Positions 1 to 64,000 of a DNA stretch of 64,000 nucleotides are shown here, one piece after another. Every line of letters starts with the position of its first letter. Position 1 is the stretch's first letter. The position numbers and the translations under genes were made by a program. The notes under the pieces are model-generated. The model was not told the DNA's origin. It worked only from the letters and a program-made list of their open reading frames with translations, and made no database searches. The stretch comes from Desulfurococcaceae archaeon (GTDB taxonomy: Archaea > Thermoproteota > Thermoprotei_A > Sulfolobales > Desulfurococcaceae), in the NCBI GenBank assembly GCA_038824035.1, contig JAWBBW010000001.1:14187-78186 (forward strand), written 5' to 3'.

Positions 1-1
1 C

Positions 2-739
2 ATGATTGCAAGGCTATATATGAACGTGTTCGGTTACAGTGATGAAGACCTCTCATTATGGCCTCTCAAAATGCATGAATATGCGAGTTACAACCCGTTT
101 GCACAATTACCGAGAAAGACGAGTTTAGAAGAGATAATGAAAAGCCCCATGATAGCCGAGCCCATAAGGTTATTCCATGCCGCGCCCATAGGTGATGGAG
201 CGGCAGTGGTATTGTTGGTCAGAGGAGAAGAGAGGGCCAGGGAAATAGCCAGGAACAGTGGGAAAGACGTGTTAGTGGAGTTATCCGGGATAGGACTAGC
301 AACAGACAGCGTGGACATAGCGTCTAGGAATAATATACTATCCATGGAGTCCACTACCAGGGCTGCACAAGAGGCGTTGAAACAAGCAGGCATAGGCATA
401 AAAGACATTGATTACGCAGAAGTCCACGACGCCTTTCATATAACGGGCTTCATGGCCTTGGAAGACCTTGGATTCGCGCCAAAGGGGATGGCACCCAAGT
501 TGTTCAAAGAAGGGTGGTTTCAAAAGGGATCTAAGCCCGAGGTCAATTTCAGCGGTGGATTAAAGGCACGCGGTCACCCAGTGGGTGCTACAGGTATATA
601 TCAAGTCGTTGAGTCAACTATGCAATTGCGAGGTGATTTCCCAGGCTATAAGGCCAGTGAACCGGAAATAGCCCTTGTGCACAACATAGGGGGTGTGAGT
701 ACAATAGCCTCAGTGGCTGTATTGAAACGGGTGAAGTAG
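2..739 (+). CDS. thiolase-like acetyl-CoA C-acyltransferase, C-terminal part (5' end lies outside the window)
   Basis: ORF open to the window edge. C-terminal thiolase-fold motifs are present (NFSGGLKARGHPVGATG, VHNIGG). Confidence 0.7.
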   Translation: MIARLYMNVFGYSDEDLSLWPLKMHEYASYNPFAQLPRKTSLEEIMKSPMIAEPIRLFHAAPIGDGAAVVLLVRGEERAREIARNSGKDVLVELSGIGLATDSVDIASRNNILSMESTTRAAQEALKQAGIGIKDIDYAEVHDAFHITGFMALEDLGFAPKGMAPKLFKEGWFQKGSKPEVNFSGGLKARGHPVGATGIYQVVESTMQLRGDFPGYKASEPEIALVHNIGGVSTIASVAVLKRVK

Positions 740-2293
740 TTGAGTAGTCATGAGGAGTTATTGAAGAAACTAAGCGAATATAGGGAGAAATCAATTATAG
801 GCGGTGGCAAAGACAAGATAGAGCAACAGGTTAAGAAGGGCAAGTTATGGGTCAGGGATAGGATCAATAGATTACTAGACCCTGATACCTTCGTGGAATT
901 GCGGTGGATGGGGATAACAAGATCTACTTATTTCGGCCTGGATAAGATGAAATTCTATGGAGACGGGGTTGTAACGGGGTATGGGAAAATAGATGGTAGA
1001 TTAGTACATGTATATGCACAGGATTTCACAGTGATGGGGGGTAGTATAGGAGAGATGCATGCAGAGAAAATCGTCAGGACAATAGAGATGGCCATTAAAA
1101 CAGGGACCCCGGTTATTGGTCTCTACGACTCCGGTGGTGCTAGGATACAGGAGGGTGTGGCATCACTACATGGTTGTGGAAAATTGTTCTACGCCAATGT
1201 GAAGGCAAGCGGAGTTATACCCCAAATAGCCGTGATTCTCGGGCCATGTGCAGGTGCGGCATCATATAGCCCAGCCCTCATGGATTTCACGATCATGGTT
1301 AAGGGTGCATACATGTTTATAACAGGCCCCGAGGTGGTCAAAGCGGCCACAGGGGTGGATGTCACATTTGAGCAACTTGGCGGTGCAGATGTTCATGCAT
1401 CTACAAGTGGTGTCGCTCACTTTGTAGCGGAGAATGAGGACGAGGCATTCATGCTTGTCAGGAAACTCCTTTCATATCTACCTAGCAATAACATGGAGGA
1501 TCCTCCATATATACCAACCGATGACCCTGTGGATAGGAAACTGGAGGAGCTATATGAAATAGTACCGCTTGATCCCATGAAACCCTTCGATGCGAAAAAA
1601 GTCATCTCATTGATAGTTGACAATGGGGATTTCCTAGAAGTACATGAACACTATGGCACATCCAGTATAGTGGGTTTTGGCAGAATCGGCGGATACACTG
1701 TGGGCATAGTTGCTAATCAGCCAGCAGTTAATGCTGGCGCAATAGACATAGATGCCAGTAATAAGATAGCGAGATTCGTCAGATTCTGTGATGCATTCAA
1801 CATACCCATAGTGACACTCGTGGATACACCCGGTTTCATGCCCGGAGTTGACCAAGAACATGGAGGCATAATTAAGCATGGAGCAAAGATCCTCTATGCA
1901 TATGCTGAGGCAACGGTGCCTAAGATCACAGTGATCATGAGAAAAGCGTATGGTGGGGCATACATAGCAATGGGCAGTCTATCATTGGAAAGCGATATAA
2001 ACTACGCATGGCCTACGGCTGAGATAGCTGTGATGGGCCCTGAAGGCGCGACCCGTATATTATACAGGAAAGAGCTGGAGAAAGCATCTGATCCCGAGCA
2101 GTTCTTCAAAGAGAAGTTAAAGGAATATAGAGATCTCTTCGCAAATCCATATAGAGCGGCTGAACTAGGCTATATAGACGATGTAATCGACCCGGCACTA
2201 ACCAGGTTAAAGATATATGAAGCCCTAACTGTGCTGGTCAATAAAAGAGATATGCCAAGTGTCTTCAGAAAACACGGCAATATCCCATTGTGA
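740..2293 (+). CDS. pccB: acyl-CoA (acetyl/propionyl-CoA) carboxylase, carboxyltransferase subunit
   Basis: 517 aa, full-length similarity by eye to the PccB / methylmalonyl-CoA decarboxylase alpha family (GGSIGEMHAEKI, GPCAGAASYSPAL, RKAYGGAYIAM). TTG start directly after the upstream stop. Confidence 0.9.
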   Translation: MSSHEELLKKLSEYREKSIIGGGKDKIEQQVKKGKLWVRDRINRLLDPDTFVELRWMGITRSTYFGLDKMKFYGDGVVTGYGKIDGRLVHVYAQDFTVMGGSIGEMHAEKIVRTIEMAIKTGTPVIGLYDSGGARIQEGVASLHGCGKLFYANVKASGVIPQIAVILGPCAGAASYSPALMDFTIMVKGAYMFITGPEVVKAATGVDVTFEQLGGADVHASTSGVAHFVAENEDEAFMLVRKLLSYLPSNNMEDPPYIPTDDPVDRKLEELYEIVPLDPMKPFDAKKVISLIVDNGDFLEVHEHYGTSSIVGFGRIGGYTVGIVANQPAVNAGAIDIDASNKIARFVRFCDAFNIPIVTLVDTPGFMPGVDQEHGGIIKHGAKILYAYAEATVPKITVIMRKAYGGAYIAMGSLSLESDINYAWPTAEIAVMGPEGATRILYRKELEKASDPEQFFKEKLKEYRDLFANPYRAAELGYIDDVIDPALTRLKIYEALTVLVNKRDMPSVFRKHGNIPL

Positions 2294-2313
2294 TGAATTA
2301 AAACATTTTTCTA

Positions 2314-2847
2314 TTATGATTGCCTTATCCTGGCTATTTTATCCCCTTTGTTGATACTCATACCTGGCTTCACATAGATTTCTTCTATCACACCTTTCAA
2401 ATGCGACTTCACCTCTATGATCATCTTCATGGATTCCAATAAAGCGATCACATCATCAGTGTTAACTGCCATGCCCTTAGTTACCTTGATCTCAACGACC
2501 CTCCCAGCTATGGGTGAAACTATGACGCCTGGTTCTTGGATGATTGGTGCCTGTTTCTTCTTCACTTCTTTGCTGACAGATACCGGGGTTATTTTCTTGA
2601 CATAGGAATGCAATAAACCTATGTACATGCCTTGATCTCCATATATTATCACTGGGTATTCCTCGTTGTTTATCTCTACAATATATCTCCCATCACTGAT
2701 GTTCCTCACCTTGATCTTATATATGTTTCCAGTCGTCAAATCCTTTATCAATATATTATCCTTGTTCTTATCCAGCACTTCCAGTTCTATCTCATTCCCA
2801 AAGAGTGTTAGAACCCTGTAAAGCCTTGACAAGGTTTCACTCACCAT
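2314..2847 (-). CDS. accB: biotin carboxyl carrier protein (C-terminal biotinyl domain)
   Basis: C-terminal biotinyl/lipoyl fold with biotinylation motif LESMKMIIEV. The N-terminal ~100 aa is unrelated. Confidence 0.8.
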   Translation of the reverse strand: MVSETLSRLYRVLTLFGNEIELEVLDKNKDNILIKDLTTGNIYKIKVRNISDGRYIVEINNEEYPVIIYGDQGMYIGLLHSYVKKITPVSVSKEVKKKQAPIIQEPGVIVSPIAGRVVEIKVTKGMAVNTDDVIALLESMKMIIEVKSHLKGVIEEIYVKPGMSINKGDKIARIRQS

Positions 2848-2850
2848 TGA

Positions 2851-2899
2851 TCAGCAACGCCAACCCTCCTCATCTTTCAGACACGGGTTCGCTCATCAC
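2851..2899 (-). ncRNA. box C/D sRNA (49 nt)
   Basis: Minus strand reads GTGATGA-GCGAACCCGTGT-CTGA-AAG-ATGAGGA-GGGTTGGCGTTG-CTGA. C, D' and D boxes are perfect, C' has one mismatch, and both spacers are exactly 12 nt. A TATA-like box lies about 26 nt upstream. Confidence 0.8.
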
Positions 2900-2925
2900 T
2901 ACCTAGGTATTAATTAAACCAGGGC

Positions 2926-2933
2926 TATTAAAA
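2926..2933 (-). promoter_or_regulatory. TATA-like box (TTTTAATA on the minus strand) for the box C/D sRNA / accB transcript
   Basis: Centred about 26 nt upstream of position ~2903, which is 4 nt before the C box. Confidence 0.45.
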
Positions 2934-2999
2934 GTCACTGAACACTATCTATATAAGTTATCTATAAAGGATTCTTCTCAGAGATATAGAGTTGGGGCG

Positions 3000-4091
3000 A
3001 TGTTTTTGATAGATTTCCATCAAGTAAAATTAAGGAGAGAGGAATTCTGGGGCAATAACCCTGTTTACAGAGCTATTTATGAGAGATTAGTGAAACAGGG
3101 ATATCACCTAATAGGCCTACTCGGCGCTGTCAAGAGATGTCATTGGTCAAGAGAGGCCATTATTAGGCATAGATTCTGCTATAAATGCCTATGGTATGGT
3201 ATAGAGAGCCATAGATGTATACAGATGACCCCCGTCGTGGCATGGTGTTGGAATAGATGTCTTCATTGCTGGAGAATACAACCAGAGGATATAGGGATGC
3301 ACTGGGATGATACTAAGCCACCTGTGATAGATGATCCAGAGGTATTGGTCGAGGAGAGTATAAGGGTTCATAGACAAATCATGGCTGGTTTCAAGGGTAA
3401 TCCAAATGCCGATCAAAAGATGGTTGAGGAGGCGATAAATCCCCGTCACGCTGCTATAAGCCTGGCCGGAGAGCCCACTTTATACCCATTGCTCAGCGAT
3501 CTGATCTACGAATACCATAAAAGAAATATAACGACATTTCTCGTAACACGTGGAACAAGGCCAGATATTATCAAGAGCCTCGTTGTCGAGCCGACTCAGC
3601 TATATATAAGCATGGAGGCATGGGATAAGAGGTCATATGAGTATTTCAATAGGCCAATAGTTCCACGGGCATGGGAGCTTTTCCAAGAGACACTCGAATA
3701 CATACCCAGCGTTAGATCACCAGTCACGTTCAGGATAACATTGGTAAAGGGCTTTAATGACAATGAAGAGGCCATACGCGGTTTCGCAAAGATCATCGAA
3801 AAAGCACAGCCCACCTATGTCGAAGTAAAAGCATACATGTTCCTAGGTGTTAGTAAGGGCAGATTGAATAGGGCCAATATGCCATCGCACTCAGAGGTGA
3901 GAGAATATGCCAAGAGATTAAGCGATCTAGCGGGCTATATGTTACTCAGCGAATCTATTCCAAGCAGAGTTGTATTGTTGAGTAGGGTAAAGAACCCGAT
4001 TAGGCATGGTAAAGGATGTCCGGATGGAGTTAAGCATCCCGAGAAATATGCAAATGTCATAACAGAGGAATACGAAGAAGCCTATTCATAG
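3000..4091 (+). CDS. taw1: tRNA 4-demethylwyosine synthase (radical SAM, TYW1/Taw1)
   Basis: Signature CYKCLWYGIESHRCIQMTPVVAWCWNRCLHCWR, including the CX3CX2C cluster. Length of 363 aa fits. Confidence 0.85.
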   Translation: MFLIDFHQVKLRREEFWGNNPVYRAIYERLVKQGYHLIGLLGAVKRCHWSREAIIRHRFCYKCLWYGIESHRCIQMTPVVAWCWNRCLHCWRIQPEDIGMHWDDTKPPVIDDPEVLVEESIRVHRQIMAGFKGNPNADQKMVEEAINPRHAAISLAGEPTLYPLLSDLIYEYHKRNITTFLVTRGTRPDIIKSLVVEPTQLYISMEAWDKRSYEYFNRPIVPRAWELFQETLEYIPSVRSPVTFRITLVKGFNDNEEAIRGFAKIIEKAQPTYVEVKAYMFLGVSKGRLNRANMPSHSEVREYAKRLSDLAGYMLLSESIPSRVVLLSRVKNPIRHGKGCPDGVKHPEKYANVITEEYEEAYS

Positions 4092-4098
4092 TAGAGCC

Positions 4099-4854
4099 TT
4101 ATTCTTGAATACAAGTCTCCTTCTCAAACCTGAGGCCTATTAAACGAGCATTCCTAACTATGCCTATCTCCATGCCGAGTGTAAACACGATTGATTCTAT
4201 CTCACCGCCTCCCTTAACAAGTTTGTTGCAAACCCTTGTATGGCCATCTATTACGTAGTACTCATCGCCGAATTGATATGTCAATATTGGATCAACACTT
4301 GATCTCCTATTCAAAGCCCCCTCAGCCTTATATAAAACCTGAGTAGGGATCAGCCTTGTTATCTCTAGTTTGTCAAACCACACCTTGGCCAATGTCTTAT
4401 GCACTAGTTCGAGGAACCTTATAATATTGACCATATGTCTCCATGTCAGGAGTTCTAGGGGTGTGTCTAATGGATTTAGAAGTTTTACATCGATAATGCT
4501 GTACTGGTTTATCGGCCTATATGATGGTATGTTGATTACGAAAGCCGGTGTTTTCTCTCTGATCCATGCATATACTAGTGCGCGGTGATGGCCATCTATT
4601 ACATAGAGTTTACCGGCATGTCCCATAATGACTATGATTGGCGCGGTGTATCTCTCCAATAAGGTTTTCTTTAGGACTAGGCCTAGTTTATCGCTTTCAA
4701 GGTATTCCTGAGTGAAAAGCAGTGATGTTGGATCAATATATCTCTCCCCGATCAATCTTGCATCAGGGTATTTATCCCTTAGAAATACCAGGAAATGCTC
4801 CAATCTCGTTATAACGTTTCTCCTAGTAGCTAGGATTAATCTATGGTGATTCAA
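4099..4854 (-). CDS. protein with two tandem ParB/sulfiredoxin-like domains
   Basis: Two repeats of the same module: LLFTQEYL...LYVIDGHHRAL and LIPTQVLY...YYVIDGHTRVC. TTG start overlaps the upstream gene by 14 nt. Confidence 0.6.
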   Translation of the reverse strand: MNHHRLILATRRNVITRLEHFLVFLRDKYPDARLIGERYIDPTSLLFTQEYLESDKLGLVLKKTLLERYTAPIIVIMGHAGKLYVIDGHHRALVYAWIREKTPAFVINIPSYRPINQYSIIDVKLLNPLDTPLELLTWRHMVNIIRFLELVHKTLAKVWFDKLEITRLIPTQVLYKAEGALNRRSSVDPILTYQFGDEYYVIDGHTRVCNKLVKGGGEIESIVFTLGMEIGIVRNARLIGLRFEKETCIQE

Positions 4855-5698
4855 CGAACCTGTATTCTCTTCCAGCGTGAAGAACCACCATTGCCTCCTT
4901 TCTCAATTCCTCTAACAATATCTTCTCGAAATGTGTTAATTTATCCAATTCAGCTGTCCTGATGGGGAACTTGGATCGGAACTCCTTGTAGAACTCGGCA
5001 TCCACCACTAGTGAACCTATTTTCACGATTTTCCCCTCTATGATTAACCTATCGAGGATATTGCCCAATTTGCTTAACGCCTCATTATAACTCATCACGG
5101 GTAATTCCATGAATACATGCTTATGATCTGCTTTTAATCTATTTCTCTTAAAGGCCTCGAGTGCTTTCACCATCTCCTCCATCGATTTCTCGAGTTTTAA
5201 TATTCTATCTTCAAGTGTTCTTACCTTGTCAACAAGCTTGTTGAATTCATCGGTATTAATACAAACGCGTTGTTGTTCGGTGCCTGTTTCAACGCTCTGA
5301 GGTATACCTGGTTCTTTTTCCATAGCCTTCTCGAGTTGATTTGCAGGCTGTGATGGGATCTCCTCTTTCCCTGCTTCAAATGACTTTTCCATCGTCTTTT
5401 CTCCAGATATATATTCGAGGAGTTTGATGCCTCTTCCCGTCAATATATATCCTCTCCCCGTCTTCTCCAAGTAACCGGAGCTTTTAAGCCTATACACAAC
5501 CTCCCTGATCCTGGCTACGCTTATATTAAGCATGCTTGATAACTCTTTAAGAGAAAGACCTGGATTATCCCTTAGGATCTCTAGTACTTTGAAAGTCAAC
5601 GTCTTTTTACTCACTATTATCTCCTTGGCCCAGAATATCTTATAGATTCTATTGTTTATAATTTTTATAATCCTTGTAATCTCTGATATATCTAGCAC
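4841..5698 (-). CDS. winged-helix DNA-binding protein with acidic linker and coiled coil
   Basis: N-terminal wHTH (LEILRDNPGLSLKELSSMLNISVARIREVVYRLKSSGYLEK) and a heptad-like segment (VRTLEDRILKLEKSMEEMVKALE). The ORF-track start is GTG. An alternative GTG at 5614 is preceded by AAGGAG. Confidence 0.6.
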   Translation of the reverse strand: MLDISEITRIIKIINNRIYKIFWAKEIIVSKKTLTFKVLEILRDNPGLSLKELSSMLNISVARIREVVYRLKSSGYLEKTGRGYILTGRGIKLLEYISGEKTMEKSFEAGKEEIPSQPANQLEKAMEKEPGIPQSVETGTEQQRVCINTDEFNKLVDKVRTLEDRILKLEKSMEEMVKALEAFKRNRLKADHKHVFMELPVMSYNEALSKLGNILDRLIIEGKIVKIGSLVVDAEFYKEFRSKFPIRTAELDKLTHFEKILLEELRKEAMVVLHAGREYRFVESP

Positions 5699-5700
5699 TG

Positions 5701-6417
5701 GTGGGTGCTGTGAGTAAGTTATTTGATGAGGAAACAGTTAATGAATTAAAAAGGATATTTTCATCACTCCGGAGGGATTTGAAAGACATATTAGTGGTTG
5801 AGGAGACAAGTGAACATGGCATAGTAAATAAGTGCCCAACATGCCCAGAAGCGGTGGAACTTGCTCGCGAACTCAATTGGATTAGTGATGGTAAACTAGT
5901 TTTTGAAATCCTCTATGGAATCGATAAGGCGAAGAACATTAGACCCAGGTATTTGCCAGCATTCATATATGATACAAAGGCCAGGAACATTAGGTATTAC
6001 GGATTGCCCAGTGGCCAGGAATTCGCACCATTCATATATGTTCACAAGTATATATCAGATGGGGCCAAGTTAAGCCCAGATCTAAGCGAAGAGATAGAGT
6101 CCATTGAAACACCACTACACATTAGGATTTTCGTTACACCTGAATGCCCGTATTGCCCAATAGTGGTCGATTTCTTGAACCAGGCTGGTGTGATCAATTC
6201 AAACCTACTCATTGATACCATTGAGGCGTTTGAACACCCCTATGAAGCTGATAAGTACATGGTTCAATACGTCCCCTTCATAGCTATAACCAGGATAGAG
6301 GACTATGAAATATATGGAGCACGCCCTGTTGAAACCATACCAGGTTATTTACCTCCAGAGGATATTGTCGTGGTGTTGAAGAGGGCTGAAAGGAAGATCA
6401 GGCAAATGTATAGATAG
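5701..6417 (+). CDS. pdo: protein disulfide oxidoreductase (two thioredoxin-fold units)
   Basis: Two CXXC motifs (CPTCPE and CPYCP) about 110 aa apart, typical of thermophile PDO. GTG start is uncertain. Confidence 0.8.
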   Translation: MGAVSKLFDEETVNELKRIFSSLRRDLKDILVVEETSEHGIVNKCPTCPEAVELARELNWISDGKLVFEILYGIDKAKNIRPRYLPAFIYDTKARNIRYYGLPSGQEFAPFIYVHKYISDGAKLSPDLSEEIESIETPLHIRIFVTPECPYCPIVVDFLNQAGVINSNLLIDTIEAFEHPYEADKYMVQYVPFIAITRIEDYEIYGARPVETIPGYLPPEDIVVVLKRAERKIRQMYR

Positions 6418-6606
6418 GCCATATCAACCTGGTTTTAAACCACCATGGTTAATATAGAAGACATTAGCGGGATGACCGAGGCCCTCCTGATTGATCGATG
6501 AGATGTTCATGGACCGGGGGACCGCTTAACAACTATTGATCATATCATATATTACCATACCTCTGGGTTTATAAAACGTTGTCAATGGATCAATTCGAGG
6601 GATATA

Positions 6607-6861
6607 ATGGCCATTGATTCAACTATTCATAAGCGGGCATCTCAATTAGATGATATGATCATCGAGAAATACGTGGAGTTTCTCAGGACATTGAAGAACA
6701 TTGAAATGGAGATAAATACTGGTGATTTTGATAACCAGGTCAAAACATCCTTGCTCAATATTATAGGCGAAGTAAAGGCGAAAATACTCAACGAGATATG
6801 CTCAATGGAAAGACAAGATAATATATGCTTAAAAGCCCTTGCTACATGTGTAAAGACATGA
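6607..6861 (+). CDS. hypothetical protein (84 aa)
   Basis: ATG ORF with TTTATAAAA about 30 nt upstream. No recognisable domain. Confidence 0.4.
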   Translation: MAIDSTIHKRASQLDDMIIEKYVEFLRTLKNIEMEINTGDFDNQVKTSLLNIIGEVKAKILNEICSMERQDNICLKALATCVKT

Positions 6862-6889
6862 TTGTTTACTTAAGGGGATAAATTAGAAG

Positions 6890-8650
6890 ATGAGTACAAA
6901 GAACTGGGATGTAGAGATATCTAGAGAGCTGTATGGAATAAGGCACAGCATTAGAGGCGATGTAATAGACATAGACGGGGATGGATACCTTGTTGTGAAA
7001 TTGGGTGATAAGGATATACGTGTCAAGGACATCATGGATAAACACGGCTTCGACATAGCATACATAAGGATATTGCCATTAATAGATAAATCCATGAAAC
7101 TCGTCCATGAAACATTCACCACGTTGGCAAGGGTTCATGGATTCAAAGGCGGATTCATCCCTGTATATCCAATGAAAGTTAATCCAACGAGAATAGTGGT
7201 AGAGGCAATTATGAGGTATGGAGATAAGTACAACTGGGGGTTCAATGTTGGTTCACCTGGCGAGTTAGAGTTATTAATCGAGATCTCCGAGAAACATAAT
7301 CCAAGGCTATTGATATACGATGGCGTAGTTTCAGAAACAGTTTTGAATGATTTAATGAAACTCGTGGAGAGAAAATGGCATATCATAGTGGATATTGGGA
7401 GTGAACGCGATATAGAGCTTTTATCTAAATACCCTGACCTGGAAATCGGCCTAAGGATCAAGCCTTTATTCAGGACAATGGGTAAATGGGCTGATTCCAC
7501 TGGATTGGGCAGTAAGTTCGGTTTAGCTTTAAACACATTGTTAAGACTCAAGGATGAATTCCAGTGGATAATGGAGAGATCAACGCTTTTACACATGCAT
7601 GCCGGGTCACAGATATACAGGTTACAGGACATAAAGAGCTTGTTTAGAGAGATAAAGTCGATGTTCACGGAGCTTAGGAGAATAGGCTTTAACAACATAA
7701 ACCTAGTAGATTGTGGAGGTGGCATGGCATATCCATATTTTGACAGCAGAGAAGGGAGCTTTGAATCGCCCGATTATAGTATCGTGGATTACATCAACGA
7801 GATGATCAAGGCGTTTAACGACATATCGCCACCACCTACACTCATATACGAAGGTGGTAGATTTATAACAGCTTCGCATCGAGTGGTTGTAGCGAGAGTC
7901 ATAGATGTAAGACCGTATTATGCTGAGCATAAAGTTGGCGAATATAATGGGCTAAGTAAATTAATAGAATCCGCAAATACCATTGAGGATATTAAAGACT
8001 TATTACTACAGCTCAAGTCTTTCGTTAGGAAAAACGGCCTTTTCAAGAAATACACTATTGAGAGAAGAGAGATATTTGAGGAATTCACGACATATGTAAA
8101 AGATGATTTAGCGCGGAAACTGAGCGAGCTTATCAAGAAAAATCCACATGAGATCAGGAAAGTCCTCGAAGACCCCGATCTACGTAAACTCCTCATATCC
8201 CCATCCAAGAGATTCCTTGTCAACATATCCATTTTCGCCGATATACCTGATAATGTCTTGGTGGATCAATATTTCCAAGTAGTGCCGGTTCAAAGACTGA
8301 ACGAGAAACCCGATGTATTGGCAACCATTAGTGACCTCACATGTGATAGTATGGGCGAGTTCAAAGTTTTCATAAGCAAGGTTAATTCAGATATCCCAGC
8401 ACATTACTGGTTCACCGAGATGGATTCGAAGTTGATGTTTATACCCGGCGAGATCATAAAGCTGCATGGAGTTCCACTACATTTATTAAACAAAGATGAA
8501 AGATATTATATAGCGTTCCTAGATACAGGTGCTTACCAAGATCCATTGGCAATGAAACACAACTTGATATATGGCGCTCCAGAGATCATAATAGATCTAT
8601 CTGAGAATGGCGTTGAGATACGTGTCGAGAAATGTAAGAAACCGGATTGA
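6890..8650 (+). CDS. speA: biosynthetic arginine decarboxylase, PLP-dependent (SpeA family)
   Basis: Collinear with E. coli SpeA motifs: VYPMKVNP (PLP Lys), HMHAGSQ, DCGGGMAYPY, SDLTCDSMGEF. Confidence 0.85.
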   Translation: MSTKNWDVEISRELYGIRHSIRGDVIDIDGDGYLVVKLGDKDIRVKDIMDKHGFDIAYIRILPLIDKSMKLVHETFTTLARVHGFKGGFIPVYPMKVNPTRIVVEAIMRYGDKYNWGFNVGSPGELELLIEISEKHNPRLLIYDGVVSETVLNDLMKLVERKWHIIVDIGSERDIELLSKYPDLEIGLRIKPLFRTMGKWADSTGLGSKFGLALNTLLRLKDEFQWIMERSTLLHMHAGSQIYRLQDIKSLFREIKSMFTELRRIGFNNINLVDCGGGMAYPYFDSREGSFESPDYSIVDYINEMIKAFNDISPPPTLIYEGGRFITASHRVVVARVIDVRPYYAEHKVGEYNGLSKLIESANTIEDIKDLLLQLKSFVRKNGLFKKYTIERREIFEEFTTYVKDDLARKLSELIKKNPHEIRKVLEDPDLRKLLISPSKRFLVNISIFADIPDNVLVDQYFQVVPVQRLNEKPDVLATISDLTCDSMGEFKVFISKVNSDIPAHYWFTEMDSKLMFIPGEIIKLHGVPLHLLNKDERYYIAFLDTGAYQDPLAMKHNLIYGAPEIIIDLSENGVEIRVEKCKKPD

Positions 8651-8653
8651 CAC

Positions 8654-10207
8654 CTAGATTAATTCCCCTAGGACACTTTTAGAGGAATGTTTAATTATCC
8701 TGGTATTTACGATGCTGTATCTGGGTATTTCACCGGGTATTTTAACAGCTATTGGATAGCTACCGGGGAATCTCGCGATGCTAAACCCTCTACTATACCC
8801 CTCAACGTAGAGATAGTGTAAAACGGTGCCTTCTGGCACAATTCTCTTTAACATCTCTTTGTCGAATAAGTTCATAACCCTGATTCTATGGCTATGAAAT
8901 AGCCTTTTATGTCTATTGATCACGTGGAATACGATGTCACTTCTTAGCCAAAGCGGTGTATTGGCCAAGACACTTACTTGCCTTATATTAACTCTCCTAA
9001 CTAATAAGCCCTCTTTGAGTATTTCCTTTAAGTACTCCTCATTTATCTCATATGTTTTCCTGCTCTCACCGGGCAACCCATAGAGGAGATTTATGCCTGG
9101 GAGTAGATAAGGTAAATTATTCCATCCACGAATTTTGCCAACTTTGTTCACTATTCTTATGGCGTTCAAGGCTTCATCTGGGTATACCTTCAGGTTATTA
9201 GACTTAACCACATCTGGGTCAAACGATTCAATACCAAGTGCCGCTACATCACCAGGGGTGTTATATTTAATGATGATCTTAAGTGCCTTGATTGAGATTT
9301 CAGGGTGTTTAGCTATTGTGCCCGGATTCACGTTATCGATGTGAAGTGTCGCCAGGCCTGGTGCCACATGCCTGATGCCTCTAAATAGTTTTTCCAACGC
9401 CTCTGTATTCGGTTCTGGAAATTCCTCTTCACCTATTTTAGAGGCCATATATGCCAATATATCTGGTTGCTTGCCGATCCTGATGTGTCTGACACCCAGT
9501 TTATACAACTCCTCGATTTCCCTGATCACGTTCATAGGCTCCCTCATTATGGGTCTTCCATATCTTGGCTCTATGCAGAAACTACATCCACCTGTTATCC
9601 ACCTAGGACAACCCCTATATGTCTCTATCTCGACTATCAGGTTTTTGCCAAAATTAGGATGTTGTTGAACTATCCTGGTCCCGAGTATGAAGAATTTCTC
9701 AACCAAGTCATCATATTTATCTCTCAGTAAATATGGTCGTGCTTTTTCAAAACCATGTTTGATCAACTCATCCAGGTATATCTCTATATCTCCAGTTACA
9801 ACCTCATCAAATAATGCCCTATACCTCGATGGATCTATGGCTAATCTCCCACCGCCGATGCCAATGCCATATCTGGCTCCAGGCCCGCAGAGTATTTTCT
9901 TCTTATCTCTTAGTAGGAAAGCTATTCTCTCAATTTCATGGGGCTTTATAGGCGTGCCACCTATGTATTTCCCCGGTACTTCTGACCCGGTTATTATGAT
10001 TACAAGGTCTGATCTCTTGGCATCGTTTAGGAAACCGCTTAGATCGTTTCTTACCATGTCTATTGTCCAATACCTGATTCTGGCCTTCTTATTGTTACTC
10101 CAGATAGCACCAGCTATTAGTCTTGGATAGGTATTTATATATGGCGGAACGCCCAGACCAGCTGGCTCATCTGTGTAGCCATCTAATATCACCACATCAT
10201 TCAACAT
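8654..10207 (-). CDS. radical SAM protein, COG1031-like (N-terminal Rossmann-like domain plus radical SAM core)
   Basis: YRGCPRWITGGCSFCIEP cysteine motif. I place the start at MLNDVVILDGYTDEP (ATG 10207); the ORF-track 5' extension runs into hypD. Confidence 0.8.
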   Translation of the reverse strand: MLNDVVILDGYTDEPAGLGVPPYINTYPRLIAGAIWSNNKKARIRYWTIDMVRNDLSGFLNDAKRSDLVIIITGSEVPGKYIGGTPIKPHEIERIAFLLRDKKKILCGPGARYGIGIGGGRLAIDPSRYRALFDEVVTGDIEIYLDELIKHGFEKARPYLLRDKYDDLVEKFFILGTRIVQQHPNFGKNLIVEIETYRGCPRWITGGCSFCIEPRYGRPIMREPMNVIREIEELYKLGVRHIRIGKQPDILAYMASKIGEEEFPEPNTEALEKLFRGIRHVAPGLATLHIDNVNPGTIAKHPEISIKALKIIIKYNTPGDVAALGIESFDPDVVKSNNLKVYPDEALNAIRIVNKVGKIRGWNNLPYLLPGINLLYGLPGESRKTYEINEEYLKEILKEGLLVRRVNIRQVSVLANTPLWLRSDIVFHVINRHKRLFHSHRIRVMNLFDKEMLKRIVPEGTVLHYLYVEGYSRGFSIARFPGSYPIAVKIPGEIPRYSIVNTRIIKHSSKSVLGELI

Positions 10208-11330
10208 CACTCTGCAACCCCCATGCCGAGTGTTCAGCCCAGATCCTACAAGTGCCCTCGGAGCTAACCATGCATGGGCCATAAGGATTCACAGGAGTGC
10301 ACGTTTTCATGAATAATGGGCACTGGGTTGGCTTAACCAGCCCTAAGACTACCTTGTCACATAGGCAACCAGGCAATTTATCATCACGGTACTCAACACT
10401 CTCTACTTCGAGGTGTGTGAATAAGTCGTTTTTCGCAAAGACCTCTCGGTGCTTTACACCACTTCTCGGTATCTCCCCTATACCTCTCCAATAGCCATTG
10501 ACCGGTTCATAGACTGTTTCAATGGCTTTCTTAGCATAGACATTGCCCCATGGTTTCACAACCCTTGAATACTCGTTGATAACCATGGGTTTTCCACGCA
10601 TCATTTTCAAGATGTAGTACACGGATATGATCACGTCTAATGGCTCGAAACCAGCCACTACAACTGGTATCCCGTGTTCTATTGGTATAAACTCCCAGGC
10701 ATTTGAGCCTATGATTGTGGATACATGTCCAGGTGCTATTATGCCATTGAGACTTATCTGGGGGTATCTATCCAATAGATGTCTCATCACGGGTGGAGTA
10801 TATCTGTAAGCTAGTAGTAATAAGAGGTTCTCTGGCAATATACCTAACATAGTGGGTATAGCTGTGGATGGCATGGTTGTTTCAAAGCCAATGGCGAAAA
10901 ACACGTTTACCTTGCCCCTATTTTCACGTGCATTTCTCAATGCGTCGGTAAAACTATAGACCACTTTCACATCTCCGCCTATGGCCTTAGCCTCCATGAG
11001 ATTCCTTGGATATTTTAACTTAGATCCAGGTAATTTGAAAGCATCTCCATATGTGAGTATGGTGAATTTTTCATTTAAGCAGAGATCTATTAAAACATCG
11101 ACATAGTAACCAGGCGTTATACAGACCGGGCAACCAGGGCCCGGTATTAATTCGATCTCTGGGGGTAGAACGCTTCTTAATCCATAATGAGTTATTGTCC
11201 ACTCATGTGTTCCACAGAAATTCATGATCCTCACTTTCTCTAAGCCTCTCTCCCGCTTAACCTCTTTTAATTCTTGTTTTATCCTTTCGATCAATCCCTT
11301 GGCAAACACCTTGTCTCTAAAAACCCTCAT
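10197..11330 (-). CDS. hypD: [NiFe]-hydrogenase maturation factor HypD
   Basis: GPGCPVCITP, GFETTMPST, APGHVS, the C-terminal CPLF...PCMVSSEGTC pattern, and end-to-end collinearity with E. coli HypD. Confidence 0.9.
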   Translation of the reverse strand: MRVFRDKVFAKGLIERIKQELKEVKRERGLEKVRIMNFCGTHEWTITHYGLRSVLPPEIELIPGPGCPVCITPGYYVDVLIDLCLNEKFTILTYGDAFKLPGSKLKYPRNLMEAKAIGGDVKVVYSFTDALRNARENRGKVNVFFAIGFETTMPSTAIPTMLGILPENLLLLLAYRYTPPVMRHLLDRYPQISLNGIIAPGHVSTIIGSNAWEFIPIEHGIPVVVAGFEPLDVIISVYYILKMMRGKPMVINEYSRVVKPWGNVYAKKAIETVYEPVNGYWRGIGEIPRSGVKHREVFAKNDLFTHLEVESVEYRDDKLPGCLCDKVVLGLVKPTQCPLFMKTCTPVNPYGPCMVSSEGTCRIWAEHSAWGLQSDVE

Positions 11331-11573
11331 TTCAACATCAAACCATTTTCCATTATTTGGTCGTTATCATAACTGGGTTTAATTTATCATCACAATGTCA
11401 TTTAAACACTTTGTTTAAAGCCAAAGCAATTAGTTTTAAGCTATGAAACGATAGATTTTGAAAACCGATATGGATAACCCTAATTTGACCCAGTAGACAT
11501 GGATTCAACCAGATTAATTAATCATAGAAAAAATTTATAAGTGATTTTAAAGAAGATAATCATGGGATAGATC

Positions 11574-11954
11574 ATGGAAATACCCGATCTATGTAGTATA
11601 TATGACATACGATTCCTCGTCAGGAGAGGTATCGTGATCACCCCGCCAATGCTTAAAACCCTTGACGCCATAATAGTGCTTAAGCGCGCGACAGCTGATG
11701 AAGTGGCCAAATACACTGGAAGAGCCAGGACAATAGAATCCAGGTATTTGGCCAAGTTAAACAAGGCCGGGATAATTGCCAAGATCAAAGAAGGTAGGAA
11801 AGTATATTACATAGAACCAATAAGCGCTGTCAAGGAACATCTGGATATATATGGTGATAGCATAACCCCGGAACAATTGGCACACATGATAAGTTTACCA
11901 GCCGATATAGTTAAGCTAATTATAAATTCGCTTAAACAGCCTAAACAAGGCTAG
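11574..11954 (+). CDS. small winged-helix transcription regulator
   Basis: wHTH-like segment ADEVAKYTGRARTIESRYLAKLNKAGIIAKIKEGRKVYY. Confidence 0.55.
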   Translation: MEIPDLCSIYDIRFLVRRGIVITPPMLKTLDAIIVLKRATADEVAKYTGRARTIESRYLAKLNKAGIIAKIKEGRKVYYIEPISAVKEHLDIYGDSITPEQLAHMISLPADIVKLIINSLKQPKQG

Positions 11955-12244
11955 ATCTTTACGTTAATCACAATGTTTATTTCTTTCGACGAGCTCGATG
12001 ACTTGAATACTAAGTATACCTTTGAGACATCACCATTAGCTCTACGTAATCCCTCTGCAAATGCCTCTATGAGGCGGGTTAATAGCAATGTCCTGGAAAC
12101 AGTGCAACTACTTGCCACGAACCTATCTATTACAGCCAAATCGTCTTCATTGATCCTGAGCGATATCATGCGTTTCCGCGGTTTTAATGGTATCTCTATG
12201 ATATTGACTGGTAGATTCAACGCATTTTTCTCGACTTCAACCAT
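11951..12244 (-). CDS. ribbon-helix-helix (CopG-like) protein
   Basis: RHH-like pattern RKRMISLRINEDDLAVIDRFVAS...LLLTRLIEAF. Confidence 0.5.
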   Translation of the reverse strand: MVEVEKNALNLPVNIIEIPLKPRKRMISLRINEDDLAVIDRFVASSCTVSRTLLLTRLIEAFAEGLRRANGDVSKVYLVFKSSSSSKEINIVINVKI

Positions 12245-12559
12245 GTTAATCTCCTCTATAATCTCTACTGAAGCAAAATTAATAAGCTAGTTATATCGAA
12301 AACAATTTATCTAATAATCTCAACATTTAAATAAAACAATCATGTTCTTCACATAAGCCATATTTATTGATATGGAAAAATTATACGACAAAAATATAAA
12401 AGTGGTGTCGAACAAATTATTTACGTGGCCTTTGCAACGCCCCCGGAGGGGTTGGGATGAGCAAAGGCTCTCTCCTGGGCTCCCATATTTGTTTATTAAG
12501 TTGCCATAAGAGATGAATAACTTGGATAAAATTTGTGATAGGTGAAGGTGGTTTAGCAA

Positions 12560-12844
12560 TTGTTGCGTAGATTGATCTTGGATGTATTATTTCCAATTCG
12601 TGGTGTATCCATAATAGACCTGGCTGATTCATTGCTAGTACTGAGTGGTGTGGAATCCGTTAACATAACTGTCAAGGAAGTAGATGTCGATACACAGAAC
12701 ATATTAGTGGTGATCGAAGGTGAAAAGATCGTCTTTGACGATATCAAGGAGGTTATTGAGAAAAAAGGTGGCGTGATACATAGCATAGATCAAGTAGTTG
12801 TAGGCAAGAAAATAATAGAGCCCCCACACTATCTCCTGGAGTGA
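12560..12844 (+). CDS. DUF211-family protein
   Basis: RRLILDVL...VESVNITVKEVDVDTQNILVVIEGEKIVFDDIKEVIEKKGGVIHSIDQVV matches my recollection of the DUF211 family. TTG start. Confidence 0.6.
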   Translation: MLRRLILDVLFPIRGVSIIDLADSLLVLSGVESVNITVKEVDVDTQNILVVIEGEKIVFDDIKEVIEKKGGVIHSIDQVVVGKKIIEPPHYLLE

Positions 12845-12851
12845 TGGAGAA

Positions 12852-13586
12852 ATGAGATTAAGCCCGTTGAAATTACTTGACAACATAGCTACACAGTCAA
12901 GAATAATCATAGTGGGCAATAAGACATACGTTGTTAAAAACTATAGCAATGAGCTCGGTTTACTGAAATGGTATCTGCTGAATATCCCAGCTAGGGGTAT
13001 TTATCCTTTTAAAACAGCGCCACTTACTAGGCTGAAAAGAGAAATAGAGTACATGAAGAATGCACCTGATTATTTCAGAAAACCTGAAATACTTCTCATA
13101 GATTACACAGATCTAAGCGTTGTGAGAGAATACGTACCTGGAGAAACCTATGGCCCAGATTCGCCGCCTTTTATACACAGTTACATGGGTATGAGGCTTG
13201 GGCAATTACATAGATCTGGATGGGCACTTGGAGATGTAAAAATATCCAATTTCATATACACAAGTAGCGGGGATATCTACATCATTGACGCTGAACAAGC
13301 GACTAGGGAATCAAACACTAGATATTATGCATGGGATCTGCTTGTATTGTTGTCCACTTTGACAATTGATGGTTACAACAAGTTCTTGGTAAAGGCTAGT
13401 GGTTATACGAAAATGATTAAAGATCTATTGGAGGGTTATTTAAAGGGCGGTGAAGACGTCGCGATAAACGTGATAGAGATGTTGAAAACACTCGATGAAT
13501 TCAAACTAATTGAATACCTTCTCATACCGTTTCCATATAACTATTTGTTGATAAGGGTACTGGATAACCTGAAACATGTGGACTAG
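12852..13586 (+). CDS. atypical Bud32/RIO-like protein kinase fold
   Basis: Catalytic-loop-like LGDVKISNFIY and DFG-like IYIIDAEQA. No adjacent Kae1 gene. Confidence 0.5.
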   Translation: MRLSPLKLLDNIATQSRIIIVGNKTYVVKNYSNELGLLKWYLLNIPARGIYPFKTAPLTRLKREIEYMKNAPDYFRKPEILLIDYTDLSVVREYVPGETYGPDSPPFIHSYMGMRLGQLHRSGWALGDVKISNFIYTSSGDIYIIDAEQATRESNTRYYAWDLLVLLSTLTIDGYNKFLVKASGYTKMIKDLLEGYLKGGEDVAINVIEMLKTLDEFKLIEYLLIPFPYNYLLIRVLDNLKHVD

Positions 13587-13644
13587 ATTCTACTTAAAAC
13601 CCTAAACCCTAATTTAGAATTTAAAGAAATATTAGGATAACACA

Positions 13645-13698
13645 GTGATGATTTACCCCCGGACCCGAATAGTTAATGACGAAAACATACCCGACTGA
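13645..13698 (+). ncRNA. box C/D sRNA (54 nt)
   Basis: GTGATGA-TTTACCCCCGGAC-CCGA-ATAGTTA-ATGACGA-AAACATACCCGA-CTGA. C and D boxes are perfect, C' has one mismatch, D' is CCGA. The D guide is exactly 12 nt. Confidence 0.7.
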
Positions 13699-13701
13699 GG
13701 T

Positions 13702-14304
13702 ATGACCATGTATATATTGATAGCCGGGGATAGCCACGTACCGGATAGAGCTGAGAGGATAAACCCGAGATTCAGGCAATTGATTGAAAACTGGTCTCCT
13801 TGGGAAATGGTGTTTTTCACGGGCGATTTAACTGGCATGGAGGTTTTTAATTGGCTTAGATCTATTAGTAAAGCCCTTTTCATTGTGAGAGGCAATATGG
13901 ATGTGCTCACATTTCCCCAAAAAGTTATCTTGGAGATTAAGGGGTTCAAGGTAGGAATGATACATGGAGATGGCATATATCCGAGAGGGGACACAAAGGG
14001 TTTATCGAAAGCGGCTTCATCACTTGGAGTGGACATATTGATATCTGGTCACACTCACTCAGATTTCGTGAAAACAAGCATTACGGGAGGTGAGCTATTG
14101 CTGAACCCGGGTTCTCTGACAGGTGTATGGGGTGGTGGGGGAGGTAGTTATACTCCGTCTTTCATGGTGCTCGATATGGGTAAGAACAAGTTGGAATTAC
14201 ATGTGTTCAAAATGGAGCTCGGCGATATCAGGAGAGAGATATATAGTATTGAGAGAATTGGTGGAAAATGGCTCATCTCGTTCGTCAAAGAGGTAAGATT
14301 ATGA
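13702..14304 (+). CDS. metallophosphoesterase, MJ0936/YfcE (Vps29-like) family
   Basis: Motifs GDSH, GDL, GNMD, HGD and GHTH in canonical order. Confidence 0.85.
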   Translation: MTMYILIAGDSHVPDRAERINPRFRQLIENWSPWEMVFFTGDLTGMEVFNWLRSISKALFIVRGNMDVLTFPQKVILEIKGFKVGMIHGDGIYPRGDTKGLSKAASSLGVDILISGHTHSDFVKTSITGGELLLNPGSLTGVWGGGGGSYTPSFMVLDMGKNKLELHVFKMELGDIRREIYSIERIGGKWLISFVKEVRL

Positions 14305-15352
14305 CATTCCTCCACGGTATCGAGAAAACGATCTCTTGTCCTATCGTCACGTTAAGGGTATTAGGGAAATAAGCAACAAGTGATAATTTCCCAATCCTTA
14401 TCCTGGCCTCGATCCGATCTCCTATAAACATTGCGGATTCCACGACACCTCTTAGAACCACATGATCCTCCCTTGCATGTTCACCATATTTTATTATCTC
14501 AGGCCTTATCACGACAGCAATGCGAGATGATGGCTTATCCTCAAATGGCGTTATGCCTTTAATTACAACATTGTGTAAATCCTCTATTCTAACCATTACG
14601 ATGTTTTTTTCACGGCCAACTACCTCTCCGCGATAAATATTGCTTCTCCCCAAGAAATCCGCTACGAATAGATGTTTCGGCTTAAAATATAGCTCTTGCG
14701 GTGTTCCCACTTGGATCACTTTGCCCTTGTCCATGATTGCTATTCTATCGCTAATGCTCATGGCCTCGGCCTGATCATGAGTAACGTAGATCGTGGTTAT
14801 TTTTAGTTCACGCTGTATTCTCCTGAATTCCTCTCTCATCTCAATTCTTAACTTGGCATCCAGATTACTGAGTGGCTCATCGAGAAGTAAAACCCTTGGT
14901 TGAACCACCAATGCTCTCGCCAATGCCACTCTTTGTTGTTGTCCACCACTTAATTGTAAAGGATATCTATTTTCCAAGCCCTTTAACTTGACCAATTCCA
15001 ATACCCACTCAATTCTCTCCTTGATGTCTCTCTCTGAAAGCCCGAGCTCCTTACGTTTAACCCTAAGTCCATACGCTATGTTCTCATAAACGGTCATATG
15101 AGGCCATAATGCATAGTTCTGAAAAACCATTACAGCGCCTCGCTTATACGGTTTCAAATACGTTACATCTTCATCGTCGAAATATAACTTACCCTTATCG
15201 GGCAATTCAAACCCCGCTATTATTCTCAACGTGGTTGTTTTGCCACAACCACTGGGACCCAGTATTGTGAATAGTTCTCCTTTCTCTACGTTCAAGTAGA
15301 CGTTGTCCACGGCGATGACTTTGCCGAAGTACTTGGTGATACCCTCTAACAT
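14285..15352 (-). CDS. ABC transporter ATP-binding protein (PotA/FbpC-like importer ATPase)
   Basis: Walker A GPSGCGKTT, signature LSGGQQQRVALARAL, Walker B LLLDEPLSNLD, C-terminal TOBE-like domain. Start moved to MLEGITKYFGK (ATG 15352). Confidence 0.9.
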   Translation of the reverse strand: MLEGITKYFGKVIAVDNVYLNVEKGELFTILGPSGCGKTTTLRIIAGFELPDKGKLYFDDEDVTYLKPYKRGAVMVFQNYALWPHMTVYENIAYGLRVKRKELGLSERDIKERIEWVLELVKLKGLENRYPLQLSGGQQQRVALARALVVQPRVLLLDEPLSNLDAKLRIEMREEFRRIQRELKITTIYVTHDQAEAMSISDRIAIMDKGKVIQVGTPQELYFKPKHLFVADFLGRSNIYRGEVVGREKNIVMVRIEDLHNVVIKGITPFEDKPSSRIAVVIRPEIIKYGEHAREDHVVLRGVVESAMFIGDRIEARIRIGKLSLVAYFPNTLNVTIGQEIVFSIPWRNVIILPL

Positions 15353-15515
15353 AACCCGTGTCAAGTGGCACCCCCGATTCCTGATGTTACAAGGCATATT
15401 CAGCTTAAATAATTGGCTATAATGCGTGGTGTCGAATCTACACATGCCTGATCAATGAACAGGTTTTGGTTATAAATAATTAAGACACCGCGTATTCTAA
15501 TTAAAGGGCTGAGTC

Positions 15516-15962
15516 ATGAGCAAAAGAGTTAAGGGGTTTTCACATGAAAGAGACCTGGTTCGGCGATTATGGGAATATGGATTTGCCGTGATGAGGGCCC
15601 CAGCTAGTGGTAGTAAGGCTAAGAGAGTTAGATACCCAGATATAGTAGCGATATATAGGGGTAAAGTAATAGTGATCGAAGCAAAAACAATGAAAGAAGA
15701 TCGACCTCTTTATATCAGGGGCGAACAAGTCGATAAGTTATTGGAATTCGCCAATAGATCTGGTGGAGAGGCGTATATAGCTGTTAAGAAAATAGGTACC
15801 GGTGAATGGTTCTTTATCCCTGTTGAAAAACTAGAGAAAACACAGCAAGGTAATTACAAATTAAGCGTAGATCATGTGCACGAGGGGATTAGGCTAGAGG
15901 CATTGATATCTGTTGTGAAGAGTGCTCGAAAGTTAACGGATTATATGCAGAGAGAGCATTAA
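15516..15962 (+). CDS. hjc: Holliday junction resolvase Hjc
   Basis: ERDLVRRLWEYGFAVMRAPASGS and DIVAIYRGKVIVIEAKT (the archaeal Hjc E-x-K nuclease core). Confidence 0.85.
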   Translation: MSKRVKGFSHERDLVRRLWEYGFAVMRAPASGSKAKRVRYPDIVAIYRGKVIVIEAKTMKEDRPLYIRGEQVDKLLEFANRSGGEAYIAVKKIGTGEWFFIPVEKLEKTQQGNYKLSVDHVHEGIRLEALISVVKSARKLTDYMQREH

Positions 15963-17545
15963 TCCCGTGTCACCAGTTTTACGTTGACTCCGTATTTTTC
16001 TCCAAGTTTCTTCAACCTATTTATCCTTCGCTTATATGTCCTGACAAGGTCTTTCCTTATAATAACAGATATGCCTTCCTCGTCTATCTTTATATCTGCT
16101 TGTGGTATAATGTTCCTGGCTTTCTCCAAGAGCTCTTCTCTATCGCCACCGCGATGTCTGAGTTTCTTAACAGGGACAACAACTGTTTGTTCGCCGAAAG
16201 TGTATATCTCGTATTCTAGTTCATTTGTCAGGAAATCCCTTACTTCAATCACTGGCCTCGTTAACTCGGCCTCTTTCAATCCAGTAGGCAATTTAACTGT
16301 CATCCTGATCTCATAGACCTTGTCAACTTGGCCATTTTTAATAAATATCACCGTATCTATGATTGACGGTATCATACCTAGTTCCACTCTACCTATGAAC
16401 CTCTGTATAGCGTCTATTGGAGATGTTGCGTGTACAACGCCGATCATGCCTATCCCGGCTAATCTGAGATCTGTGAATAGTTTGAAATCCTCGTCATTCC
16501 TCATCTCGTCGAACACTGTGTAATCCGGCCTGGATAACAACAATATGTCGTGAAGCTCTCCGATATCAGCATAGTTCTTACTGTATTGTGTTACATCAGC
16601 TGGCAGGATCATGTCTCTCGGCGATTCAATTGTTTTCACGATCTTGTTCATCCTCATATAGTACTCGGCGAGTGCCTGTGCAAACGTTGTCTTGCCCATA
16701 CCAGGTGCCCCGGCTATCAATATGCCCTCAGCCCTCTCATTTAATCTCTTAATCAGCTCTGGTGATAGGTTGTAATCTTCTAGCCTCAGTTTCTTCAAGG
16801 GTCTTACAGCCGTGATCTCCCATCCATCACTTAACGGCGGCCTAGTTATGACTATTCTATATGTACCTAGTTGAATTATTGTGGAACCGGCTCTATCTAT
16901 CTCTATGAATGCGTCGTTTCTCCTTTTCGCCTCCTCTATGATCTCGTTGGCCATTCGCTCTATCTCCTGTTTCTGCAATGGCTTATCACTTAGTTTCACA
17001 AATCTCCATTCACCAGGTCTCCCAACTTTTGCAACTGGAACGGCATTCTCCTTTAAGTGAACACTCATGGTGTTCTCTCCAAAGTATTTCTCAAACTCCA
17101 GTTTCTGGCTTTTCTCGGGCTTTATGTACATGACACGTATACCGAGTGCCTTTGAGACTGTGTACTGGATGTTATCACTAGTTATCAACGTGGCATCTAG
17201 TGATAACGCTGTATCCCTGATCAAGGCGTTGATGTTGTTTACGAAATCTTCGTTGTTATCCATGAACCTAGGTCTTTCACCGACATATTCAAGTGTTATG
17301 ATTCCTTTCTCATGCATCTCTCTGAGTCTTTTAATCTCCTCTAAACCGGCAAATCCCACAACTTTGCCTTTATTCGCGTATTGTTCTAGAAGATATATTA
17401 TAGCCCTGTGAACAGCTATTCTACCGTTAATTACTCCTTCCGATACAAATTTGGATACCAAGCCCTGTACTAAGACACTGTAGTCAGGGACATATACCTG
17501 TTCTCCAGCTAATTTATATATCACTAAACAACCCCTTTCGAACAT
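15959..17545 (-). CDS. PIN-domain / KH-domain ATPase (PINA-like, COG1855)
   Basis: Central Walker A AGAPGMGKTTFAQAL, N-terminal PIN-like region, C-terminal KH-like region. Sits next to hjc, as reported for Sulfolobus PINA. Confidence 0.8.
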   Translation of the reverse strand: MFERGCLVIYKLAGEQVYVPDYSVLVQGLVSKFVSEGVINGRIAVHRAIIYLLEQYANKGKVVGFAGLEEIKRLREMHEKGIITLEYVGERPRFMDNNEDFVNNINALIRDTALSLDATLITSDNIQYTVSKALGIRVMYIKPEKSQKLEFEKYFGENTMSVHLKENAVPVAKVGRPGEWRFVKLSDKPLQKQEIERMANEIIEEAKRRNDAFIEIDRAGSTIIQLGTYRIVITRPPLSDGWEITAVRPLKKLRLEDYNLSPELIKRLNERAEGILIAGAPGMGKTTFAQALAEYYMRMNKIVKTIESPRDMILPADVTQYSKNYADIGELHDILLLSRPDYTVFDEMRNDEDFKLFTDLRLAGIGMIGVVHATSPIDAIQRFIGRVELGMIPSIIDTVIFIKNGQVDKVYEIRMTVKLPTGLKEAELTRPVIEVRDFLTNELEYEIYTFGEQTVVVPVKKLRHRGGDREELLEKARNIIPQADIKIDEEGISVIIRKDLVRTYKRRINRLKKLGEKYGVNVKLVTRD

Positions 17546-17547
17546 AG

Positions 17548-17569
17548 TACATGTATTTTACATGTATTT
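17548..17569. repeat. exact tandem direct repeat, 2 x 11 nt (TACATGTATTT)
   Basis: Read directly from the sequence. Begins 3 nt upstream of the PINA-like start codon (minus-strand gene). Confidence 0.9.
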
Positions 17570-17640
17570 ACTGATAAAGAAAACATTATACCTGTTTTTA
17601 AACCTTGCATATATATTGAATCTATTCCCGCTTACTTTAA

Positions 17641-18978
17641 TCATCGTTGTTCGTATTTATTCCTAGATCTCTCCAGAAACATATCCACTATCTCGCTGAA
17701 CGATGGGCCTTCCACTATTTTCACTCTGAACTCAACTCTCACCACCGGCTTATTCACCCTTATAAGCCTAGTTATATCAGATGGAGTGCCCAGGACAACT
17801 GCATCAACGGGCATATTATTGATCGTTTTTTCTAGTTCTTTTAATTGGCTGGGATTATAACCAGTACTTGGGAGAACTGGGCCTATGTGTGGGTATTCGC
17901 TATATATCTCCTGGAAAAACCTAGTGGCATATGGCCTTGGATCTACGATCTCCGCGCCATATTTCAACGCCGCTACATAGCCGGCTGCGTATTGTAAACC
18001 ACCATGGGTTATGGTTGGTGAATCCTCAATCACGAGGACTTTTTTTCCTTCTATTATCGATGGGTTATCAACTACTACATCACTAATGGCGAGGCAGATC
18101 ACGGCTTTGGGGTTCCTAGTTAATATGTTTTTCTTTATGGTATCCACTGCCCCTGGCTTAGCTTGGTCAACCTTGTTCACCAAGACAATGTCAGCCATAT
18201 ATATGTTCATCTCGCCGGGAAATGCCGATATCTCTATGCCAGGCCTCATGGCATCGGCAACGGTGATCATGAGATCAGGCTTATAGAATGGCCAGTCATT
18301 ATTACCTCCATCCCATAGTATGATGTCATTCTCTGATTCCACAATTCTGAGTATGTTTCCATAATCGACTCCAGCGTAAACTGAGAAACCCAGCCTGAGA
18401 TAGTGTTCATACTCTTCTCTCTCTTCTATAGTAGCGCCGTATTTATCCAAGTCATCAATACTCCTAAAAACCTGTACAGCCGATTTCTCCAAATTACCAT
18501 ATGGCATTGGGTGTCTAACTATTCCGGTTTTCAACCCTCTTTTGCTAAGCTCTAGCGCTATTTCCCTGGATACCGAGCTTTTACCTGAACCAGTCTTGAC
18601 ACCTGTGACAGCTATTACTGGTTTAACGCTTTCAAGCATAGTCTCAGCTGGGCCCAGTATTTTAAAGGTCAAACCCAATGACATGAGTTTGGATATTAGC
18701 TGTCCGAGCTCCTGGTACGTTAGATCGCTGAACGCTAGTATGGCCTCTTCGACTCCATAAGTCTTCACAATCGTATCTAGGTATTTCAATCCTAATATCG
18801 GGATCCCCTCTGGATACCCAGGCCCGGCAAGGGATGGAGGATATCTCCTACCAGCTATGCCTGGTATTTGGGTCTGTAGAAAGGCCACGACGTGGTAATC
18901 AGGGTTATTTCTAAAATAGATATTGAAATTATGGTAATCCCTTCCACTGGCACCTATAATCACGACTTTCCGCGGCAT
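17641..18978 (-). CDS. P-loop protein of the COG2403 family (predicted GTPase)
   Basis: N-terminus VVIIGASGRDYHNFNIYFRNNPDYHVVAF and P-loop VTGVKTGSGKSS match my recollection of COG2403 proteins. Confidence 0.6.
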   Translation of the reverse strand: MPRKVVIIGASGRDYHNFNIYFRNNPDYHVVAFLQTQIPGIAGRRYPPSLAGPGYPEGIPILGLKYLDTIVKTYGVEEAILAFSDLTYQELGQLISKLMSLGLTFKILGPAETMLESVKPVIAVTGVKTGSGKSSVSREIALELSKRGLKTGIVRHPMPYGNLEKSAVQVFRSIDDLDKYGATIEEREEYEHYLRLGFSVYAGVDYGNILRIVESENDIILWDGGNNDWPFYKPDLMITVADAMRPGIEISAFPGEMNIYMADIVLVNKVDQAKPGAVDTIKKNILTRNPKAVICLAISDVVVDNPSIIEGKKVLVIEDSPTITHGGLQYAAGYVAALKYGAEIVDPRPYATRFFQEIYSEYPHIGPVLPSTGYNPSQLKELEKTINNMPVDAVVLGTPSDITRLIRVNKPVVRVEFRVKIVEGPSFSEIVDMFLERSRNKYEQR

Positions 18979-19118
18979 GATGACACCGATTAAATATAGT
19001 AGACAAGGCTTATTAAGTCAATTGATCTAAAGAGGAACATCATAATACATGATGCATTAGAGTAATGGGGATAATGTTTTGGTTTTAAGAGCACTTAGAA
19101 AGGGAAAAAAGAGGTCAA

Positions 19119-21623
19119 TTAAAAGTTCAGGTCCTTTAATTTCTCGGCTATTTTTTCAAGCCTTTCCAACATAATCTTTCTCTCAACACTGGCAACCAAT
19201 CTCCTTGTTGGTATCACAGCATCTGGATTAACACTTATGCTGTCTATGCCCTCTCTTACCAAGAACTCCACTATCTCTGGGTACACGCTTGGGGCTTGTC
19301 CACATATACTCACTGTTGCACCTTTTTTGTGAGCCCCTCTTATTATCATGCTTATAGCCTTTAACACGGCTGGATCTCTCTCATCGAAATATCCCATCTC
19401 TGCCAATATATTGCTATCTCTGTCAGCACCAAGAACTAGTTGTGTCAAGTCGTTGCTTCCAATACTAAATCCATCGACCAGTTCAGCGAACTCCTCTGCG
19501 AGCAATGCTACACTTGGGACCTCAGCCATGATCCACACTTTGAAGTCCTTAGTTCTCTTTAATCCCTCCTCTTCCATGATCTTTAGTAAGCGTTTGACCT
19601 CCCAGGTTGTCCTCACAAATGGCAACATGACCCATACATTTATTAAGCCAAACTCTTCTCTTACTTTCCTAATGGCCTTTAACTCCAGCCTGAAACCTGG
19701 TTCATACTTGGGGTGTATGTACCTGCTAACACCTCTCCAGCCAATCATTGGGTTTCTCTCATCTGGTTCGTATTTTTCACCACCCTTTAATCCTCTGAAT
19801 TCATTTGTTCTGAAATCACTGAATCTCACTACTACCGGCCTTGGATATATGGCCTGAGCTACTTTAGCTATTCCCTCGGCTAGCTTATTCACGAAGAAGT
19901 CTTGTTGACCAGTGTCGATCAAATACATTGGATGATATCCGATCCAATCTGTGAATATGAACTCGATCCTCATTAGGCCTATTCCGTCGAATGGAAGGTC
20001 CTTGTATTTGTCTATGGCATCTGGTTCACCAAGGTTCATGTAGATTTTAGTGGCTGTCACAGGGTATAATGGTAATAGTTGCTCTGGGCTAATACCTACA
20101 GCCGCTACCACGCCGGCCGCAGGAATGGCCTCCGTCTTCGGCTTCGCCAACTCTTCAACTATACCCTCATAGATGACTCCCTTACTACCATCAACTGTGA
20201 CCTCTGTACCTGACACCACGGCCTTTGTCGCATTGCCAGTTCCAACTACACATGGTATACCTAGTTCACGGCTGACTATTGCGGCGTGGCTTGTCATACC
20301 ACCTTCATCTGTGACTATTGCAGCGGCTTTTTTCATTAATGGTACCCAGTCAGGGTCTGTCATCCTTGTTACGAGGATATCGCCCTCTTTGAACTCTAAT
20401 GCCTCAGGGCTCTTGGGATCAAATATCACCCTGGCAACGCCTGCGCCTATACCAGGACTCGCAGGTAGGCCTCTTGCAAGCACCTTGGCCTCAGACAATT
20501 TCACCACTTTTCTACCAGTAACCTCGGCTGGTTTCTTAGCGGCTTCTTTTGCTTTCTTAGTACTCCACACAGTCTCGGGCCTTGCTTGTACTATGAACAC
20601 GTTTTGCGGGAACGGTAGATCCAGGTCTACTGCCCACTCTATGTCCATATGTCTTCCATAGTGTTTGTATATTAATTCGCCTAGCTCTGCTAATCTAATA
20701 ACCTCCTCGTCTGTTAGCGAGGGCTTTTCGGGATGGGCGATCTGGACCAACGGTGCTTGCGGTTCTACTCCCTCCTCTGCAACCCACTTACTTTGTTCAT
20801 CTTCCCACTTTAAGTGGATGTTTTTACCTATACTTGGATCAAACGTTATCATGTACGTCTTCTTGTTAATTCTCCTCTCGACGATATCAATACTCTTCCT
20901 ATCAACTATGAACTCATCCGGAGTTACTTTGCCACCAACAACAGATTCTCCGAGACCCCAGCTACTCTCTATGACTATTACGTTCTCATCCCCTGTCACC
21001 GGGTGTAATGTGAACATAACACCAGCTGCCTTGCTATTGACCATTTTCTGAACCGTAACACTCATATGTGTTCTCTCGTGTGGTATCCCTTGAGCAACTC
21101 TATAGAATGTTGCTCTCGCTGTGAAAAGGCTTGCCCAGCATCTCTTAACATGTTCGACGACTTTCTCAGCGCCGTAGACATTGAGATATGTGTCTTGTTG
21201 TCCAGCAAAACTAGCCTCGGGCAAATCCTCGGCTGTAGCACTACTTCTAACAGCTACTCGTAATTTCGCTGGATCCATGTTCAACCTCTTAGCTAATTCA
21301 TTATAATACATCTTGATCTCGTTTTCCACCTCCCGTGGCATTGGCTGGCTTAATATCATCTCCCTTATTTTCCTAGTGGTTTCCTCCAATTCCTTGGTGT
21401 TATTTACATCGAGTTTTCTCAGCATATCGTAGATCTTCTGGCCCAACCCGGTTTTCTCCATGAAGTATTTAAATGCATACGCGGTGACAGCGAATCCAGG
21501 AGGCACTGGTATTCCAGCTGCCATCATTTCTCCTAGATTTGCATTTTTGCCACCAACTAATGGGACATCTTCCTTCCTCACTTCCTCTAACCAGAGCACG
21601 AACCTGGTTTCTTTGCTACTCAT
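19119..21623 (-). CDS. ppsA: phosphoenolpyruvate synthase (pyruvate, water dikinase)
   Basis: 834 aa. Phosphohistidine motif [21 protein letters not shown] plus ATP-grasp N-terminal and PEP-utilising C-terminal domains. Confidence 0.95.
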
Positions 21624-21707
21624 TAAACCACCTGAAAAGGTATCCTTCTCGATAAGGGTTATAAAAGTTTTCTTTATACATAGAAATACAATATATATTG
21701 AAACATG

Positions 21708-23267
21708 TCATTGTCCTGTATTTTTCCCAAATCTCTTCGACGATCTCCTAGATATCCTGTCGGCAAGGTCTTTGACAACATTGTAGTAATACCATGCATG
21801 TCTCTTAGCCATGTCAATTCTCTCGCTTGAACGTATTCTATGTAACAATGGGTATTTCCCAAGATAGTTCTTCACTCCTTTTTCACCGAACTCAACCAAC
21901 GCTACCGCTGTTAATGAATGGATTAAGGCCTCGTTTAATAGCTTGTTGACGAACAATTCCCGTTTCTCGTCGAAAAACCTAGTAGTATACGTGGCGTTTA
22001 CGAACTCCTCGGTAGAAATTATCTGTCTCAGTAATGGGATATTAGTGGACACTCCTTCAATCCTGAACTCTGCTAGGGCGTTTCTGAGCCTCTCTAATGC
22101 TTTCCACCTATCCGGGGACCACACTATTAACTTGGCGATCATGGGGTCGTATTCCCCCGATATTGTAGATCCATCGCAGACACCTGAATCAACCCTGATA
22201 CCTGGTCCACTGGGTTCGTGATAAAATGTTATTTTCCCTTTAGACGGCTCACCTGTGATCGGGTTTTCGCTGTAGATTCTGACCTCTATTGAATGGCCAT
22301 GTCTCAGAATGCTCCCTTGCTTTATATCAAGTACGCCGTATAAGGCTATTTCCACCTGTTTTTTCACTATATCTATCCCAGTGATCATCTCGGTGACAGG
22401 GTGTTCTACCTGGATTCTCGTATTTATCTCCATGAAGTAAAACTCCCTTCTCCTCAGATCAAATACGAATTCAATTGTGCCGGCATTTCTATACCTGAGT
22501 CGTTCAGCCATCTCAACTGCATAGTTGTATAACTTATTACGCTCATTATCAAATAATGATGGACTAGGGGCTTCTTCAATTATTTTCTGAAACCTCCTTT
22601 GAATACTACATTCTCTTTCAAACAAGTGAACGATGTTATCCCCATCACCTAGTATTTGTACCTCGATGTGCTTAGAGATAGGTATGTATGGCTCAACGAA
22701 AAGCCTTGGATCAGCGAACGCGATCTCGGCTTCTTTCCTGGCTACTTCGAGTGATTTCTTTAGCTCTTTTTCATTATACACTATCCTAACACCCCTACCA
22801 CCACCTCCTCCAGCAGCTTTTATTATCAATGGATATCCATGTATCTTCGCGAATTCGAGCACTTCGTCGAAATCTTTGGCCTCGATCCACGGCAAAGTAG
22901 GCACTTCTAGTCTCTCGGCAAAGATCTTCGAGACAATCTTATCCCCAGCCATTGCCATGATGTTGGGGGGAGGGCCAATAAATATCAAGCCGTTTTTCAA
23001 GACCTCTCTAGCGAATTCTGGGTTTTCACTCAGAAACCCATAACCTGGGTGTATAGCCTCGGCACCCATATCGACAGCCGCTTCCACGATCTCGCTTATG
23101 TTGAGGTAGCTGGATACCTCTCTGTCCTCCACTAGGAAACGACGATGCAAAGAGTTGGAATCGCTCTTTGTGTATATGCCCACAGGCATGTAGCCGTTTT
23201 CTAATAGGGTTTTAGCGATCCTTATCGCTATCTCTCCTCGATTAGCGATCATTATCTTGACTGGCAT
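21708..23267 (-). CDS. accC: biotin carboxylase subunit of acyl-CoA carboxylase
   Basis: KIMIANRGEIAIRIAKT, AAGGGGGRGVRIV and ATP-grasp architecture. Start moved to MPVKIMIANRGE (ATG 23267). Confidence 0.9.
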   Translation of the reverse strand: MPVKIMIANRGEIAIRIAKTLLENGYMPVGIYTKSDSNSLHRRFLVEDREVSSYLNISEIVEAAVDMGAEAIHPGYGFLSENPEFAREVLKNGLIFIGPPPNIMAMAGDKIVSKIFAERLEVPTLPWIEAKDFDEVLEFAKIHGYPLIIKAAGGGGGRGVRIVYNEKELKKSLEVARKEAEIAFADPRLFVEPYIPISKHIEVQILGDGDNIVHLFERECSIQRRFQKIIEEAPSPSLFDNERNKLYNYAVEMAERLRYRNAGTIEFVFDLRRREFYFMEINTRIQVEHPVTEMITGIDIVKKQVEIALYGVLDIKQGSILRHGHSIEVRIYSENPITGEPSKGKITFYHEPSGPGIRVDSGVCDGSTISGEYDPMIAKLIVWSPDRWKALERLRNALAEFRIEGVSTNIPLLRQIISTEEFVNATYTTRFFDEKRELFVNKLLNEALIHSLTAVALVEFGEKGVKNYLGKYPLLHRIRSSERIDMAKRHAWYYYNVVKDLADRISRRSSKRFGKNTGQ

Positions 23268-23327
23268 TGCATCCCCACTGGTCTTGAGCAATACTTTGTT
23301 TTCCTATGCAAAACATCATAAATAAGC

Positions 23328-24557
23328 TTAACTGACGGCTTGGCTCTCCAGTTTCTTGATCAATTCTATATATATATTGATCGCCCTCTCTATATCTGAT
23401 AATTCTATATACTCATTTGGCTTATGGGCCATATCGGTTGAACCGGGTCCATACGCTATCGCTGGTATCGCCTTGTTGCTATAGTACTTTAGATCTAGCC
23501 CGCCACTACAAATGAGCTTACGAGGCATTGTACCGATTTTCTCAGCGATCACGGTTTCAAGGGCCCTCACTATGTATGAGTCCTCAGAGGTATATGCCGG
23601 GTCAGATTTATCTACAATCTCGACTTCAGCCTTAATGCCGATTTCCCGGCTAATCGAATCGATGAGTTCCTTTATCTCAACAACTACATCATCTGCTTTC
23701 TCCTCTATAATGAGTCTCCGGTCAATACTGAAACCCGAAACACCGGGCACGATGTTGACAGCGCCAGGGGAGATCAGGAGGCCGCCCGCCGTTATAGATG
23801 GCTTTGATGCCTCAGGGTGTTCATAGCTATGTTTACTAACCCTGCGATCCAGTAATAGCTTATACCTATTGAGAAACTCCTTGGCCAGTGTTATCATTTT
23901 CTCGAATGCATTATCTCCAAGCCATGGCACAGATCCATGTGCTTGTTTGCCAAATGTCTTCACAACGGCCCATACATTGCCACGGTGACCTAGATATATG
24001 GTGTCTATGCCTGACGGCTCAGCTATGACTACCCAGTCTGGTCTACTTCCAAGTTGATTAACGAGATAACCGGTTCCACTAACTCCGCCTATTTCCTCGT
24101 CAGGGACAAGAACAGCCTCGACGACTATCTCGGGTTCTCGGGTTTTTTGGGCGAAATATATTAGTGTTGCCAACACAGCTGCTATCCCCCCTTTCATATC
24201 ACTAGAACCTCGTCCATATAACCTACCATTGCTTATAACCGGTGTGAACGGATCTGTTTCCCACCCTTCACCTGGGGGAACCACATCGTAATGGCCATTG
24301 AACTGGAGCACTTTGTAGCCATGTCCTATCCTGGCCAATAATATGTATCTAGGTCTCTCAGGGTGAAATTGCTTGGGCAAAACACTAGCCAAATACTCAT
24401 CAGGCACTCTGTGCACAGTGACGTGTATTCCGTAGTTAGATAAAAGCTCCCTGTAATAATCCACGGCTGCCTCGTACTCCTCTCCGAGCACAGTCTTATA
24501 CCTTATACTATCCAAGAGTACCTTGATGGCTATTTCCACTACGTTCTTGATATCCAC
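23328..24557 (-). CDS. M20-family metallohydrolase (ArgE/DapE/LysK-like deacylase)
   Basis: HYDVVPPG and GRGSSDMKGG motifs. GTG start. Confidence 0.8.
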   Translation of the reverse strand: MDIKNVVEIAIKVLLDSIRYKTVLGEEYEAAVDYYRELLSNYGIHVTVHRVPDEYLASVLPKQFHPERPRYILLARIGHGYKVLQFNGHYDVVPPGEGWETDPFTPVISNGRLYGRGSSDMKGGIAAVLATLIYFAQKTREPEIVVEAVLVPDEEIGGVSGTGYLVNQLGSRPDWVVIAEPSGIDTIYLGHRGNVWAVVKTFGKQAHGSVPWLGDNAFEKMITLAKEFLNRYKLLLDRRVSKHSYEHPEASKPSITAGGLLISPGAVNIVPGVSGFSIDRRLIIEEKADDVVVEIKELIDSISREIGIKAEVEIVDKSDPAYTSEDSYIVRALETVIAEKIGTMPRKLICSGGLDLKYYSNKAIPAIAYGPGSTDMAHKPNEYIELSDIERAINIYIELIKKLESQAVS

Positions 24558-24626
24558 TCCATGATCACCTAGTAGAGAACCAGTGGATTACGCGCGATTA
24601 ATATGTGGAGGAGGTATAAAAAACGT

Positions 24627-24881
24627 CTATTCAATCTTCTCTATATATATGATCTGGACAGGACAAGCGTTTGCAGCATCCTGGGCACAGGACACTAAGT
24701 CCTCTGGTATAATGCCGACCGCTATATTGCCACTTTCTCTGAATTTCTCTGTTATCTGTGATTTGTTATCATCGGGATTCATTTCAAACACGTCAGGACA
24801 TATGGAGACACAGACCATGTCAGATATGCAGTTCTCTCTGGGCTCTATCTTTACCCTGTACTTAGCCATGTTCTTCACCAC
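24627..24881 (-). CDS. fdx: single-cluster [4Fe-4S] ferredoxin, Asp-ligated type
   Basis: CISDMVCVSICPDVFEM ... CAQDAANACP is collinear with Pyrococcus furiosus ferredoxin, including its CxxDxxC motif. Confidence 0.75.
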   Translation of the reverse strand: MVKNMAKYRVKIEPRENCISDMVCVSICPDVFEMNPDDNKSQITEKFRESGNIAVGIIPEDLVSCAQDAANACPVQIIYIEKIE

Positions 24882-24917
24882 TAAATAAGTAGGGAGATGT
24901 ATAATAAAAAGCTTTCA

Positions 24918-24970
24918 TCAGCTATGCGGGGCCCATGTCATTTCTACTCCTTTCCAAGGTTCCTCATCAT
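24918..24970 (-). ncRNA. box C/D sRNA (53 nt)
   Basis: Minus strand reads ATGATGA-GGAACCTTGGAA-AGGA-GTAGAA-ATGACAT-GGGCCCCGCATAG-CTGA. C and D are perfect; D' and C' are degenerate. TTTAAATA sits about 26 nt upstream of the inferred 5' end, and a T-rich tract follows the D box. Confidence 0.65.
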
Positions 24971-24997
24971 CAAATCTACAATTACGATGTATCAAGT

Positions 24998-25005
24998 TAT
25001 TTAAA
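24998..25005 (-). promoter_or_regulatory. TATA box (TTTAAATA on the minus strand) for the box C/D sRNA
   Basis: Its centre lies about 26 nt upstream of position ~24975, which is 5 nt before the C box. Confidence 0.5.
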
Positions 25006-25059
25006 CTACCTAGTTTCCTTGATAAGTACGGAGGTCTTTTAACTACTTAAAACACCATG

Positions 25060-25689
25060 TCAACTCTTAAAATACGATATATAATACGTATGCAGGCCTT
25101 TCACGATCATCTCAACTGCCACGCCGGCTATTATCAGCGCCATGAATCTCCCGACGGCTCTGACAGTGGATAATTTAAGGTACTTTACCAAGTTATCGCT
25201 GATTTTAAGTAAAAAGAATGAAAAACCACACGCTGTCAAACCAGCTATTAGCACTAGCACTATGTTGAACGCATCGCCAGGCTTAGCCGATGTCAATAAC
25301 AATATTGTTGTTATGGTCCCAGGTCCTATTAACAACGGGGTCGCTATGGGGACAACAGCTATGTCGGATGGGTGAACACGCTTTGTTCTAACCTCGTCGC
25401 CCAACATATCGAGTGCTATGGTTATCAACAAGATCCCTCCACCAACTCTCAGCCCAGCTATGGATACATTGAATGCTTGGAGAATATAGTGGCCAGCCAG
25501 TGTGAAGACCAATACTATCAACATACCGGCGATCCAGGCTTTCTTAATTATTTCCTTTCTTTTATCCGCGCTGATCGATTGTGTGAGGGCGAGGTATGTC
25601 GGTATGACTGAAAACGGGTTCATGATTGCAAATAACTGTATGAAATAGGTCATGAAAATTAAAATGATGTTTACTAATGTCTCGAACAT
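25060..25689 (-). CDS. MarC-family (UPF0056) integral membrane protein
   Basis: About six predicted TM segments; N-terminal FAIMNPFSVIPTYLAL motif. Confidence 0.8.
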   Translation of the reverse strand: MFETLVNIILIFMTYFIQLFAIMNPFSVIPTYLALTQSISADKRKEIIKKAWIAGMLIVLVFTLAGHYILQAFNVSIAGLRVGGGILLITIALDMLGDEVRTKRVHPSDIAVVPIATPLLIGPGTITTILLLTSAKPGDAFNIVLVLIAGLTACGFSFFLLKISDNLVKYLKLSTVRAVGRFMALIIAGVAVEMIVKGLHTYYISYFKS

Positions 25690-25716
25690 AGGGTAACCCT
25701 ATTAAATGCCTTGGTT

Positions 25717-28641
25717 CTATATCACGAAAAGAGCTGGTTTTAATGGAAGCGCTCTCTCAGCCTTTGGTATATTCCTGGCTCTCGCCTCATCTTCCCACAG
25801 GATCTCTATATCTAGCCCTAGTTTGTTTTTCAAATAGCTTACAACATGCTTGTAGACCTCGTATTCTCTCTTACTACTAGTCTTCAATATGTTTGTCAAG
25901 TCAATTTTCTTCAACGAGTTATAGGTATCCACAATCTCCATTTCCCTCCCCTTTAATCCATAACTAGTCCTCATGATGTCTATTATCACCTTTAAAGAGG
26001 TGTTTTGAACTATTGATCTCGCGATTTCTCGTTTCCACTCTGGTGCCACTATTATATAGGCCTTGCGAGGAGTTGTCTTGATCAACGATATTATCTCCCT
26101 TAGATCGTTTAGGACAGACTCTACGTTATCCACAATTATGTCGAGCTCCTCGTCCACGGGTTCCTTGATCACAGGCCACTTTGATATCGATAATATATCG
26201 GTGTAGCCTAGCATGGAATTTATCTCCTCTGTTAAGTGAGGTATGACAGGGTTTAACACTGTTATCCAATCTCTCAGGATCTTTCTCGTGCCTTGAACGT
26301 ATTTATCACCTACCATGTCCTTGTACTTATCTATCAACGACAATACATCGAAGAACGCCTTCTGCACATATTCCCTGATCTCCATTTCCTCTATTGCTTT
26401 CGTGGCTTCTTTTATTTTAGCGTAGAACTTGTCCATGAACCAGGTTGTATATATGTCCTGGCTCTGATTCGTCGATAACTCGTCGACCTCTATGGCCTGT
26501 TTCGCCATGTTTACGAATTTCATGAGACTATCGATCACCTTTTCAACCTCGGCCTCTCTCCAGTCAAGAACGCTATCAAGGTTTGCTGCCCACGCCATGT
26601 AGATTCTGAACAAGTCAGCTGAATATAAATTAGCTATGTCACGCAATGGTATGACATTGCCCTTGCTCTTAGACATCTTAGCACCCTCTCTTATCACTGT
26701 TTCATTGAGAGTGATTTTCCTGGGCACGTATTTCTCGGGGAATATTGATATATGGTGGAGTATGAAGAATGAGAGATGGTTTGATATATGTGGTATCGCG
26801 GTATGCCTGTGGTCTACGGGATACCAGTAAGTGAATTCCCTTCTCATTTTGTCCAAAACCTCTACGGGCACCCCAGCTTTAGATGAGATCTCGGCTGGAT
26901 CGCCTATACCCAGGAATACATAATCAAATACCTCAGGGGATAGCAACGAGGGATCTATGTTGTTTTCCCTGATCAAGTGAACTATGGTGTAAAAGGCCAT
27001 GTAAATCGTCGAATCACTTAGGCTCTCTATGATCCACTCCTCGTCCCATGGAAGTTTTGTACCTATTCCACGTTTCCTTGCACATGGCCTCTTGTCGAGC
27101 CAGTTCAGTGTGTCGAGGAACATTTTCTTATATTTCGCCGGTATTACCTCTATTATGTTGTTCTCCAGGTATTTCCTGGCCAGATCTTTGAGCCATTTCA
27201 AGCTGTAATTCAAAAACCATTGTCCTTTTATTTTAGCCACTATTATCTCTCCGCCTGATCTACACCAAGCCTTTCTATTCAATTCATAGAATGGGATTGC
27301 TAATCCATTGCTATAGAGCCTATCCTTGATTTTCTCCCTGGCATCTCTCACCAATAGCCCCTTGACATCGGGGTCATCTACAATCATTATGCCATTATAA
27401 AATTGCTCCCTATACACCTCTCTTGAAACATCTTCTAACCTGGGATCTAACTGGGATTTAATGCCCAATCTCTCAACTACCACTTGGGCGTGATGCCCTG
27501 TAATGCCGGGTACATGTATTATCTTGACAGGCTCTATTGCGTTGACAATTGATTGATCAATCCCGTATTTCTTAAGCAATTCTGGTTTATTCTTCAACTC
27601 GATGAGAGCTACGTAGTCGTAGGGCGCATCGCTTGGTTCTGAGTAGACAATGCCAGTAGCGTTCTCCTCGTCGACGAACTCCGCTGGCAATATTATAACT
27701 TGTTTTCCAAATGGTGAGACAACGTATTTGCCGATTAATTCTTTGCCCTCAATTATTTGCGTGATTTTTATTTCCTCTTCGGGGTGTTGATACTGGAACT
27801 TCATAAACGCCTTCTCAGATATCAGATATCTCTCTCCATTCCACTGAAACACTACGTATTTCGCCGATGGCTTGACCCATATGTTTGTAACACCGTATAT
27901 GGTTTCTGGCCGAAGCGTCGCCGCTAACAAGTATTCATCGCTGTCGACTAGTTTGAACTTAACAGCAACGTATTCAACCACTTCGACTGGGTTGACATCA
28001 GCGTCTTGGATATCATCCTCCCCCTCTGGTTGTTTGTGAAGCAAACAGTACGTAACCACGTGATCGCCCCTAGTAATCAGGTTCTTCTCCCATAATTTCA
28101 GATATTGCCACGTGATAAAGCGCTGATAAATAGGCTCACCTGTGTGGAATTTTCTACGCCAGTCAATGCTGTACCCTAATGCCTCGAAATCTGCCTGGAC
28201 CCTTTCAGCAAAGAAAACCGCCAGGTTTAACGGATCTTTAAAGGATTCAAGTATTTTCTCTACTTGAACAGGGTCTTGTACATAGTAGCTGATGTATTTC
28301 CTGTAGGAGTCAATGGTCTTTTGATCCCCTCTCGCGATCATTTCTGAGACAGCTAGTATAGGTGTTCCGGTTATGTGAAAAGCCATTGGGAACAACACGT
28401 TGTATCCACGCAATCTCTTATACCTCGCTACGATATCGCCAATTGTATAAGTCCTGCCATGCCCTATGTGTAGAGGGGCGTTTGTATAAGGGTATGGAAC
28501 TGTTATGAAATACTTGGGCCTATTCTCATCGGGCTCAGCTTCGAAAACCTTTTTCTCCCTCCATATGTTTTGCCATTTTCTTTCAACATTCCTCAACCAG
28601 GCTAGAAACTCCTGTCTTCTCTGAAAACTCAATCCATACAC
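25717..28641 (-). CDS. leuS: leucyl-tRNA synthetase (archaeal type)
   Basis: HIGH motif PLHIGHGRTY and KMSKS motif KMSKSKGN. 974 aa. GTG start. Confidence 0.95.
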   Translation of the reverse strand: MYGLSFQRRQEFLAWLRNVERKWQNIWREKKVFEAEPDENRPKYFITVPYPYTNAPLHIGHGRTYTIGDIVARYKRLRGYNVLFPMAFHITGTPILAVSEMIARGDQKTIDSYRKYISYYVQDPVQVEKILESFKDPLNLAVFFAERVQADFEALGYSIDWRRKFHTGEPIYQRFITWQYLKLWEKNLITRGDHVVTYCLLHKQPEGEDDIQDADVNPVEVVEYVAVKFKLVDSDEYLLAATLRPETIYGVTNIWVKPSAKYVVFQWNGERYLISEKAFMKFQYQHPEEEIKITQIIEGKELIGKYVVSPFGKQVIILPAEFVDEENATGIVYSEPSDAPYDYVALIELKNKPELLKKYGIDQSIVNAIEPVKIIHVPGITGHHAQVVVERLGIKSQLDPRLEDVSREVYREQFYNGIMIVDDPDVKGLLVRDAREKIKDRLYSNGLAIPFYELNRKAWCRSGGEIIVAKIKGQWFLNYSLKWLKDLARKYLENNIIEVIPAKYKKMFLDTLNWLDKRPCARKRGIGTKLPWDEEWIIESLSDSTIYMAFYTIVHLIRENNIDPSLLSPEVFDYVFLGIGDPAEISSKAGVPVEVLDKMRREFTYWYPVDHRHTAIPHISNHLSFFILHHISIFPEKYVPRKITLNETVIREGAKMSKSKGNVIPLRDIANLYSADLFRIYMAWAANLDSVLDWREAEVEKVIDSLMKFVNMAKQAIEVDELSTNQSQDIYTTWFMDKFYAKIKEATKAIEEMEIREYVQKAFFDVLSLIDKYKDMVGDKYVQGTRKILRDWITVLNPVIPHLTEEINSMLGYTDILSISKWPVIKEPVDEELDIIVDNVESVLNDLREIISLIKTTPRKAYIIVAPEWKREIARSIVQNTSLKVIIDIMRTSYGLKGREMEIVDTYNSLKKIDLTNILKTSSKREYEVYKHVVSYLKNKLGLDIEILWEDEARARNIPKAERALPLKPALFVI

Positions 28642-28746
28642 CCTGGCTTGTCCTATCCTTCATGTCATGTTTAGTTATTAAACATGAAGAAGCATTATTT
28701 AATAATTCTTGAAATAATACTCACTATACAGCTCGTGTGATTAGAT

Positions 28747-30393
28747 ATGGCCAAGCACTGGATCGATGAATTAGCCGATGCCCTTTACGAGAAACTGCTG
28801 AAAAGAGGAAAAGAGATTTACGTGTTCAACGGGGGTTTATCGGTATCTGGGCTTCAACATGTGGGTAGATTACGAGGCGAGATAATAATAACGGAGACCC
28901 TTCGAAAGATATTAAGCGCGAGAGGTCTTAGGATAAAACAATACCTCACGCTATATACACAGGATGCTTGGAAAGGCAAGGAATCGCAACTAAGTGTCTT
29001 CGAAAAACCAGATGAAGCATATAAGTACAAGGGCTGGCCATTGATAAGGGTCCCAGATCCAAAGGGCTGTCATAAAAACTGGGTAGATCATTACTGGGAG
29101 GATTTTGGCCCATTCATCAAAGACTTCACAGATGGCGAAATAGAGGTGATCACGACCACTGAGCTGTATAATACAAGGTTAAAGGAATTTGTCAATATAA
29201 CATTCGAGAAACGGAGAGAAGTAGTCAAGACCGTTAACAAGTATAGGGGTAGAAAGCCATATAGCGATGACTGGATACCGTTTGAGCCAATTTGTCAGAA
29301 CTGTGGTAGAATAGACACGACAGAGGCGATTAGGATTATAGACAAGGAGACAGTGGAGTATGTTTGCCAAAACTGTGGATTCCGCGGAGAAGCCAAGATC
29401 TCTGATGGGAAATTAATGTGGAGAATAGAATGGGTAGGTGTTTGGTGGGCGTTGAACGTGGATTTCGAACCATATGGAAAGGACCACGCGATGCCAGGTG
29501 GCAGTAGAGATAGTTGCGTAGACTTGGCTATCAATGTCTACGGTATACAGCCCCCAGAGGGATTACCCTATGAATGGGTAGAACTGAGGACGCCAGAGGG
29601 TAAATTAGCCGATATGGGGAGTAGCGATTTCATAGGGTTCACGCCCAGAGATTGGATCGAAGTAGCCCACCCTCATGTGTATAGGTTTATGGTGTTGAAG
29701 ACACCGCCTATGAAGAAATATAATGTGGGGCTTCACGAAATCCCACAGTACTATAACCTATACTTCAAGGCAGAGAGGATCTATTATGGATTGGAAAAAG
29801 CGAAGGACGATGAAGAGGAGGTTTTGATGAAGAGGAGCTATGAACTTAGCTATCCAAGAGGAGGGCCTCCACGTGAAATGCCAGAGCAAGTGTCATATAC
29901 GCATATAGCCATATTGGCTCAGATATTATCGCCAGATAAATGGGGCAATGAAGCATTGTCGCGATTGAGAATTAGCGGCCACATATCAGATCACCCGACT
30001 CAATACGGTGTTCGCAGGATCTTGGAGATGTTGCCGAAATCGTATAAATGGGTTGAAAAATATTCACCCCCTGATATGAGGTTTAAGCTAAATACCTATG
30101 AGGAGACAGCGTTATTCGCCAAGAAAATACCTGGCGATTTCAAGGAGATATTAGTGAAAATATATGAAAACCTAGCTGGTTTATCTGAGTGGAGAGAGGA
30201 TAATATAAAGAACGCCTTAATGGATATAACTAAGAACATGGATTCCACCACTGTCAAGAAATTCTATGAATACTTCTACACAATATTTGTTGGAAAAACA
30301 TATGGACCTAGAATAGCCCCGTTCCTAGCCCTTCTCAACAAGGAAGAGGTCCTCAGATACATAAAAACAGCCTTGGAAAACATGACTTATTGA
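28747..30393 (+). CDS. lysK: class I lysyl-tRNA synthetase
   Basis: Collinear with archaeal LysRS1: N-terminal HW.D, SGLQHVGRLRGE (HIGH-like), PYGKDHAMPGGSRDS, C-terminal FVGKTYGPRIAPFLALL. Confidence 0.85.
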   Translation: MAKHWIDELADALYEKLLKRGKEIYVFNGGLSVSGLQHVGRLRGEIIITETLRKILSARGLRIKQYLTLYTQDAWKGKESQLSVFEKPDEAYKYKGWPLIRVPDPKGCHKNWVDHYWEDFGPFIKDFTDGEIEVITTTELYNTRLKEFVNITFEKRREVVKTVNKYRGRKPYSDDWIPFEPICQNCGRIDTTEAIRIIDKETVEYVCQNCGFRGEAKISDGKLMWRIEWVGVWWALNVDFEPYGKDHAMPGGSRDSCVDLAINVYGIQPPEGLPYEWVELRTPEGKLADMGSSDFIGFTPRDWIEVAHPHVYRFMVLKTPPMKKYNVGLHEIPQYYNLYFKAERIYYGLEKAKDDEEEVLMKRSYELSYPRGGPPREMPEQVSYTHIAILAQILSPDKWGNEALSRLRISGHISDHPTQYGVRRILEMLPKSYKWVEKYSPPDMRFKLNTYEETALFAKKIPGDFKEILVKIYENLAGLSEWREDNIKNALMDITKNMDSTTVKKFYEYFYTIFVGKTYGPRIAPFLALLNKEEVLRYIKTALENMTY

Positions 30394-30424
30394 TGTTCTG
30401 CATTTCTACGAGGATGTCCTGGCC

Positions 30425-31171
30425 ATGGATGTCTCAGTGATCTTGCCAACATATAATGAGAGAGAGAACATAACTAAATTGATACCTATGATAGCGGAGG
30501 TGTTGAGAAATTACAGATATGAAATAATAGTTGTAGATGACAATAGCCCTGATGGCACAGCTGAAATCGCGTTAAAATTGGCTGAGAAATACCCAGTGAA
30601 AGTGATTAAACGCCCATCTAAGCTTGGATTAACCTCGGCGATTTACGAGGGGATATCGAATTCCTCGGGGAAGTACATAGTAATTATGGATGCCGATCTA
30701 CAACATCCACCAGAGGTTATACCATCTTTGATCATGGGTTTGGAACGATGCGATCTCGTTGTCGCATCTAGATATGTAAAGGGAGGTATGGTCACGGGTT
30801 TCCCTATCCATAGGAGACTGATATCCAGGGTCTCGATATTGTTGACCCACATACTCGTTGAAAGAACAAGAGCGGTTAAAGACCCTGTTAGCGGGTTTTT
30901 CTCCATCAGGAGAGAACACGCCCTTAAATGGAAACCATTGGTCCCAACAGGGTATAAGGCCCTAGTGGAGATCATCGGTTCATTGATTGATCTGAGCATA
31001 TGTGAGGAGCCATACGTATTCAGAGCAAGGCCTGGTGGTAGATCAAAGTTGTCGTTAAAAGTGATCCTTGCATACATTGTAACACTAGCCAAGTTGAGGC
31101 CTCTTCGCTTCGCTATGCTGTGTTTATTAGCAATAATATTAATAGCAGTGATCCTATATATTTCACTATAG
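30425..31171 (+). CDS. dolichyl-phosphate mannose synthase-like GT2 glycosyltransferase
   Basis: VILPTYNERENI, VVDDNSPDGT, MDADLQHPPE, and a C-terminal TM segment. Confidence 0.85.
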   Translation: MDVSVILPTYNERENITKLIPMIAEVLRNYRYEIIVVDDNSPDGTAEIALKLAEKYPVKVIKRPSKLGLTSAIYEGISNSSGKYIVIMDADLQHPPEVIPSLIMGLERCDLVVASRYVKGGMVTGFPIHRRLISRVSILLTHILVERTRAVKDPVSGFFSIRREHALKWKPLVPTGYKALVEIIGSLIDLSICEEPYVFRARPGGRSKLSLKVILAYIVTLAKLRPLRFAMLCLLAIILIAVILYISL

Positions 31172-31239
31172 TTTTTAAACCACCTCTGTATAGAATAGAA
31201 TGGCCTTATGCATGGATTACACTATTACAGCCTCAGTGA

Positions 31240-34200
31240 ATGGCGATCTATATGAACGAAGAGTGGAGCCTATCTGGGAAATATAATCCACATCAGGTCG
31301 AGGAGAAGGTTTTGAGATTCTGGGATGAGATCAAATTATATGAAATGATTAAGGCAAGGAATGCGCTGGGTAAAATGCAATTTAACTTCGTGGATGGCCC
31401 TCCCTACCCATCTGGTGACGTGCCACATCTAGGTACAGCGTGGAACAAGATATTAAAGGACATGGTGTTGCGATATTGGAGAATGAAAAACTACAAAGTA
31501 TTTGATAAACCGGGTTATGATTGCCATGGATTACCAATAGAGGTTAAGGTTGAACAGAAGCTAGGGATAAGAACTAAGAGAGAGATAGAGGAGAAAATAG
31601 GTATCGAGAGATTTATAGAAGAGTGCAAGAAACTCGCATTGACAAATCTACAAGCCATGACGAAGTGGTTTAAGGAATTAGGAATCCTAATGGACTGGGA
31701 TGACCCGTATCTAACCCTCAGAGACCAATACATCGAGGCAGAGTGGTGGTTGGTTAAGAGAGCGGATGAACTGGGATTACTGGAACAAGAGCAAAGAGTT
31801 GTATACTGGTGTCCCAGGTGCTCTACAACGCTTGCCGAGTATGAAGTGGAATACCATGAATTAGAGGATCCAAGTATTTACGTAAAGCTAAGGGTTAAGG
31901 GCCTCGAGGACACCTACCTGGTGATCTGGACGACGACGCCATGGACATTGCCGGCGAACATGTTTGTGATGATTAATCCAAATGAGCCATATGTCAAGGT
32001 CAAGGTTGGTAACGAGACATGGATCTTGGCCAAACAGAGAATATACAGTGTTATGAAGGAGTGTAATATTGATAGATACGAGATATTGGAGGAACTGCCC
32101 GGGTCAGAGCTAATTGGTTATGCATATGAACACCCGCTCGAAGACCTGGTGCCTCTTCAAAGAGAACTATCAAAATACCACGTGGCGTATCCAGCCCCAG
32201 AATATGTATCCATGTATGAGGGCTCTGGAATAGTGCATGCCGCGCCTGGGCACGGTTTTGAGGATTTCGAGATCGCCAAGAGGTATAGGATAGATCTGAT
32301 CGCGTGCCCTGTCGACGAAGAGGGGAAATTCACAAAGGAAACCGGTAAGTACAGTGGAATGTATGTTAGGGATGCTAATGAGCATATAATAAGTGATCTC
32401 AGGGAGAGGAAAGCACTCATATGGGCTGGTTCAATCAAGCATAAATACCCTGTTTGTTGGAGATGTAAGACGCCCGTAATACTCAGGGCGACAACTCAGT
32501 GGATCATAAGGATCAGTAAGTTGAAAAACAAGATCGCTGAAGAAGTTAGGAAAGTGGATTGGATCCCTCCATGGGCGCTGGATAGGATAATGAACATGAT
32601 AGAAAATCTGCAAGACTGGGTGATATCTCGTCAGAGATATTGGGGGACTCCATTACCAATATGGCTGTGTCCGAATGGCCATAAAGTGGTGATAGGTCGT
32701 TCAAGTGAATTGGAGAAACTAGGTGGATTTAAACCAAGAGAGCTTCATAGGCCGTGGATAGATCAGGTCGTTTTAAAGTGCCCAATATGTGGACATCAAA
32801 TGAGGCGTGTACCCGATGTAATGGATGTGTGGTTTGATAGCGGGGTTGCGTTTTATGCTTCCAAGGGTCATCCCGATGAACTGGGCTCGAGTGATATCGT
32901 GATGGATTTCATAACGGAGGGCCATGACCAGACACGTGGATGGTTTTTCTCATTGTTAAGAGCCGGCGTATTAGGATTCAATATCGCCCCCTATAAGGTT
33001 GTGCTTGTCCACGGCTTTATGCTCGATGAACAAGGCAGAGAGATGCATAAAAGCCTGGGGAACTACGTTGGAACAGATGAGGCTATATCAGCTATTGGAA
33101 GAGACCCATTGCGATTATGGCTCGCTAGCAACACTGTATGGGAGGATGCCAAGTTCTCGTGGAGAGAGTTAAAGGAAACAATAAGAGATCTCGATATATT
33201 ATGGAACACGGCTGTGTTTGCACATACATATATGTCCCTTGATAATTTCAACGCAGAAAACTATGCATTAAAGGATTACGTAAACTACCTGAGACCTGAA
33301 GACAGATGGATTATGAGTAGGATCAACGCTTTGATCAGCAAAGTAGACAAATACATGTCCCGATACGAGATACATGAAGCGGTTAGATCCATAAGGGAGT
33401 TTTTCGTGGAAGACCTAAGTCACTGGTATATAAGGATTGTGAGGCCAAGAGTATGGGTCGAGGAAAATGTACCGGACAAGATTGTTGTCTACATAGTTCT
33501 CCACTATATCCTGGATAGACTAGTGAGGCTTCTCGCGCTTGTAACACCGTTCATAGCCGAGTACATTTATCAAGCAATGTTCCGTAAATACCATAGCGAA
33601 TACAGCGTTAACTTATTGCAGCTCCCAGAGGTGGATGAGCAATTCATAGATACGGAGTTGGAGAATAAAATGATGGTTGTGAGAGAAATATATCAGGCAA
33701 CATCCAGGGCTAGGTCAAAGCTAAGACTCAAGTTAAGACAACCCATTAAAAGGCTCTTGGTTTATACAGATGACCAGCTCGTGATCGACGCTATCACGTC
33801 ACTCATAGAGGTCATTAGGCAAATAACCAACGCTAAAGAGGTCTCAGTGATGAGGACGGCCATGATCTCCGATATAATAAGGTATAAGGCAGAACCGCTT
33901 CACAGGGTTATTGGACCTAAGTACAGGGATTTAGCGAAAAGCGTGATAGAATATATTGAAAGGAATAGTGAGAGCATTGCAAGGGATATATTGGAAAAGG
34001 GAGTTCACAGATTCGTGATCGACGGCGAGGAGATAACATTGACGCGTAACGAGGTGAACATAGTTCCATATTACATGGAGGGCTATAGTGTGGAGGAGTG
34101 TAAATGGGGCGCTGTAGCCATAGATACAAGACTGGGGCCGGATGAGATAGCCGAGGGATTAGCTAGGGATATCGTGAGGAGAATACAAGTGATGAGGAAA

Positions 34201-34422
34201 ATCATGAACTTATCGCTCATGGCCAAGATAATAACACTGATCGTGGCGCCGGAGGATAAGCTCGAATTAGTGGATAAGATGAAAAACTATATCGCGGAAG
34301 AGACAAGGAGCAGTAAGATCATACTGACAAAGGATAAGAACATGGCTGGCACGTTGGGCGGATTAGTGGAGACATGGGAGATAGATGGAGATGAGTATAT
34401 AATAGAGATAAAAGAGGTTTGA
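31240..34422 (+). CDS. ileS: isoleucyl-tRNA synthetase
   Basis: PPYPSGDVPHLGTAWNK (HIGH), WCPRCSTTLAEYEVEY, MHKSLGN (KMSKS). 1060 aa. The start may instead be ATG 31252. Confidence 0.95.
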   Translation: MAIYMNEEWSLSGKYNPHQVEEKVLRFWDEIKLYEMIKARNALGKMQFNFVDGPPYPSGDVPHLGTAWNKILKDMVLRYWRMKNYKVFDKPGYDCHGLPIEVKVEQKLGIRTKREIEEKIGIERFIEECKKLALTNLQAMTKWFKELGILMDWDDPYLTLRDQYIEAEWWLVKRADELGLLEQEQRVVYWCPRCSTTLAEYEVEYHELEDPSIYVKLRVKGLEDTYLVIWTTTPWTLPANMFVMINPNEPYVKVKVGNETWILAKQRIYSVMKECNIDRYEILEELPGSELIGYAYEHPLEDLVPLQRELSKYHVAYPAPEYVSMYEGSGIVHAAPGHGFEDFEIAKRYRIDLIACPVDEEGKFTKETGKYSGMYVRDANEHIISDLRERKALIWAGSIKHKYPVCWRCKTPVILRATTQWIIRISKLKNKIAEEVRKVDWIPPWALDRIMNMIENLQDWVISRQRYWGTPLPIWLCPNGHKVVIGRSSELEKLGGFKPRELHRPWIDQVVLKCPICGHQMRRVPDVMDVWFDSGVAFYASKGHPDELGSSDIVMDFITEGHDQTRGWFFSLLRAGVLGFNIAPYKVVLVHGFMLDEQGREMHKSLGNYVGTDEAISAIGRDPLRLWLASNTVWEDAKFSWRELKETIRDLDILWNTAVFAHTYMSLDNFNAENYALKDYVNYLRPEDRWIMSRINALISKVDKYMSRYEIHEAVRSIREFFVEDLSHWYIRIVRPRVWVEENVPDKIVVYIVLHYILDRLVRLLALVTPFIAEYIYQAMFRKYHSEYSVNLLQLPEVDEQFIDTELENKMMVVREIYQATSRARSKLRLKLRQPIKRLLVYTDDQLVIDAITSLIEVIRQITNAKEVSVMRTAMISDIIRYKAEPLHRVIGPKYRDLAKSVIEYIERNSESIARDILEKGVHRFVIDGEEITLTRNEVNIVPYYMEGYSVEECKWGAVAIDTRLGPDEIAEGLARDIVRRIQVMRKIMNLSLMAKIITLIVAPEDKLELVDKMKNYIAEETRSSKIILTKDKNMAGTLGGLVETWEIDGDEYIIEIKEV

Positions 34423-34427
34423 ATATT

Positions 34428-34447
34428 TCGATCAATGAATTGATCGA
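34428..34447. repeat. perfect 9-bp inverted repeat with a 2-nt spacer (TCGATCAAT GA ATTGATCGA)
   Basis: Read directly. Starts 6 nt after the ileS stop codon, in the convergent ileS/rad50 gap. Confidence 0.9.
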
Positions 34448-34628
34448 GGAAGCAGGGGCTTTAAAATAGCCGTATACCATATCAACAAGATCGCATGACA
34501 ATGGTGATCCCAGTAGTGGGCATATCTCGGCGTGAATGTTAAAAATCAGGGATGTATTCATTGCTTTAATGGTGTTAGGATAAATAGAGGAATAATTGAA
34601 GGCTCTCTGGGCTATTCCCTGGGCACTT

Positions 34629-37103
34629 TTACACTTGGGATTTATCTTTTTTAGAGAAATCAAGTATATTTTTCTTCGCGGATTCCGAGATTATCCTGAT
34701 CTCTGATCTAAACCCCCTCGTGGATATATCTGTCACTTGTTCTTGAACGTTCTTTGACCTTATAACCCCTCTTAGCACATCCTCAATGACTCTTCTATAT
34801 TCATCGAAATCCACATTCTCTATTAAACACTCCTCGTAAGAAATTATTGTCTCGTGGTTCCTCTGATCTAAGCGGAGACGTATCTTGCAATCGCCGGCTT
34901 CGATCAAGCTATCATCGTGTGTCACGATGATCACTTGTCCCTCCAATCTTCCTATCTCCCTTAAAACACTCTTCAATCTATCAACAAGCTCTCTGCTAAA
35001 ACCAGTAGTTGGCTCATCGAGTATGAGGACAGCTTTTTTCAACATCGGGGAATATTGTCTCACAGTAGCGTTCAGGGCCAATCTATATGCAAGGCTAATT
35101 GCTATGTCCTGTCCCCCGCTCGGAGATCTGAGGTCATATGTTCTCTCACCTATCCTGATCCTGGGCATTACCGAGAGATCGTCGCCTATCACCACCTCTA
35201 TTGGTTGATCGGGTATTAGCAATGCTAGGAAATTGTAGAAAAACCCCCTGAAAGTTTCCAACATGATCTTAGATATCTCTTTCTCAACTATATCAACCAC
35301 ATTATTGATCTTAGCTAGTATGTCCCTTAGCCTATGTAATTTCTTGGCCTGTTTCTCAAGGTTTTCAAGTGATTTTTCCAACTCCACGATGGATAAGAGT
35401 TTATTCTCAAGCACTTTGATATCGGCACTAATGCTATAATATTCCCTGGATAATCTCTCTATTTCCTTTCTAATAACATTGATCTCCTGATTCACTTTTT
35501 CCAATTCTCCCTCGATCTCCACTTTAGATCTTTCAATGTCCTTTAACCTGTTCTCAACGCTTTTAAGGGATTCGAGTTCTTCCAACGCTTTCCTCAACTT
35601 ATCCAACATTACCTCGGCTTTATCGAGTTGTCCCTTTCTCTCTTTAAGCAAATTACTTCTCTTGCTTAATTCCCATATTTCGTCCTCAACGACATTTCTC
35701 CTTTTCCTGAGATCATTGATACGTCCTCTCAACGACTCGATCTCATGTTGTACATCTTTCAGCGCCTTCGAAAGGCTTTCATATTCATTGTCAAATTGTT
35801 TTAACCTAGTTTCAATATCTTCCATCTCCCTTGTTATCTCGTTTATCAAGGCATATCCATGTTCATGTGTGATTGGTTGTTTACAGACGGGGCATTTGCC
35901 GATGGCTATTAGCTCGTTGACCTCCTTGAGGTCTCTTTTCTTCTCATCTAGGCGTGCTGACCAGTAACTTATATCTCTTTGCTTACTCATCAACATATCT
36001 CTAAACCGTTTCTCCTCTCTCTCTTTTTCAGAGAGCGTTGATTCCAATTCGTTCATTTCCTTATCAATCATCGCCAATTCTTCTCTCAACTTGGTTATTT
36101 TAGACTCGATCTCCTGTTCCTCTCTGTTGATCCTCTCTCTCAGATTACTCAGATCATGTGGGCTCAGTTCAACGAGATCACCCAGTTTGCTCAATTCTTT
36201 TTTAATCCTTTCGATCTCTTCGTTTATTTCAACTCTCTTCTGGATAAGTGCTTTTAACTCTGATTCCATATCCCTGTATTTATCGCGATCGCTTTCGAGT
36301 TCCTCCCTTCTATTTTCTAATTCAGATAGTCTGTTCTCCAGTGCGATTATCTCGTTTTTTATCGAGGACAATTTTTTCTCTAACTCGTTTTTCTCTCTGT
36401 TGATCTTTTCTTTATCCAATTGTATTAATTGTTGTCGATAAATTTCTATCTTGTTATCGATACTGCTGATCTCCTTGTTCAACGCCTTGCTGATCAATTT
36501 TTCATAATTCCTTCTGAACTCTCTATATCTCTCTAATCCCAGCGCTCTCTCGATGATCTCTCTTCTTTTCTCGCTATCCAACATGAGTATTTCGTGTACA
36601 TTGAACTGGGGGGCGTAGAGTACATTGGTGAATAACAGTGGTTTTCCTTTCTCTACTTCTCTTATTTTCAATATCTCCCGTATTCTCCTATCCATCTCCT
36701 CCTTGGAACTGTATGGTTCATATCTCTTCAATTTGATCTCTTCGCCCTCGATCTCATATATCTCTATCCTGCCTCCACGCGACTCTATCCTATCACCTAC
36801 TCGTACAATTGTTCTCTCGATTAGATATAACCTATCCGCCTGGATCAATAGTCTGACCTTTCCATAATTGCTCCCAGCTCTTAACAGATCTTCTCCAGTT
36901 GGATACGCGAATGCTTCGAATACCTCGTTCCCATGCCACGATCTGGGCACAAGCCCTAGTAAAGCGAAACTTATCGCCATCAGTATACTGGTCTTGCCAC
37001 TACCACTTGCTCCATGAATGGCTATAACGCCCTTGTTGGGGAACACTATTACGCTATTTCTATAGCTCCTGATGTTCTCTAGGTATATGCCCAGGATCCT
37101 CAT
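34629..37103 (-). CDS. rad50: DNA double-strand break repair ATPase Rad50
   Basis: Walker A GASGSGKTS, long coiled coil with zinc hook CPVC, signature SGGQDIAISLAYRLAL, Walker B LILDEPT. Confidence 0.9.
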   Translation of the reverse strand: MRILGIYLENIRSYRNSVIVFPNKGVIAIHGASGSGKTSILMAISFALLGLVPRSWHGNEVFEAFAYPTGEDLLRAGSNYGKVRLLIQADRLYLIERTIVRVGDRIESRGGRIEIYEIEGEEIKLKRYEPYSSKEEMDRRIREILKIREVEKGKPLLFTNVLYAPQFNVHEILMLDSEKRREIIERALGLERYREFRRNYEKLISKALNKEISSIDNKIEIYRQQLIQLDKEKINREKNELEKKLSSIKNEIIALENRLSELENRREELESDRDKYRDMESELKALIQKRVEINEEIERIKKELSKLGDLVELSPHDLSNLRERINREEQEIESKITKLREELAMIDKEMNELESTLSEKEREEKRFRDMLMSKQRDISYWSARLDEKKRDLKEVNELIAIGKCPVCKQPITHEHGYALINEITREMEDIETRLKQFDNEYESLSKALKDVQHEIESLRGRINDLRKRRNVVEDEIWELSKRSNLLKERKGQLDKAEVMLDKLRKALEELESLKSVENRLKDIERSKVEIEGELEKVNQEINVIRKEIERLSREYYSISADIKVLENKLLSIVELEKSLENLEKQAKKLHRLRDILAKINNVVDIVEKEISKIMLETFRGFFYNFLALLIPDQPIEVVIGDDLSVMPRIRIGERTYDLRSPSGGQDIAISLAYRLALNATVRQYSPMLKKAVLILDEPTTGFSRELVDRLKSVLREIGRLEGQVIIVTHDDSLIEAGDCKIRLRLDQRNHETIISYEECLIENVDFDEYRRVIEDVLRGVIRSKNVQEQVTDISTRGFRSEIRIISESAKKNILDFSKKDKSQV

Positions 37104-39086
37104 TTAACCCGCCATGTCCATTAGTAATTTGGCCACATCTCCCTTTATCTTGCCTAGCTCCTTTCTCCTATTCCTAATGGCCATGATGTTGTCTGCGTAC
37201 TCGAACCAAGCAGGTATATATATTGGCACAGGCTCCTTGATCGGCAGATCAGGTGTATATAAATAGCCCTCTCTATCGCCGAGATATGGTAGCGTCTCCA
37301 CAGGTATACCGATGTCCCTGAAGAACTCTATATCACTCCTACTCCTCGTTCTCAACACTATGTATGTGTTGAAATTAGCCAGTAATTGCTTCTCGATAAT
37401 AGTGGCTAATTGTGTTATGGCAATTAAGCCTATTTTGAATTTCCTGCCCTCTCTCGCTATCCTCGCGAACACGTTATATGGGCTTGTAACTTTATCAGGG
37501 CTGAGGTATAAAGGCGCCTCTTCCGAGACTATGCCTATTGTGAAACTACGTGAAGACTCCTCCACTCCTTTTTCAAGTCTGTTTTCAAATAATCTCCTAG
37601 TTATCGTCAAGTTGGCTAGGTCTGCTTGCACGTTGTCTATCCTGGAGACATCTATTACAACGATATCCCCTTTCTCAACCCATTCAATAACGCTATCTAT
37701 GCTGAGCCCAGTGTAACCCGGTATTTCCAATTCCTCGCATATAACTTTCCATTGATAATTGGCTGTACTCACATTGAATGCCTTTCCCAATTTCTCTACG
37801 AATAATGAGAGGAAACAAGCCAGGCCATCAGGGTCTTTCAATAAAGGAGATGTCTTAACAACACTCAACGAGTCGTCTATGATATATATGGGTTTATTAC
37901 TACTTGTTCTCTCAAGTTTTATTCTCCAATTCAGTTTCAGTAAAACAAGTCTCCTTAAAACCCTTGAGATCCTCGCATCTATCCCCCTATCAACGAGGAT
38001 CCTGTGAAGTCCTTTTTTATAATCCCTTTGTTCGCCTACGCCCTCATACCTGATCACGTTATCGACTAGTATAGGTATTAATGCTATGGCGTTGGCTGTG
38101 GCCTCATCATTCCGTGTTATGAATAAACCAGCGTTTTTAATCTTCCCATCTTTCTCTAGTTCTTTAATCACGTGGATCACTATTGAGAGAAATTCATCCA
38201 TTTCGCTGATCCTCTCGAGGCTGATGTCGCCAAGCCCGGCAAAGTCCTGGAAAAGCACACTACTAGCATCTAGTGCTGTTTCATATAGCCTGAAACACCC
38301 ATGTTCACTAGCCATTATATCCCTGTCCCTCCTGGCTGTGACAAACCTAATAGATTTTATCTCAACATCGTGTATGTATTGATTCGAGCCTATGGCCTCC
38401 AGTAAATAACCTATGAAACTATCCGGCGTAAACCCCGCTTCTGGGACGTATTCTCCGTGCCTATCTATGATCAGCCATCCCATCTTCTCGGTGGACTCTA
38501 ATGCGTATTTGAGCAAGATCCCTTGAATTCCACTGGTTTTACCAGAACCCGTTTGCCCAGCAACGAGCACATGTTTGCTCAATATACGTGGAAGGTCTAG
38601 CCTAAATGTTGCATCGGGGAAATGCTTCTCCCTTGCCAACTCCTTGTTATGAGCAACACCAGATCTCAGTATCGCCACTGCCACACCTTTTTCACTAGTT
38701 CTTGTCCCTATCTCTCTCATTATATTTTTCGCGTCATCATCGCTATTCGTCAATAGATATATAGGTGTCATAAAGGATGGGGGCTTAGAGGCCTTTGTGA
38801 GCACTTTCTCGTTCGCGTTAACGGGGATCAACTCTAGGAATAGGCTTGCCTGGATCACGACATTTCTCTGGAATTTCATTAACTCTGGTTGTTGAAGAGG
38901 TTCTATGCTTCGAACGCTTATCGGTAAAAAGCCCTCGAAGCCAACTACATTCATTATAATCACTCTGCCATTTCTCTCAATTGTATACAGTAGATCGCCA
39001 TAGGATGGGGTATAATTGTCATTGGTGACAGCGATAAGCGCTCTATCGTTTGACCATCCATATGTTAACCCTATTCTAACAGGCAT
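37104..39086 (-). CDS. herA: HerA DNA helicase/translocase (operon copy)
   Basis: Walker A VAGQTGSGKTS and an N-terminal HAS-barrel-like region. Located inside the mre11/rad50 operon. Confidence 0.85.
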   Translation of the reverse strand: MPVRIGLTYGWSNDRALIAVTNDNYTPSYGDLLYTIERNGRVIIMNVVGFEGFLPISVRSIEPLQQPELMKFQRNVVIQASLFLELIPVNANEKVLTKASKPPSFMTPIYLLTNSDDDAKNIMREIGTRTSEKGVAVAILRSGVAHNKELAREKHFPDATFRLDLPRILSKHVLVAGQTGSGKTSGIQGILLKYALESTEKMGWLIIDRHGEYVPEAGFTPDSFIGYLLEAIGSNQYIHDVEIKSIRFVTARRDRDIMASEHGCFRLYETALDASSVLFQDFAGLGDISLERISEMDEFLSIVIHVIKELEKDGKIKNAGLFITRNDEATANAIALIPILVDNVIRYEGVGEQRDYKKGLHRILVDRGIDARISRVLRRLVLLKLNWRIKLERTSSNKPIYIIDDSLSVVKTSPLLKDPDGLACFLSLFVEKLGKAFNVSTANYQWKVICEELEIPGYTGLSIDSVIEWVEKGDIVVIDVSRIDNVQADLANLTITRRLFENRLEKGVEESSRSFTIGIVSEEAPLYLSPDKVTSPYNVFARIAREGRKFKIGLIAITQLATIIEKQLLANFNTYIVLRTRSRSDIEFFRDIGIPVETLPYLGDREGYLYTPDLPIKEPVPIYIPAWFEYADNIMAIRNRRKELGKIKGDVAKLLMDMAG

Positions 39087-39090
39087 GTGC

Positions 39091-40386
39091 TCACCTGTAG
39101 CCTATTCTCATTCTCTGAGTACTCATAAACATATATTCGAGTGGATGCCCTATAGTGCCCGTGATCTCCCTTATCACTTGTACAAAGCTCTCGGATATAT
39201 CTCTAAAGGTCTCGTTTTTCAATCTAACCATTTCATCGACCTCCATGAATCCATGAGGTAATTGGCCGATCACCGGTGTTCTATACAAGAAGATCTCCTG
39301 TGAAACCCTTGGTATGGTCTTGCCTAGTTCTGATGCCAATTTACTATTAAACACCACCATCCCCCTTTCAATGTTGATCAGAGGTCTTTGGATATATTTC
39401 TCCAGGTGGAAAACGGTATTTTCGCTAGTCGTGATCGGGAACCTGGTAACCCATATATCGTTTCTTGGGAATATCAATTTATTGAACAAATTAATGGTAT
39501 CCATGGCCATGTCGACGCCGTACTTAATCCTTATGTCCTCTATCACCGAGGAGGCTTTTTCCACTGATTCCTCATCTACGTAGCTATAGAGACCTAGATC
39601 TACTCTTCCCACGTTACCATAGAATATCTCCCTGGCACGGGCGAATGAGGTGAACTTGGTTGTCTTGGTGAGACCCATTACATCATTTAGTTCATTTATC
39701 AAGACATCTCTATCTATCCCGGTTATTTTCTCAAGGACGTTTAATCCATCAAATTTAAAGGATTTCAGAGATCTCTTCACGCTAAACCATCTGATCAATG
39801 TGCCGTCTATAACGCATATAGGCTTTTTCAGCAAAAACCTCTTCAATTTAATCCCATAAGCGATCTCCATGAGCCCCTCCACATAGTTCACGAATTTCTT
39901 GAAATTACTCATTAATTTCAAGCCAGATCCCGATGTCTGTTTATTCAACATAGCCGTTATCTCCTCAGAGATCCTGGGCGCGGACTCGGGCCTGATTAAT
40001 ACCGGGTTTTCATCGACAGGTATAAATCTGATTACGAATTCTGAGCCCTTCTCCCCTTGAACCCATCTCCCATATACGAAGTAGGTCTCATAGGGAGGCA
40101 TATCACATATTTCATGAACATATCTCACACGTCCTTCCTCATCTCTCACACATCCACCAATGTTTATGATATATAGCACTGAGACATCTGTCTCCACGTT
40201 GTTAAAGCCAGCATCTACAAATACTATGGGGGCCTCTTGTTCGCGTGGAACGAGTGGTGAGACCTTGTAAAACGCCCTATAGGCCTCACTTCTCAGCCTT
40301 ATTAATTCGCTTTCACGGGATTTCACGAAGTCCTCTCTCATCTTGATCGCCACTTCTCTAATTATTTCAAGGATCTTCGAGCTCAT
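39091..40386 (-). CDS. nurA: NurA 5'-3' nuclease (operon copy)
   Basis: NurA-like acidic motifs (VFVDAGFN, CVIDGTLIRW). Sits between mre11 and herA; its start overlaps the mre11 stop as ATGA. Confidence 0.7.
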   Translation of the reverse strand: MSSKILEIIREVAIKMREDFVKSRESELIRLRSEAYRAFYKVSPLVPREQEAPIVFVDAGFNNVETDVSVLYIINIGGCVRDEEGRVRYVHEICDMPPYETYFVYGRWVQGEKGSEFVIRFIPVDENPVLIRPESAPRISEEITAMLNKQTSGSGLKLMSNFKKFVNYVEGLMEIAYGIKLKRFLLKKPICVIDGTLIRWFSVKRSLKSFKFDGLNVLEKITGIDRDVLINELNDVMGLTKTTKFTSFARAREIFYGNVGRVDLGLYSYVDEESVEKASSVIEDIRIKYGVDMAMDTINLFNKLIFPRNDIWVTRFPITTSENTVFHLEKYIQRPLINIERGMVVFNSKLASELGKTIPRVSQEIFLYRTPVIGQLPHGFMEVDEMVRLKNETFRDISESFVQVIREITGTIGHPLEYMFMSTQRMRIGYR

Positions 40387-41666
40387 TTCTCGATCACCTC
40401 TTTCATCTCCCTCAAGATCTCGTCTAGTAGTCTTCTATAATATGTTTCATCGGGTTCACTGGATTTGGGCAAACTCAGTTGGTCAATCAACCACATCGCC
40501 TTATCCACCATGCTCGAAAGACCTTGCCTAGACAATATCTCTTTCACGATCTTCTTCTCTATTTCAAATATGGAATCGCCTGTTACATGTACGTCGATTA
40601 CAGGGCCCTCGCCTAGAAGGGCGCTAGCTATACCCATAGATCTACCCGACCTAACCCTGATCATCACCTTGTACCTGTTCTCCATCTCCGCGATTTCCCG
40701 GTGAAGTCTGGCATCGGGTAGTTGTATACTCCTGGCTCTTACTATAAACACCTTGTATTCATTGCTCATGTCCTTGACCTTGCTATTTACTTCGATCAAA
40801 AGGTCGTTGACATTGATATGGCTAGACTCTATCAGAGCTACTTTTGGCACGTTATCAAGTTCCAAGGCCTTAACCAAGGGCGGTTCATGTGAGAGATCAA
40901 TGAGGAGCACTCTACGTGATATACCTTTTTTAGCTAATTCATATGTCTCCTCCATGTCGTTTAAATCCATTCCTAAAGGCGCCCCTGAATATGCTATATT
41001 GCTCTTAAAGGCCTTCTCCAAGGGGATAGGCATATGTATGTGCCCGAGCGCAACGTATTTCGTGTTACTCGGTAACTTAGCCAATAAGTCATCGCCCTTG
41101 ATACTCAGCTTGCCATATCTATGATGATATGATGCGGGGTCGAAACCGGAGAACTTCACGCTCATATGTGCCACGACCACTGTGTCATGTCTATCCCCTT
41201 TACCATTAATTCCCTTGAACCTCACTTTACCCTGATCAATGTATTCGATCTCCTTGCCCCCCCTGAACCCGGGGATTCCATAGTAAACGACATTGTCCAC
41301 AAGTAGTGGCAATGAAATCATCCACCCCGATAACTCCTCGTACCTTAATAGCCGAATTAACCCGGATTCGTCAAGTAATTCCAATATCCCTTTTCTATAC
41401 CTCGAGTTATCATGATTACCGGGCACGACCACTATTTCTTTCCCATTATCTCTGAGGTTTCTCAAGATCTTTATTGAACGTATTAAGAGGTCATAATTGT
41501 CCAACACGGCTTTGTCAAACATGTCCCCGGCTACTACGAGTGTTCTCGCATCGAGACCCATGACTTTCTCCGCTATTTCTTCTAAAACATCTATATAAGC
41601 CTTGCCGAGAAATGGATGCACTGACATCGCGCAACCAATGTGTAAATCACTTGTATGTATGAGCAT
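40383..41666 (-). CDS. mre11: Mre11 nuclease
   Basis: Phosphoesterase motifs TSDLHIG, AGDMFD, PGNHD, GHIH. Confidence 0.9.
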   Translation of the reverse strand: MLIHTSDLHIGCAMSVHPFLGKAYIDVLEEIAEKVMGLDARTLVVAGDMFDKAVLDNYDLLIRSIKILRNLRDNGKEIVVVPGNHDNSRYRKGILELLDESGLIRLLRYEELSGWMISLPLLVDNVVYYGIPGFRGGKEIEYIDQGKVRFKGINGKGDRHDTVVVAHMSVKFSGFDPASYHHRYGKLSIKGDDLLAKLPSNTKYVALGHIHMPIPLEKAFKSNIAYSGAPLGMDLNDMEETYELAKKGISRRVLLIDLSHEPPLVKALELDNVPKVALIESSHINVNDLLIEVNSKVKDMSNEYKVFIVRARSIQLPDARLHREIAEMENRYKVMIRVRSGRSMGIASALLGEGPVIDVHVTGDSIFEIEKKIVKEILSRQGLSSMVDKAMWLIDQLSLPKSSEPDETYYRRLLDEILREMKEVIEK

Positions 41667-41704
41667 TTAGAAGACACCTTGATTTCTAATTTCTAATAAC
41701 AGGG

Positions 41705-41713
41705 TATATTAAA
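41705..41713 (-). promoter_or_regulatory. TATA-like element (TTTAATATA on the minus strand) upstream of the mre11 operon
   Basis: About 40 nt upstream of the mre11 ATG. It is the only strong TATA-like element in this gap. Confidence 0.4.
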
Positions 41714-41813
41714 GGAGGCTCAAATCGATGTATTGGTATATTTGATTAGGAAGATAGGCCCTAAGTAATTGTTCATGGGGATTAAAGACAAAAAACCTTC
41801 AACGGGGAATAAT

Positions 41814-43613
41814 CTACTCGGTCAACTTGTAATCGGGCACCACTGGTGGTAAGCGGGCTTTTTTCGCATATATCGTGCTCAGCAGATAGTGTAATCCCAG
41901 TAATAGCGCCACGCCAATTGCTAATAATATAACTGGGTTTATTAGCCCCATCGCGAACATGATGTACAATACTATGCCAACTAGGCCGGCTAATAAAGCG
42001 TATGGCAACTGTGTCTTGACGTGATCTATGTGATCGCAACCGCTGAACATGGATGACATGATTGTTGTATCGCTTATGGGGGAACAATGGTCTCCGAATA
42101 TACCACCGCCGAAGACTGCACCTATTGCCGCGAACATGATCATATATGCTATCCAATCCTGGCCTGGGTAATGGATAAGTGCTAGTTTCCACGCCATGGG
42201 CACTGCGATGGGCATCATTATTCCAAAAGTGCCCCAGCTAGTGCCAGTGTTGAACGATATGAACATCGATACCATGTATATTATCAATGGCACGAGTAAC
42301 GCTGGTATACCTATGGTCAACGCACCGTGTACAACGTAATCGGCTGTGCCAAGTGTATCGACAACAGTCTTAATGGTCCATGCATGTAGTAATATCGCGT
42401 TGGCGTAGAGCATCAAGTACATGCCTTTAACAGTATATCTCACACTATCTCTTAGACTGGCGTTTCTACTGAGCAATATCCAGGCAAGGGTGAAGAAATA
42501 CGCGGCAAGCGAGGCCCAGAACAACGCCTTGGCCGCATCACAGTACTCCAATGCCTTGGCAAAACCAACCTCCCACCAGTGTTCTACGCCGATCTCCTCC
42601 ATAGCCGCAACGCCGCCGGTGTACCACAGGCCCAATATTGCTATTGATATGAGCAATATCGCGGATATCACGAATAACCAGCCCGAAGCCCTCTTACCCG
42701 TGACAGGTTCTCTACCGAGTACCTCTTCAGTTGGCATGAGGGGTGTGGCCCCATCTCTTAAAACCTTTCCCTCCTTAACAGCCCTGTGTTCAGCCATCAG
42801 CATTGGGCCGAAATGCCTCCTCGTAATGCTGATCCAGAACACGAGGATGATTGCCAGTATTGAGTAGAAGTGATATGGCACAGCGTTAAGCCATGCATAA
42901 TATGCCGCTATATCTGGCGCTATCGGTATCCCACCATTTGCAGCTTCTTCCTGCAATTTGACGATTGCATCGTTGATCAACGACACCTCGTAACCTATCC
43001 ATGTAGAGACCACGAATAAGCCAGCAACAGGGGCTGCAGTGGAATCCACTATATAGCTGAGCATCTCTCTACTGATTCTGACCTTGTCCGTGACAGGCCT
43101 GGATGCATTGCCAACCACAATCGTGTTTGTGTAGTCATCGAAGAATACTGTTAAACCAAGAACTGATGTTATTATGCTTGCTGTTCTCGAAGATTTAATG
43201 CCCTTTATAATTGATTCAGCCGCTGAGTGCAGGGCGCCTGAGGCATATAATAAACCAACCCATGCACCGATGACGAAGTCAAATAACAATATAGTGGCAT
43301 TCCATGAATTAATCGCGTTCTCTACATACCATTCAAACACCTTTAATGAAGCTGTTATGGGATTATATGCGGCCACCATTAACGCGCCTATCCATATACC
43401 TAGGAATAAAGATGGTAAGACCTCGCCTGTGACCATGCACAGGGCAATGGCTAGCAATGGCGGTAATAATGGAAAGGTGATGTACGGAAACCTCTTATCC
43501 TTGGGCATGAACTCAGCGTGTGGTGGGACATACGCGATCAGCGCGATGATTATAACGACTAGCACGATGATCCACTTGTACGGCACACCTTTCCTTGTCA
43601 AGAACCCCACCAA
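41814..43613 (-). CDS. NhaC-family Na+/H+ antiporter-like membrane transporter
   Basis: Polytopic membrane protein with the family motif FGDHCSPISDTTIMSS. GTG start. Confidence 0.85.
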   Translation of the reverse strand: MVGFLTRKGVPYKWIIVLVVIIIALIAYVPPHAEFMPKDKRFPYITFPLLPPLLAIALCMVTGEVLPSLFLGIWIGALMVAAYNPITASLKVFEWYVENAINSWNATILLFDFVIGAWVGLLYASGALHSAAESIIKGIKSSRTASIITSVLGLTVFFDDYTNTIVVGNASRPVTDKVRISREMLSYIVDSTAAPVAGLFVVSTWIGYEVSLINDAIVKLQEEAANGGIPIAPDIAAYYAWLNAVPYHFYSILAIILVFWISITRRHFGPMLMAEHRAVKEGKVLRDGATPLMPTEEVLGREPVTGKRASGWLFVISAILLISIAILGLWYTGGVAAMEEIGVEHWWEVGFAKALEYCDAAKALFWASLAAYFFTLAWILLSRNASLRDSVRYTVKGMYLMLYANAILLHAWTIKTVVDTLGTADYVVHGALTIGIPALLVPLIIYMVSMFISFNTGTSWGTFGIMMPIAVPMAWKLALIHYPGQDWIAYMIMFAAIGAVFGGGIFGDHCSPISDTTIMSSMFSGCDHIDHVKTQLPYALLAGLVGIVLYIMFAMGLINPVILLAIGVALLLGLHYLLSTIYAKKARLPPVVPDYKLTE

Positions 43614-44341
43614 GTAGACAATATGTGGCTTAAATTTAAAATCATTTACAACTAGTTAATCAATAATATATAGTTATACATACCATGAAATAAGCATTAT
43701 AGTTTGGTAAATATACATGATTTCCAAACATCCCACGACGGCGAAGCCGCAGAGCCGTGTGTATTACTGGTCAATGGTAGAAGAGCTGGGCAAGTGACCA
43801 GGACAGGGTGAGCTCTCAGTTAATTAGGTTTACCAGGTGATTAACACATCAACAACATCATAGAGCACATCAATATCGCTTAATTCTAACAAGGCCGAGC
43901 TTGGATCTCAATGTATATAGAGTGGTGTAGTTTTCAAGATCAATTCTATGTTACCCACTCGGATCTATTACCAAGCCGTAGAGAAACAAATCAAGCATCC
44001 CCCATGGTATCCCAGATCTAGCTAAATAAAGCCCAATCCGGTTTTGTACAGGGCTTCGAAATTTCTCCTTTTCATGAATATACATGGATCTGTAGCCCTC
44101 ACAATAACACCGTGTGATATAATAGTAGCTAAGCATAATCCTATTTCTACGAAATTTAACGGACTCTATCACCCACGTACTCGTGGTTTATGTAATATCT
44201 CTGGAAATATCATTGTCTTTTCAACACTGGCTAGAGATCGTGAAGCAGAGTATAGAATTGATCATTAATTAGAAGTTCTTATTATGTAATGATTGTTGAG
44301 CCGGGTTAGCATTAACTAGAGGTTCTATGAGGACCGATCTA

Positions 44342-44416
44342 TGGGGCCGCGGGGATTTGAACCCCGGGTCACGGGGGCCCAAGCCCCGCATCCTAGCCAG
44401 GCTAGACTACGGCCCC
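44342..44416 (-). tRNA. tRNA-Pro (anticodon UGG), 75 nt, no intron, CCA not encoded
   Basis: Folded by hand: acceptor GGGGCCG/CGGCCCC, anticodon arm CGGGG-CTTGGGC-CCCCG, T arm CGGGG-TTCAAAT-CCCCG, discriminator A. Confidence 0.9.
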
Positions 44417-44442
44417 CTTTAGAATAGAAATCACAGAGCGGG

Positions 44443-44450
44443 TTTTAAAT
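44443..44450 (-). promoter_or_regulatory. TATA box (ATTTAAAA on the minus strand) of tRNA-Pro
   Basis: Its centre lies about 26 nt upstream of position ~44420, which is 4 nt before the mature 5' end. Confidence 0.55.
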
Positions 44451-44486
44451 CCCTTCTTCAATCGATCTCTTGGAATCGACCCAGTG

Positions 44487-45476
44487 TTAGTTAAATACTT
44501 TGTGCGCGATGCTCTTATACCTGGATATATTCCTCGTTTCCAATGGATCTATGCCTCTCAAGCGAGCTAGTTTCACGCTTGCTAATCCGATAATTAATGT
44601 GCCGTAAATCAGCTTTTCAAGGAGATTACTGCCCCTGAGTGCTAGTCTATAGGTTGATAATCCAAGATCTCTATAGATTTCATCCATAAACTCCACCAAT
44701 TGAACACCCACTTTATCATCGGGGTCCACGATCTCCAGTACACAGTGATCCCTTGTGAAAGGTTTTTCATAGCCAACGATATCGTTATGCATCCATTCAG
44801 GTGCTATATCTAATTTAACTAGTGTTTTACTGTTCTCGTTAAACTCGTTCTTGCCCCTGGTCGCCAGCGATTCCAATGGGACATGAGTTGCTATTACAAG
44901 TTCTCTGTGTTCTCTGTAGATCCATGTTGCCATTTCCTCGGAGATCTTGTAAATGCTTTCGAGGCCTTTGTTGAGAAACACTAGAGAGCTTTCAGCTGTT
45001 TTTTTATCGACAAGTGTATAACCACTAGTATCCAATAACCCCAGTATCCTGTAGAGCATTACCGGCAATGCCGCCCTAGGAGCCAGGCCCTCGGGGAGGT
45101 CTATGTGTAAGGCGCCTTTATCGGCGAAGTATTTCTTCAATAAGCCACCACTTGAAACTGTGACCACGTAGGCGCCTCTCTTTATCGCTTGACCAGTTGC
45201 TTTCAAGGTCTCAACAGTATTGCCACTATAGCTCACTGCTATGAAAAGCGTTTCTGAATCCACGAAGCCAGGTATCACGTGTGATTTCACCACGTATACT
45301 GGATACTTGTAATTGTTGTTTGTGATAGCTAATGTGGCTATGTAGTCGCCTACTATGCCGCTACCACCCATACCTGCTATTGTGATTTTATTAAAACCCT
45401 TTTCAATACCGAACATAGACCATTTATCCAGCGCATCCTTGATCAAGCCTGGCCATGACATGTACATGGATTCCAT
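44487..45476 (-). CDS. bifunctional phosphoglucose/phosphomannose isomerase (SIS-domain, crenarchaeal type)
   Basis: Two SIS-like halves; ITIAGMGGSGIVGDYI and SYSGNTVETL motifs. Confidence 0.8.
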   Translation of the reverse strand: MESMYMSWPGLIKDALDKWSMFGIEKGFNKITIAGMGGSGIVGDYIATLAITNNNYKYPVYVVKSHVIPGFVDSETLFIAVSYSGNTVETLKATGQAIKRGAYVVTVSSGGLLKKYFADKGALHIDLPEGLAPRAALPVMLYRILGLLDTSGYTLVDKKTAESSLVFLNKGLESIYKISEEMATWIYREHRELVIATHVPLESLATRGKNEFNENSKTLVKLDIAPEWMHNDIVGYEKPFTRDHCVLEIVDPDDKVGVQLVEFMDEIYRDLGLSTYRLALRGSNLLEKLIYGTLIIGLASVKLARLRGIDPLETRNISRYKSIAHKVFN

Positions 45477-45538
45477 TTTTAATCACCTTTCCTTATTATA
45501 TGGGTTGTTGATAATAATGCTTTGGCATACCTTGTCAA

Positions 45539-46201
45539 ATGGGCGCATACATCATGATCCTAGATATATTGACGAGGGGTAGAGTGATCGTATCTTGTAA
45601 AAATATGAATTTAAAGATAAAGCTCGCATCGATCCTCATTGATCACCTATTAACACGTGGATACGAAGTATTCATTATTGATAAACACCTCGTTTTAACC
45701 AGGTATTTGCCAGAACACATAGCTCATAGAGTGAAGATACTTGAAAACCCTGTGGAAAATATGAGAGGCGGGAACGCCTATGTACTTGTGTTCGAATCCC
45801 CCCGATCAGTCATTGAGATACAGGGATTTGAAAGGATTATCGTGTTTACATCTACATTGAGAAACATGCCTAGATCTCTGAAAGGCTTCAACACCGTAGT
45901 CATAAAGACTATTTCAAACAACACGTACTCTTTCCACGATGTCGAAGAAGGCATTAAAGTGAGATTCTCAATCATGGGCGATGAGATAAGGGTTATTGAG
46001 AAACCAGGAGGTGCATTTGGAAAAGCACTGGAGATCTTGGAGAACGCTATGGTCGTTTACGGGGAGTTAACGACAAAGGATGCGATAAGATTGATCTCGA
46101 GAGAGCTTGGTGTTAGCAAGGAATTGGCTAGAAGGATTCTTGGAAAACTGATCGAGGATAAGTACATAAGGATATTGAAAGGGAGGATCTCACTTGTATA
46201 G
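45539..46201 (+). CDS. hypothetical protein with C-terminal wHTH-like region
   Basis: 220-aa ORF. The C-terminal segment TTKDAIRLISRELGVSKELARRILGKLIEDKYI looks like an HTH. The N-terminal domain is unrecognised. Confidence 0.4.
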   Translation: MGAYIMILDILTRGRVIVSCKNMNLKIKLASILIDHLLTRGYEVFIIDKHLVLTRYLPEHIAHRVKILENPVENMRGGNAYVLVFESPRSVIEIQGFERIIVFTSTLRNMPRSLKGFNTVVIKTISNNTYSFHDVEEGIKVRFSIMGDEIRVIEKPGGAFGKALEILENAMVVYGELTTKDAIRLISRELGVSKELARRILGKLIEDKYIRILKGRISLV

Positions 46202-46208
46202 GAGATCT

Positions 46209-46688
46209 CTAAGCGTTCTCAAGGGACTCATCGAAATATACCTTGAGTAAACCGAGTTTCTTAAACACAACATTGATGTAGTCATCTACGATATTGCGTT
46301 GAATGCCGGATCTCTCGATTTTGGCCAACACAACGCTTTCTACAATTGAGTATTTTTTATACCTCTCATTCAACTCCCTCCAAGGGATCCCTGAAAAGGC
46401 CTTTGCTACTTGGTTATCAATAGGTAATACCCCTTTCAGGAACATGAGAGAGATTATTGGATACCCTATGTACCCTCTGTATATGGTGCCGTTGTCATTG
46501 CTGTAAACACGGAACATATTCCCTCCCTCATCGATCAAGACTACTTTGTATTCTCGCTCACCTCCACTAGATTTCACAATGGCCTTGGTGGATGAAACTG
46601 GCTTAACACGTCCATCGCTGAGAGCGCCAAGGGCCTCCATGACCTTTATACGAGGAGGTTTAGATAATAACTTCAAATACAATGTCAC
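46209..46688 (-). CDS. hypothetical protein (159 aa)
   Basis: Its ATG directly abuts the stop of the upstream 76-aa ORF (0-nt gap). No domain recognised. Confidence 0.45.
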   Translation of the reverse strand: MTLYLKLLSKPPRIKVMEALGALSDGRVKPVSSTKAIVKSSGGEREYKVVLIDEGGNMFRVYSNDNGTIYRGYIGYPIISLMFLKGVLPIDNQVAKAFSGIPWRELNERYKKYSIVESVVLAKIERSGIQRNIVDDYINVVFKKLGLLKVYFDESLENA

Positions 46689-46919
46689 CTATTTTTTCTT
46701 TAGAACAATGAAGGGGTTTTCGGATAAAACCTCCCCTATACCCTCTATTCGTTGCCCAATGCCGTATTTGATGTATTTCTCTAATAAGTCCTTTTCGATT
46801 TTAACGTAGAAATATGTTTCATTGCCATTTACCGAGCCATACGCGTAGATCAATATTTCGTTAAAACCCGGTAATTGCTCGAAACCTATAATCACCCCGG
46901 AGAAATATATCTCGCCCAT
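46689..46919 (-). CDS. hypothetical small protein (76 aa)
   Basis: First gene of a two-gene unit with 46209..46688. No domain recognised. Confidence 0.4.
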   Translation of the reverse strand: MGEIYFSGVIIGFEQLPGFNEILIYAYGSVNGNETYFYVKIEKDLLEKYIKYGIGQRIEGIGEVLSENPFIVLKKK

Positions 46920-47062
46920 CTCTATACCACTTTATCCACATTAATTCATGCTCATTAGTATTAATCACAGCGAGCAATATATAAGTTATCGTGCCAGATA
47001 GGCTTTTATATAAGCTATATCAATATAAATTATAATGACATGGATCTAAATGGTGATGTGAA

Positions 47063-47857
47063 TTGAGTGAGGCTATAAGGGAATTAGAGCTCAACACGGG
47101 GATTATAATAGCCGGTGCTTATGCCGATAAAGTGCGGAGAACAGCGTTTGCACAGTTATCCGATTTAATCAAGCAGAACAAGGAAATCGCCAAAGAGGTG
47201 GCGAGAGCCACGGCTGAGTTAAACATGGTGTTATATCATATACTGGTCGAGAACCTGAAAATAGAGAAAGGCGATGCTGTGAGGATAAGGATCAAGTATA
47301 TATATGACAGTGCTTCGAATAAATTGAAATGGAAATACGATTCACTGAGAGTGGAAGTGTTTAAGAGGGTCCCGGATGAACAAGTGGCAGAGATTACCAA
47401 TAGAGTGATGAAAGAGAAACTCGAAGAAGTGCAGAAAGCGTATGCAACAGGCCCCGAGGTCGTCGAGGAGAAACCAGTTGAGAAACGAGAAGTAATTGAA
47501 AGATTAGAGAAACCAATGCCAGAGCTTGCCCCTGTGGACGTGTTGCAAAACGTGGCTTCAGTGGACATAGTTGGAGAAATAGTTACTGGTGGTTATTTAG
47601 CGAAATTATCAAGAATGGATGGAGTCTCAATGGGGTTGGTATCATTAACTCCTAGTGGTGAAGACGTTGTAATAGATGCAGTTGTCCTCGTGGAGAACAA
47701 GGCGTTCAGGTATATGGCTAGGACTTCCACTAAATTGGATATATTGATTGAAGAGCCTGGTAAAGTACTGGAAATACTTAAGGCGAGTAAACCAACCCAG
47801 CTAAGCAAAGAGGAGGCTAGTAGATTGATCAACGAGAAAATGCAGTCATTGATCTAA
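47063..47857 (+). CDS. hypothetical protein (264 aa) with an acidic central region
   Basis: TTG-start ORF with non-repetitive composition. No domain recognised. Confidence 0.45.
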   Translation: MSEAIRELELNTGIIIAGAYADKVRRTAFAQLSDLIKQNKEIAKEVARATAELNMVLYHILVENLKIEKGDAVRIRIKYIYDSASNKLKWKYDSLRVEVFKRVPDEQVAEITNRVMKEKLEEVQKAYATGPEVVEEKPVEKREVIERLEKPMPELAPVDVLQNVASVDIVGEIVTGGYLAKLSRMDGVSMGLVSLTPSGEDVVIDAVVLVENKAFRYMARTSTKLDILIEEPGKVLEILKASKPTQLSKEEASRLINEKMQSLI

Positions 47858-47996
47858 GTGTCGACCTAGCCCTCGATATCACAGGTGTAAAACCCCCGGG
47901 AAAGTGATGTATGCTTTACAGGTTCTTAGCTATAGCAATGTACCTGGCTCATACCTTGGTGTTTATCTAGAGGAAAAGGTCAGCCCCGCGCGAGTA

Positions 47997-48042
47997 CTTC
48001 ATCCCCTTTAAAGGGTTTTACCTGCCACGCGTCTTCATCCCC
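47997..48042. repeat. two copies of CTTCATCCCC (47997-48006 and 48033-48042) flanking the 12-nt palindrome CCCTTTAAAGGG (48004-48015)
   Basis: Read directly, in the 266-nt gap upstream of the xerA-like gene. Confidence 0.85.
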
Positions 48043-48123
48043 ATGGTATTGAGCCCATTTTCCATTATTTCAGACAGCACACCAATTTAGAATACCAGGT
48101 CTTTTGGCTTTAATTCCTTTGCC

Positions 48124-49155
48124 ATGGGAGTTGTGTTTAAGGGAGTTTCAATGCCTAGGATAGATATCGGGGAGGCTCCGCCGGGCATTCTGGATCTGAG
48201 TAACGAGGAGATCCTGAGGGAATTCGAGTTAACACTTGAAACTAGCGGGGCATCCAGGGACACTATTAAGTCGTATATGGCGGCTGTAAGTGATTTCCTA
48301 TCATTCATTGGTAATAAGCCATTGAGAGAGATCACTGCTAGGGATATATTGAACTGGAGAAATGATAGATTGAGAAATGGGTTCAATAACTCCAAGACAA
48401 TGGATAGATCTAAGTGGCAGGTCACACTTCACTATTACACTATCATGTTGCGGAGATTCCTGAAATGGCTTGGACTGGATATCAAGGTACCGGGCGTTAA
48501 AAAGCCACAGGCGAGAATTGATGTCCTCAGTGATGAGGAACTTCAATCACTTCTACGTGTTGCCAAGAAGCCTTTGGATAGGTTAATACTGAGTCTCCTG
48601 ATAAGCACAGGTCTACGTAGCAGGGAGCTATTGGAACTGAGAGTGGAGGATGTGGATTTTAATAGACAGGTACTGAGAGTGAGGTCTGCTAAGTATGGAA
48701 GAGAACGCTATGTGACAGCCACTCCAGAGGTATTTGATATGATCGATTCTTGGATCAAATTAAATGGACTGAAGCCCGGTGACAAGTTGTTCAGCTTGAC
48801 TTATAGCGGGTTATACAAGAAGATAAAGACCTTGGCCAAGAGGGCCGGCATAGATACAGCCAAGATAAGGCCACATGTATTGAGACATACCTTTGCCACG
48901 TTGGCTATTAGAAAGGGGATGAGCCTGCCAAGTCTTCAGAGACTACTAGGACATAGTGATATAAGGACTACTCAGATATACCTACACTTGACAATAGATG
49001 ATATAAAGAGAGAATATGAAGAGAAATTCGCAGACACTAATATGGTTTTAAATCGCTGTATCAACTGCAACAGGGAGATACCAAGAGATGCTTCGTATTG
49101 TCCATATTGTGGCATAAATCTTGGCATTAGTCGAGCCGCGTTATCACAGGCATAG
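48124..49155 (+). CDS. xerA: tyrosine recombinase XerA-like, with C-terminal zinc-ribbon extension
   Basis: Catalytic pattern GLRSREL (R), HVLRHTFAT (HxxR), GHSDIRTTQIYLH (H..Y), followed by CINCNREIPRDASYCPYCG. The start may be ATG 48154. Confidence 0.85.
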   Translation: MGVVFKGVSMPRIDIGEAPPGILDLSNEEILREFELTLETSGASRDTIKSYMAAVSDFLSFIGNKPLREITARDILNWRNDRLRNGFNNSKTMDRSKWQVTLHYYTIMLRRFLKWLGLDIKVPGVKKPQARIDVLSDEELQSLLRVAKKPLDRLILSLLISTGLRSRELLELRVEDVDFNRQVLRVRSAKYGRERYVTATPEVFDMIDSWIKLNGLKPGDKLFSLTYSGLYKKIKTLAKRAGIDTAKIRPHVLRHTFATLAIRKGMSLPSLQRLLGHSDIRTTQIYLHLTIDDIKREYEEKFADTNMVLNRCINCNREIPRDASYCPYCGINLGISRAALSQA

Positions 49156-49174
49156 ATATGGCTTAGGTGTATTT

Positions 49175-49639
49175 CTACGTGTCGAGAAATCTCGCGATCA
49201 CGACTCTCGGTATCAAGTCGTAGTTAGGGTTCCTATTTCTATATATCTTCACTAGCTCTTCACCGTCCTTGACTGGGTATTCATCGTTATAGTTTGATAA
49301 TATGTTTTCCGGGCTATTATCAAATAAGATCACATATACCGGGTTCACAGGGATACTCCATTTCTCACCTGAGTAGCGTATTTCAAGGAGCCTCTCTAAG
49401 AACTCCTTGTCATCAACATAGGATTCGCTTATAACGGCCCTGTAGTATTGTGATATATAATGTGCCACCGCTATCGCCACTAGTTCACTTCCTTTATAGA
49501 TCTTTATGACTGAGATCTCGCTGTGATCCTCTAGTACGGCATGGGGACCATATACAATCACATAGCCGTTATCTTGCAGTTTCTTGATAAAGCTATCGAG
49601 ATCTTTCACATTGATGGACTCGAACACGGCATTCCTCAT
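49175..49639 (-). CDS. hypothetical protein (154 aa)
   Basis: Clean ATG ORF with no recognisable domain. Confidence 0.45.
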   Translation of the reverse strand: MRNAVFESINVKDLDSFIKKLQDNGYVIVYGPHAVLEDHSEISVIKIYKGSELVAIAVAHYISQYYRAVISESYVDDKEFLERLLEIRYSGEKWSIPVNPVYVILFDNSPENILSNYNDEYPVKDGEELVKIYRNRNPNYDLIPRVVIARFLDT

Positions 49640-49731
49640 AGTAAATACCTCTTTATAAGCACTTTACCCCCGAAATGTCCTTACATCTCAAATTGGCAAA
49701 TTATTTTTATAAAACAAGAGGAGTTGGAAAG

Positions 49732-51357
49732 ATGTATACAAAGATGATTGAAGACGCTGTTCCAGGTACTAGTAGGGAGAGAAGAGTAGTTGACACTGTA
49801 TTGAATGAGTTAAAAGAGAATGCCGATTGGTCAAAGAGAATTGAAATACCCATTGTGAAATGGGAAAACACGTGCAGAGTTCTTGTGGATGAGTTTGAGA
49901 GGGAATGTAGGACATTGCCCTATAGCTTATCAGCCGAGATCGATGGTAAGCCTCGCGTAGTTAACGATATAAGGGAGCTCAGAGAAGAGCGAGATCTAAG
50001 CGACAAGATTGTGGTAATGAGATATCCGGGCAGGTACATTGATTTGAGAAAAACGATCTACACGGTATTGGCGAAATCGCCGGGCGCGTTAATACTTGTC
50101 ACGGATAAACAGGGCTTGTTGAGAATAAACACGGTGTTATCAACTCCTGGATTCACATATCGGCCCTCGGTTCCAGTGCCTATCCCAGTGATATGTGTTG
50201 ACAAAGCACTAGGTGAAATGATAAAGAGAGCTAATCGAGTGGTGGTGGAGACAAAATCGTCGATCAACGATGGAGAAGGCATGGTAGTCGTGGCGGGAAT
50301 CAATGGGAGTGGAGAGGACGAGATACATGTGACTTCTCATCATGATCACTGGTTCAAGGGGGTGGGTGGTTCATACGTGGGCTTATCAGCCCTTTTGAAA
50401 TTATCTGAGAGAATTAAGAAAGATGATGCCAGTGGTTTACACAACATTGTCTTGATCTCGTACACTGCAAGGGATATTGGTGATAAACTATTCACAGAAT
50501 ATCACTACACGTGGGGTGAGAGATATCTCCTAAAGATATTGGATAATAAAAAGAAACTGGAAAATGTGAAATACGCCGTGGCTATAGGGCCCATTTACCA
50601 TGATAGGATCAATGCTATCGCTCATCCATGTTTCGAGAGAGACCTCCGTGAAATGCTCAGAACCGGGTTTATAGACAAGATCAGCCGTAATCACGTATTT
50701 CACGAAAGTTTACCATATATTGAGAAAGGCATACCGGCCATAACATTGACGACTATTGATGACATTGCATTTGAAATACATAATTCAAACATGGATAACG
50801 AAGAAATCATTAATTATGAATATCTTGTTGACAGAGTTGTGGAAATCGTGACAAAGTTAATAAAACTCTCCATACCTGACAAAGGCCTTGTCGCCAATAC
50901 CGTGGAATACGTTAAGAGTGAATTAGAGGAAATACCGTTAGAGGCTAAGATCAGCGTTTCAAAGCTAATGGATATATCCATGGAAAGCCCGAGACGTGGT
51001 TTACATGCATTGACGAGGATTGGATATGGGCTATTTTACTCCACGTGCCTAGATCGCGATGGCCACGATTTTACGTATGCCGGGTTATTTCCATGGATAG
51101 AGTTATTACATGGCACTGAATCGGTCAGGAAAACGAGTGAATGCGACGAGGTGATCTTAGGCGATGTTGAGGGCTACGGTATATACCTGGTCAAAGGTGC
51201 GATAAGGAGTTTAGCTGTAGATTATTTATTTAATAAACTGACTGAAAGATATATTCATGAACTGGGCAATAGGGTTAACAGGTTTATAATGCAATTTCTC
51301 TGTGAAAAGACAATATGTGGTGAAACAAGTGGCGTTGAAAAGCATAATGATAGATAA
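49732..51357 (+). CDS. PA-domain / M28-peptidase-like protein (catalytic competence unclear)
   Basis: PA-like segment (KIVVMRYPGRYIDLRKTIYTVLAKSPGALILVTD) followed by an M28-like HVTSHHDHW...GGSYVGLSALLKL. Start moved to MYTKMIED (ATG 49732). Confidence 0.45.
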   Translation: MYTKMIEDAVPGTSRERRVVDTVLNELKENADWSKRIEIPIVKWENTCRVLVDEFERECRTLPYSLSAEIDGKPRVVNDIRELREERDLSDKIVVMRYPGRYIDLRKTIYTVLAKSPGALILVTDKQGLLRINTVLSTPGFTYRPSVPVPIPVICVDKALGEMIKRANRVVVETKSSINDGEGMVVVAGINGSGEDEIHVTSHHDHWFKGVGGSYVGLSALLKLSERIKKDDASGLHNIVLISYTARDIGDKLFTEYHYTWGERYLLKILDNKKKLENVKYAVAIGPIYHDRINAIAHPCFERDLREMLRTGFIDKISRNHVFHESLPYIEKGIPAITLTTIDDIAFEIHNSNMDNEEIINYEYLVDRVVEIVTKLIKLSIPDKGLVANTVEYVKSELEEIPLEAKISVSKLMDISMESPRRGLHALTRIGYGLFYSTCLDRDGHDFTYAGLFPWIELLHGTESVRKTSECDEVILGDVEGYGIYLVKGAIRSLAVDYLFNKLTERYIHELGNRVNRFIMQFLCEKTICGETSGVEKHNDR

Positions 51358-52762
51358 ATACGAGAATTTCCCGGAATGGTATCACAAAGTGTTGAAAGAA
51401 GCCGATATAGTCGACATAAGATACCCGGTCAAAGGGATGATAGTGTGGAAGCCATATGGGCTTAAAGCACTGAGATTGATCCAAAGAGAGATGACGAATC
51501 TACTGGAAAAAACAGGTCACGAGGAGGCATATTTCCCAACATTGATCCCGGAATCCGTTTTCTCCAAAGAAAGGGATTTCTTACAGGGTTTTGGAGGCGA
51601 GACATTCGTAATAGAGGGCACGGCTACCAAGAAACTTGGAGAGAGGTTTTTCGTGAGGCCTACAAGCGAGACAGCGATGTATTACATGTGGAGCCTTTGG
51701 ATAAAGGGACGCAAAGACCTGCCCTTGAAACTATACCAAGTCGTTAACGTATTCAGATATGAGACAAAGATGACTCATCCAATACTGAGAGTCAGGGAAA
51801 TCATGGGGTTTATAGAGGGTCATACAGCCCATGCCACGGCGGAGGAGGCTGAGGCACAGATCAAGGAGGCAATAGACATCTATAAGCAGTTCTTTGACAG
51901 ATTACTGATACCGTATTTCATAGTTAAGACCCCGCCTTGGGACACCTTTGCCGGTGCCGAGTATAATTACGATTTCATAACGGCTATGCCGGATGGAAAA
52001 GGCCTCGAACTTGGAAGCGTAATAAATCTTGGGCAAAAGTTCGCGAAGGCCTTTGACATAAAGTTCATGGATATAGATGGAAAAGTCAAATATGTGTATC
52101 AAACTTGTTATGGAATAAGCGAGCGTGTATTGGGAGCCGTGATAGCTATTCACGGCGATGAGACGGGTTTATTTTTCCCACCAAGAATAGCTCCTATACA
52201 AGTAGTAATTGTCCCCATAATGAAGCCAGGCGAAAACGATATAGTGGATTACGCTGTTAAAGTGAAAAACTTCCTGGACAGTAATGGGATCAGGGTTCAC
52301 ATAGATGACGATCTTGAGCGAACACCTGGATGGAAATACTACTACTGGGAGATGAAAGGCGTGCCAACCAGGATAGAAATAGGTAGAAAAGAGCTAGAGA
52401 CCAACACTGTTACAATAGCTAGGCGCGATAAAGGGCCTAAGATAACTGTTCAATTAGATGAATTACTAAACTCCATTGAAAAAACATGGAGAGAGATAGA
52501 GCACTCATTGAGAAACAGAGCGCTAGAACACTTGAAGAAAATGACTTCTTTCTTCGAGAAAGACAAAAGCGATTACAAAGGGCTTGTGATAGCGCCTTGG
52601 GATGGTTCACGTGAATGCGCGGAATTGCTTGAGAAAGATACCGGTAAACCGCTACTTGGCGAGATCGTGGAATCGCCAATAGACCTTGGCAATCCACGTA
52701 ATAACTCAATTTGTTCAAGTGGTGAGGCGAACAAGTACGCTCTTCTCGGAGTTACATATTGA
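51347..52762 (+). CDS. proS: prolyl-tRNA synthetase (archaeal/eukaryotic type)
   Basis: FVRPTSETAMY, VFRYETK and the N-terminus MIDKYENFPEWYHKVL. Start moved to ATG 51347, which overlaps the upstream gene by 11 nt. Confidence 0.9.
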   Translation: MIDKYENFPEWYHKVLKEADIVDIRYPVKGMIVWKPYGLKALRLIQREMTNLLEKTGHEEAYFPTLIPESVFSKERDFLQGFGGETFVIEGTATKKLGERFFVRPTSETAMYYMWSLWIKGRKDLPLKLYQVVNVFRYETKMTHPILRVREIMGFIEGHTAHATAEEAEAQIKEAIDIYKQFFDRLLIPYFIVKTPPWDTFAGAEYNYDFITAMPDGKGLELGSVINLGQKFAKAFDIKFMDIDGKVKYVYQTCYGISERVLGAVIAIHGDETGLFFPPRIAPIQVVIVPIMKPGENDIVDYAVKVKNFLDSNGIRVHIDDDLERTPGWKYYYWEMKGVPTRIEIGRKELETNTVTIARRDKGPKITVQLDELLNSIEKTWREIEHSLRNRALEHLKKMTSFFEKDKSDYKGLVIAPWDGSRECAELLEKDTGKPLLGEIVESPIDLGNPRNNSICSSGEANKYALLGVTY

Positions 52763-52826
52763 TCTTGATTCCCTGAATTAAGTTTTTAACAGGGATATGA
52801 AATTATCTATGTCAGTGGTTATCTAG

Positions 52827-53081
52827 GTGAACTATATGAGTGAATATATAAAGCAATTGAAAATACAATTAGCTAGCAAGATAGAGGGGATCAGGTTTCA
52901 AGATATCTCGGGGCTAGAAGTCAATTTGCTGAAAGAGGGATTCCCGCCGATCAGGGTGAGAGACGAAAAAGAGTATGTGATCATCGCAATAGGCAACAAC
53001 ACATATAGATATGATAAGTGGTATACGAAACCAGAGCACTTAGCAGAAACTCTCAAAGTATTTTACCAGAAACAAGGGTGA
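52827..53081 (+). CDS. hypothetical small protein (84 aa)
   Basis: ORF only; start ambiguous (GTG 52827 or ATG 52836). Confidence 0.35.
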   Translation: MNYMSEYIKQLKIQLASKIEGIRFQDISGLEVNLLKEGFPPIRVRDEKEYVIIAIGNNTYRYDKWYTKPEHLAETLKVFYQKQG

Positions 53082-53103
53082 CTACATCCTAGTAAGCACA
53101 ATG

Positions 53104-53793
53104 TTATTCGCTTTTTTTTTCCACGTGGAAACACCTATGGATCTTATAATAGGCCTCGAATTCCGAAAGATATATCCTCTCGCCATCAATGCTGATCCTA
53201 TATTTGAATAAGGGCGCGTCCAAGACCAATGACTCAGCCTCACCGCCATCCAATGAGACATTGAAGCCGTATTTCCTCGAAAGCTTGATCAAGAGCTCTA
53301 CGTCGTTTTCATCGATCTCCTTGCCCAGCAATGCGTGAGGTATGCCCATCGACGTTATGGATATCAATGTGAACTTTATACCATCTCTCAGTAAACTCCT
53401 CACATATTCCTCTTGATTCAAACCCCAAAGCGGGTTGTATGTATTTAGTCCAACCCTCTTGGCGATCTCTGTAAACACCTGTCTCTGGTAATTACTTATA
53501 ACAGCGCCCGTTACCACGATCTCAACGTCATATTTCTCCTTGACTCTTTTCAGAATGGTTTCAAGCGCTTTTGCCTCGTTCGAGGGATCACTCACTCCGA
53601 TTGTTTCAAGTGGTAGTGAAAGGGATTGTGATTGTGCACTGAGCACGTGGAAAACTGGCTGGTGATATAGCATTGAGTACTTGTAGAGCGGTATCACTGT
53701 TGTCAACGTTGCTATTTTAAACCCCTTTTCCACTGCTTTGTGAAGCGCGTAGACAGAGTCCTTGCCCCCTGTGAATAACACGGTTGCTTTCAA
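53104..53793 (-). CDS. PP-loop ATPase of the MJ0570/Dph6 (diphthine-ammonia ligase-like) family
   Basis: N-terminal LFTGGKDS PP-loop and C-terminal DGGEAESLVLDAPLF. TTG start. Confidence 0.8.
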   Translation of the reverse strand: MKATVLFTGGKDSVYALHKAVEKGFKIATLTTVIPLYKYSMLYHQPVFHVLSAQSQSLSLPLETIGVSDPSNEAKALETILKRVKEKYDVEIVVTGAVISNYQRQVFTEIAKRVGLNTYNPLWGLNQEEYVRSLLRDGIKFTLISITSMGIPHALLGKEIDENDVELLIKLSRKYGFNVSLDGGEAESLVLDAPLFKYRISIDGERIYLSEFEAYYKIHRCFHVEKKSE

Positions 53794-53850
53794 GTCTTTG
53801 GCCCCCTGGGTAATAAGTATTGAAAAGGCGATTTAAACACAGGGAAAGAT

Positions 53851-54555
53851 ATGAAAATAAAAGTGGTGATCGACGATAAATCGATGTCGAAAAAGCTGAT
53901 CTCCAAGCACGCGCTCTCTCTTTTCGTGGAGAGCGCGGATATCTACCTATTGTTCGACTTAGGAGTAGATGCGGGTTCATTGGCCCATAACATCAGGGCA
54001 CTGGACATCGATATTGGCATGGTGGATTACGTGGTGATTTCGCATGAACATGCACCACATTATGGGGGATACTCATATCTAGCCGAAGAGATACCGTTAG
54101 CTAGGATCCACATACCTTATGGATCGATGGAATCACTGGGCCGGTTACTCGAGAGAAACGGGCTAAGACCGGTTGAGATGAGGGGATGGCTCAAAGTAGG
54201 CGAGGACGTGTTCATAGTTGGGCCTTTCTTCGGACCTCCATACGAGCATTTCCTCGTAGTAGATCACGATAAGGGCCTTATCGTGGTAAGTGGGTGTATG
54301 CATCCAGGTGTATCCGTTTTGGAAAAGATCTTGGAGAAAATGCCCAAAGATATATATATGCTCATAGGTGGATTACACTTATCCAACGCACCGGACGATA
54401 TATTGGATAGTCGAATAGACATGTTGATCAATAGATATGGAGTGAAATACGTGGTGCCACTTCACTGCAGTGGTGAGAGGTTTATAAATAAATTGAGAGA
54501 AAGATATCGGGATAGATTACTTGAGGCGACAGGTGGTTCCGTGATCACAGTTTAA
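53851..54555 (+). CDS. metallo-beta-lactamase-fold protein (COG1237-like)
   Basis: VISHEHAPHYGG (HxHxxH-type motif) and downstream His/Cys residues. Confidence 0.7.
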   Translation: MKIKVVIDDKSMSKKLISKHALSLFVESADIYLLFDLGVDAGSLAHNIRALDIDIGMVDYVVISHEHAPHYGGYSYLAEEIPLARIHIPYGSMESLGRLLERNGLRPVEMRGWLKVGEDVFIVGPFFGPPYEHFLVVDHDKGLIVVSGCMHPGVSVLEKILEKMPKDIYMLIGGLHLSNAPDDILDSRIDMLINRYGVKYVVPLHCSGERFINKLRERYRDRLLEATGGSVITV

Positions 54556-54568
54556 CGACTTACAGTAT

Positions 54569-54928
54569 CTAACTAGAACGCTCTATAAGTTTCTCTAATT
54601 TGAACTCCAATGTGTTTTCCCCTCTATGAGCCCTGTAGAGGGCATATAACACCGGTTCATCAGATTTTTGCTCATAGATCCCGATTACTAGTAGTTCTTC
54701 GCAAAACCTCTCATTGGGGAATAATTCACATCCCCTGTTCTCTAAGAAAGACGCTTCTAGGCCATATGGCTCAAGTGTCTCTGACAACATTATAGACAAC
54801 CTTTCTTTTAACATGTCGAGTAATAGGTCCATGAATTCTCTATAGGCCCATCCACTGCCCCCTTCAACCATGATCCTGATGTTCAACAATCTCCTAAGGA
54901 CCGAAATGTCAATGCTCACCGCGCTCAC
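54569..54928 (-). CDS. hypothetical protein (119 aa)
   Basis: Overlaps the 3' end of the NUDIX gene by 20 nt (same strand). GTG start. Confidence 0.4.
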   Translation of the reverse strand: MSAVSIDISVLRRLLNIRIMVEGGSGWAYREFMDLLLDMLKERLSIMLSETLEPYGLEASFLENRGCELFPNERFCEELLVIGIYEQKSDEPVLYALYRAHRGENTLEFKLEKLIERSS

Positions 54929-55502
54929 CGTGTTTGCTCAAGTATAGCAATATGAGGAGGGCTGTTTTCATATCGCGTATCTCGTTTTCGATCACCATTC
55001 GATATGCCTCCTTTATGTTCACTTTGAACGTCCTTATTATCTCGTATTTCTCGGGCCTGGCCCCCTTGTACACTAAGTCCTTGGCATAGAAGAAATGCAA
55101 TAACTCGGTGCTGTAACCTGGGGCCGGCGTGAACTCCCCTATTTTAACTAATTTACCTGGGTAATAACCTGTCTCCTCTAAGAGCTCTCGATACGCTGCC
55201 TCCTCTGGTGATTCACCGCTATCTATGACTCCGGCTGGTGCCTCGATTATGAAGTCGTTTAATGGCGCCCTGAATTGCCTTATCAAGAGCACTTCTTCCT
55301 CACTTATAAACGGCAAGACCACGACTGCTTGTGGAAACACGACTATATCTCTTTCAAATATACCGTTATCCGCTTTTTCATATAATCTCCTGACCACGTT
55401 GAATCTCAACCCCTTGTACAGTGTCTTTTCCTCGATCAACCTAGGTGAATCCAAGCTAATCGCCTCGCTAATAAATAGGAAAGTCCAAGTATAATAACTC
55501 AT
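54909..55502 (-). CDS. NUDIX hydrolase (ADP-ribose pyrophosphatase-like)
   Basis: Nudix box GVIDSGESPEEAAYRELLEETGY. Start moved to ATG 55502, because the ORF-track extension is antisense to the neighbouring gene. Confidence 0.75.
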   Translation of the reverse strand: MSYYTWTFLFISEAISLDSPRLIEEKTLYKGLRFNVVRRLYEKADNGIFERDIVVFPQAVVVLPFISEEEVLLIRQFRAPLNDFIIEAPAGVIDSGESPEEAAYRELLEETGYYPGKLVKIGEFTPAPGYSTELLHFFYAKDLVYKGARPEKYEIIRTFKVNIKEAYRMVIENEIRDMKTALLILLYLSKHGERGEH

Positions 55503-56379
55503 GGTGAGGGCTTTGCCCAGGTTCTGGTTTGGGCCAGCTGGGAAGCCTATAACGATGAAAACAGGTGATATATTGAAAGCACCGGCTTTTCTCAGAGAAC
55601 TTGGATTAAACGCCATGGAGTATGAGGCGGTGAGAGGTGTGAATATAAAAGAGGACAAGGCTAGGGCATTTGGAGCAGAGGCCCGTGTAAACGGCATAAA
55701 GCTCAGTCTACACGCGCCTTATTTCATAAATATGGCAGGTAAAAAGGACGTCGTGGAGGGGAGTATTAAGAGGCTCAAGGACTCAGTAGATGCTGCCTAT
55801 TGGATGGAGGCATATGTGGTGGTTTTCCACCCGGGTTATTACAGGGATGCGCCATCCAAGAAAGATGCTGTTAAAAAAGTGATAGAAAACCTCAAACCTG
55901 TAATTGAGCATAGGGACCAGATCGGTGCAAGAAACGTGTGGCTCGGCCCGGAGACAACTGGTAAGACAAGCCAAGTCGGCAGTCTCGAAGAGGTGATTTT
56001 GATATCGAGTTCCCTTGAAAGGGTTAGACCTGTGATCGACTTTGCCCATCTCTACGCGAGAAGTGGGGGCAGGTTCATCACGAAACCCGGGGACGTGGGG
56101 TTGGTCATAGACATGGTGGAAAAAGAGCTAGGGTCAGAGGTGTTGAAACCATTGCACATACACTTCTCCAAGATAGAGTATGGTAAAGGAGGTGAGAGAG
56201 AACACCATACACTGGGGGAGGAGGGTTTTGGACCCGATTTCAGAATTATATGCAGGGTTCTCTGCGAAAGAGGAGTGGACTCGGTTATAATTAGTGAGAG
56301 CCCTGTGTTAGAACAGGATGCTATAGTTATGATGGGTTATTGCAAGGAAATATGTGGTGAGAATTGTATTGTTGAATAA
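55501..56379 (+). CDS. AP endonuclease family 2 / endonuclease IV-like TIM-barrel protein
   Basis: N-terminal FGPAG, LSLHAPYFINM, VVFHPGYY; several conserved His/Glu positions. Confidence 0.75.
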   Translation: MVRALPRFWFGPAGKPITMKTGDILKAPAFLRELGLNAMEYEAVRGVNIKEDKARAFGAEARVNGIKLSLHAPYFINMAGKKDVVEGSIKRLKDSVDAAYWMEAYVVVFHPGYYRDAPSKKDAVKKVIENLKPVIEHRDQIGARNVWLGPETTGKTSQVGSLEEVILISSSLERVRPVIDFAHLYARSGGRFITKPGDVGLVIDMVEKELGSEVLKPLHIHFSKIEYGKGGEREHHTLGEEGFGPDFRIICRVLCERGVDSVIISESPVLEQDAIVMMGYCKEICGENCIVE

Positions 56380-56947
56380 GCTAAGGAATAAGCTAGATGC
56401 CTTCATGGGCAAATTGGCGTTGAAAATTGCAGGGTCATGTATACCCGTAGATCCAAACGCGATCACCATTTCCTCGTTGATAATACTACTCGTGGGATTG
56501 GCTTTATTGCTCTTGACTGGTGCATCAGTTGTTTTCTCACTATTCATATTGATATCTGGATTCATGGATGTACTGGATGGGGCTATTGCGCGGGCAATGA
56601 ACAAGGTGTCTATGAAAGGGGCTTTCCTAGACTCCACTATAGATAAGGTCAATGAGATTATAATAGCTATGGCACTCCTATACCTGGGATTTGACCCCAT
56701 AGCGGTCTTGCTTTTCCTAGCACTATCACTGTTGATCAGCTATATACGGGCTAGGGCGGAGGCACTTAAACTCGTGATCAGCGGTATCGGGTTAATGGAG
56801 AGAGCTGAGAGGTTAATAGGGATCGTGGCGATACTGGTGATCAACACGTTTAATCACGATGTAGCTTCATTGATGCTTTATGTGCTCCTCGTGTTAATGG
56901 CCTTCACGGTCATAGAGAGAATGGTGTTTGTCCTTAAAAGGATCTAG
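56354..56947 (+). CDS. CDP-alcohol phosphatidyltransferase (archaetidyl-inositol/serine-phosphate synthase class)
   Basis: Exact family motif D-G-x2-A-R-x8-G-x3-D-x3-D within DVLDGAIARAMNKVSMKGAFLDSTIDKVNE. Polytopic membrane protein. Confidence 0.8.
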   Translation: MVRIVLLNKLRNKLDAFMGKLALKIAGSCIPVDPNAITISSLIILLVGLALLLLTGASVVFSLFILISGFMDVLDGAIARAMNKVSMKGAFLDSTIDKVNEIIIAMALLYLGFDPIAVLLFLALSLLISYIRARAEALKLVISGIGLMERAERLIGIVAILVINTFNHDVASLMLYVLLVLMAFTVIERMVFVLKRI

Positions 56948-58998
56948 CCAGTCAACGCTGACAAGTCGTAATGGCCTATAAGGGGTAATGGCGTCTTAAA
57001 CGTGACATAGCCTAGTCTTAATACATGGCTTTTCATAACACCGACTCTATCACCAGCCCTTGTCACAAAATCCCTGTATTCACTTGGCAAATCCAGTTGT
57101 GCTAGATGCGTTTTATCAGTTCTCAGAACTATCTTGGTGTTTGTCAATTGAAGTATTATGTCATGGACATCCTTTGGGCTATGTGTACTGAAAACCAATC
57201 CCAGTCTTCGAGACCTGCCAAGCCTGGCTATTCTATCGATCATGCTGGACACATTCTCTATGTAATCCTCTATACCCGTTTTAGATGGGAAAAACCTATG
57301 TGCCTCATCTATGAATATTATGACTGGTTGTGTCTCAAATCTAAGCCTACTCTGTAATAATTTCCACTCAAATATCTTGTTCAATACCCTGAACGCGACT
57401 ATGCTAATGGTTTTCTCGGGATCGGCTTGAGAGTGTATTTGCAGATATTCAAGGTCAGCTATTATAGGGTAGCCATTGAATAGCTCGAAATGTCTTTCCA
57501 ATATTCTATCCAATGGTGGTTCATGGAGGTATTTATCCTCGCCATGCCCTTTTATGTACACATCGAATATGCCAGTATCTATTATCGCTGCGATCTGCCT
57601 GATCATGTTTTCCAAAGTGCTCTTATGAATTGCCATCTCCTTTATTATTTCAACTACGTATTCCTTGTTAGGGTCCAGTATCAGTCCTCTCGTTTTTTCG
57701 CGTTTATCTTCTATCCTGGCCCTGGACTCTCTCAATGCCTCGTATAAGTCGTAGACAGTCTCTATGTATGCGTTTTTCTCCCTGAGCGCGTGTAGAAGCC
57801 TGAGTAAGGCGTCCTTGGCCTGCCTGGTGAAATAAGGATTCAACGAAATGAACTCCTTTGGCTTAAAATCAGTGAATCTGAGCGCGTATGGGACTATGTA
57901 ATATGTGACCTCATCCTCCACGTTATTGCCATAGTCTATCGAGACGACTATTTTGACGAATCTCAAAGGAGCATCAGGGGCTGGCTCCTCAACGACATCT
58001 ATCTCTTTTAATTCATATTTCCAGTTGAAACGGGACATTATTGGTGATAATACGGAGTCGAGGTAATTTACTGCTATTAATTTCAACAATTTAGCCCATG
58101 TACTACATGTCTCTACATACTCCGATATGGCACTCCTCGTTATTGGAAGTATTATTACGACCCCTCTGACCCCCTTAGATTGATCCAAGGTCTTCATGGC
58201 CAGTTTGACTTCTTCCTCGTGAGCCGTGTTCTTCAAGAGCCATAGTGGTTTAAGTGGTAATGTCACGTAATCCTTGTTGGGGTCGATAGTTACTAATGAA
58301 ATCCTTTTCTCCTCTACTCCATGACCAGATATCGCTGAATAAATCATGTTTTTCAACAAAGTCGTTTTCCCACTACCAGTAGTGCCTAGGACCAATACAT
58401 GTTGATAAAAAGCCCTGAGAGGTAGGAAAAGCGGTGCATTGGCATCGAAAACCGGTATATCGCCGGTGGTGACATATCCTAGGAAAACACCTTTTTCAGG
58501 TAAACCCAGGACTTTTTGTATGACATTTGGATCCCTTAACTTTATAACAGGGCTTTGAGGCTCTATCACATAGTTCGCCGCTATTACTTCATCGGTGTTT
58601 AAATCATATGCTAACAATGGCTTGGCCTTGATCCTAGTTTTTGTCAATAGACCAGAGACCTCTGATAATGGCAAGGACATGTACATATCAGGTAGGTTTA
58701 GTTCAGCCAAGATATCTCTTCGCTCAACACTCACGACCTTGACGCTGACGAGGTTAAGGGTCTTTATATCTATGACACCAAGTATACTGCCCGACTGGGC
58801 CAGGTTCTGGAAATTCGAGAAATAGATCACGGGGTCTATGTCGAATATTACGTAACCACCTTCCTCATCGATCAATGATGGACTGGTCCTAGATACAAAG
58901 CCAACTACTTCACCTAACTTATTCGCCAATTCCATTGATTTACTAGCCCTTTCTCTCAGGGATTTCAAGACATCGTTAGAGGACAAGTGTTCCACCAT
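56944..58998 (-). CDS. HerA-like hexameric ATPase, second copy
   Basis: Walker A LGTTGSGKTTLLKNM, Walker B IIFIDEAHRFFP, N-terminal barrel-like region. 684 aa. Confidence 0.8.
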   Translation of the reverse strand: MVEHLSSNDVLKSLRERASKSMELANKLGEVVGFVSRTSPSLIDEEGGYVIFDIDPVIYFSNFQNLAQSGSILGVIDIKTLNLVSVKVVSVERRDILAELNLPDMYMSLPLSEVSGLLTKTRIKAKPLLAYDLNTDEVIAANYVIEPQSPVIKLRDPNVIQKVLGLPEKGVFLGYVTTGDIPVFDANAPLFLPLRAFYQHVLVLGTTGSGKTTLLKNMIYSAISGHGVEEKRISLVTIDPNKDYVTLPLKPLWLLKNTAHEEEVKLAMKTLDQSKGVRGVVIILPITRSAISEYVETCSTWAKLLKLIAVNYLDSVLSPIMSRFNWKYELKEIDVVEEPAPDAPLRFVKIVVSIDYGNNVEDEVTYYIVPYALRFTDFKPKEFISLNPYFTRQAKDALLRLLHALREKNAYIETVYDLYEALRESRARIEDKREKTRGLILDPNKEYVVEIIKEMAIHKSTLENMIRQIAAIIDTGIFDVYIKGHGEDKYLHEPPLDRILERHFELFNGYPIIADLEYLQIHSQADPEKTISIVAFRVLNKIFEWKLLQSRLRFETQPVIIFIDEAHRFFPSKTGIEDYIENVSSMIDRIARLGRSRRLGLVFSTHSPKDVHDIILQLTNTKIVLRTDKTHLAQLDLPSEYRDFVTRAGDRVGVMKSHVLRLGYVTFKTPLPLIGHYDLSALTG

Positions 58999-59027
58999 GT
59001 TGTTTTAATAGGGTATTTAAAAGTTAT

Positions 59028-60200
59028 TTATGCAATGCTGATGTATTGCATCGTGGATTCGCGGGATAAGCCGGCGAGGTATAATATATACGTCATTATG
59101 GCATTTGTCAATTTCTTAACCCTTTGATCCACTGCTATTATGCTTAAGGGGAGCAATGTACCCGCGTTGACGCTATCATAAGCTATAACCCCTATTACAA
59201 AGTCCTCGTCTATTCCCTTGTCTAAAACCTCGATCCTGTAAAACACATAATTACCCATGTTCATTGCTGGGAACAGCCTTCTGGGCATAGCTATATACCA
59301 GATCACCCTATTCACGCCATATTCATGCCTATGCTTTATCAAGAAAGGCCCTATCACCAATGGCTCATATCTGGCTTCATTTCTCTGCATTATATACGAG
59401 GCTATGTATGCCTCGTCGTTTATTCTGCCACTGGCTAATCCCATCGGATCTAGTGTAGACAACAAGTAGCTTCTATGAAGCCTCTTGACCACGCCGATCA
59501 CTAGTACTCGGTTTTCATGTAGCTTGTCTATCAACATTGCTCTTTCCTTGTTCACTTTTCTAAGGCTATTCATGTACAAGTGTTGCTTTTCATAGTCAGA
59601 ACCGGGGAATTCCAATGGCAATGGATATATCAATGGACCATCAATCAATAGAACTGAGCTAGCTTCTCCTCTTTTCTCCAAAAATATTTTCAAAAGGCTA
59701 TTCTCGATCATCAGGCGAAGTTCTGTGAGCAAGATATTCCTATTATAACTAGGCGTGTATACCACGCCTTCTGGGTTTGAGCAAATGACATGGCTCGTTT
59801 TCTCACGTAGTTTTGAAATATCATAGCCCTCCACTTCTGGTATGATCACAATATGTCCGTGAGGGGGCTCTTCTAGCCCTAGAATGGAATTTATGCTAGG
59901 GATATCCATGCTCGCCCCAGTGAAGCGATTAAGCACGCTACCGGCCCCTATGCCTATGAAAACATATGGTGTTTCAAGCACCCTTGAACTGCTATCAAGT
60001 GCGTATAATTGATCTGTGAAGATGTCGCTAAACTGTCTATTAATCGTCTTTACGTATTTCTCATCCATGATGTCCACTTGTTGCGGGTTTGTGTATTCGA
60101 CGAGCTCTACGTTGATATTCGCGGCCTCATCTCTCTTCAACCTATGTCCTTCGATCACTCTATTCCGGAGATCCTCCATGATCTCTGCTATTGTTTTCAA
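59028..60200 (-). CDS. NurA-domain nuclease-like protein, second copy
   Basis: YALDSSSRVLE and LLIDGPLIYP resemble NurA catalytic motifs. Immediately upstream of the HerA-like gene. TTG start (alternative ATG 60179). Confidence 0.6.
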   Translation of the reverse strand: MKTIAEIMEDLRNRVIEGHRLKRDEAANINVELVEYTNPQQVDIMDEKYVKTINRQFSDIFTDQLYALDSSSRVLETPYVFIGIGAGSVLNRFTGASMDIPSINSILGLEEPPHGHIVIIPEVEGYDISKLREKTSHVICSNPEGVVYTPSYNRNILLTELRLMIENSLLKIFLEKRGEASSVLLIDGPLIYPLPLEFPGSDYEKQHLYMNSLRKVNKERAMLIDKLHENRVLVIGVVKRLHRSYLLSTLDPMGLASGRINDEAYIASYIMQRNEARYEPLVIGPFLIKHRHEYGVNRVIWYIAMPRRLFPAMNMGNYVFYRIEVLDKGIDEDFVIGVIAYDSVNAGTLLPLSIIAVDQRVKKLTNAIMTYILYLAGLSRESTMQYISIA

Positions 60201-60275
60201 GATTAACCCCTATCCACTTAGACAACTCTTAATTAGCCTACTAAATCTCTATACAATTTCAGGGGTGCTTATAAC

Positions 60276-61304
60276 ATGTCTACAAATGAGAAAAAGGTGT
60301 TGAAGGTATTTGTAACCGGTGATTGGGACGCAGATGGCGTGATCGCGACTGCGCTGATAGTGTATGGGCAGGAGAAAATGGGTAAATACCCTTTCGAAGC
60401 CAATGCAATCGTCACCAAGGTGCCATTAGACCCTGATAGGACCAAGTACTTCTTATCCGATTTCAGCGGAGGTTATGATGTGGTCGTTTTCCTGGACATA
60501 CCGTATAACGAAATATTGGGCAATATCATGAAGATGTTGAAAGAACACTTCGGTGTAAGTAAAATAGTGTTCATAGACCACCACATAACCAGTTTACAGA
60601 GGATAGATGAGGTCAAAACACACGCCGACGAGGTGCTAGTTGATTATAAAAAACCGACCTCCATGCTGGTATACGAAGAGTTGGTCAAAAGAGGTATCAC
60701 TGTTCACCAGAGATTGAGGAGCTTTGTCGAAGTGGTTAAATACATGGATATGGGTAAAAGGGTTCCTAAGGAATACATGAAGTTATTCGAGATAACGAAA
60801 ATGTTCTCCAAGGTGCTCACGGCGATCAGAGATGTCGAATTATGGGTCAAGATTGTGGATTGGCTCGCCTCCCCGACGCCTTTGCCAGTACCATTAGACG
60901 ACGCGGTGTGGAATAGGGTTAAAAAAGTGATCGAGGAACGGGATAAGGAGGTGGCTGAAAAAGCCATGGAGCTCGCAATAGGGGCTGTGAGAATAGGTGA
61001 TTTCAGGTTTGTGGATGCCAGGAATGCGTGGAAAAAACGAGGCGTCACGGCATTGGCATCTAAGTTGTCGACCATATTGAAAGCACCCGTGGCATTATTG
61101 GCTGGTACAAACCGAGATTATTCGTTATTGATATTGAAGGCCTCTTATGGCAGGGCTTATAGGATAGCGAAATATCTAGTAGGAGAAGGTGTGGCCTTGG
61201 ATATAGCCGGGCACCCTAATCTAGCTATTGTGAGGCTTCCAAAGGATATAAATAGGCAAGAGCTAATAGAGCACTTGTACAAGGCTGTTTACTACACATC
61301 CTGA
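60276..61304 (+). CDS. DHH-family phosphoesterase (RecJ/Cdc45-like or NrnA-like)
   Basis: Motifs GDWDADGV (DxD..DG) and FIDHHIT (DHH) are intact. Confidence 0.7.
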   Translation: MSTNEKKVLKVFVTGDWDADGVIATALIVYGQEKMGKYPFEANAIVTKVPLDPDRTKYFLSDFSGGYDVVVFLDIPYNEILGNIMKMLKEHFGVSKIVFIDHHITSLQRIDEVKTHADEVLVDYKKPTSMLVYEELVKRGITVHQRLRSFVEVVKYMDMGKRVPKEYMKLFEITKMFSKVLTAIRDVELWVKIVDWLASPTPLPVPLDDAVWNRVKKVIEERDKEVAEKAMELAIGAVRIGDFRFVDARNAWKKRGVTALASKLSTILKAPVALLAGTNRDYSLLILKASYGRAYRIAKYLVGEGVALDIAGHPNLAIVRLPKDINRQELIEHLYKAVYYTS

Positions 61305-61319
61305 TAAACAACCATATAA

Positions 61320-62396
61320 ATGTCCGAGGAGTGGGACATGGCCAAGATATTGCTTGTGGAGAAGGCCAGCGAAATGCATAAACCCATGGATAACCACCCA
61401 GAGAACCATAAACGCATTGCAAGGATCGTGAGTTTGCTCCGTGAAAGGGGGGTCAGTTATAGCAATGTGCCACTCGTTGACCTAGACCAGTCGTTGATGC
61501 TTGCATATGAAATACACGCGAAGGGATATATGGATTATTTGCTAAATGTCTCGAAAAATGCGCCCGTCTTGATAGATGAGGACACATATATATCAGAGGA
61601 TAGTGTTGTCCTGGCTCTGAGCACCTTATATGTATCATATGAAACAGCTACATATATAAATGACGTGGTATTCTTGATCTCGAGACCTCCTGGCCATCAC
61701 GCTGGTAGAAATGGCAAAGCCATGAACGCCCCTACTCAGGGTTTCTGCCTGTTAAACAATGCTGCGGCGGCTGTGTATGGTTTTAGAGAAAGGGGGTTCA
61801 AGGACATAGCTATATTGGATTTCGATGCTCACCATGGGAATGGTACAATGGAGTTTTTCTACAAAGAGAGGGTTCTCCAAGTGGATTTACACCAAGACCC
61901 TAACACTCTTTATCCATATACGGGGTTCCCACATGAGATCGGTGAGGGCGCGGGACACGGTTTCAAGGCGAACTTAATATTGTTCCCAGGCATAGGCGAT
62001 GACGTGTTCACAACGATATTACGTGACGTGATCGCGCTACTAAAGGAGTATTCACCAGATGCAGTGGTTGTATCAGCTGGTTTCGATGGATTTAGGAATG
62101 ATGGGTTGGCTGATTTATCGCTCACAGAGATATCTTATAACAAACTAGGATATTACCTGGCCAAGCTCGGCGCCCCAGTGTTCATAGTGTTAGAGGGGGG
62201 TTACGGTATAGGTCTTGAGAAAGGACTTTTATCTTTTATCAAAGGCCTTAACGGCGTGGAGGAGGCACATGGCGAATACATGTACTCGGCTAGGTCCATA
62301 TATAGGGAGAATATTAAAATAGCGGGGACTGTTTTGAGAAAAGTGTCGGAGAAGGTATTAGGATATGACATATATGGGCGTCGAGAAAGAGATTAA
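61320..62396 (+). CDS. histone deacetylase-superfamily Zn amidohydrolase (AcuC / acetylpolyamine amidohydrolase-like)
   Basis: RPPGHHAGRN, DFDAHHGNGT, EGGYG. Confidence 0.9.
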   Translation: MSEEWDMAKILLVEKASEMHKPMDNHPENHKRIARIVSLLRERGVSYSNVPLVDLDQSLMLAYEIHAKGYMDYLLNVSKNAPVLIDEDTYISEDSVVLALSTLYVSYETATYINDVVFLISRPPGHHAGRNGKAMNAPTQGFCLLNNAAAAVYGFRERGFKDIAILDFDAHHGNGTMEFFYKERVLQVDLHQDPNTLYPYTGFPHEIGEGAGHGFKANLILFPGIGDDVFTTILRDVIALLKEYSPDAVVVSAGFDGFRNDGLADLSLTEISYNKLGYYLAKLGAPVFIVLEGGYGIGLEKGLLSFIKGLNGVEEAHGEYMYSARSIYRENIKIAGTVLRKVSEKVLGYDIYGRRERD

Positions 62397-62922
62397 ACTA
62401 GAGATCCCAGGTGATCCTGGTCAAGTAGAGGAATTATTGAGGACCAATGGCTTTAAATACGTGGATGAGTGCTTAGAAGTGGATACATACCATATCCATC
62501 CATGCAGAGACCTAGCGACCTCTGATGAAGCCTTCAGATTTAGGAGACACAGGTGTAATGTGAGCGAGAAATACATGGTGACATATAAGGGCCCGCGTCT
62601 ATCCAGAGATGATGTTAAATCAAGACCTGAATTAGAGGCAGAGATGGATGAGAAGACATGGTATGTGCTGAGGGCCATCATGGAGAGGTTGGGGTTCAAG
62701 CCCTTGATCAGCATTACAAAGAGGAGAAAGATCTACGTTACCGAGGGCCTTAAAGCGTATTTGGACGAGTTAATCGGGGTCGGGTTTTTCCTCGAAATAG
62801 AGACCATTGGAGATAGAGGTATTGATAAGCTTCGAGAACTCCTCGTATTGTTGAAGCCTTTGACCAGGATTATACATGATACCTACTTAGAGATATGTCT
62901 TAAAACCAATAAATGTATATGA
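62365..62922 (+). CDS. CYTH-domain protein (class IV adenylate cyclase / triphosphate tunnel metalloenzyme)
   Basis: N-terminal ExExK (VEKEIKLEI) and a C-terminal acidic strand (FFLEIE). Overlaps the HDAC-like gene by 23-32 nt depending on which start is used. Confidence 0.75.
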   Translation: MTYMGVEKEIKLEIPGDPGQVEELLRTNGFKYVDECLEVDTYHIHPCRDLATSDEAFRFRRHRCNVSEKYMVTYKGPRLSRDDVKSRPELEAEMDEKTWYVLRAIMERLGFKPLISITKRRKIYVTEGLKAYLDELIGVGFFLEIETIGDRGIDKLRELLVLLKPLTRIIHDTYLEICLKTNKCI

Positions 62923-63573
62923 ATGACTCCACTGAATATTGAAAACATGGTGATAGCCCTGAGCCAGGGGGTAAAAATAGTTGAACTTATTTATAGAAAG
63001 CTTGTAGATGAGCAAATAAGTAGAATGGATGAGATCAGGGATCCACATATCGTGTATGTAACAGACCTTGTCACATGTACACATAAATTCCACCTACGTA
63101 AATCATACCCAGAGTTGACAATTATCTTTGAGCCATCAGCTGTCCTGGGAACTCTCTTACACAAGGGATTAGAGGCGTTTCTTAGCGAGAAAGGCTTCGA
63201 GAGCGAGGTCGACATAGAGTCGAGGATCGTGGTTGATGGCAATGAGTACTTGTTGAAAGGGAGAGTCGATGCATTGAATAAGGGGGAGAGAGTTGTGGTT
63301 GAGATAAAGACAGCGAGAATTGCCAAAAATCTCCCGCGAGAACACCATATCAAGCAATTGAACATATATCTAAACATGATCGGCTATGACCGCGGGGTAT
63401 TAATATATTTCACTCCTAATAGAATAGTTGAACACCCTGTGTCAAGGGAATTCGTGGATCTCGAGCACTTAGTGAGAGAAGTGGTGTATGATACCAGGCA
63501 TCCTAGATATGAATGGGAATGCAATTACTGTGTATTCAGAAAACTCTGCATATATGTAACCACATCGAAATGA
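62923..63573 (+). CDS. cas4: stand-alone Cas4-like PD-(D/E)xK nuclease with 4-Cys cluster
   Basis: N-terminal Cys (YVTDLVTCTHKF), GRVDAL, VVVEIKT, the QxxxY element (KQLNIY) and C-terminal CNYCVFRKLC (C-x2-C-x5-C). Its ATG abuts the CYTH stop. Confidence 0.75.
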   Translation: MTPLNIENMVIALSQGVKIVELIYRKLVDEQISRMDEIRDPHIVYVTDLVTCTHKFHLRKSYPELTIIFEPSAVLGTLLHKGLEAFLSEKGFESEVDIESRIVVDGNEYLLKGRVDALNKGERVVVEIKTARIAKNLPREHHIKQLNIYLNMIGYDRGVLIYFTPNRIVEHPVSREFVDLEHLVREVVYDTRHPRYEWECNYCVFRKLCIYVTTSK

Positions 63574-63639
63574 TCCGATAGCTTGATCTATTTAATCGTA
63601 GTTGTTAAATAACCCGGTATATATACATATATCCCAACG

Positions 63640-63689
63640 ATGATGAGCGCTCGGGTTGGCAGATCAGTGAAGATGGTTTTGAGTACTGA
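63640..63689 (+). ncRNA. box C/D sRNA (50 nt)
   Basis: ATGATGA-GCGCTCGGGTTGG-CAGA-TCA-GTGAAGA-TGGTTTTGAGTA-CTGA. C and D are perfect, C' has one mismatch, D' is CAGA, and the D spacer is exactly 12 nt. TTAAATAA (63605-63612) sits at about -26. Confidence 0.7.
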
Positions 63690-63805
63690 TAACAGAGTTA
63701 GGTTACGTGTTCAATATGTGGTCTCTTTGAAAAGTGGTTATAAGGGTGTTGTTTATCACAGATAACCATATTAAAAGAGGATACAAGCCAAGGTGATTAG
63801 TTTTT

Positions 63806-64000
63806 ATGCAGAGATTTGTATTCGGCATAGAGGATCTCGACAAGTTATTGGGAACAGCACTGGTTGAAAACACATTGATGGTCATAGCCGGGCATCCAGG
63901 TTCTGGGAAAACCTCGTTGGCATCTACTATTTGCTACAACAATGCGTTGATGGGTGTAAAATGCCTTTACATATCCTCACAGGAGGATCGGGACAAGCTA
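63806..64000 (+). CDS. KaiC/RadA-like RecA-superfamily ATPase, N-terminal part (3' end lies outside the window)
   Basis: My own translation gives MQRFVFGIEDLDKLLGTALVENTLMVIAGHPGSGKTSLASTICYNN..., with Walker A GHPGSGKTS. Open to the window edge and absent from the ORF track. Confidence 0.7.
   Translation, partial: MQRFVFGIEDLDKLLGTALVENTLMVIAGHPGSGKTSLASTICYNNALMGVKCLYISSQEDRDKL

Follow-up and report, generated by a model that had tools for sequence, protein, structure and literature searches.

A Predicted Box C/D sRNA Gene Conserved Across Nearly All Desulfurococcaceae and Its Linkage to accB

The DNA immediately upstream of accB, the BCCP gene, in a Desulfurococcaceae archaeon carries a series of short boxes in the order and at the spacing of a box C/D sRNA. 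This raised the questions of whether the element is a guide RNA gene or a part of the accB leader, what its guides recognize, and which promoter serves the accB mRNA. Box C/D sRNAs are the archaeal counterparts of snoRNAs, and they assemble with L7Ae, Nop5, and fibrillarin to guide 2'-O-methylation of other RNAs. We analyzed the locus within a window, by which we mean the whole 64,000-nt stretch of DNA under study (contig C1, 14187–78186), from an assembly of 1.33 Mb in 29 contigs with 41% G+C. Near-identical loci were found in hot-spring MAGs labelled Desulfurococcaceae. Coordinates are those of the window unless a contig is named.

Read from 2899 to 2851 on the minus strand, the sequence is GTGATGA / GCGAACCCGTGT / CTGA / AAG / ATGAGGA / GGGTTGGCGTTG / CTGA. 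In RNA terms, a C box GUGAUGA (2893..2899) is followed by the D' guide GCGAACCCGUGU (2881..2892), a D' box CUGA (2877..2880), a D'–C' spacer AAG (2874..2876), a C' box AUGAGGA (2867..2873), the D guide GGGUUGGCGUUG (2855..2866), and a D box CUGA (2851..2854). Between C and D' and between C' and D, the guide spacers had a length of exactly 12 nt both here and in all the homologues read, and the sole box mismatch of the window sRNA was in C'. The box order, coordinates, two 12-nt spacers, and single mismatch given in the initial annotation were therefore all read as claimed, and the element has all the structural features that define archaeal box C/D sRNAs. The exact pattern of boxes and spacers had a single occurrence in the 64-kb window and none in 100 dinucleotide-preserving shuffles. 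A relaxed genome-wide scan returned 7 loci when up to one box mismatch was allowed, compared with 0 in 5 Markov shuffles, and 21 when up to two were allowed, compared with about 0.6 per shuffle.

At Rfam gathering thresholds the window yielded just one tRNA and nothing else. In a permissive Rfam scan, 14 archaeal C/D families aligned end to end over 2848–2906, all below their gathering scores; the best family was sR5 with 32.2 bits and E = 7e-6, and since this falls short of the gathering score of 40, the sRNA belongs to an uncatalogued family. We know of no published sRNA catalogue for Desulfurococcaceae. The genome encodes the core proteins of the sRNP, namely fibrillarin (PF01269, E = 1.6e-103), Nop5 (PF01798 and PF21572), and L7Ae (PF01248); the fibrillarin and Nop5 genes are adjacent, and the L7Ae gene lies elsewhere in the genome. 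The minimum-free-energy fold of the leader was uninformative (z = -2.0). Metatranscriptomes X10, X13, and X14, from a study whose data include the DNA of this organism, gave zero reads on window positions 1–6000 or 2200–3400 in the 3–5% of each run that was sampled. A search for RNA runs from relatives, including cultured types, returned none.

When the minus strand from 2960 to 2800 (161 nt) was used as a blastn query against 40 relatives, 15 other genomes aligned over little beyond query positions 61–110, which correspond to the 49-nt RNA. The mean pairwise identity was 88% for the RNA, as against 30% in each 49-nt flank, and by part it was 83–100% for the boxes (C, 98% among 14 genomes; D, 100%), 88% for the guides, and 43% for the D'–C' spacer, which appears free to vary. 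Across the 16 aligned sequences, boxes and guide cores were fixed, and the variable columns were the box-adjacent guide positions, the second base of D', and the 3-nt spacer. A sequence-only model of the RNA was built from this alignment and searched in the genomes. It gave a single strong match per genome in 48 Desulfurococcaceae genomes, representing at least 17 genera; outside the family its matches were all weak and for the most part partial. The C and D boxes were near-invariant, a few homologues having one change such as AUGAAGA, CAGA, or CCGA; the two exceptions to CUGA at the D box among the homologues read were CAGA in genome G027 and CCGA in genome G025. The D' box was CNGA across the family and the consensus of the C' box was RUGAAGA. 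The core CGAACCCG of the D' guide was near-invariant family-wide, one sublineage having the variant CGAAUCCG, and the family core of the D guide was GGU(C/U)GGCG. In other genera the D' guide stayed GCGAACCCGUGU, the D guide was mostly GGUCGGCGUUA, and the D'–C' spacer ranged from 3 to 30 nt, often as a G+C-rich hairpin. Fixed guide cores together with a variable D'–C' spacer are the signature of a trans-acting guide sRNA. By these comparisons, the sRNA is an old gene common to nearly all Desulfurococcaceae.

A TATA-like element, TTTTAATA, was read at 2926..2933 (-). Archaeal TATA boxes are centered about 26–27 nt upstream of the start site, and by this rule the predicted 5' end is A2904 or G2903, giving a putative 5' tail AGGUA (2900..2904) ahead of the C box; the Rfam C/D models align from 2902–2903. 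The element is centered about 26 nt upstream of the 5' end at 2903–2904, so that the position assigned to it in the initial annotation was correct. TATA-like boxes (CTTATAA, CTTATTA, TTTTAATA, and similar) kept a distance of about 24–36 nt from the C box, on its upstream side, throughout the 16 genus-level homologues and in the majority of the further genera that were read. Divergent from the sRNA on its upstream side lies a gene for a Taw1-like radical SAM wyosine enzyme (3000..4091, plus strand; Pfam Wyosine_form and Radical_SAM), which had the same position and orientation at all 16 genus-level loci and in four further genera. Taken with the conservation of the RNA, these data strongly support the view that 2904–2851 (-) is a real box C/D sRNA gene of about 50–55 nt, whose expression is predicted. 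They support just as strongly the earlier description of a textbook C/D sRNA with its own TATA element.

The longest open reading frame downstream of the sRNA (2314–2847, minus strand) encodes a Biotin_lipoyl domain (Pfam, E = 3e-14), and it was identified on this basis as BCCP/accB; its translation contains the SMKM biotinylation motif, and a carboxyltransferase gene converges on it. The first start codon of this frame, ATG at 2845..2847, lies 3 nt past the D box, with TCA between. The initial annotation had placed the accB start here. The TCA and the ATG were indeed read, but the short spacing is peculiar to this genome: ATG 2847 had no counterpart in 12 relatives, in which the conserved start (M-[P/S]-[K/R]-x-[Y/F]-[K/R]-V) lies 11–24 nt past the D box. 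In 10 of these 12 an in-frame stop precedes the conserved start, and the frame opens just 0–2 codons ahead of it. The homologue of the conserved start in the window is TTG at 2830..2832, 18 nt past the D box, which reads M-S-R-L-Y-R-V and leaves a coding region of 2314..2829 after the TTG. The start codon in relatives was TTG, GTG, or ATG, the last in the three genomes shown for one sublineage.

A Shine-Dalgarno (SD)-like GGUGA (2841..2845) is located 8 nt upstream of TTG 2832. In the relatives, purine-rich SD-like motifs (GAGGUUGAUCC, GAGGUGGA, GGUGAG, GAGGU, and similar), complementary to the 3' ends of same-genus 16S rRNAs (...GGAUCACCUCC and ...GGAUCACCUCA), were found mostly 5–10 nt upstream of the conserved start. 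Where the spacing differed (loci L019 and L023), the motif moved with the accB start and not with the D box. These comparisons suggested that accB is more likely translated from TTG 2832 than from ATG 2847. The essentially leaderless accB mRNA of the initial annotation is the less likely alternative, since the conserved start and its GGUGA- or GAGGU-type motif favor a leadered, SD-dependent mRNA.

We then considered what the two guides might recognize. The assembly of this genome contains neither the 23S rRNA nor the 3' half of the 16S rRNA, a contig ending inside the 16S gene, and the rRNA tests consequently relied on genomes of the same genus. The sense strands of same-genus 16S and 23S rRNA genes, with spacers and introns, were scanned together with the partial 16S gene of this genome; full sets came from two genomes (G010 and G012) and partial sets from G006, G003, and others. 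Neither guide had 9 or more contiguous Watson-Crick pairs with these rRNAs, and the only matches were G-U-rich and at background level. In the same scan, most of the other predicted sRNAs of this genome reached 9–11.5 contiguous pairs, at sites identical in two genomes. As these calibration sRNAs match rRNA and the guides of the window sRNA do not, the latter is not a standard rRNA guide, and the scan indicated that the targets of the conserved guides are not in 16S or 23S rRNA. The D' core occurs in the sense orientation in the 23S rRNA of relatives (CGAACCCGUG; L006, L007, L004, L003, and L008), within a hairpin that pairs it, as 3' strand, with the 5' strand CCACGGGG. The corresponding 23S segment CCGAACCCGUGG was rejected as a target: it is identical in sense to the D' core, and the opposite strand of the hairpin offers 6–7 bp only. 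A weak look-alike of the D guide lies 46 nt from this segment. These resemblances are probably a coincidence. As a separate observation on these rRNA genes (L027–L031 and L006–L007), several 16S genes span 1.8–2.6 kb and the 23S gene about 3.4 kb, compared with models of 1478 and 2987 positions, and these oversized genes point to several rRNA introns in the genus.

The best target lead for the D' guide was the T-stem of tRNA. The core CGAACCCG is the complement of C50–G57 (CGGGUUCG) in several tRNAs, with G51 at the N+5 position. In tRNA-Ser(GGA), tRNA-Ser(CGA), and tRNA-Cys the duplex would extend over C48–G57, with 8 Watson-Crick pairs, a G-U pair at 49, and one more Watson-Crick pair; in one species (G008) a C in the guide faces G49 and extends the run to 10 contiguous Watson-Crick pairs, compared with 8 in most species. 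Within the genus the D' core varies by three substitutions, each of which keeps pairing: U to C (facing G49), C to U (facing G53), and A to G (facing U54). The shuffle test for the D' guide gave 31 of 1000. Genus g30 has a U-to-A change at position 10 of the D' guide; a compensatory change was sought there, and no matching tRNA T-stem was found. For the D guide, positions 23–33 of tRNA-Gly, tRNA-Thr, and tRNA-Arg gave weak matches of 7–8 Watson-Crick and 3–4 G-U pairs with G26 at N+5, and the shuffle test gave 176 of 1000, so that tRNA G26 is a lead only. G26 guides have been predicted for tRNA-Val and tRNA-Gly of Pyrococcus, where m2,2Gm26 has been observed (PMC7668247), and Table 1 of PMC6313347 gives the 2'-O-methyltransferase for m2,2Gm26 as unknown. 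Unambiguous tRNA guides encoded by this genome form 10–11 Watson-Crick pairs, whereas the tRNA matches of this sRNA have at most 8 contiguous pairs in this genome, plus G-U pairs.

Among other stable RNAs, the D guide formed 11 contiguous Watson-Crick pairs with nt 62–72 of the SRP RNA of this genome (C14:7745–8029, minus strand), with G65 at N+5; the G at position 1 of the D guide, which extends this duplex, is rare among the homologues read. The probability of such a match by chance was estimated at about 0.005–0.01 for about 5.5 kb of stable RNA. As a conserved target, SRP RNA was rejected: the site falls in a hypervariable stretch of helix 5 and was complementary in 0 of 25 relatives, and for this reason it cannot explain the conservation of the D guide. 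We regard it as a species-specific lead. Scans of 5S rRNA and RNase P RNA as targets, and of the neighboring Taw1, accB, and pccB mRNAs as cis targets, gave nothing. A search of six further genomes for the perfect complement of the family-consensus D guide (AACGCCGACC) found no recurrent site besides the antisense strand of the sRNA gene.

The initial annotation had expected complements of the guides in rRNA or tRNA; with no rRNA complement of at least 9 bp and borderline tRNA matches, the outcome was close to the one that it had held to count against an sRNA. The conservation of the element nevertheless outweighs the missing rRNA target, because conserved guides that are orphan on both sides are documented: a class of conserved dual-orphan sRNAs has been noted in Pyrobaculum (PMC6009581, section 17). 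By the usual criteria, and as judged from its sequence, the sRNA is such a conserved dual-orphan.

Several other predicted sRNAs of the genome were compared with the element at accB. In 6 of the 21 predicted C/D sRNAs, an ORF on the same strand starts at most 25 nt past the D box, and a second case pointed out in the initial annotation, at 13645–13698 (+), is indeed among these six. This second sRNA reads GTGATGA-13 nt-CCGA-7 nt-ATGACGA-12 nt-CTGA; GGT comes next, ahead of the ATG that opens a 200-aa ORF. The D' guide of this sRNA forms 10 contiguous Watson-Crick pairs at the same site in two same-genus 23S rRNAs. In at least three of the six, an SD-like GGAGGU or AGGUG comes immediately behind the D box (C2, 16 nt; C22, 11 nt; C1:27831, 3 nt). 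A third candidate in the window, at 63640–63689 (+) (C1:77826–77875), has two box mismatches, and its D' guide forms 9 Watson-Crick and 2 G-U pairs with a 23S site common to two same-genus genomes. Outside the window, a perfect-box sRNA at C2:141425–141476 (+) has a D guide with 11 Watson-Crick pairs to tRNA-Val(CAC), placing the wobble base C34 at N+5, and a D' guide with 11 Watson-Crick pairs to the intron region of the intron-containing pre-tRNA-Thr(CGU). As to the tRNA genes themselves, two intron-containing tRNAs called tRNA-Ser by ARAGORN (C5:6963–7073 and C6:60115–60220) have anticodon loops CUUGUAA and CUCGUAG, which identify them as tRNA-Thr(UGU) and tRNA-Thr(CGU), respectively; the ARAGORN tRNA-Stop(tta) at C7:9951–10040 is likely an intron-containing tRNA-Gln.

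The linkage of the sRNA to accB was much narrower than the distribution of the sRNA. By tblastn, accB was downstream of the sRNA at 13 of 16 genus-level loci, and beyond this genus it stood behind the sRNA only in genus g24, other genes being the neighbors elsewhere. Since this arrangement is confined to two genera, the sRNA would be the older, independent unit and accB would have moved in behind it. The gap between the D box and accB (3–18 nt here and 11–24 nt in relatives) contained neither a TATA-like element nor oligo-T at any accB-linked locus, and the position required for an accB TATA box is occupied by the D' and C' boxes. The lack of such elements makes a shared sRNA promoter the most economical reading, and accB probably shares the sRNA promoter in this genus and the one other. 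Of the earlier proposal of one promoter for the sRNA and accB, this part was retained, and the leaderless mRNA is the less likely part.

As a working model, transcription would start about 4–5 nt before the C box from the TATA promoter of the sRNA itself and run on into accB, generating an sRNA–accB precursor. L7Ae, Nop5, and fibrillarin would assemble on the C/D and C'/D' motifs, and cleavage or trimming just past the D box would then free the sRNA thus protected. The remaining mRNA would be translated from TTG 2832 by means of the GGUGA just downstream of the D box, and the two 12-nt guides would place 2'-O-methyl groups on other RNAs. If the repression exerted by L7Ae at kink-turns is a guide (PMC5539422), an sRNP bound to a still unprocessed transcript should hinder the ribosome-binding site beside it. 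We consider it highly probable, on the sequence comparisons above, that the locus is a C/D sRNA gene with its own promoter, behind which accB is co-transcribed, with the sRNA excised and the mRNA read from TTG 2832. Counting against this explanation are the zero metatranscriptome reads, the lack of an rRNA match of 9 or more contiguous pairs for either guide, the short tRNA matches, and the lack of a terminal stem around the C and D boxes, both here and among the homologues read.

Other explanations of the locus differ in how much of the evidence they leave unaccounted for. Because the boxes are short, box-like words might simply have come to lie side by side, but given that none of the 100 shuffles contained the pattern and that the element is conserved across the family, we regard the chance of this as negligible. 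It is also very improbable that the element is a cis-acting accB leader, namely a structured 5' UTR or kink-turn with the look of a C/D sRNA but without guide function in trans. The finding that neither guide has a convincing conserved methylation target would fit such a leader; however, the element and both guide cores are kept in at least 15 genera without a downstream accB, no accB was found downstream at 3 of the 16 genus-level loci (one of them broken by an assembly gap), and exact 12-nt spacers combined with a variable D'–C' spacer are typical of a guide sRNA. Conservation in genera where accB is located elsewhere thus argues that the sRNA is not an accB-specific leader. Two separate transcription units, with the sRNA transcript terminating at the D box or shortly past it and accB transcribed from a start site of its own, seem quite unlikely. 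Archaeal promoters can be weak and hard to recognize, and one for accB might have escaped notice, but just 3–18 nt separate the D box from the candidate starts, and the position 26 nt upstream coincides with the D' and C' boxes (CUGAAAGAUGAGG), a stretch that resembles a TATA box in none of the homologues. Moreover, the loci without accB have a short T-run or T-rich stretch after the D box, whereas the accB-linked loci have no oligo-T there.

If the sRNA is thus co-transcribed with accB and excised, there remains the question of whether the sRNP also controls translation. L7Ae, Nop5, and fibrillarin bound at the C/D kink-turn might block the ribosome, so that BCCP synthesis would be tied to sRNP assembly or to 3' processing of the sRNA. 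The D box is followed by GG(U/C/A) in 10 of the 13 accB-linked loci, forming CUGAGGU-type motifs, and in most of them the SD-like motif begins 0–6 nt past the D box. With GG directly after the D box in these 10, the ribosome-binding site abuts the kink-turn that L7Ae would bind. L7Ae represses translation from an SD-masking kink-turn in Sulfolobus acidocaldarius (PMC5539422), and the same idea has been raised for sRNAs at mRNA 5' ends (PMC6009581, section 25). On the other hand, the accB linkage is confined to two genera, the spacing from the D box to the start codon is not fixed (3–24 nt), and simple excision explains the same data, so that such control is a tentative possibility. A combined reading, which we think unlikely, is that the mRNA captured the promoter of an ancient guide RNA gene and that BCCP synthesis depends on the packaging of the sRNA by L7Ae, Nop5, and fibrillarin or on its cutting, a dependence that would arise because the accB SD motif abuts the D-box kink-turn. 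Separately, the guides may serve ribose methylation of tRNA at G51 and possibly at G26.

The preferred reading, an independent guide RNA gene with accB transcribed behind it, can be set beside known systems. With the archaeal box C/D sRNAs (Sulfolobus sR1–sR60, Pyrococcus snoPyro_CD, and the Pyrobaculum families of Lui et al. 2018, PMC6009581), the window sRNA has in common the C, D', C', and D boxes, the 12-nt spacers, a length of about 50 nt, a variable D'–C' spacer, conservation confined to boxes and guides, and a genome that encodes L7Ae, Nop5, and fibrillarin; it differs from them in that neither guide has an rRNA target even though both are fixed in at least 17 genera. In Pyrobaculum aerophilum, the D guide of sR64 is predicted to target the T-stem residue G51 for methylation in 16 tRNA families (PMC6009581, section 15). 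The window sRNA resembles sR64 in having G51 at N+5, through its D' guide, so that the two are likened by predicted target and not by sequence; in most species this D' guide forms a run of only 8 contiguous Watson-Crick pairs, lengthened to 10 in one.

Co-transcription and excision of sRNAs that head ORFs have been described (PMC6009581, sections 24–25; PMC7994747, section 9), and Tripp et al. [quoted passage not shown] As these sources outline them, sRNAs of category 1 in Lui et al. 2018 and those described as promoter-hijacking by Tripp et al. 2017 share with the window sRNA a position just upstream of an ORF on the same strand without a separate promoter between, and a common precursor is likewise predicted here. 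Compared with those accounts, the window sRNA does not overlap coding sequence and has its own conserved TATA box, and the usual case seems reversed: the older partner here is the sRNA, whose promoter the mRNA appears to have borrowed. In S. acidocaldarius, L7Ae represses the l7ae and nop5-fibrillarin mRNAs through a kink-turn (Daume et al. 2017, PMC5539422). Those leaders and the present one both have a kink-turn-forming element beside the SD motif in the 5' leader; there it is a dedicated UTR kink-turn, whereas here it would be a complete guide sRNA with a putative regulatory role. The arrangement of an sRNA before an ORF, co-transcription, and possible interference by L7Ae are thus already in the literature. 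Particular to this locus are the uncatalogued family, the conservation to family depth with two fixed guides, and the position of the sRNA, rather than the mRNA, as the apparent older owner of the promoter.

For the Desulfurococcaceae, the analysis adds an uncatalogued and unusually deeply conserved C/D sRNA family, corrects the likely start codon of accB, and provides a clean natural example of an essential metabolic gene located behind a guide-RNA promoter. The wider interest lies in what selects two guide sequences that are fixed across a whole family. If the leads to tRNA G51 or G26 are true, they would help to assign orphan ribose methylations in the tRNAs of hyperthermophiles, and if BCCP synthesis does depend on the packaging or cutting of the sRNA, the synthesis of a carboxylase subunit would be tied to the state of the RNA-modification machinery.

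Follow-up and report, generated by a model that had tools for sequence, protein, structure and literature searches.

The 64-kb window of a Desulfurococcaceae MAG examined here holds a paralogous NurA-HerA gene pair, nurA2-herA2, which diverges from four plus-strand genes for a DHH phosphoesterase, an HDAC-family deacylase, a CYTH protein and a Cas4-like nuclease (Table 1). The plus-strand genes are packed compactly: HDAC begins 15 nt after DHH, HDAC and CYTH overlap by 32 nt (23 nt if CYTH starts at its second Met), and CYTH and Cas4 are separated by 0 nt. Given this packing, co-transcription of the four is very likely. The initial annotation had described the same six ORFs, and its domains, catalytic motifs and spacings, including the compact packing, agree with the ORF list, with profile searches and with our reading of the sequence.

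Table 1. Features of the nurA2-herA2 locus (positions within the 64-kb window).
Feature	Position	Strand	Remarks
herA2, HerA-type hexameric DNA translocase ATPase, paralogous	56944-58998	-	684 aa
nurA2, NurA-family nuclease, paralogous, upstream partner of herA2	59028-60200	-	390 aa; TTG start
Divergent intergenic region, 75 bp	60201-60275		two back-to-back A/T-rich TATA-like elements
DHH/DHHA1 phosphoesterase, arCOG00425	60276-61304	+	
HDAC-family Zn-dependent deacylase, class II / acetylpolyamine amidohydrolase type	61320-62396	+	
CYTH / triphosphate tunnel metalloenzyme, SaTTM-like	62365-62922	+	
Solo Cas4, SSO0001-type	62923-63573	+	
Probable box C/D sRNA	63636-63691	+	sub-threshold Rfam matches and readable boxes
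KaiC/RadA-like ATPase, 5' part	63807-64000	+	full product 454 aa in source contig

Between the two divergent sets, a TATA-like element can be read upstream of the nurA2 TTG on the minus strand (TAATTAAG) and another upstream of the DHH ATG (CTATACAAT). Each lies about 25-30 nt ahead of its start codon in a leaderless-type layout, and both would act as promoters. The nurA2/DHH gap measures 64-121 bp in most family members, so shared regulation of the two sides would be possible.

Beyond Cas4, the previously annotated box C/D sRNA is plausible: the archaeal Rfam families sR3 and sR5 match it at full length, at sub-threshold scores (20.8-21.1 bits, E 0.002-0.005), its C, D', C' and D boxes can be made out in the sequence, and it has its own upstream TATA-like element. 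The annotated KaiC/RadA-like ATPase is also present, with PF06745 on the full-length product (source-genome locus L001). It follows Cas4 in only some relatives, at 38-40% identity, while others are without it; it is a variable neighbour, outside the unit.

The presence of a second NurA-HerA pair is upheld by the Pfam domains of both proteins and by the fold of HerA2. The latter contains DUF87/HerA (1.5e-10), FtsK_SpoIIIE and HerA_C domains, with a Walker A motif read as GTTGSGKTT and a Walker B motif read as IDEAH; both motifs and ARLGR are invariant across 23 homologues. As modelled by AF2 (pLDDT 85), HerA2 has a true HerA fold, the top Foldseek matches all being HerA structures (9X1M at 8e-21, 7WRX, 8ZIS and 4D2I). 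NurA2 is a NurA-family nuclease by Pfam: PF09376 matches at 4.5e-9 (36.6 bits versus a cut-off of 21) over profile positions 2-253 of 254, and D69, E160 and D187 are invariant across 19 homologues. When the NurA2 profile was compared with solved structures, no solved NurA was matched. The gene pairing is obligate; nurA2 invariably lies directly upstream of herA2, and the two overlap in distant lineages. The pair is found in Desulfurococcaceae, in Acidilobaceae (Stetteria, Caldisphaera) and in other Thermoprotei MAGs.

The initial annotation also placed a canonical mre11-nurA-herA-rad50 operon in the window. Its Mre11, HerA and Rad50 are recognisable, and this HerA is encoded 18 kb from nurA2-herA2, but the ORF called nurA (39091-40386) showed no NurA similarity in any search and is therefore NurA by position only.

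The identities assigned to the four plus-strand products, and their intact motifs, withstood profile searches and sequence reading. The DHH protein matches PF01368 at 30.5 bits, barely over the cut-off, and carries DWDADG, D74, DHH and GH motifs; these (the first as DWDxDG) are invariant across 25 cluster representatives. Its AF2 model (pLDDT 93) matches RecJ, GAN, PF0399, GdpP and NrnA in Foldseek. Judged by its motif blocks, which agree with arCOG00425 sequences (supplement of PMC3307487), it is a member of arCOG00425 within the COG2404 oligoRNase clade, whose activity is predicted and whose archaeal members are without biochemical characterisation (PMC3307487). The family is small, with 32 clusters among 1.84 billion representatives. 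Identity with the Cdc45/RecJ orthologue, which the initial annotation had considered, was rejected: that orthologue is arCOG00432, which the same genomes encode as a gene of its own, with an inactivated DHH domain.

The HDAC protein matches Hist_deacetyl (PF00850, 6e-60, 203 bits), displays the GHH, DxH, D and catalytic Tyr (GGY) motifs, and has HDAC6 (5e-45) and acetylpolyamine amidohydrolase (2e-37) as its best solved relatives. CYTH matches PF01928 (7e-18, 65 bits) and TIGR00318 (104 bits); its ExExK motif, read as EKEIKLE, and other acidic residues are invariant across 8 orthologues. Its solved relatives are PH1819 (5e-22) and Saci_0718, or SaTTM (9e-17), and the closest characterised one is SaTTM, a triphosphatase that acts on PPPi and ATP but does not produce cAMP (PMC8233210). 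The Cas4-like protein scores 69.4 bits against TIGR00372 (cut-off 65), aligns with SSO0001 (PDB 4IC1, E 8e-40, residues 19-209), and contains four Cys and the RecB motifs D...ExK and QxxxY. It is a solo Cas4 of the SSO0001 type, a type of 5'-3' ssDNA exonuclease that carries an Fe-S cluster. The Pyrofollis orthologue of this Cas4 is encoded in what looks like an operon, together with a PHP phosphoesterase and a NurA other than NurA2; therefore, solo Cas4 and NurA-type nucleases may be functionally allied.

To what known systems is the pair related? HerA2 scores 153 bits, nearly full length, against the PADLOC model "HerA, Type III coevolved" (from type III-associated cluster 57 of Shah et al.), whereas the other HerA of the window reaches 47 bits, and NurA2 scores 39 bits against "NurA, Type III coevolved" (from cluster 58). 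The pair thus resembles the Mre11-Rad50-linked HerA less than it does the HerA/NurA clusters reported to adjoin type III CRISPR loci. Furthermore, Thermoproteales have a documented NurA-HerA paralogue linked to CRISPR (PMC3396285), and bacterial HerA proteins team up with defence effectors, Sir2-HerA and DUF4297-HerA being among the Foldseek matches of the HerA2 model. These likenesses favour NurA2-HerA2 as a defence or CRISPR-accessory effector akin to the type III-adjacent nurA-csm6-herA clusters but uncoupled from CRISPR, with DHH or CYTH handling signalling nucleotides. Nevertheless, we regard this as very improbable. As the initial annotation stated, the 64-kb window contains no CRISPR array, and no further Pfam Cas-domain match occurs within ~10 kb of the Cas4-like gene. 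Apart from the solo Cas4, the gene tables of 12 loci (L001-L004 from the source genome plus eight loci of distant HerA2 homologues; the other loci were searched by tblastn with the window proteins only) hold no Pfam Cas, CARF or Csm6 match, and the genes around the pair have housekeeping functions and do not form defence islands. The pair keeps a fixed chromosomal position, with HerA2 at 57-72% identity inside the family, unlike fast-moving defence genes. Phage or plasmid copies were not found: comparison of the region with phages gave no similarity, and plasmid matches fell only at the Walker B region. Finally, the signalling idea, which the initial annotation had also entertained, is weakened because CYTH's closest characterised relative is a triphosphatase without a cyclic nucleotide product; the DHH protein belongs to a predicted oligoRNase clade.

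Gene order was compared among 24 genome loci, 80 metagenome loci and other fetched loci, dereplicated to 84 groups (42 family-level and 42 distant). In the family-level groups the six genes remain linked, as the initial annotation expected of a module: DHH adjoins NurA2 in 36/37 groups, NurA2 HerA2 in 36/36, HDAC DHH in 30/31, CYTH HDAC in 27/29 and Cas4 CYTH in 25/25. However, unrelated flanks are equally syntenic. HerA2 is followed by a CDP-alcohol phosphatidyltransferase (29/31), then an AP endonuclease (27/27) and then a NUDIX gene (25/26), and SAM-hydroxide adenosyltransferase and aldehyde:ferredoxin oxidoreductase are kept on the opposite flank. Outside the family, DHH adjoins neither NurA2 (0/15) nor HDAC (0/15), NurA2 does not adjoin DHH (0/6) and Cas4 does not adjoin CYTH (0/4); the DHH homologues of distant relatives have DNA ligase, thermosome/Lhr, IleRS, Trm5 or TFS/AspRS as neighbours. 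NurA2 to HerA2 (6/7) is the sole adjacency left, and in the gene tables the distant nurA-herA genes overlap and stand alone amid varied housekeeping genes. The lasting unit is NurA2-HerA2 only; every other adjacency fails in distant relatives.

These data bear directly on the initial annotation's proposal that the six genes form a module for processing DNA ends or for nucleotide signalling. In such a lineage-specific module of Desulfurococcaceae, with the divergent promoter controlling all the genes, NurA2-HerA2 would unwind DNA and resect it, Cas4 trim 5' ssDNA and DHH clear oligonucleotides, with CYTH and HDAC in a supplying or regulating role. The near-constant adjacency within the family, the compact spacing and the catalytic motifs kept in all six proteins are consistent with it, as are the nuclease or phosphoesterase ancestry of 3/6 proteins, the DNA motor HerA2 and the Cas4-NurA link in Pyrofollis. 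We nonetheless find it quite improbable, given the equally conserved flanks and the loss of synteny beyond the family. In L038, whose DHH is the closest among the relatives (74%), and in L053, the CDP-alcohol transferase is followed directly by DHH-HDAC, and nurA2-herA2 is absent from the site. HDAC is lost, or separated from DHH by inserted genes, in L015, L025, L026, L064, L070 and L073 (the HDAC gene is missing from L015, L026 and L077), and neither HDAC nor a PPPi triphosphatase has an obvious role in resection.

The persistence of DHH-HDAC in L038 could instead point to the plus-strand genes alone as a functional unit for 5'-end and oligonucleotide turnover. CYTH would remove a 5' triphosphate or PPPi, Cas4 digest 5'-3' and DHH degrade the short products, the DHH and CYTH substrates being putative. 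The abutting or overlapping ORFs imply a single transcript, and the order is kept in 25-30 family-level groups. CYTH and Cas4 remain adjacent in L026 despite a local inversion, and DHH, Cas4 and HDAC recur inside 7.5 kb in L091, a distant lineage (DHH 35%). Still, we judge such a unit unlikely: the DHH-HDAC and Cas4-CYTH adjacencies vanish outside the family, the scheme leaves HDAC without a function, some lineages do without this gene, and compact archaeal genomes often group functionally unrelated genes in operons.

Taken together, we consider it likely that two independent units lie side by side in a chromosomal block whose order is conserved family-wide, the clustering being inherited rather than a six-component system. 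Features counting against two units are the stability and tight packing of the six genes inside the family, a divergent gap that permits shared regulation, the L026 and L091 arrangements and the Pyrofollis operon. The plus-strand unit would be a compact, probably co-transcribed operon of four individually known enzyme types: a predicted degrader of oligonucleotides or nanoRNA, a class-II-type Zn deacylase, a SaTTM-like triphosphatase and a 5'-3' ssDNA exonuclease. Its clustering and its divergent arrangement with nurA2 would be lineage-specific, inherited gene order. Four known enzymes adjoin the pair in one archaeal family only, and the locus is therefore not a new six-gene system. The other unit, nurA2-herA2, would be a vertically inherited, stand-alone two-gene operon; the pair is uncharacterised, but paralogous NurA-HerA pairs of this kind have already been noted. 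Solved HerA-NurA complexes suggest the most likely mechanism: an ATP-driven HerA2 hexamer would feed duplex DNA to a NurA2 dimer on its N-terminal face, and this dimer would digest the incoming strands. For NurA2-HerA2 alone, the paralogous end-resection pathway that the initial annotation offered as a fallback is the most reasonable reading, and the complex would carry out DNA-end processing or DNA degradation apart from the Mre11-Rad50-linked HerA.

All six genes of the candidate module were recovered as open reading frames, with the coordinates and spacings of the initial annotation. Every domain call is backed by Pfam and NCBIfam, and the catalytic motifs are legible in the translations, in agreement with the gene identities first proposed. 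The set consists of a second HerA-NurA pair on the minus strand (herA2 and nurA2) and, beside it, four plus-strand genes for a DHH phosphoesterase, an HDAC protein (a class II/acetylpolyamine-amidohydrolase-type deacylase), a CYTH protein and a Cas4-like nuclease. The genes come from a Desulfurococcaceae MAG, and GCA_038888535 and three sister assemblies encode identical proteins. As claimed, the 64-kb window contains no CRISPR array, and no cas gene besides the Cas4-like gene appears in the Pfam table within ~10 kb.

Features of the window discussed in the text (L001, one of the source-genome loci)
Feature	Coordinates	Strand	Evidence or remarks
mre11-rad50 operon	34629-41666		Mre11, HerA and Rad50 recognisable
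ORF between mre11 and herA	39091-40386	-	431 aa
NUDIX	54909-55697	-	longest ORF
AP endonuclease	55501-56379	+	longest ORF
herA2	56944-58998	-	ORF; Pfam/NCBIfam
nurA2	59028-60200	-	ORF; Pfam
DHH	60276-61304	+	ORF; Pfam; 75-bp gap to nurA2
HDAC	61320-62396	+	15 nt after DHH
CYTH	62365-62922	+	32-nt overlap with HDAC (23 nt from second Met)
Cas4-like	62923-63573	+	abuts CYTH
Probable box C/D sRNA	63636-63691	+	C, D', C' and D boxes legible; Rfam
KaiC/RadA-like ATPase	63807-64000 (L001:5034-6398)	+	after Cas4-like

Between nurA2 and the DHH gene lie two distinct A/T-rich TATA-like elements, one ~25-30 nt ahead of each start codon; on this reading, the layout is one of ordinary back-to-back archaeal promoters. 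Given that the plus-strand ORFs overlap or abut and that the gaps leave no room for promoters, these four genes are almost certainly expressed as one transcript in the source genome. Further downstream, the KaiC/RadA-like ATPase is present as first described, while the box C/D sRNA preceding it is plausible. Such an sRNA is expected to have C, D', C' and D boxes with guides of ~12 nt; the boxes are legible in the candidate, and its full-length Rfam matches to sR3/sR5 reach ~21 bits (E 0.002-0.005), below the gathering scores of 40-41, and a TATATATACATATAT element lies ~25 nt upstream of the candidate. The KaiC-like gene is a variable insertion, found at 38-40% identity in a few relatives (loci L008, L012, L045/46) and absent in others, where a SAM-hydroxide adenosyltransferase directly follows Cas4. 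On the herA2 flank, the NUDIX and AP endonuclease genes, taken at their longest ORFs, share ~200 nt at the 5' ends; NUDIX is shorter in the assembly annotation (181 aa), and with the true starts a short divergent gap results.

Synteny in related genomes had been proposed as a check on the module. The loci compared were 24 from species-representative genomes, obtained with a NurA2 profile, and 80 from metagenomes, obtained with a DHH profile, together with gene tables of loci that carry distant homologues of HerA2 or Cas4. For the NurA2 genome scan an 8-sequence alignment was used, the 19-sequence alignment being too divergent. Dereplication at 95% DNA identity gave 84 groups, 42 of them family-level (50% identity or more to the window in DHH or HerA2) and 42 distant.

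Gene adjacency in dereplicated locus groups
Adjacent pair	Family-level groups	Distant groups
NurA2-HerA2	36/36	6/7
DHH-NurA2	36/37	0/15 (DHH to NurA2); 0/6 (NurA2 to DHH)
HDAC-DHH	30/31	0/15
CYTH-HDAC	27/29	
Cas4-CYTH	25/25	0/4
HerA2-CDP-alcohol phosphatidyltransferase	29/31	0/6
CDP-alcohol phosphatidyltransferase-AP endonuclease	27/27	
AP endonuclease-NUDIX	25/26	

Synteny thus holds within the family and is lost in the distant groups, except for NurA2-HerA2. The flanking CDP-alcohol transferase, AP endonuclease and NUDIX genes cannot plausibly be members of the proposed system, yet their adjacencies are equally stable, and on the other flank the SAM-hydroxide adenosyltransferase, a hypothetical protein and an aldehyde:ferredoxin oxidoreductase are kept as well. 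Since a collinear block of at least 15 genes extends across the family, adjacency carries no functional information here. The family also has its exceptions. In the locus with the most similar DHH (74%; L038:7345-9020), a gap of 71 bp separates the CDP-alcohol transferase gene from a DHH-HDAC pair that comes next on its strand, with nurA2-herA2 cleanly missing from its usual site; L053 (49-2075) is similar. HDAC is missing from L015, L026 and L077, and extra genes separate DHH from HDAC in L025, L064, L070 and L073.

Beyond family-level collinearity, nothing ties the four plus-strand genes to one another or to NurA2-HerA2. The six-gene system is best explained as inherited gene order, and it is improbable that the six genes make up a functional module: the initial annotation had its components right, while the system built from them does not survive the loss of the distant adjacencies and the equal stability of unrelated flanks.

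The sole evolutionarily persistent unit among the six genes is nurA2-herA2. The two genes overlap by 8-40 nt in the Acidilobaceae Stetteria and Caldisphaera as well as in several Thermoprotei MAGs, and the distant pairs stand alone amid varied housekeeping genes. Neighbours of the pair include a PHP protein just upstream in L036, a PCNA gene 2-8 kb downstream in both Acidilobaceae loci (L029:19485-20145 and L030:13138-13914) and, in Stetteria, also a PolB gene and an XPD-type helicase.

That this is a second NurA-HerA pair, as first claimed, is borne out for both proteins, for NurA2 at the level of sequence. NurA2 (390 aa) matches Pfam PF09376 with 36.6 bits (cut-off 21) over profile positions 2-253 of 254. 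A NurA nuclease would be expected to have an RNase H-like fold with acidic catalytic residues; among 19 NurA2 homologues, the acidic positions D69, E160, D187 and D342/D358 do not vary. Searches of PDB sequences with NurA2, as single sequence or profile, gave nothing meaningful, the family profile retrieving no solved NurA. In HerA2 (684 aa), the Walker A (GTTGSGKTT), Walker B (IDEAH) and ARLGR motifs are invariant in 23 homologues of 32-72% identity. Its AF2 model (pLDDT 85, pTM 0.86) has a predicted HerA fold, for which an N-terminal HAS barrel, a RecA-like core and a helical insertion are diagnostic: the top 50 PDB matches in Foldseek are all HerA chains (best 9X1M, 8e-21), including those of the T. 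kodakarensis HerA-NurA complex, D. radiodurans and S. solfataricus, as well as the bacterial DUF4297-HerA and Sir2-HerA complexes.

The pair resembles the archaeal HerA-NurA end-resection complex (S. solfataricus 4D2I; T. kodakarensis 9X1L/9X1M; compare D. radiodurans 7F6D) in its two-protein make-up and gene pairing, in the HerA fold with Walker A/B and Arg motifs, and in the Pfam NurA domain with its D/E/D set. Unlike that complex, herA2 lies outside the mre11-rad50 operon, where a separate HerA sits. HerA2 also exceeds the S. solfataricus HerA by ~180 residues and has an additional insertion, beta-rich and helical, between its two Walker motifs. We infer the complex, its substrate and its cellular role by analogy with solved HerA-NurA complexes: a HerA2 hexamer would feed duplex DNA, driven by ATP, to a NurA2 dimer that would digest the strands, and this activity would be separate from that of the Mre11-Rad50-linked HerA.

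Could the pair instead be an equivalog of the Mre11-Rad50-linked repair proteins? Its location and NCBIfam scores argue otherwise. It is 18 kb from the mre11/herA/rad50 operon, HerA2 reaches 36.6 bits on NF040819 (cut-off 970) and 26.8 on NF040937 (cut-off 800), and its BLASTP similarity to the window's other HerA, that of the operon, is confined to the P-loop and Walker B regions. The operon itself had been called a canonical mre11-nurA-herA-rad50 operon. Mre11, HerA and Rad50 are indeed recognisable, all far below NCBIfam equivalog cut-offs (58.5 bits for this HerA), while its nurA has no detectable similarity to the family: the ORF between mre11 and herA matched neither NurA nor anything else in searches of Pfam, NCBIfam, PADLOC and PDB sequences, and an hhalign comparison with the NurA2 family was negative too. 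It is NurA by position only, which leaves NurA2 as the window's one recognisable NurA.

A different relationship is indicated by the PADLOC models. HerA2 matches 'HerA, Type III coevolved' with 153 bits over nearly its full length, compared with 47 bits for the window's other HerA, and NurA2 matches the NurA partner model with 39 bits. These models go back to Shah et al. 2018 (PMC6546367), whose clusters 57/58 are HerA/NurA pairs adjoining type III CRISPR-Cas modules, and both HerA2 and NurA2 have their best scores on HMMs from these clusters. Bernick et al. 2012 (PMC3396285) had shown three or more NurA-HerA pairs in Pyrobaculum, including one linked to CRISPR and csm6. Given these pairs and the Shah clusters, extra NurA-HerA pairs are a known kind in Crenarchaeota, noted since 2012; in the literature searched we found no function assigned to them since, and no experimental characterisation of the nurA2-herA2 lineage. 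Like the crenarchaeal paralogous and type III pairs, nurA2-herA2 is an extra pair besides the repair operon and is inherited vertically as a pair. It differs from the type III pairs in having no csm6/CARF gene between or beside its members: across the 12 loci with gene tables there is no csm6/CARF or Cas-domain Pfam match besides the solo Cas4, and the 64-kb window is free of arrays, so that nurA2-herA2 is not a CRISPR-adjacent type III pair. An origin of HerA2 in a mobile element or plasmid-borne defence system was likewise rejected: no phage or plasmid counterpart occurs in the collections searched. Within the family HerA2 is 57-72% identical and has a fixed chromosomal position.

For the DHH protein, the reading that had to be weighed was that of the Cdc45/RecJ orthologue (arCOG00432), which the initial annotation had named as a finding that would undo its proposal. 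It was considered because Foldseek ranks RecJ, GAN and Cdc45 high and because the DHH family is Desulfurococcales-specific. The AF2 model (pLDDT 93) has both DHH and DHHA1 domains and is nearest to RecJ-clade structures (PF0399, bacterial RecJ, RecJ-Cdc45, GAN), followed by GdpP, PggH and NrnA; PDB sequence searches, with single sequence and profile, gave nothing meaningful. A Cdc45/RecJ orthologue is expected to have inactivated DHH motifs and a site beside the S15, S3Ae and Pcc1 genes. In this small family (32 clusters among 1.84 billion representatives), DWDxDG, D74, DHH and GH are kept without exception. None of S15, S3Ae or Pcc1 is among the neighbours examined in 23 distant loci (~30 neighbours Pfam-scanned), which are DNA ligase, thermosome/Lhr, IleRS, Trm5 and TFS/AspRS genes.

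Makarova et al. 2012 (PMC3307487, supplement) list arCOG00425 in the COG2404 oligoRNase clade as a 'predicted phosphohydrolase' confined to Desulfurococcales, and their arCOG00432 blocks, which have no DHH motif, belong to different genes of the same genomes. Both the window DHH and its Staphylothermus orthologues agree with the arCOG00425 blocks given for D. kamchatkensis (gi 218884295) and for S. marinus (gi 126466085), the D. kamchatkensis block reading 'RVFVAGD--WDADGVVAAALIVYSQ...FLDIPY...IVFIDHHIT...RLRSFVEVVKYMDMGK'. With both blocks in the same genomes, no S15, S3Ae or Pcc1 among the neighbours examined and motifs intact, the Cdc45/RecJ reading is rejected; at the level of sequence, this settles the window DHH as arCOG00425 and not a Cdc45 orthologue. 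The likeness to arCOG00425 and its COG2404/NrnB-type clade lies in the motif blocks and in the architecture of DHH, central and DHHA1 domains; it differs from that clade in that the model of this predicted enzyme is at least as near to RecJ, GAN and PF0399 as to NrnA, GdpP and PggH. Distant arCOG00425 homologues (L084, L087 and L089, at ~8000-10850; L093, L096, L097 and L100) lie directly upstream of an ATP-dependent DNA ligase in one lineage and in a row of DHH, thermosome and Lhr helicase in another. These arrangements may hint at a DNA-related role for the family.

The nucleotide-signalling idea attached to the CYTH and DHH proteins has become weak. CYTH scores 104 bits against TIGR00318 ('class IV adenylate cyclase'; cut-off 57.95), and its solved relatives are PH1819 (5e-22) and SaTTM (Saci_0718; 9e-17), with which it shares the conserved ExExK and acidic tunnel residues. 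For SaTTM, PPPi/NTP triphosphatase activity without cAMP formation has been found (PMC8233210), and the TIGR00318 name is at odds with this. As this closest characterised archaeal relative makes no cAMP, cyclase activity or a cyclic-nucleotide role for CYTH is unlikely by analogy, and the 'adenylate cyclase' label implied by TIGR00318 is probably wrong.

The Cas4-like protein scores 69.4 bits against TIGR00372 (cut-off 65), has RecB-type motifs and four Cys, and is a close relative of SSO0001 (PDB 4IC1; E 8e-40). No cas1/cas2 lies beside its gene and no array in the window; therefore it belongs to the solo-Cas4 class rather than being a CRISPR adaptation Cas4. Hudaiberdiev et al. 2017 (PMC5704561) describe this class as passed on vertically and without an assigned function. 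The protein resembles SSO0001 and this class in sequence, four Cys, RecB motifs and place outside CRISPR-cas loci, and is a predicted nuclease.

Three observations speak for a weak form of the initial proposal, in which solo Cas4 and NurA-type nucleases would have some functional affinity. CYTH and Cas4 are still adjacent after an inversion in L026. In L091, with a DHH of only 35% identity, DHH, Cas4 and HDAC fall within 7.5 kb (7992-15635): Cas4 (41%) is 2 kb downstream of DHH on the same strand, past an unknown ORF and a DUF1152 gene, and HDAC (39%) is 5.5 kb off on the opposite strand. In Pyrofollis japonicus (AP028634.1, Pyrodictiaceae; L032:3673-9335), an orthologous solo Cas4 (50% identity) shares an apparent operon with genes for a PHP phosphoesterase and for a short NurA (315 aa) of a third type, divergent from an Lhr-type helicase. 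L091 repeats the gene set of the window in part; the ORF between its DHH and Cas4 was considered as a divergent CYTH and rejected, as it is not one. No paper linking solo Cas4 with CYTH was found in the literature searched.

One far-reaching reading, to which we give little credence, would make NurA2-HerA2 a distinct, ancient crenarchaeal DNA-processing machine, strongly conserved wherever a lineage has it, with a role unlike Mre11-Rad50-coupled resection, perhaps the cellular ancestor of type III CRISPR-linked effectors, and co-regulated in Desulfurococcaceae through the divergent promoter with a solo-Cas4/DHH/CYTH operon that finishes DNA degradation. If true, it would supply the first functional partner for the long-unexplained solo Cas4.

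Taken together, our results argue against following up the six-gene set as a novel module for defence or signalling. What is of use, and of residual interest, is the clean definition of a second NurA-HerA lineage that is strongly conserved and, across the collections searched, invariably paired and never mobile. Its relation to the type III CRISPR-associated pairs could show the origin of those accessory effectors.
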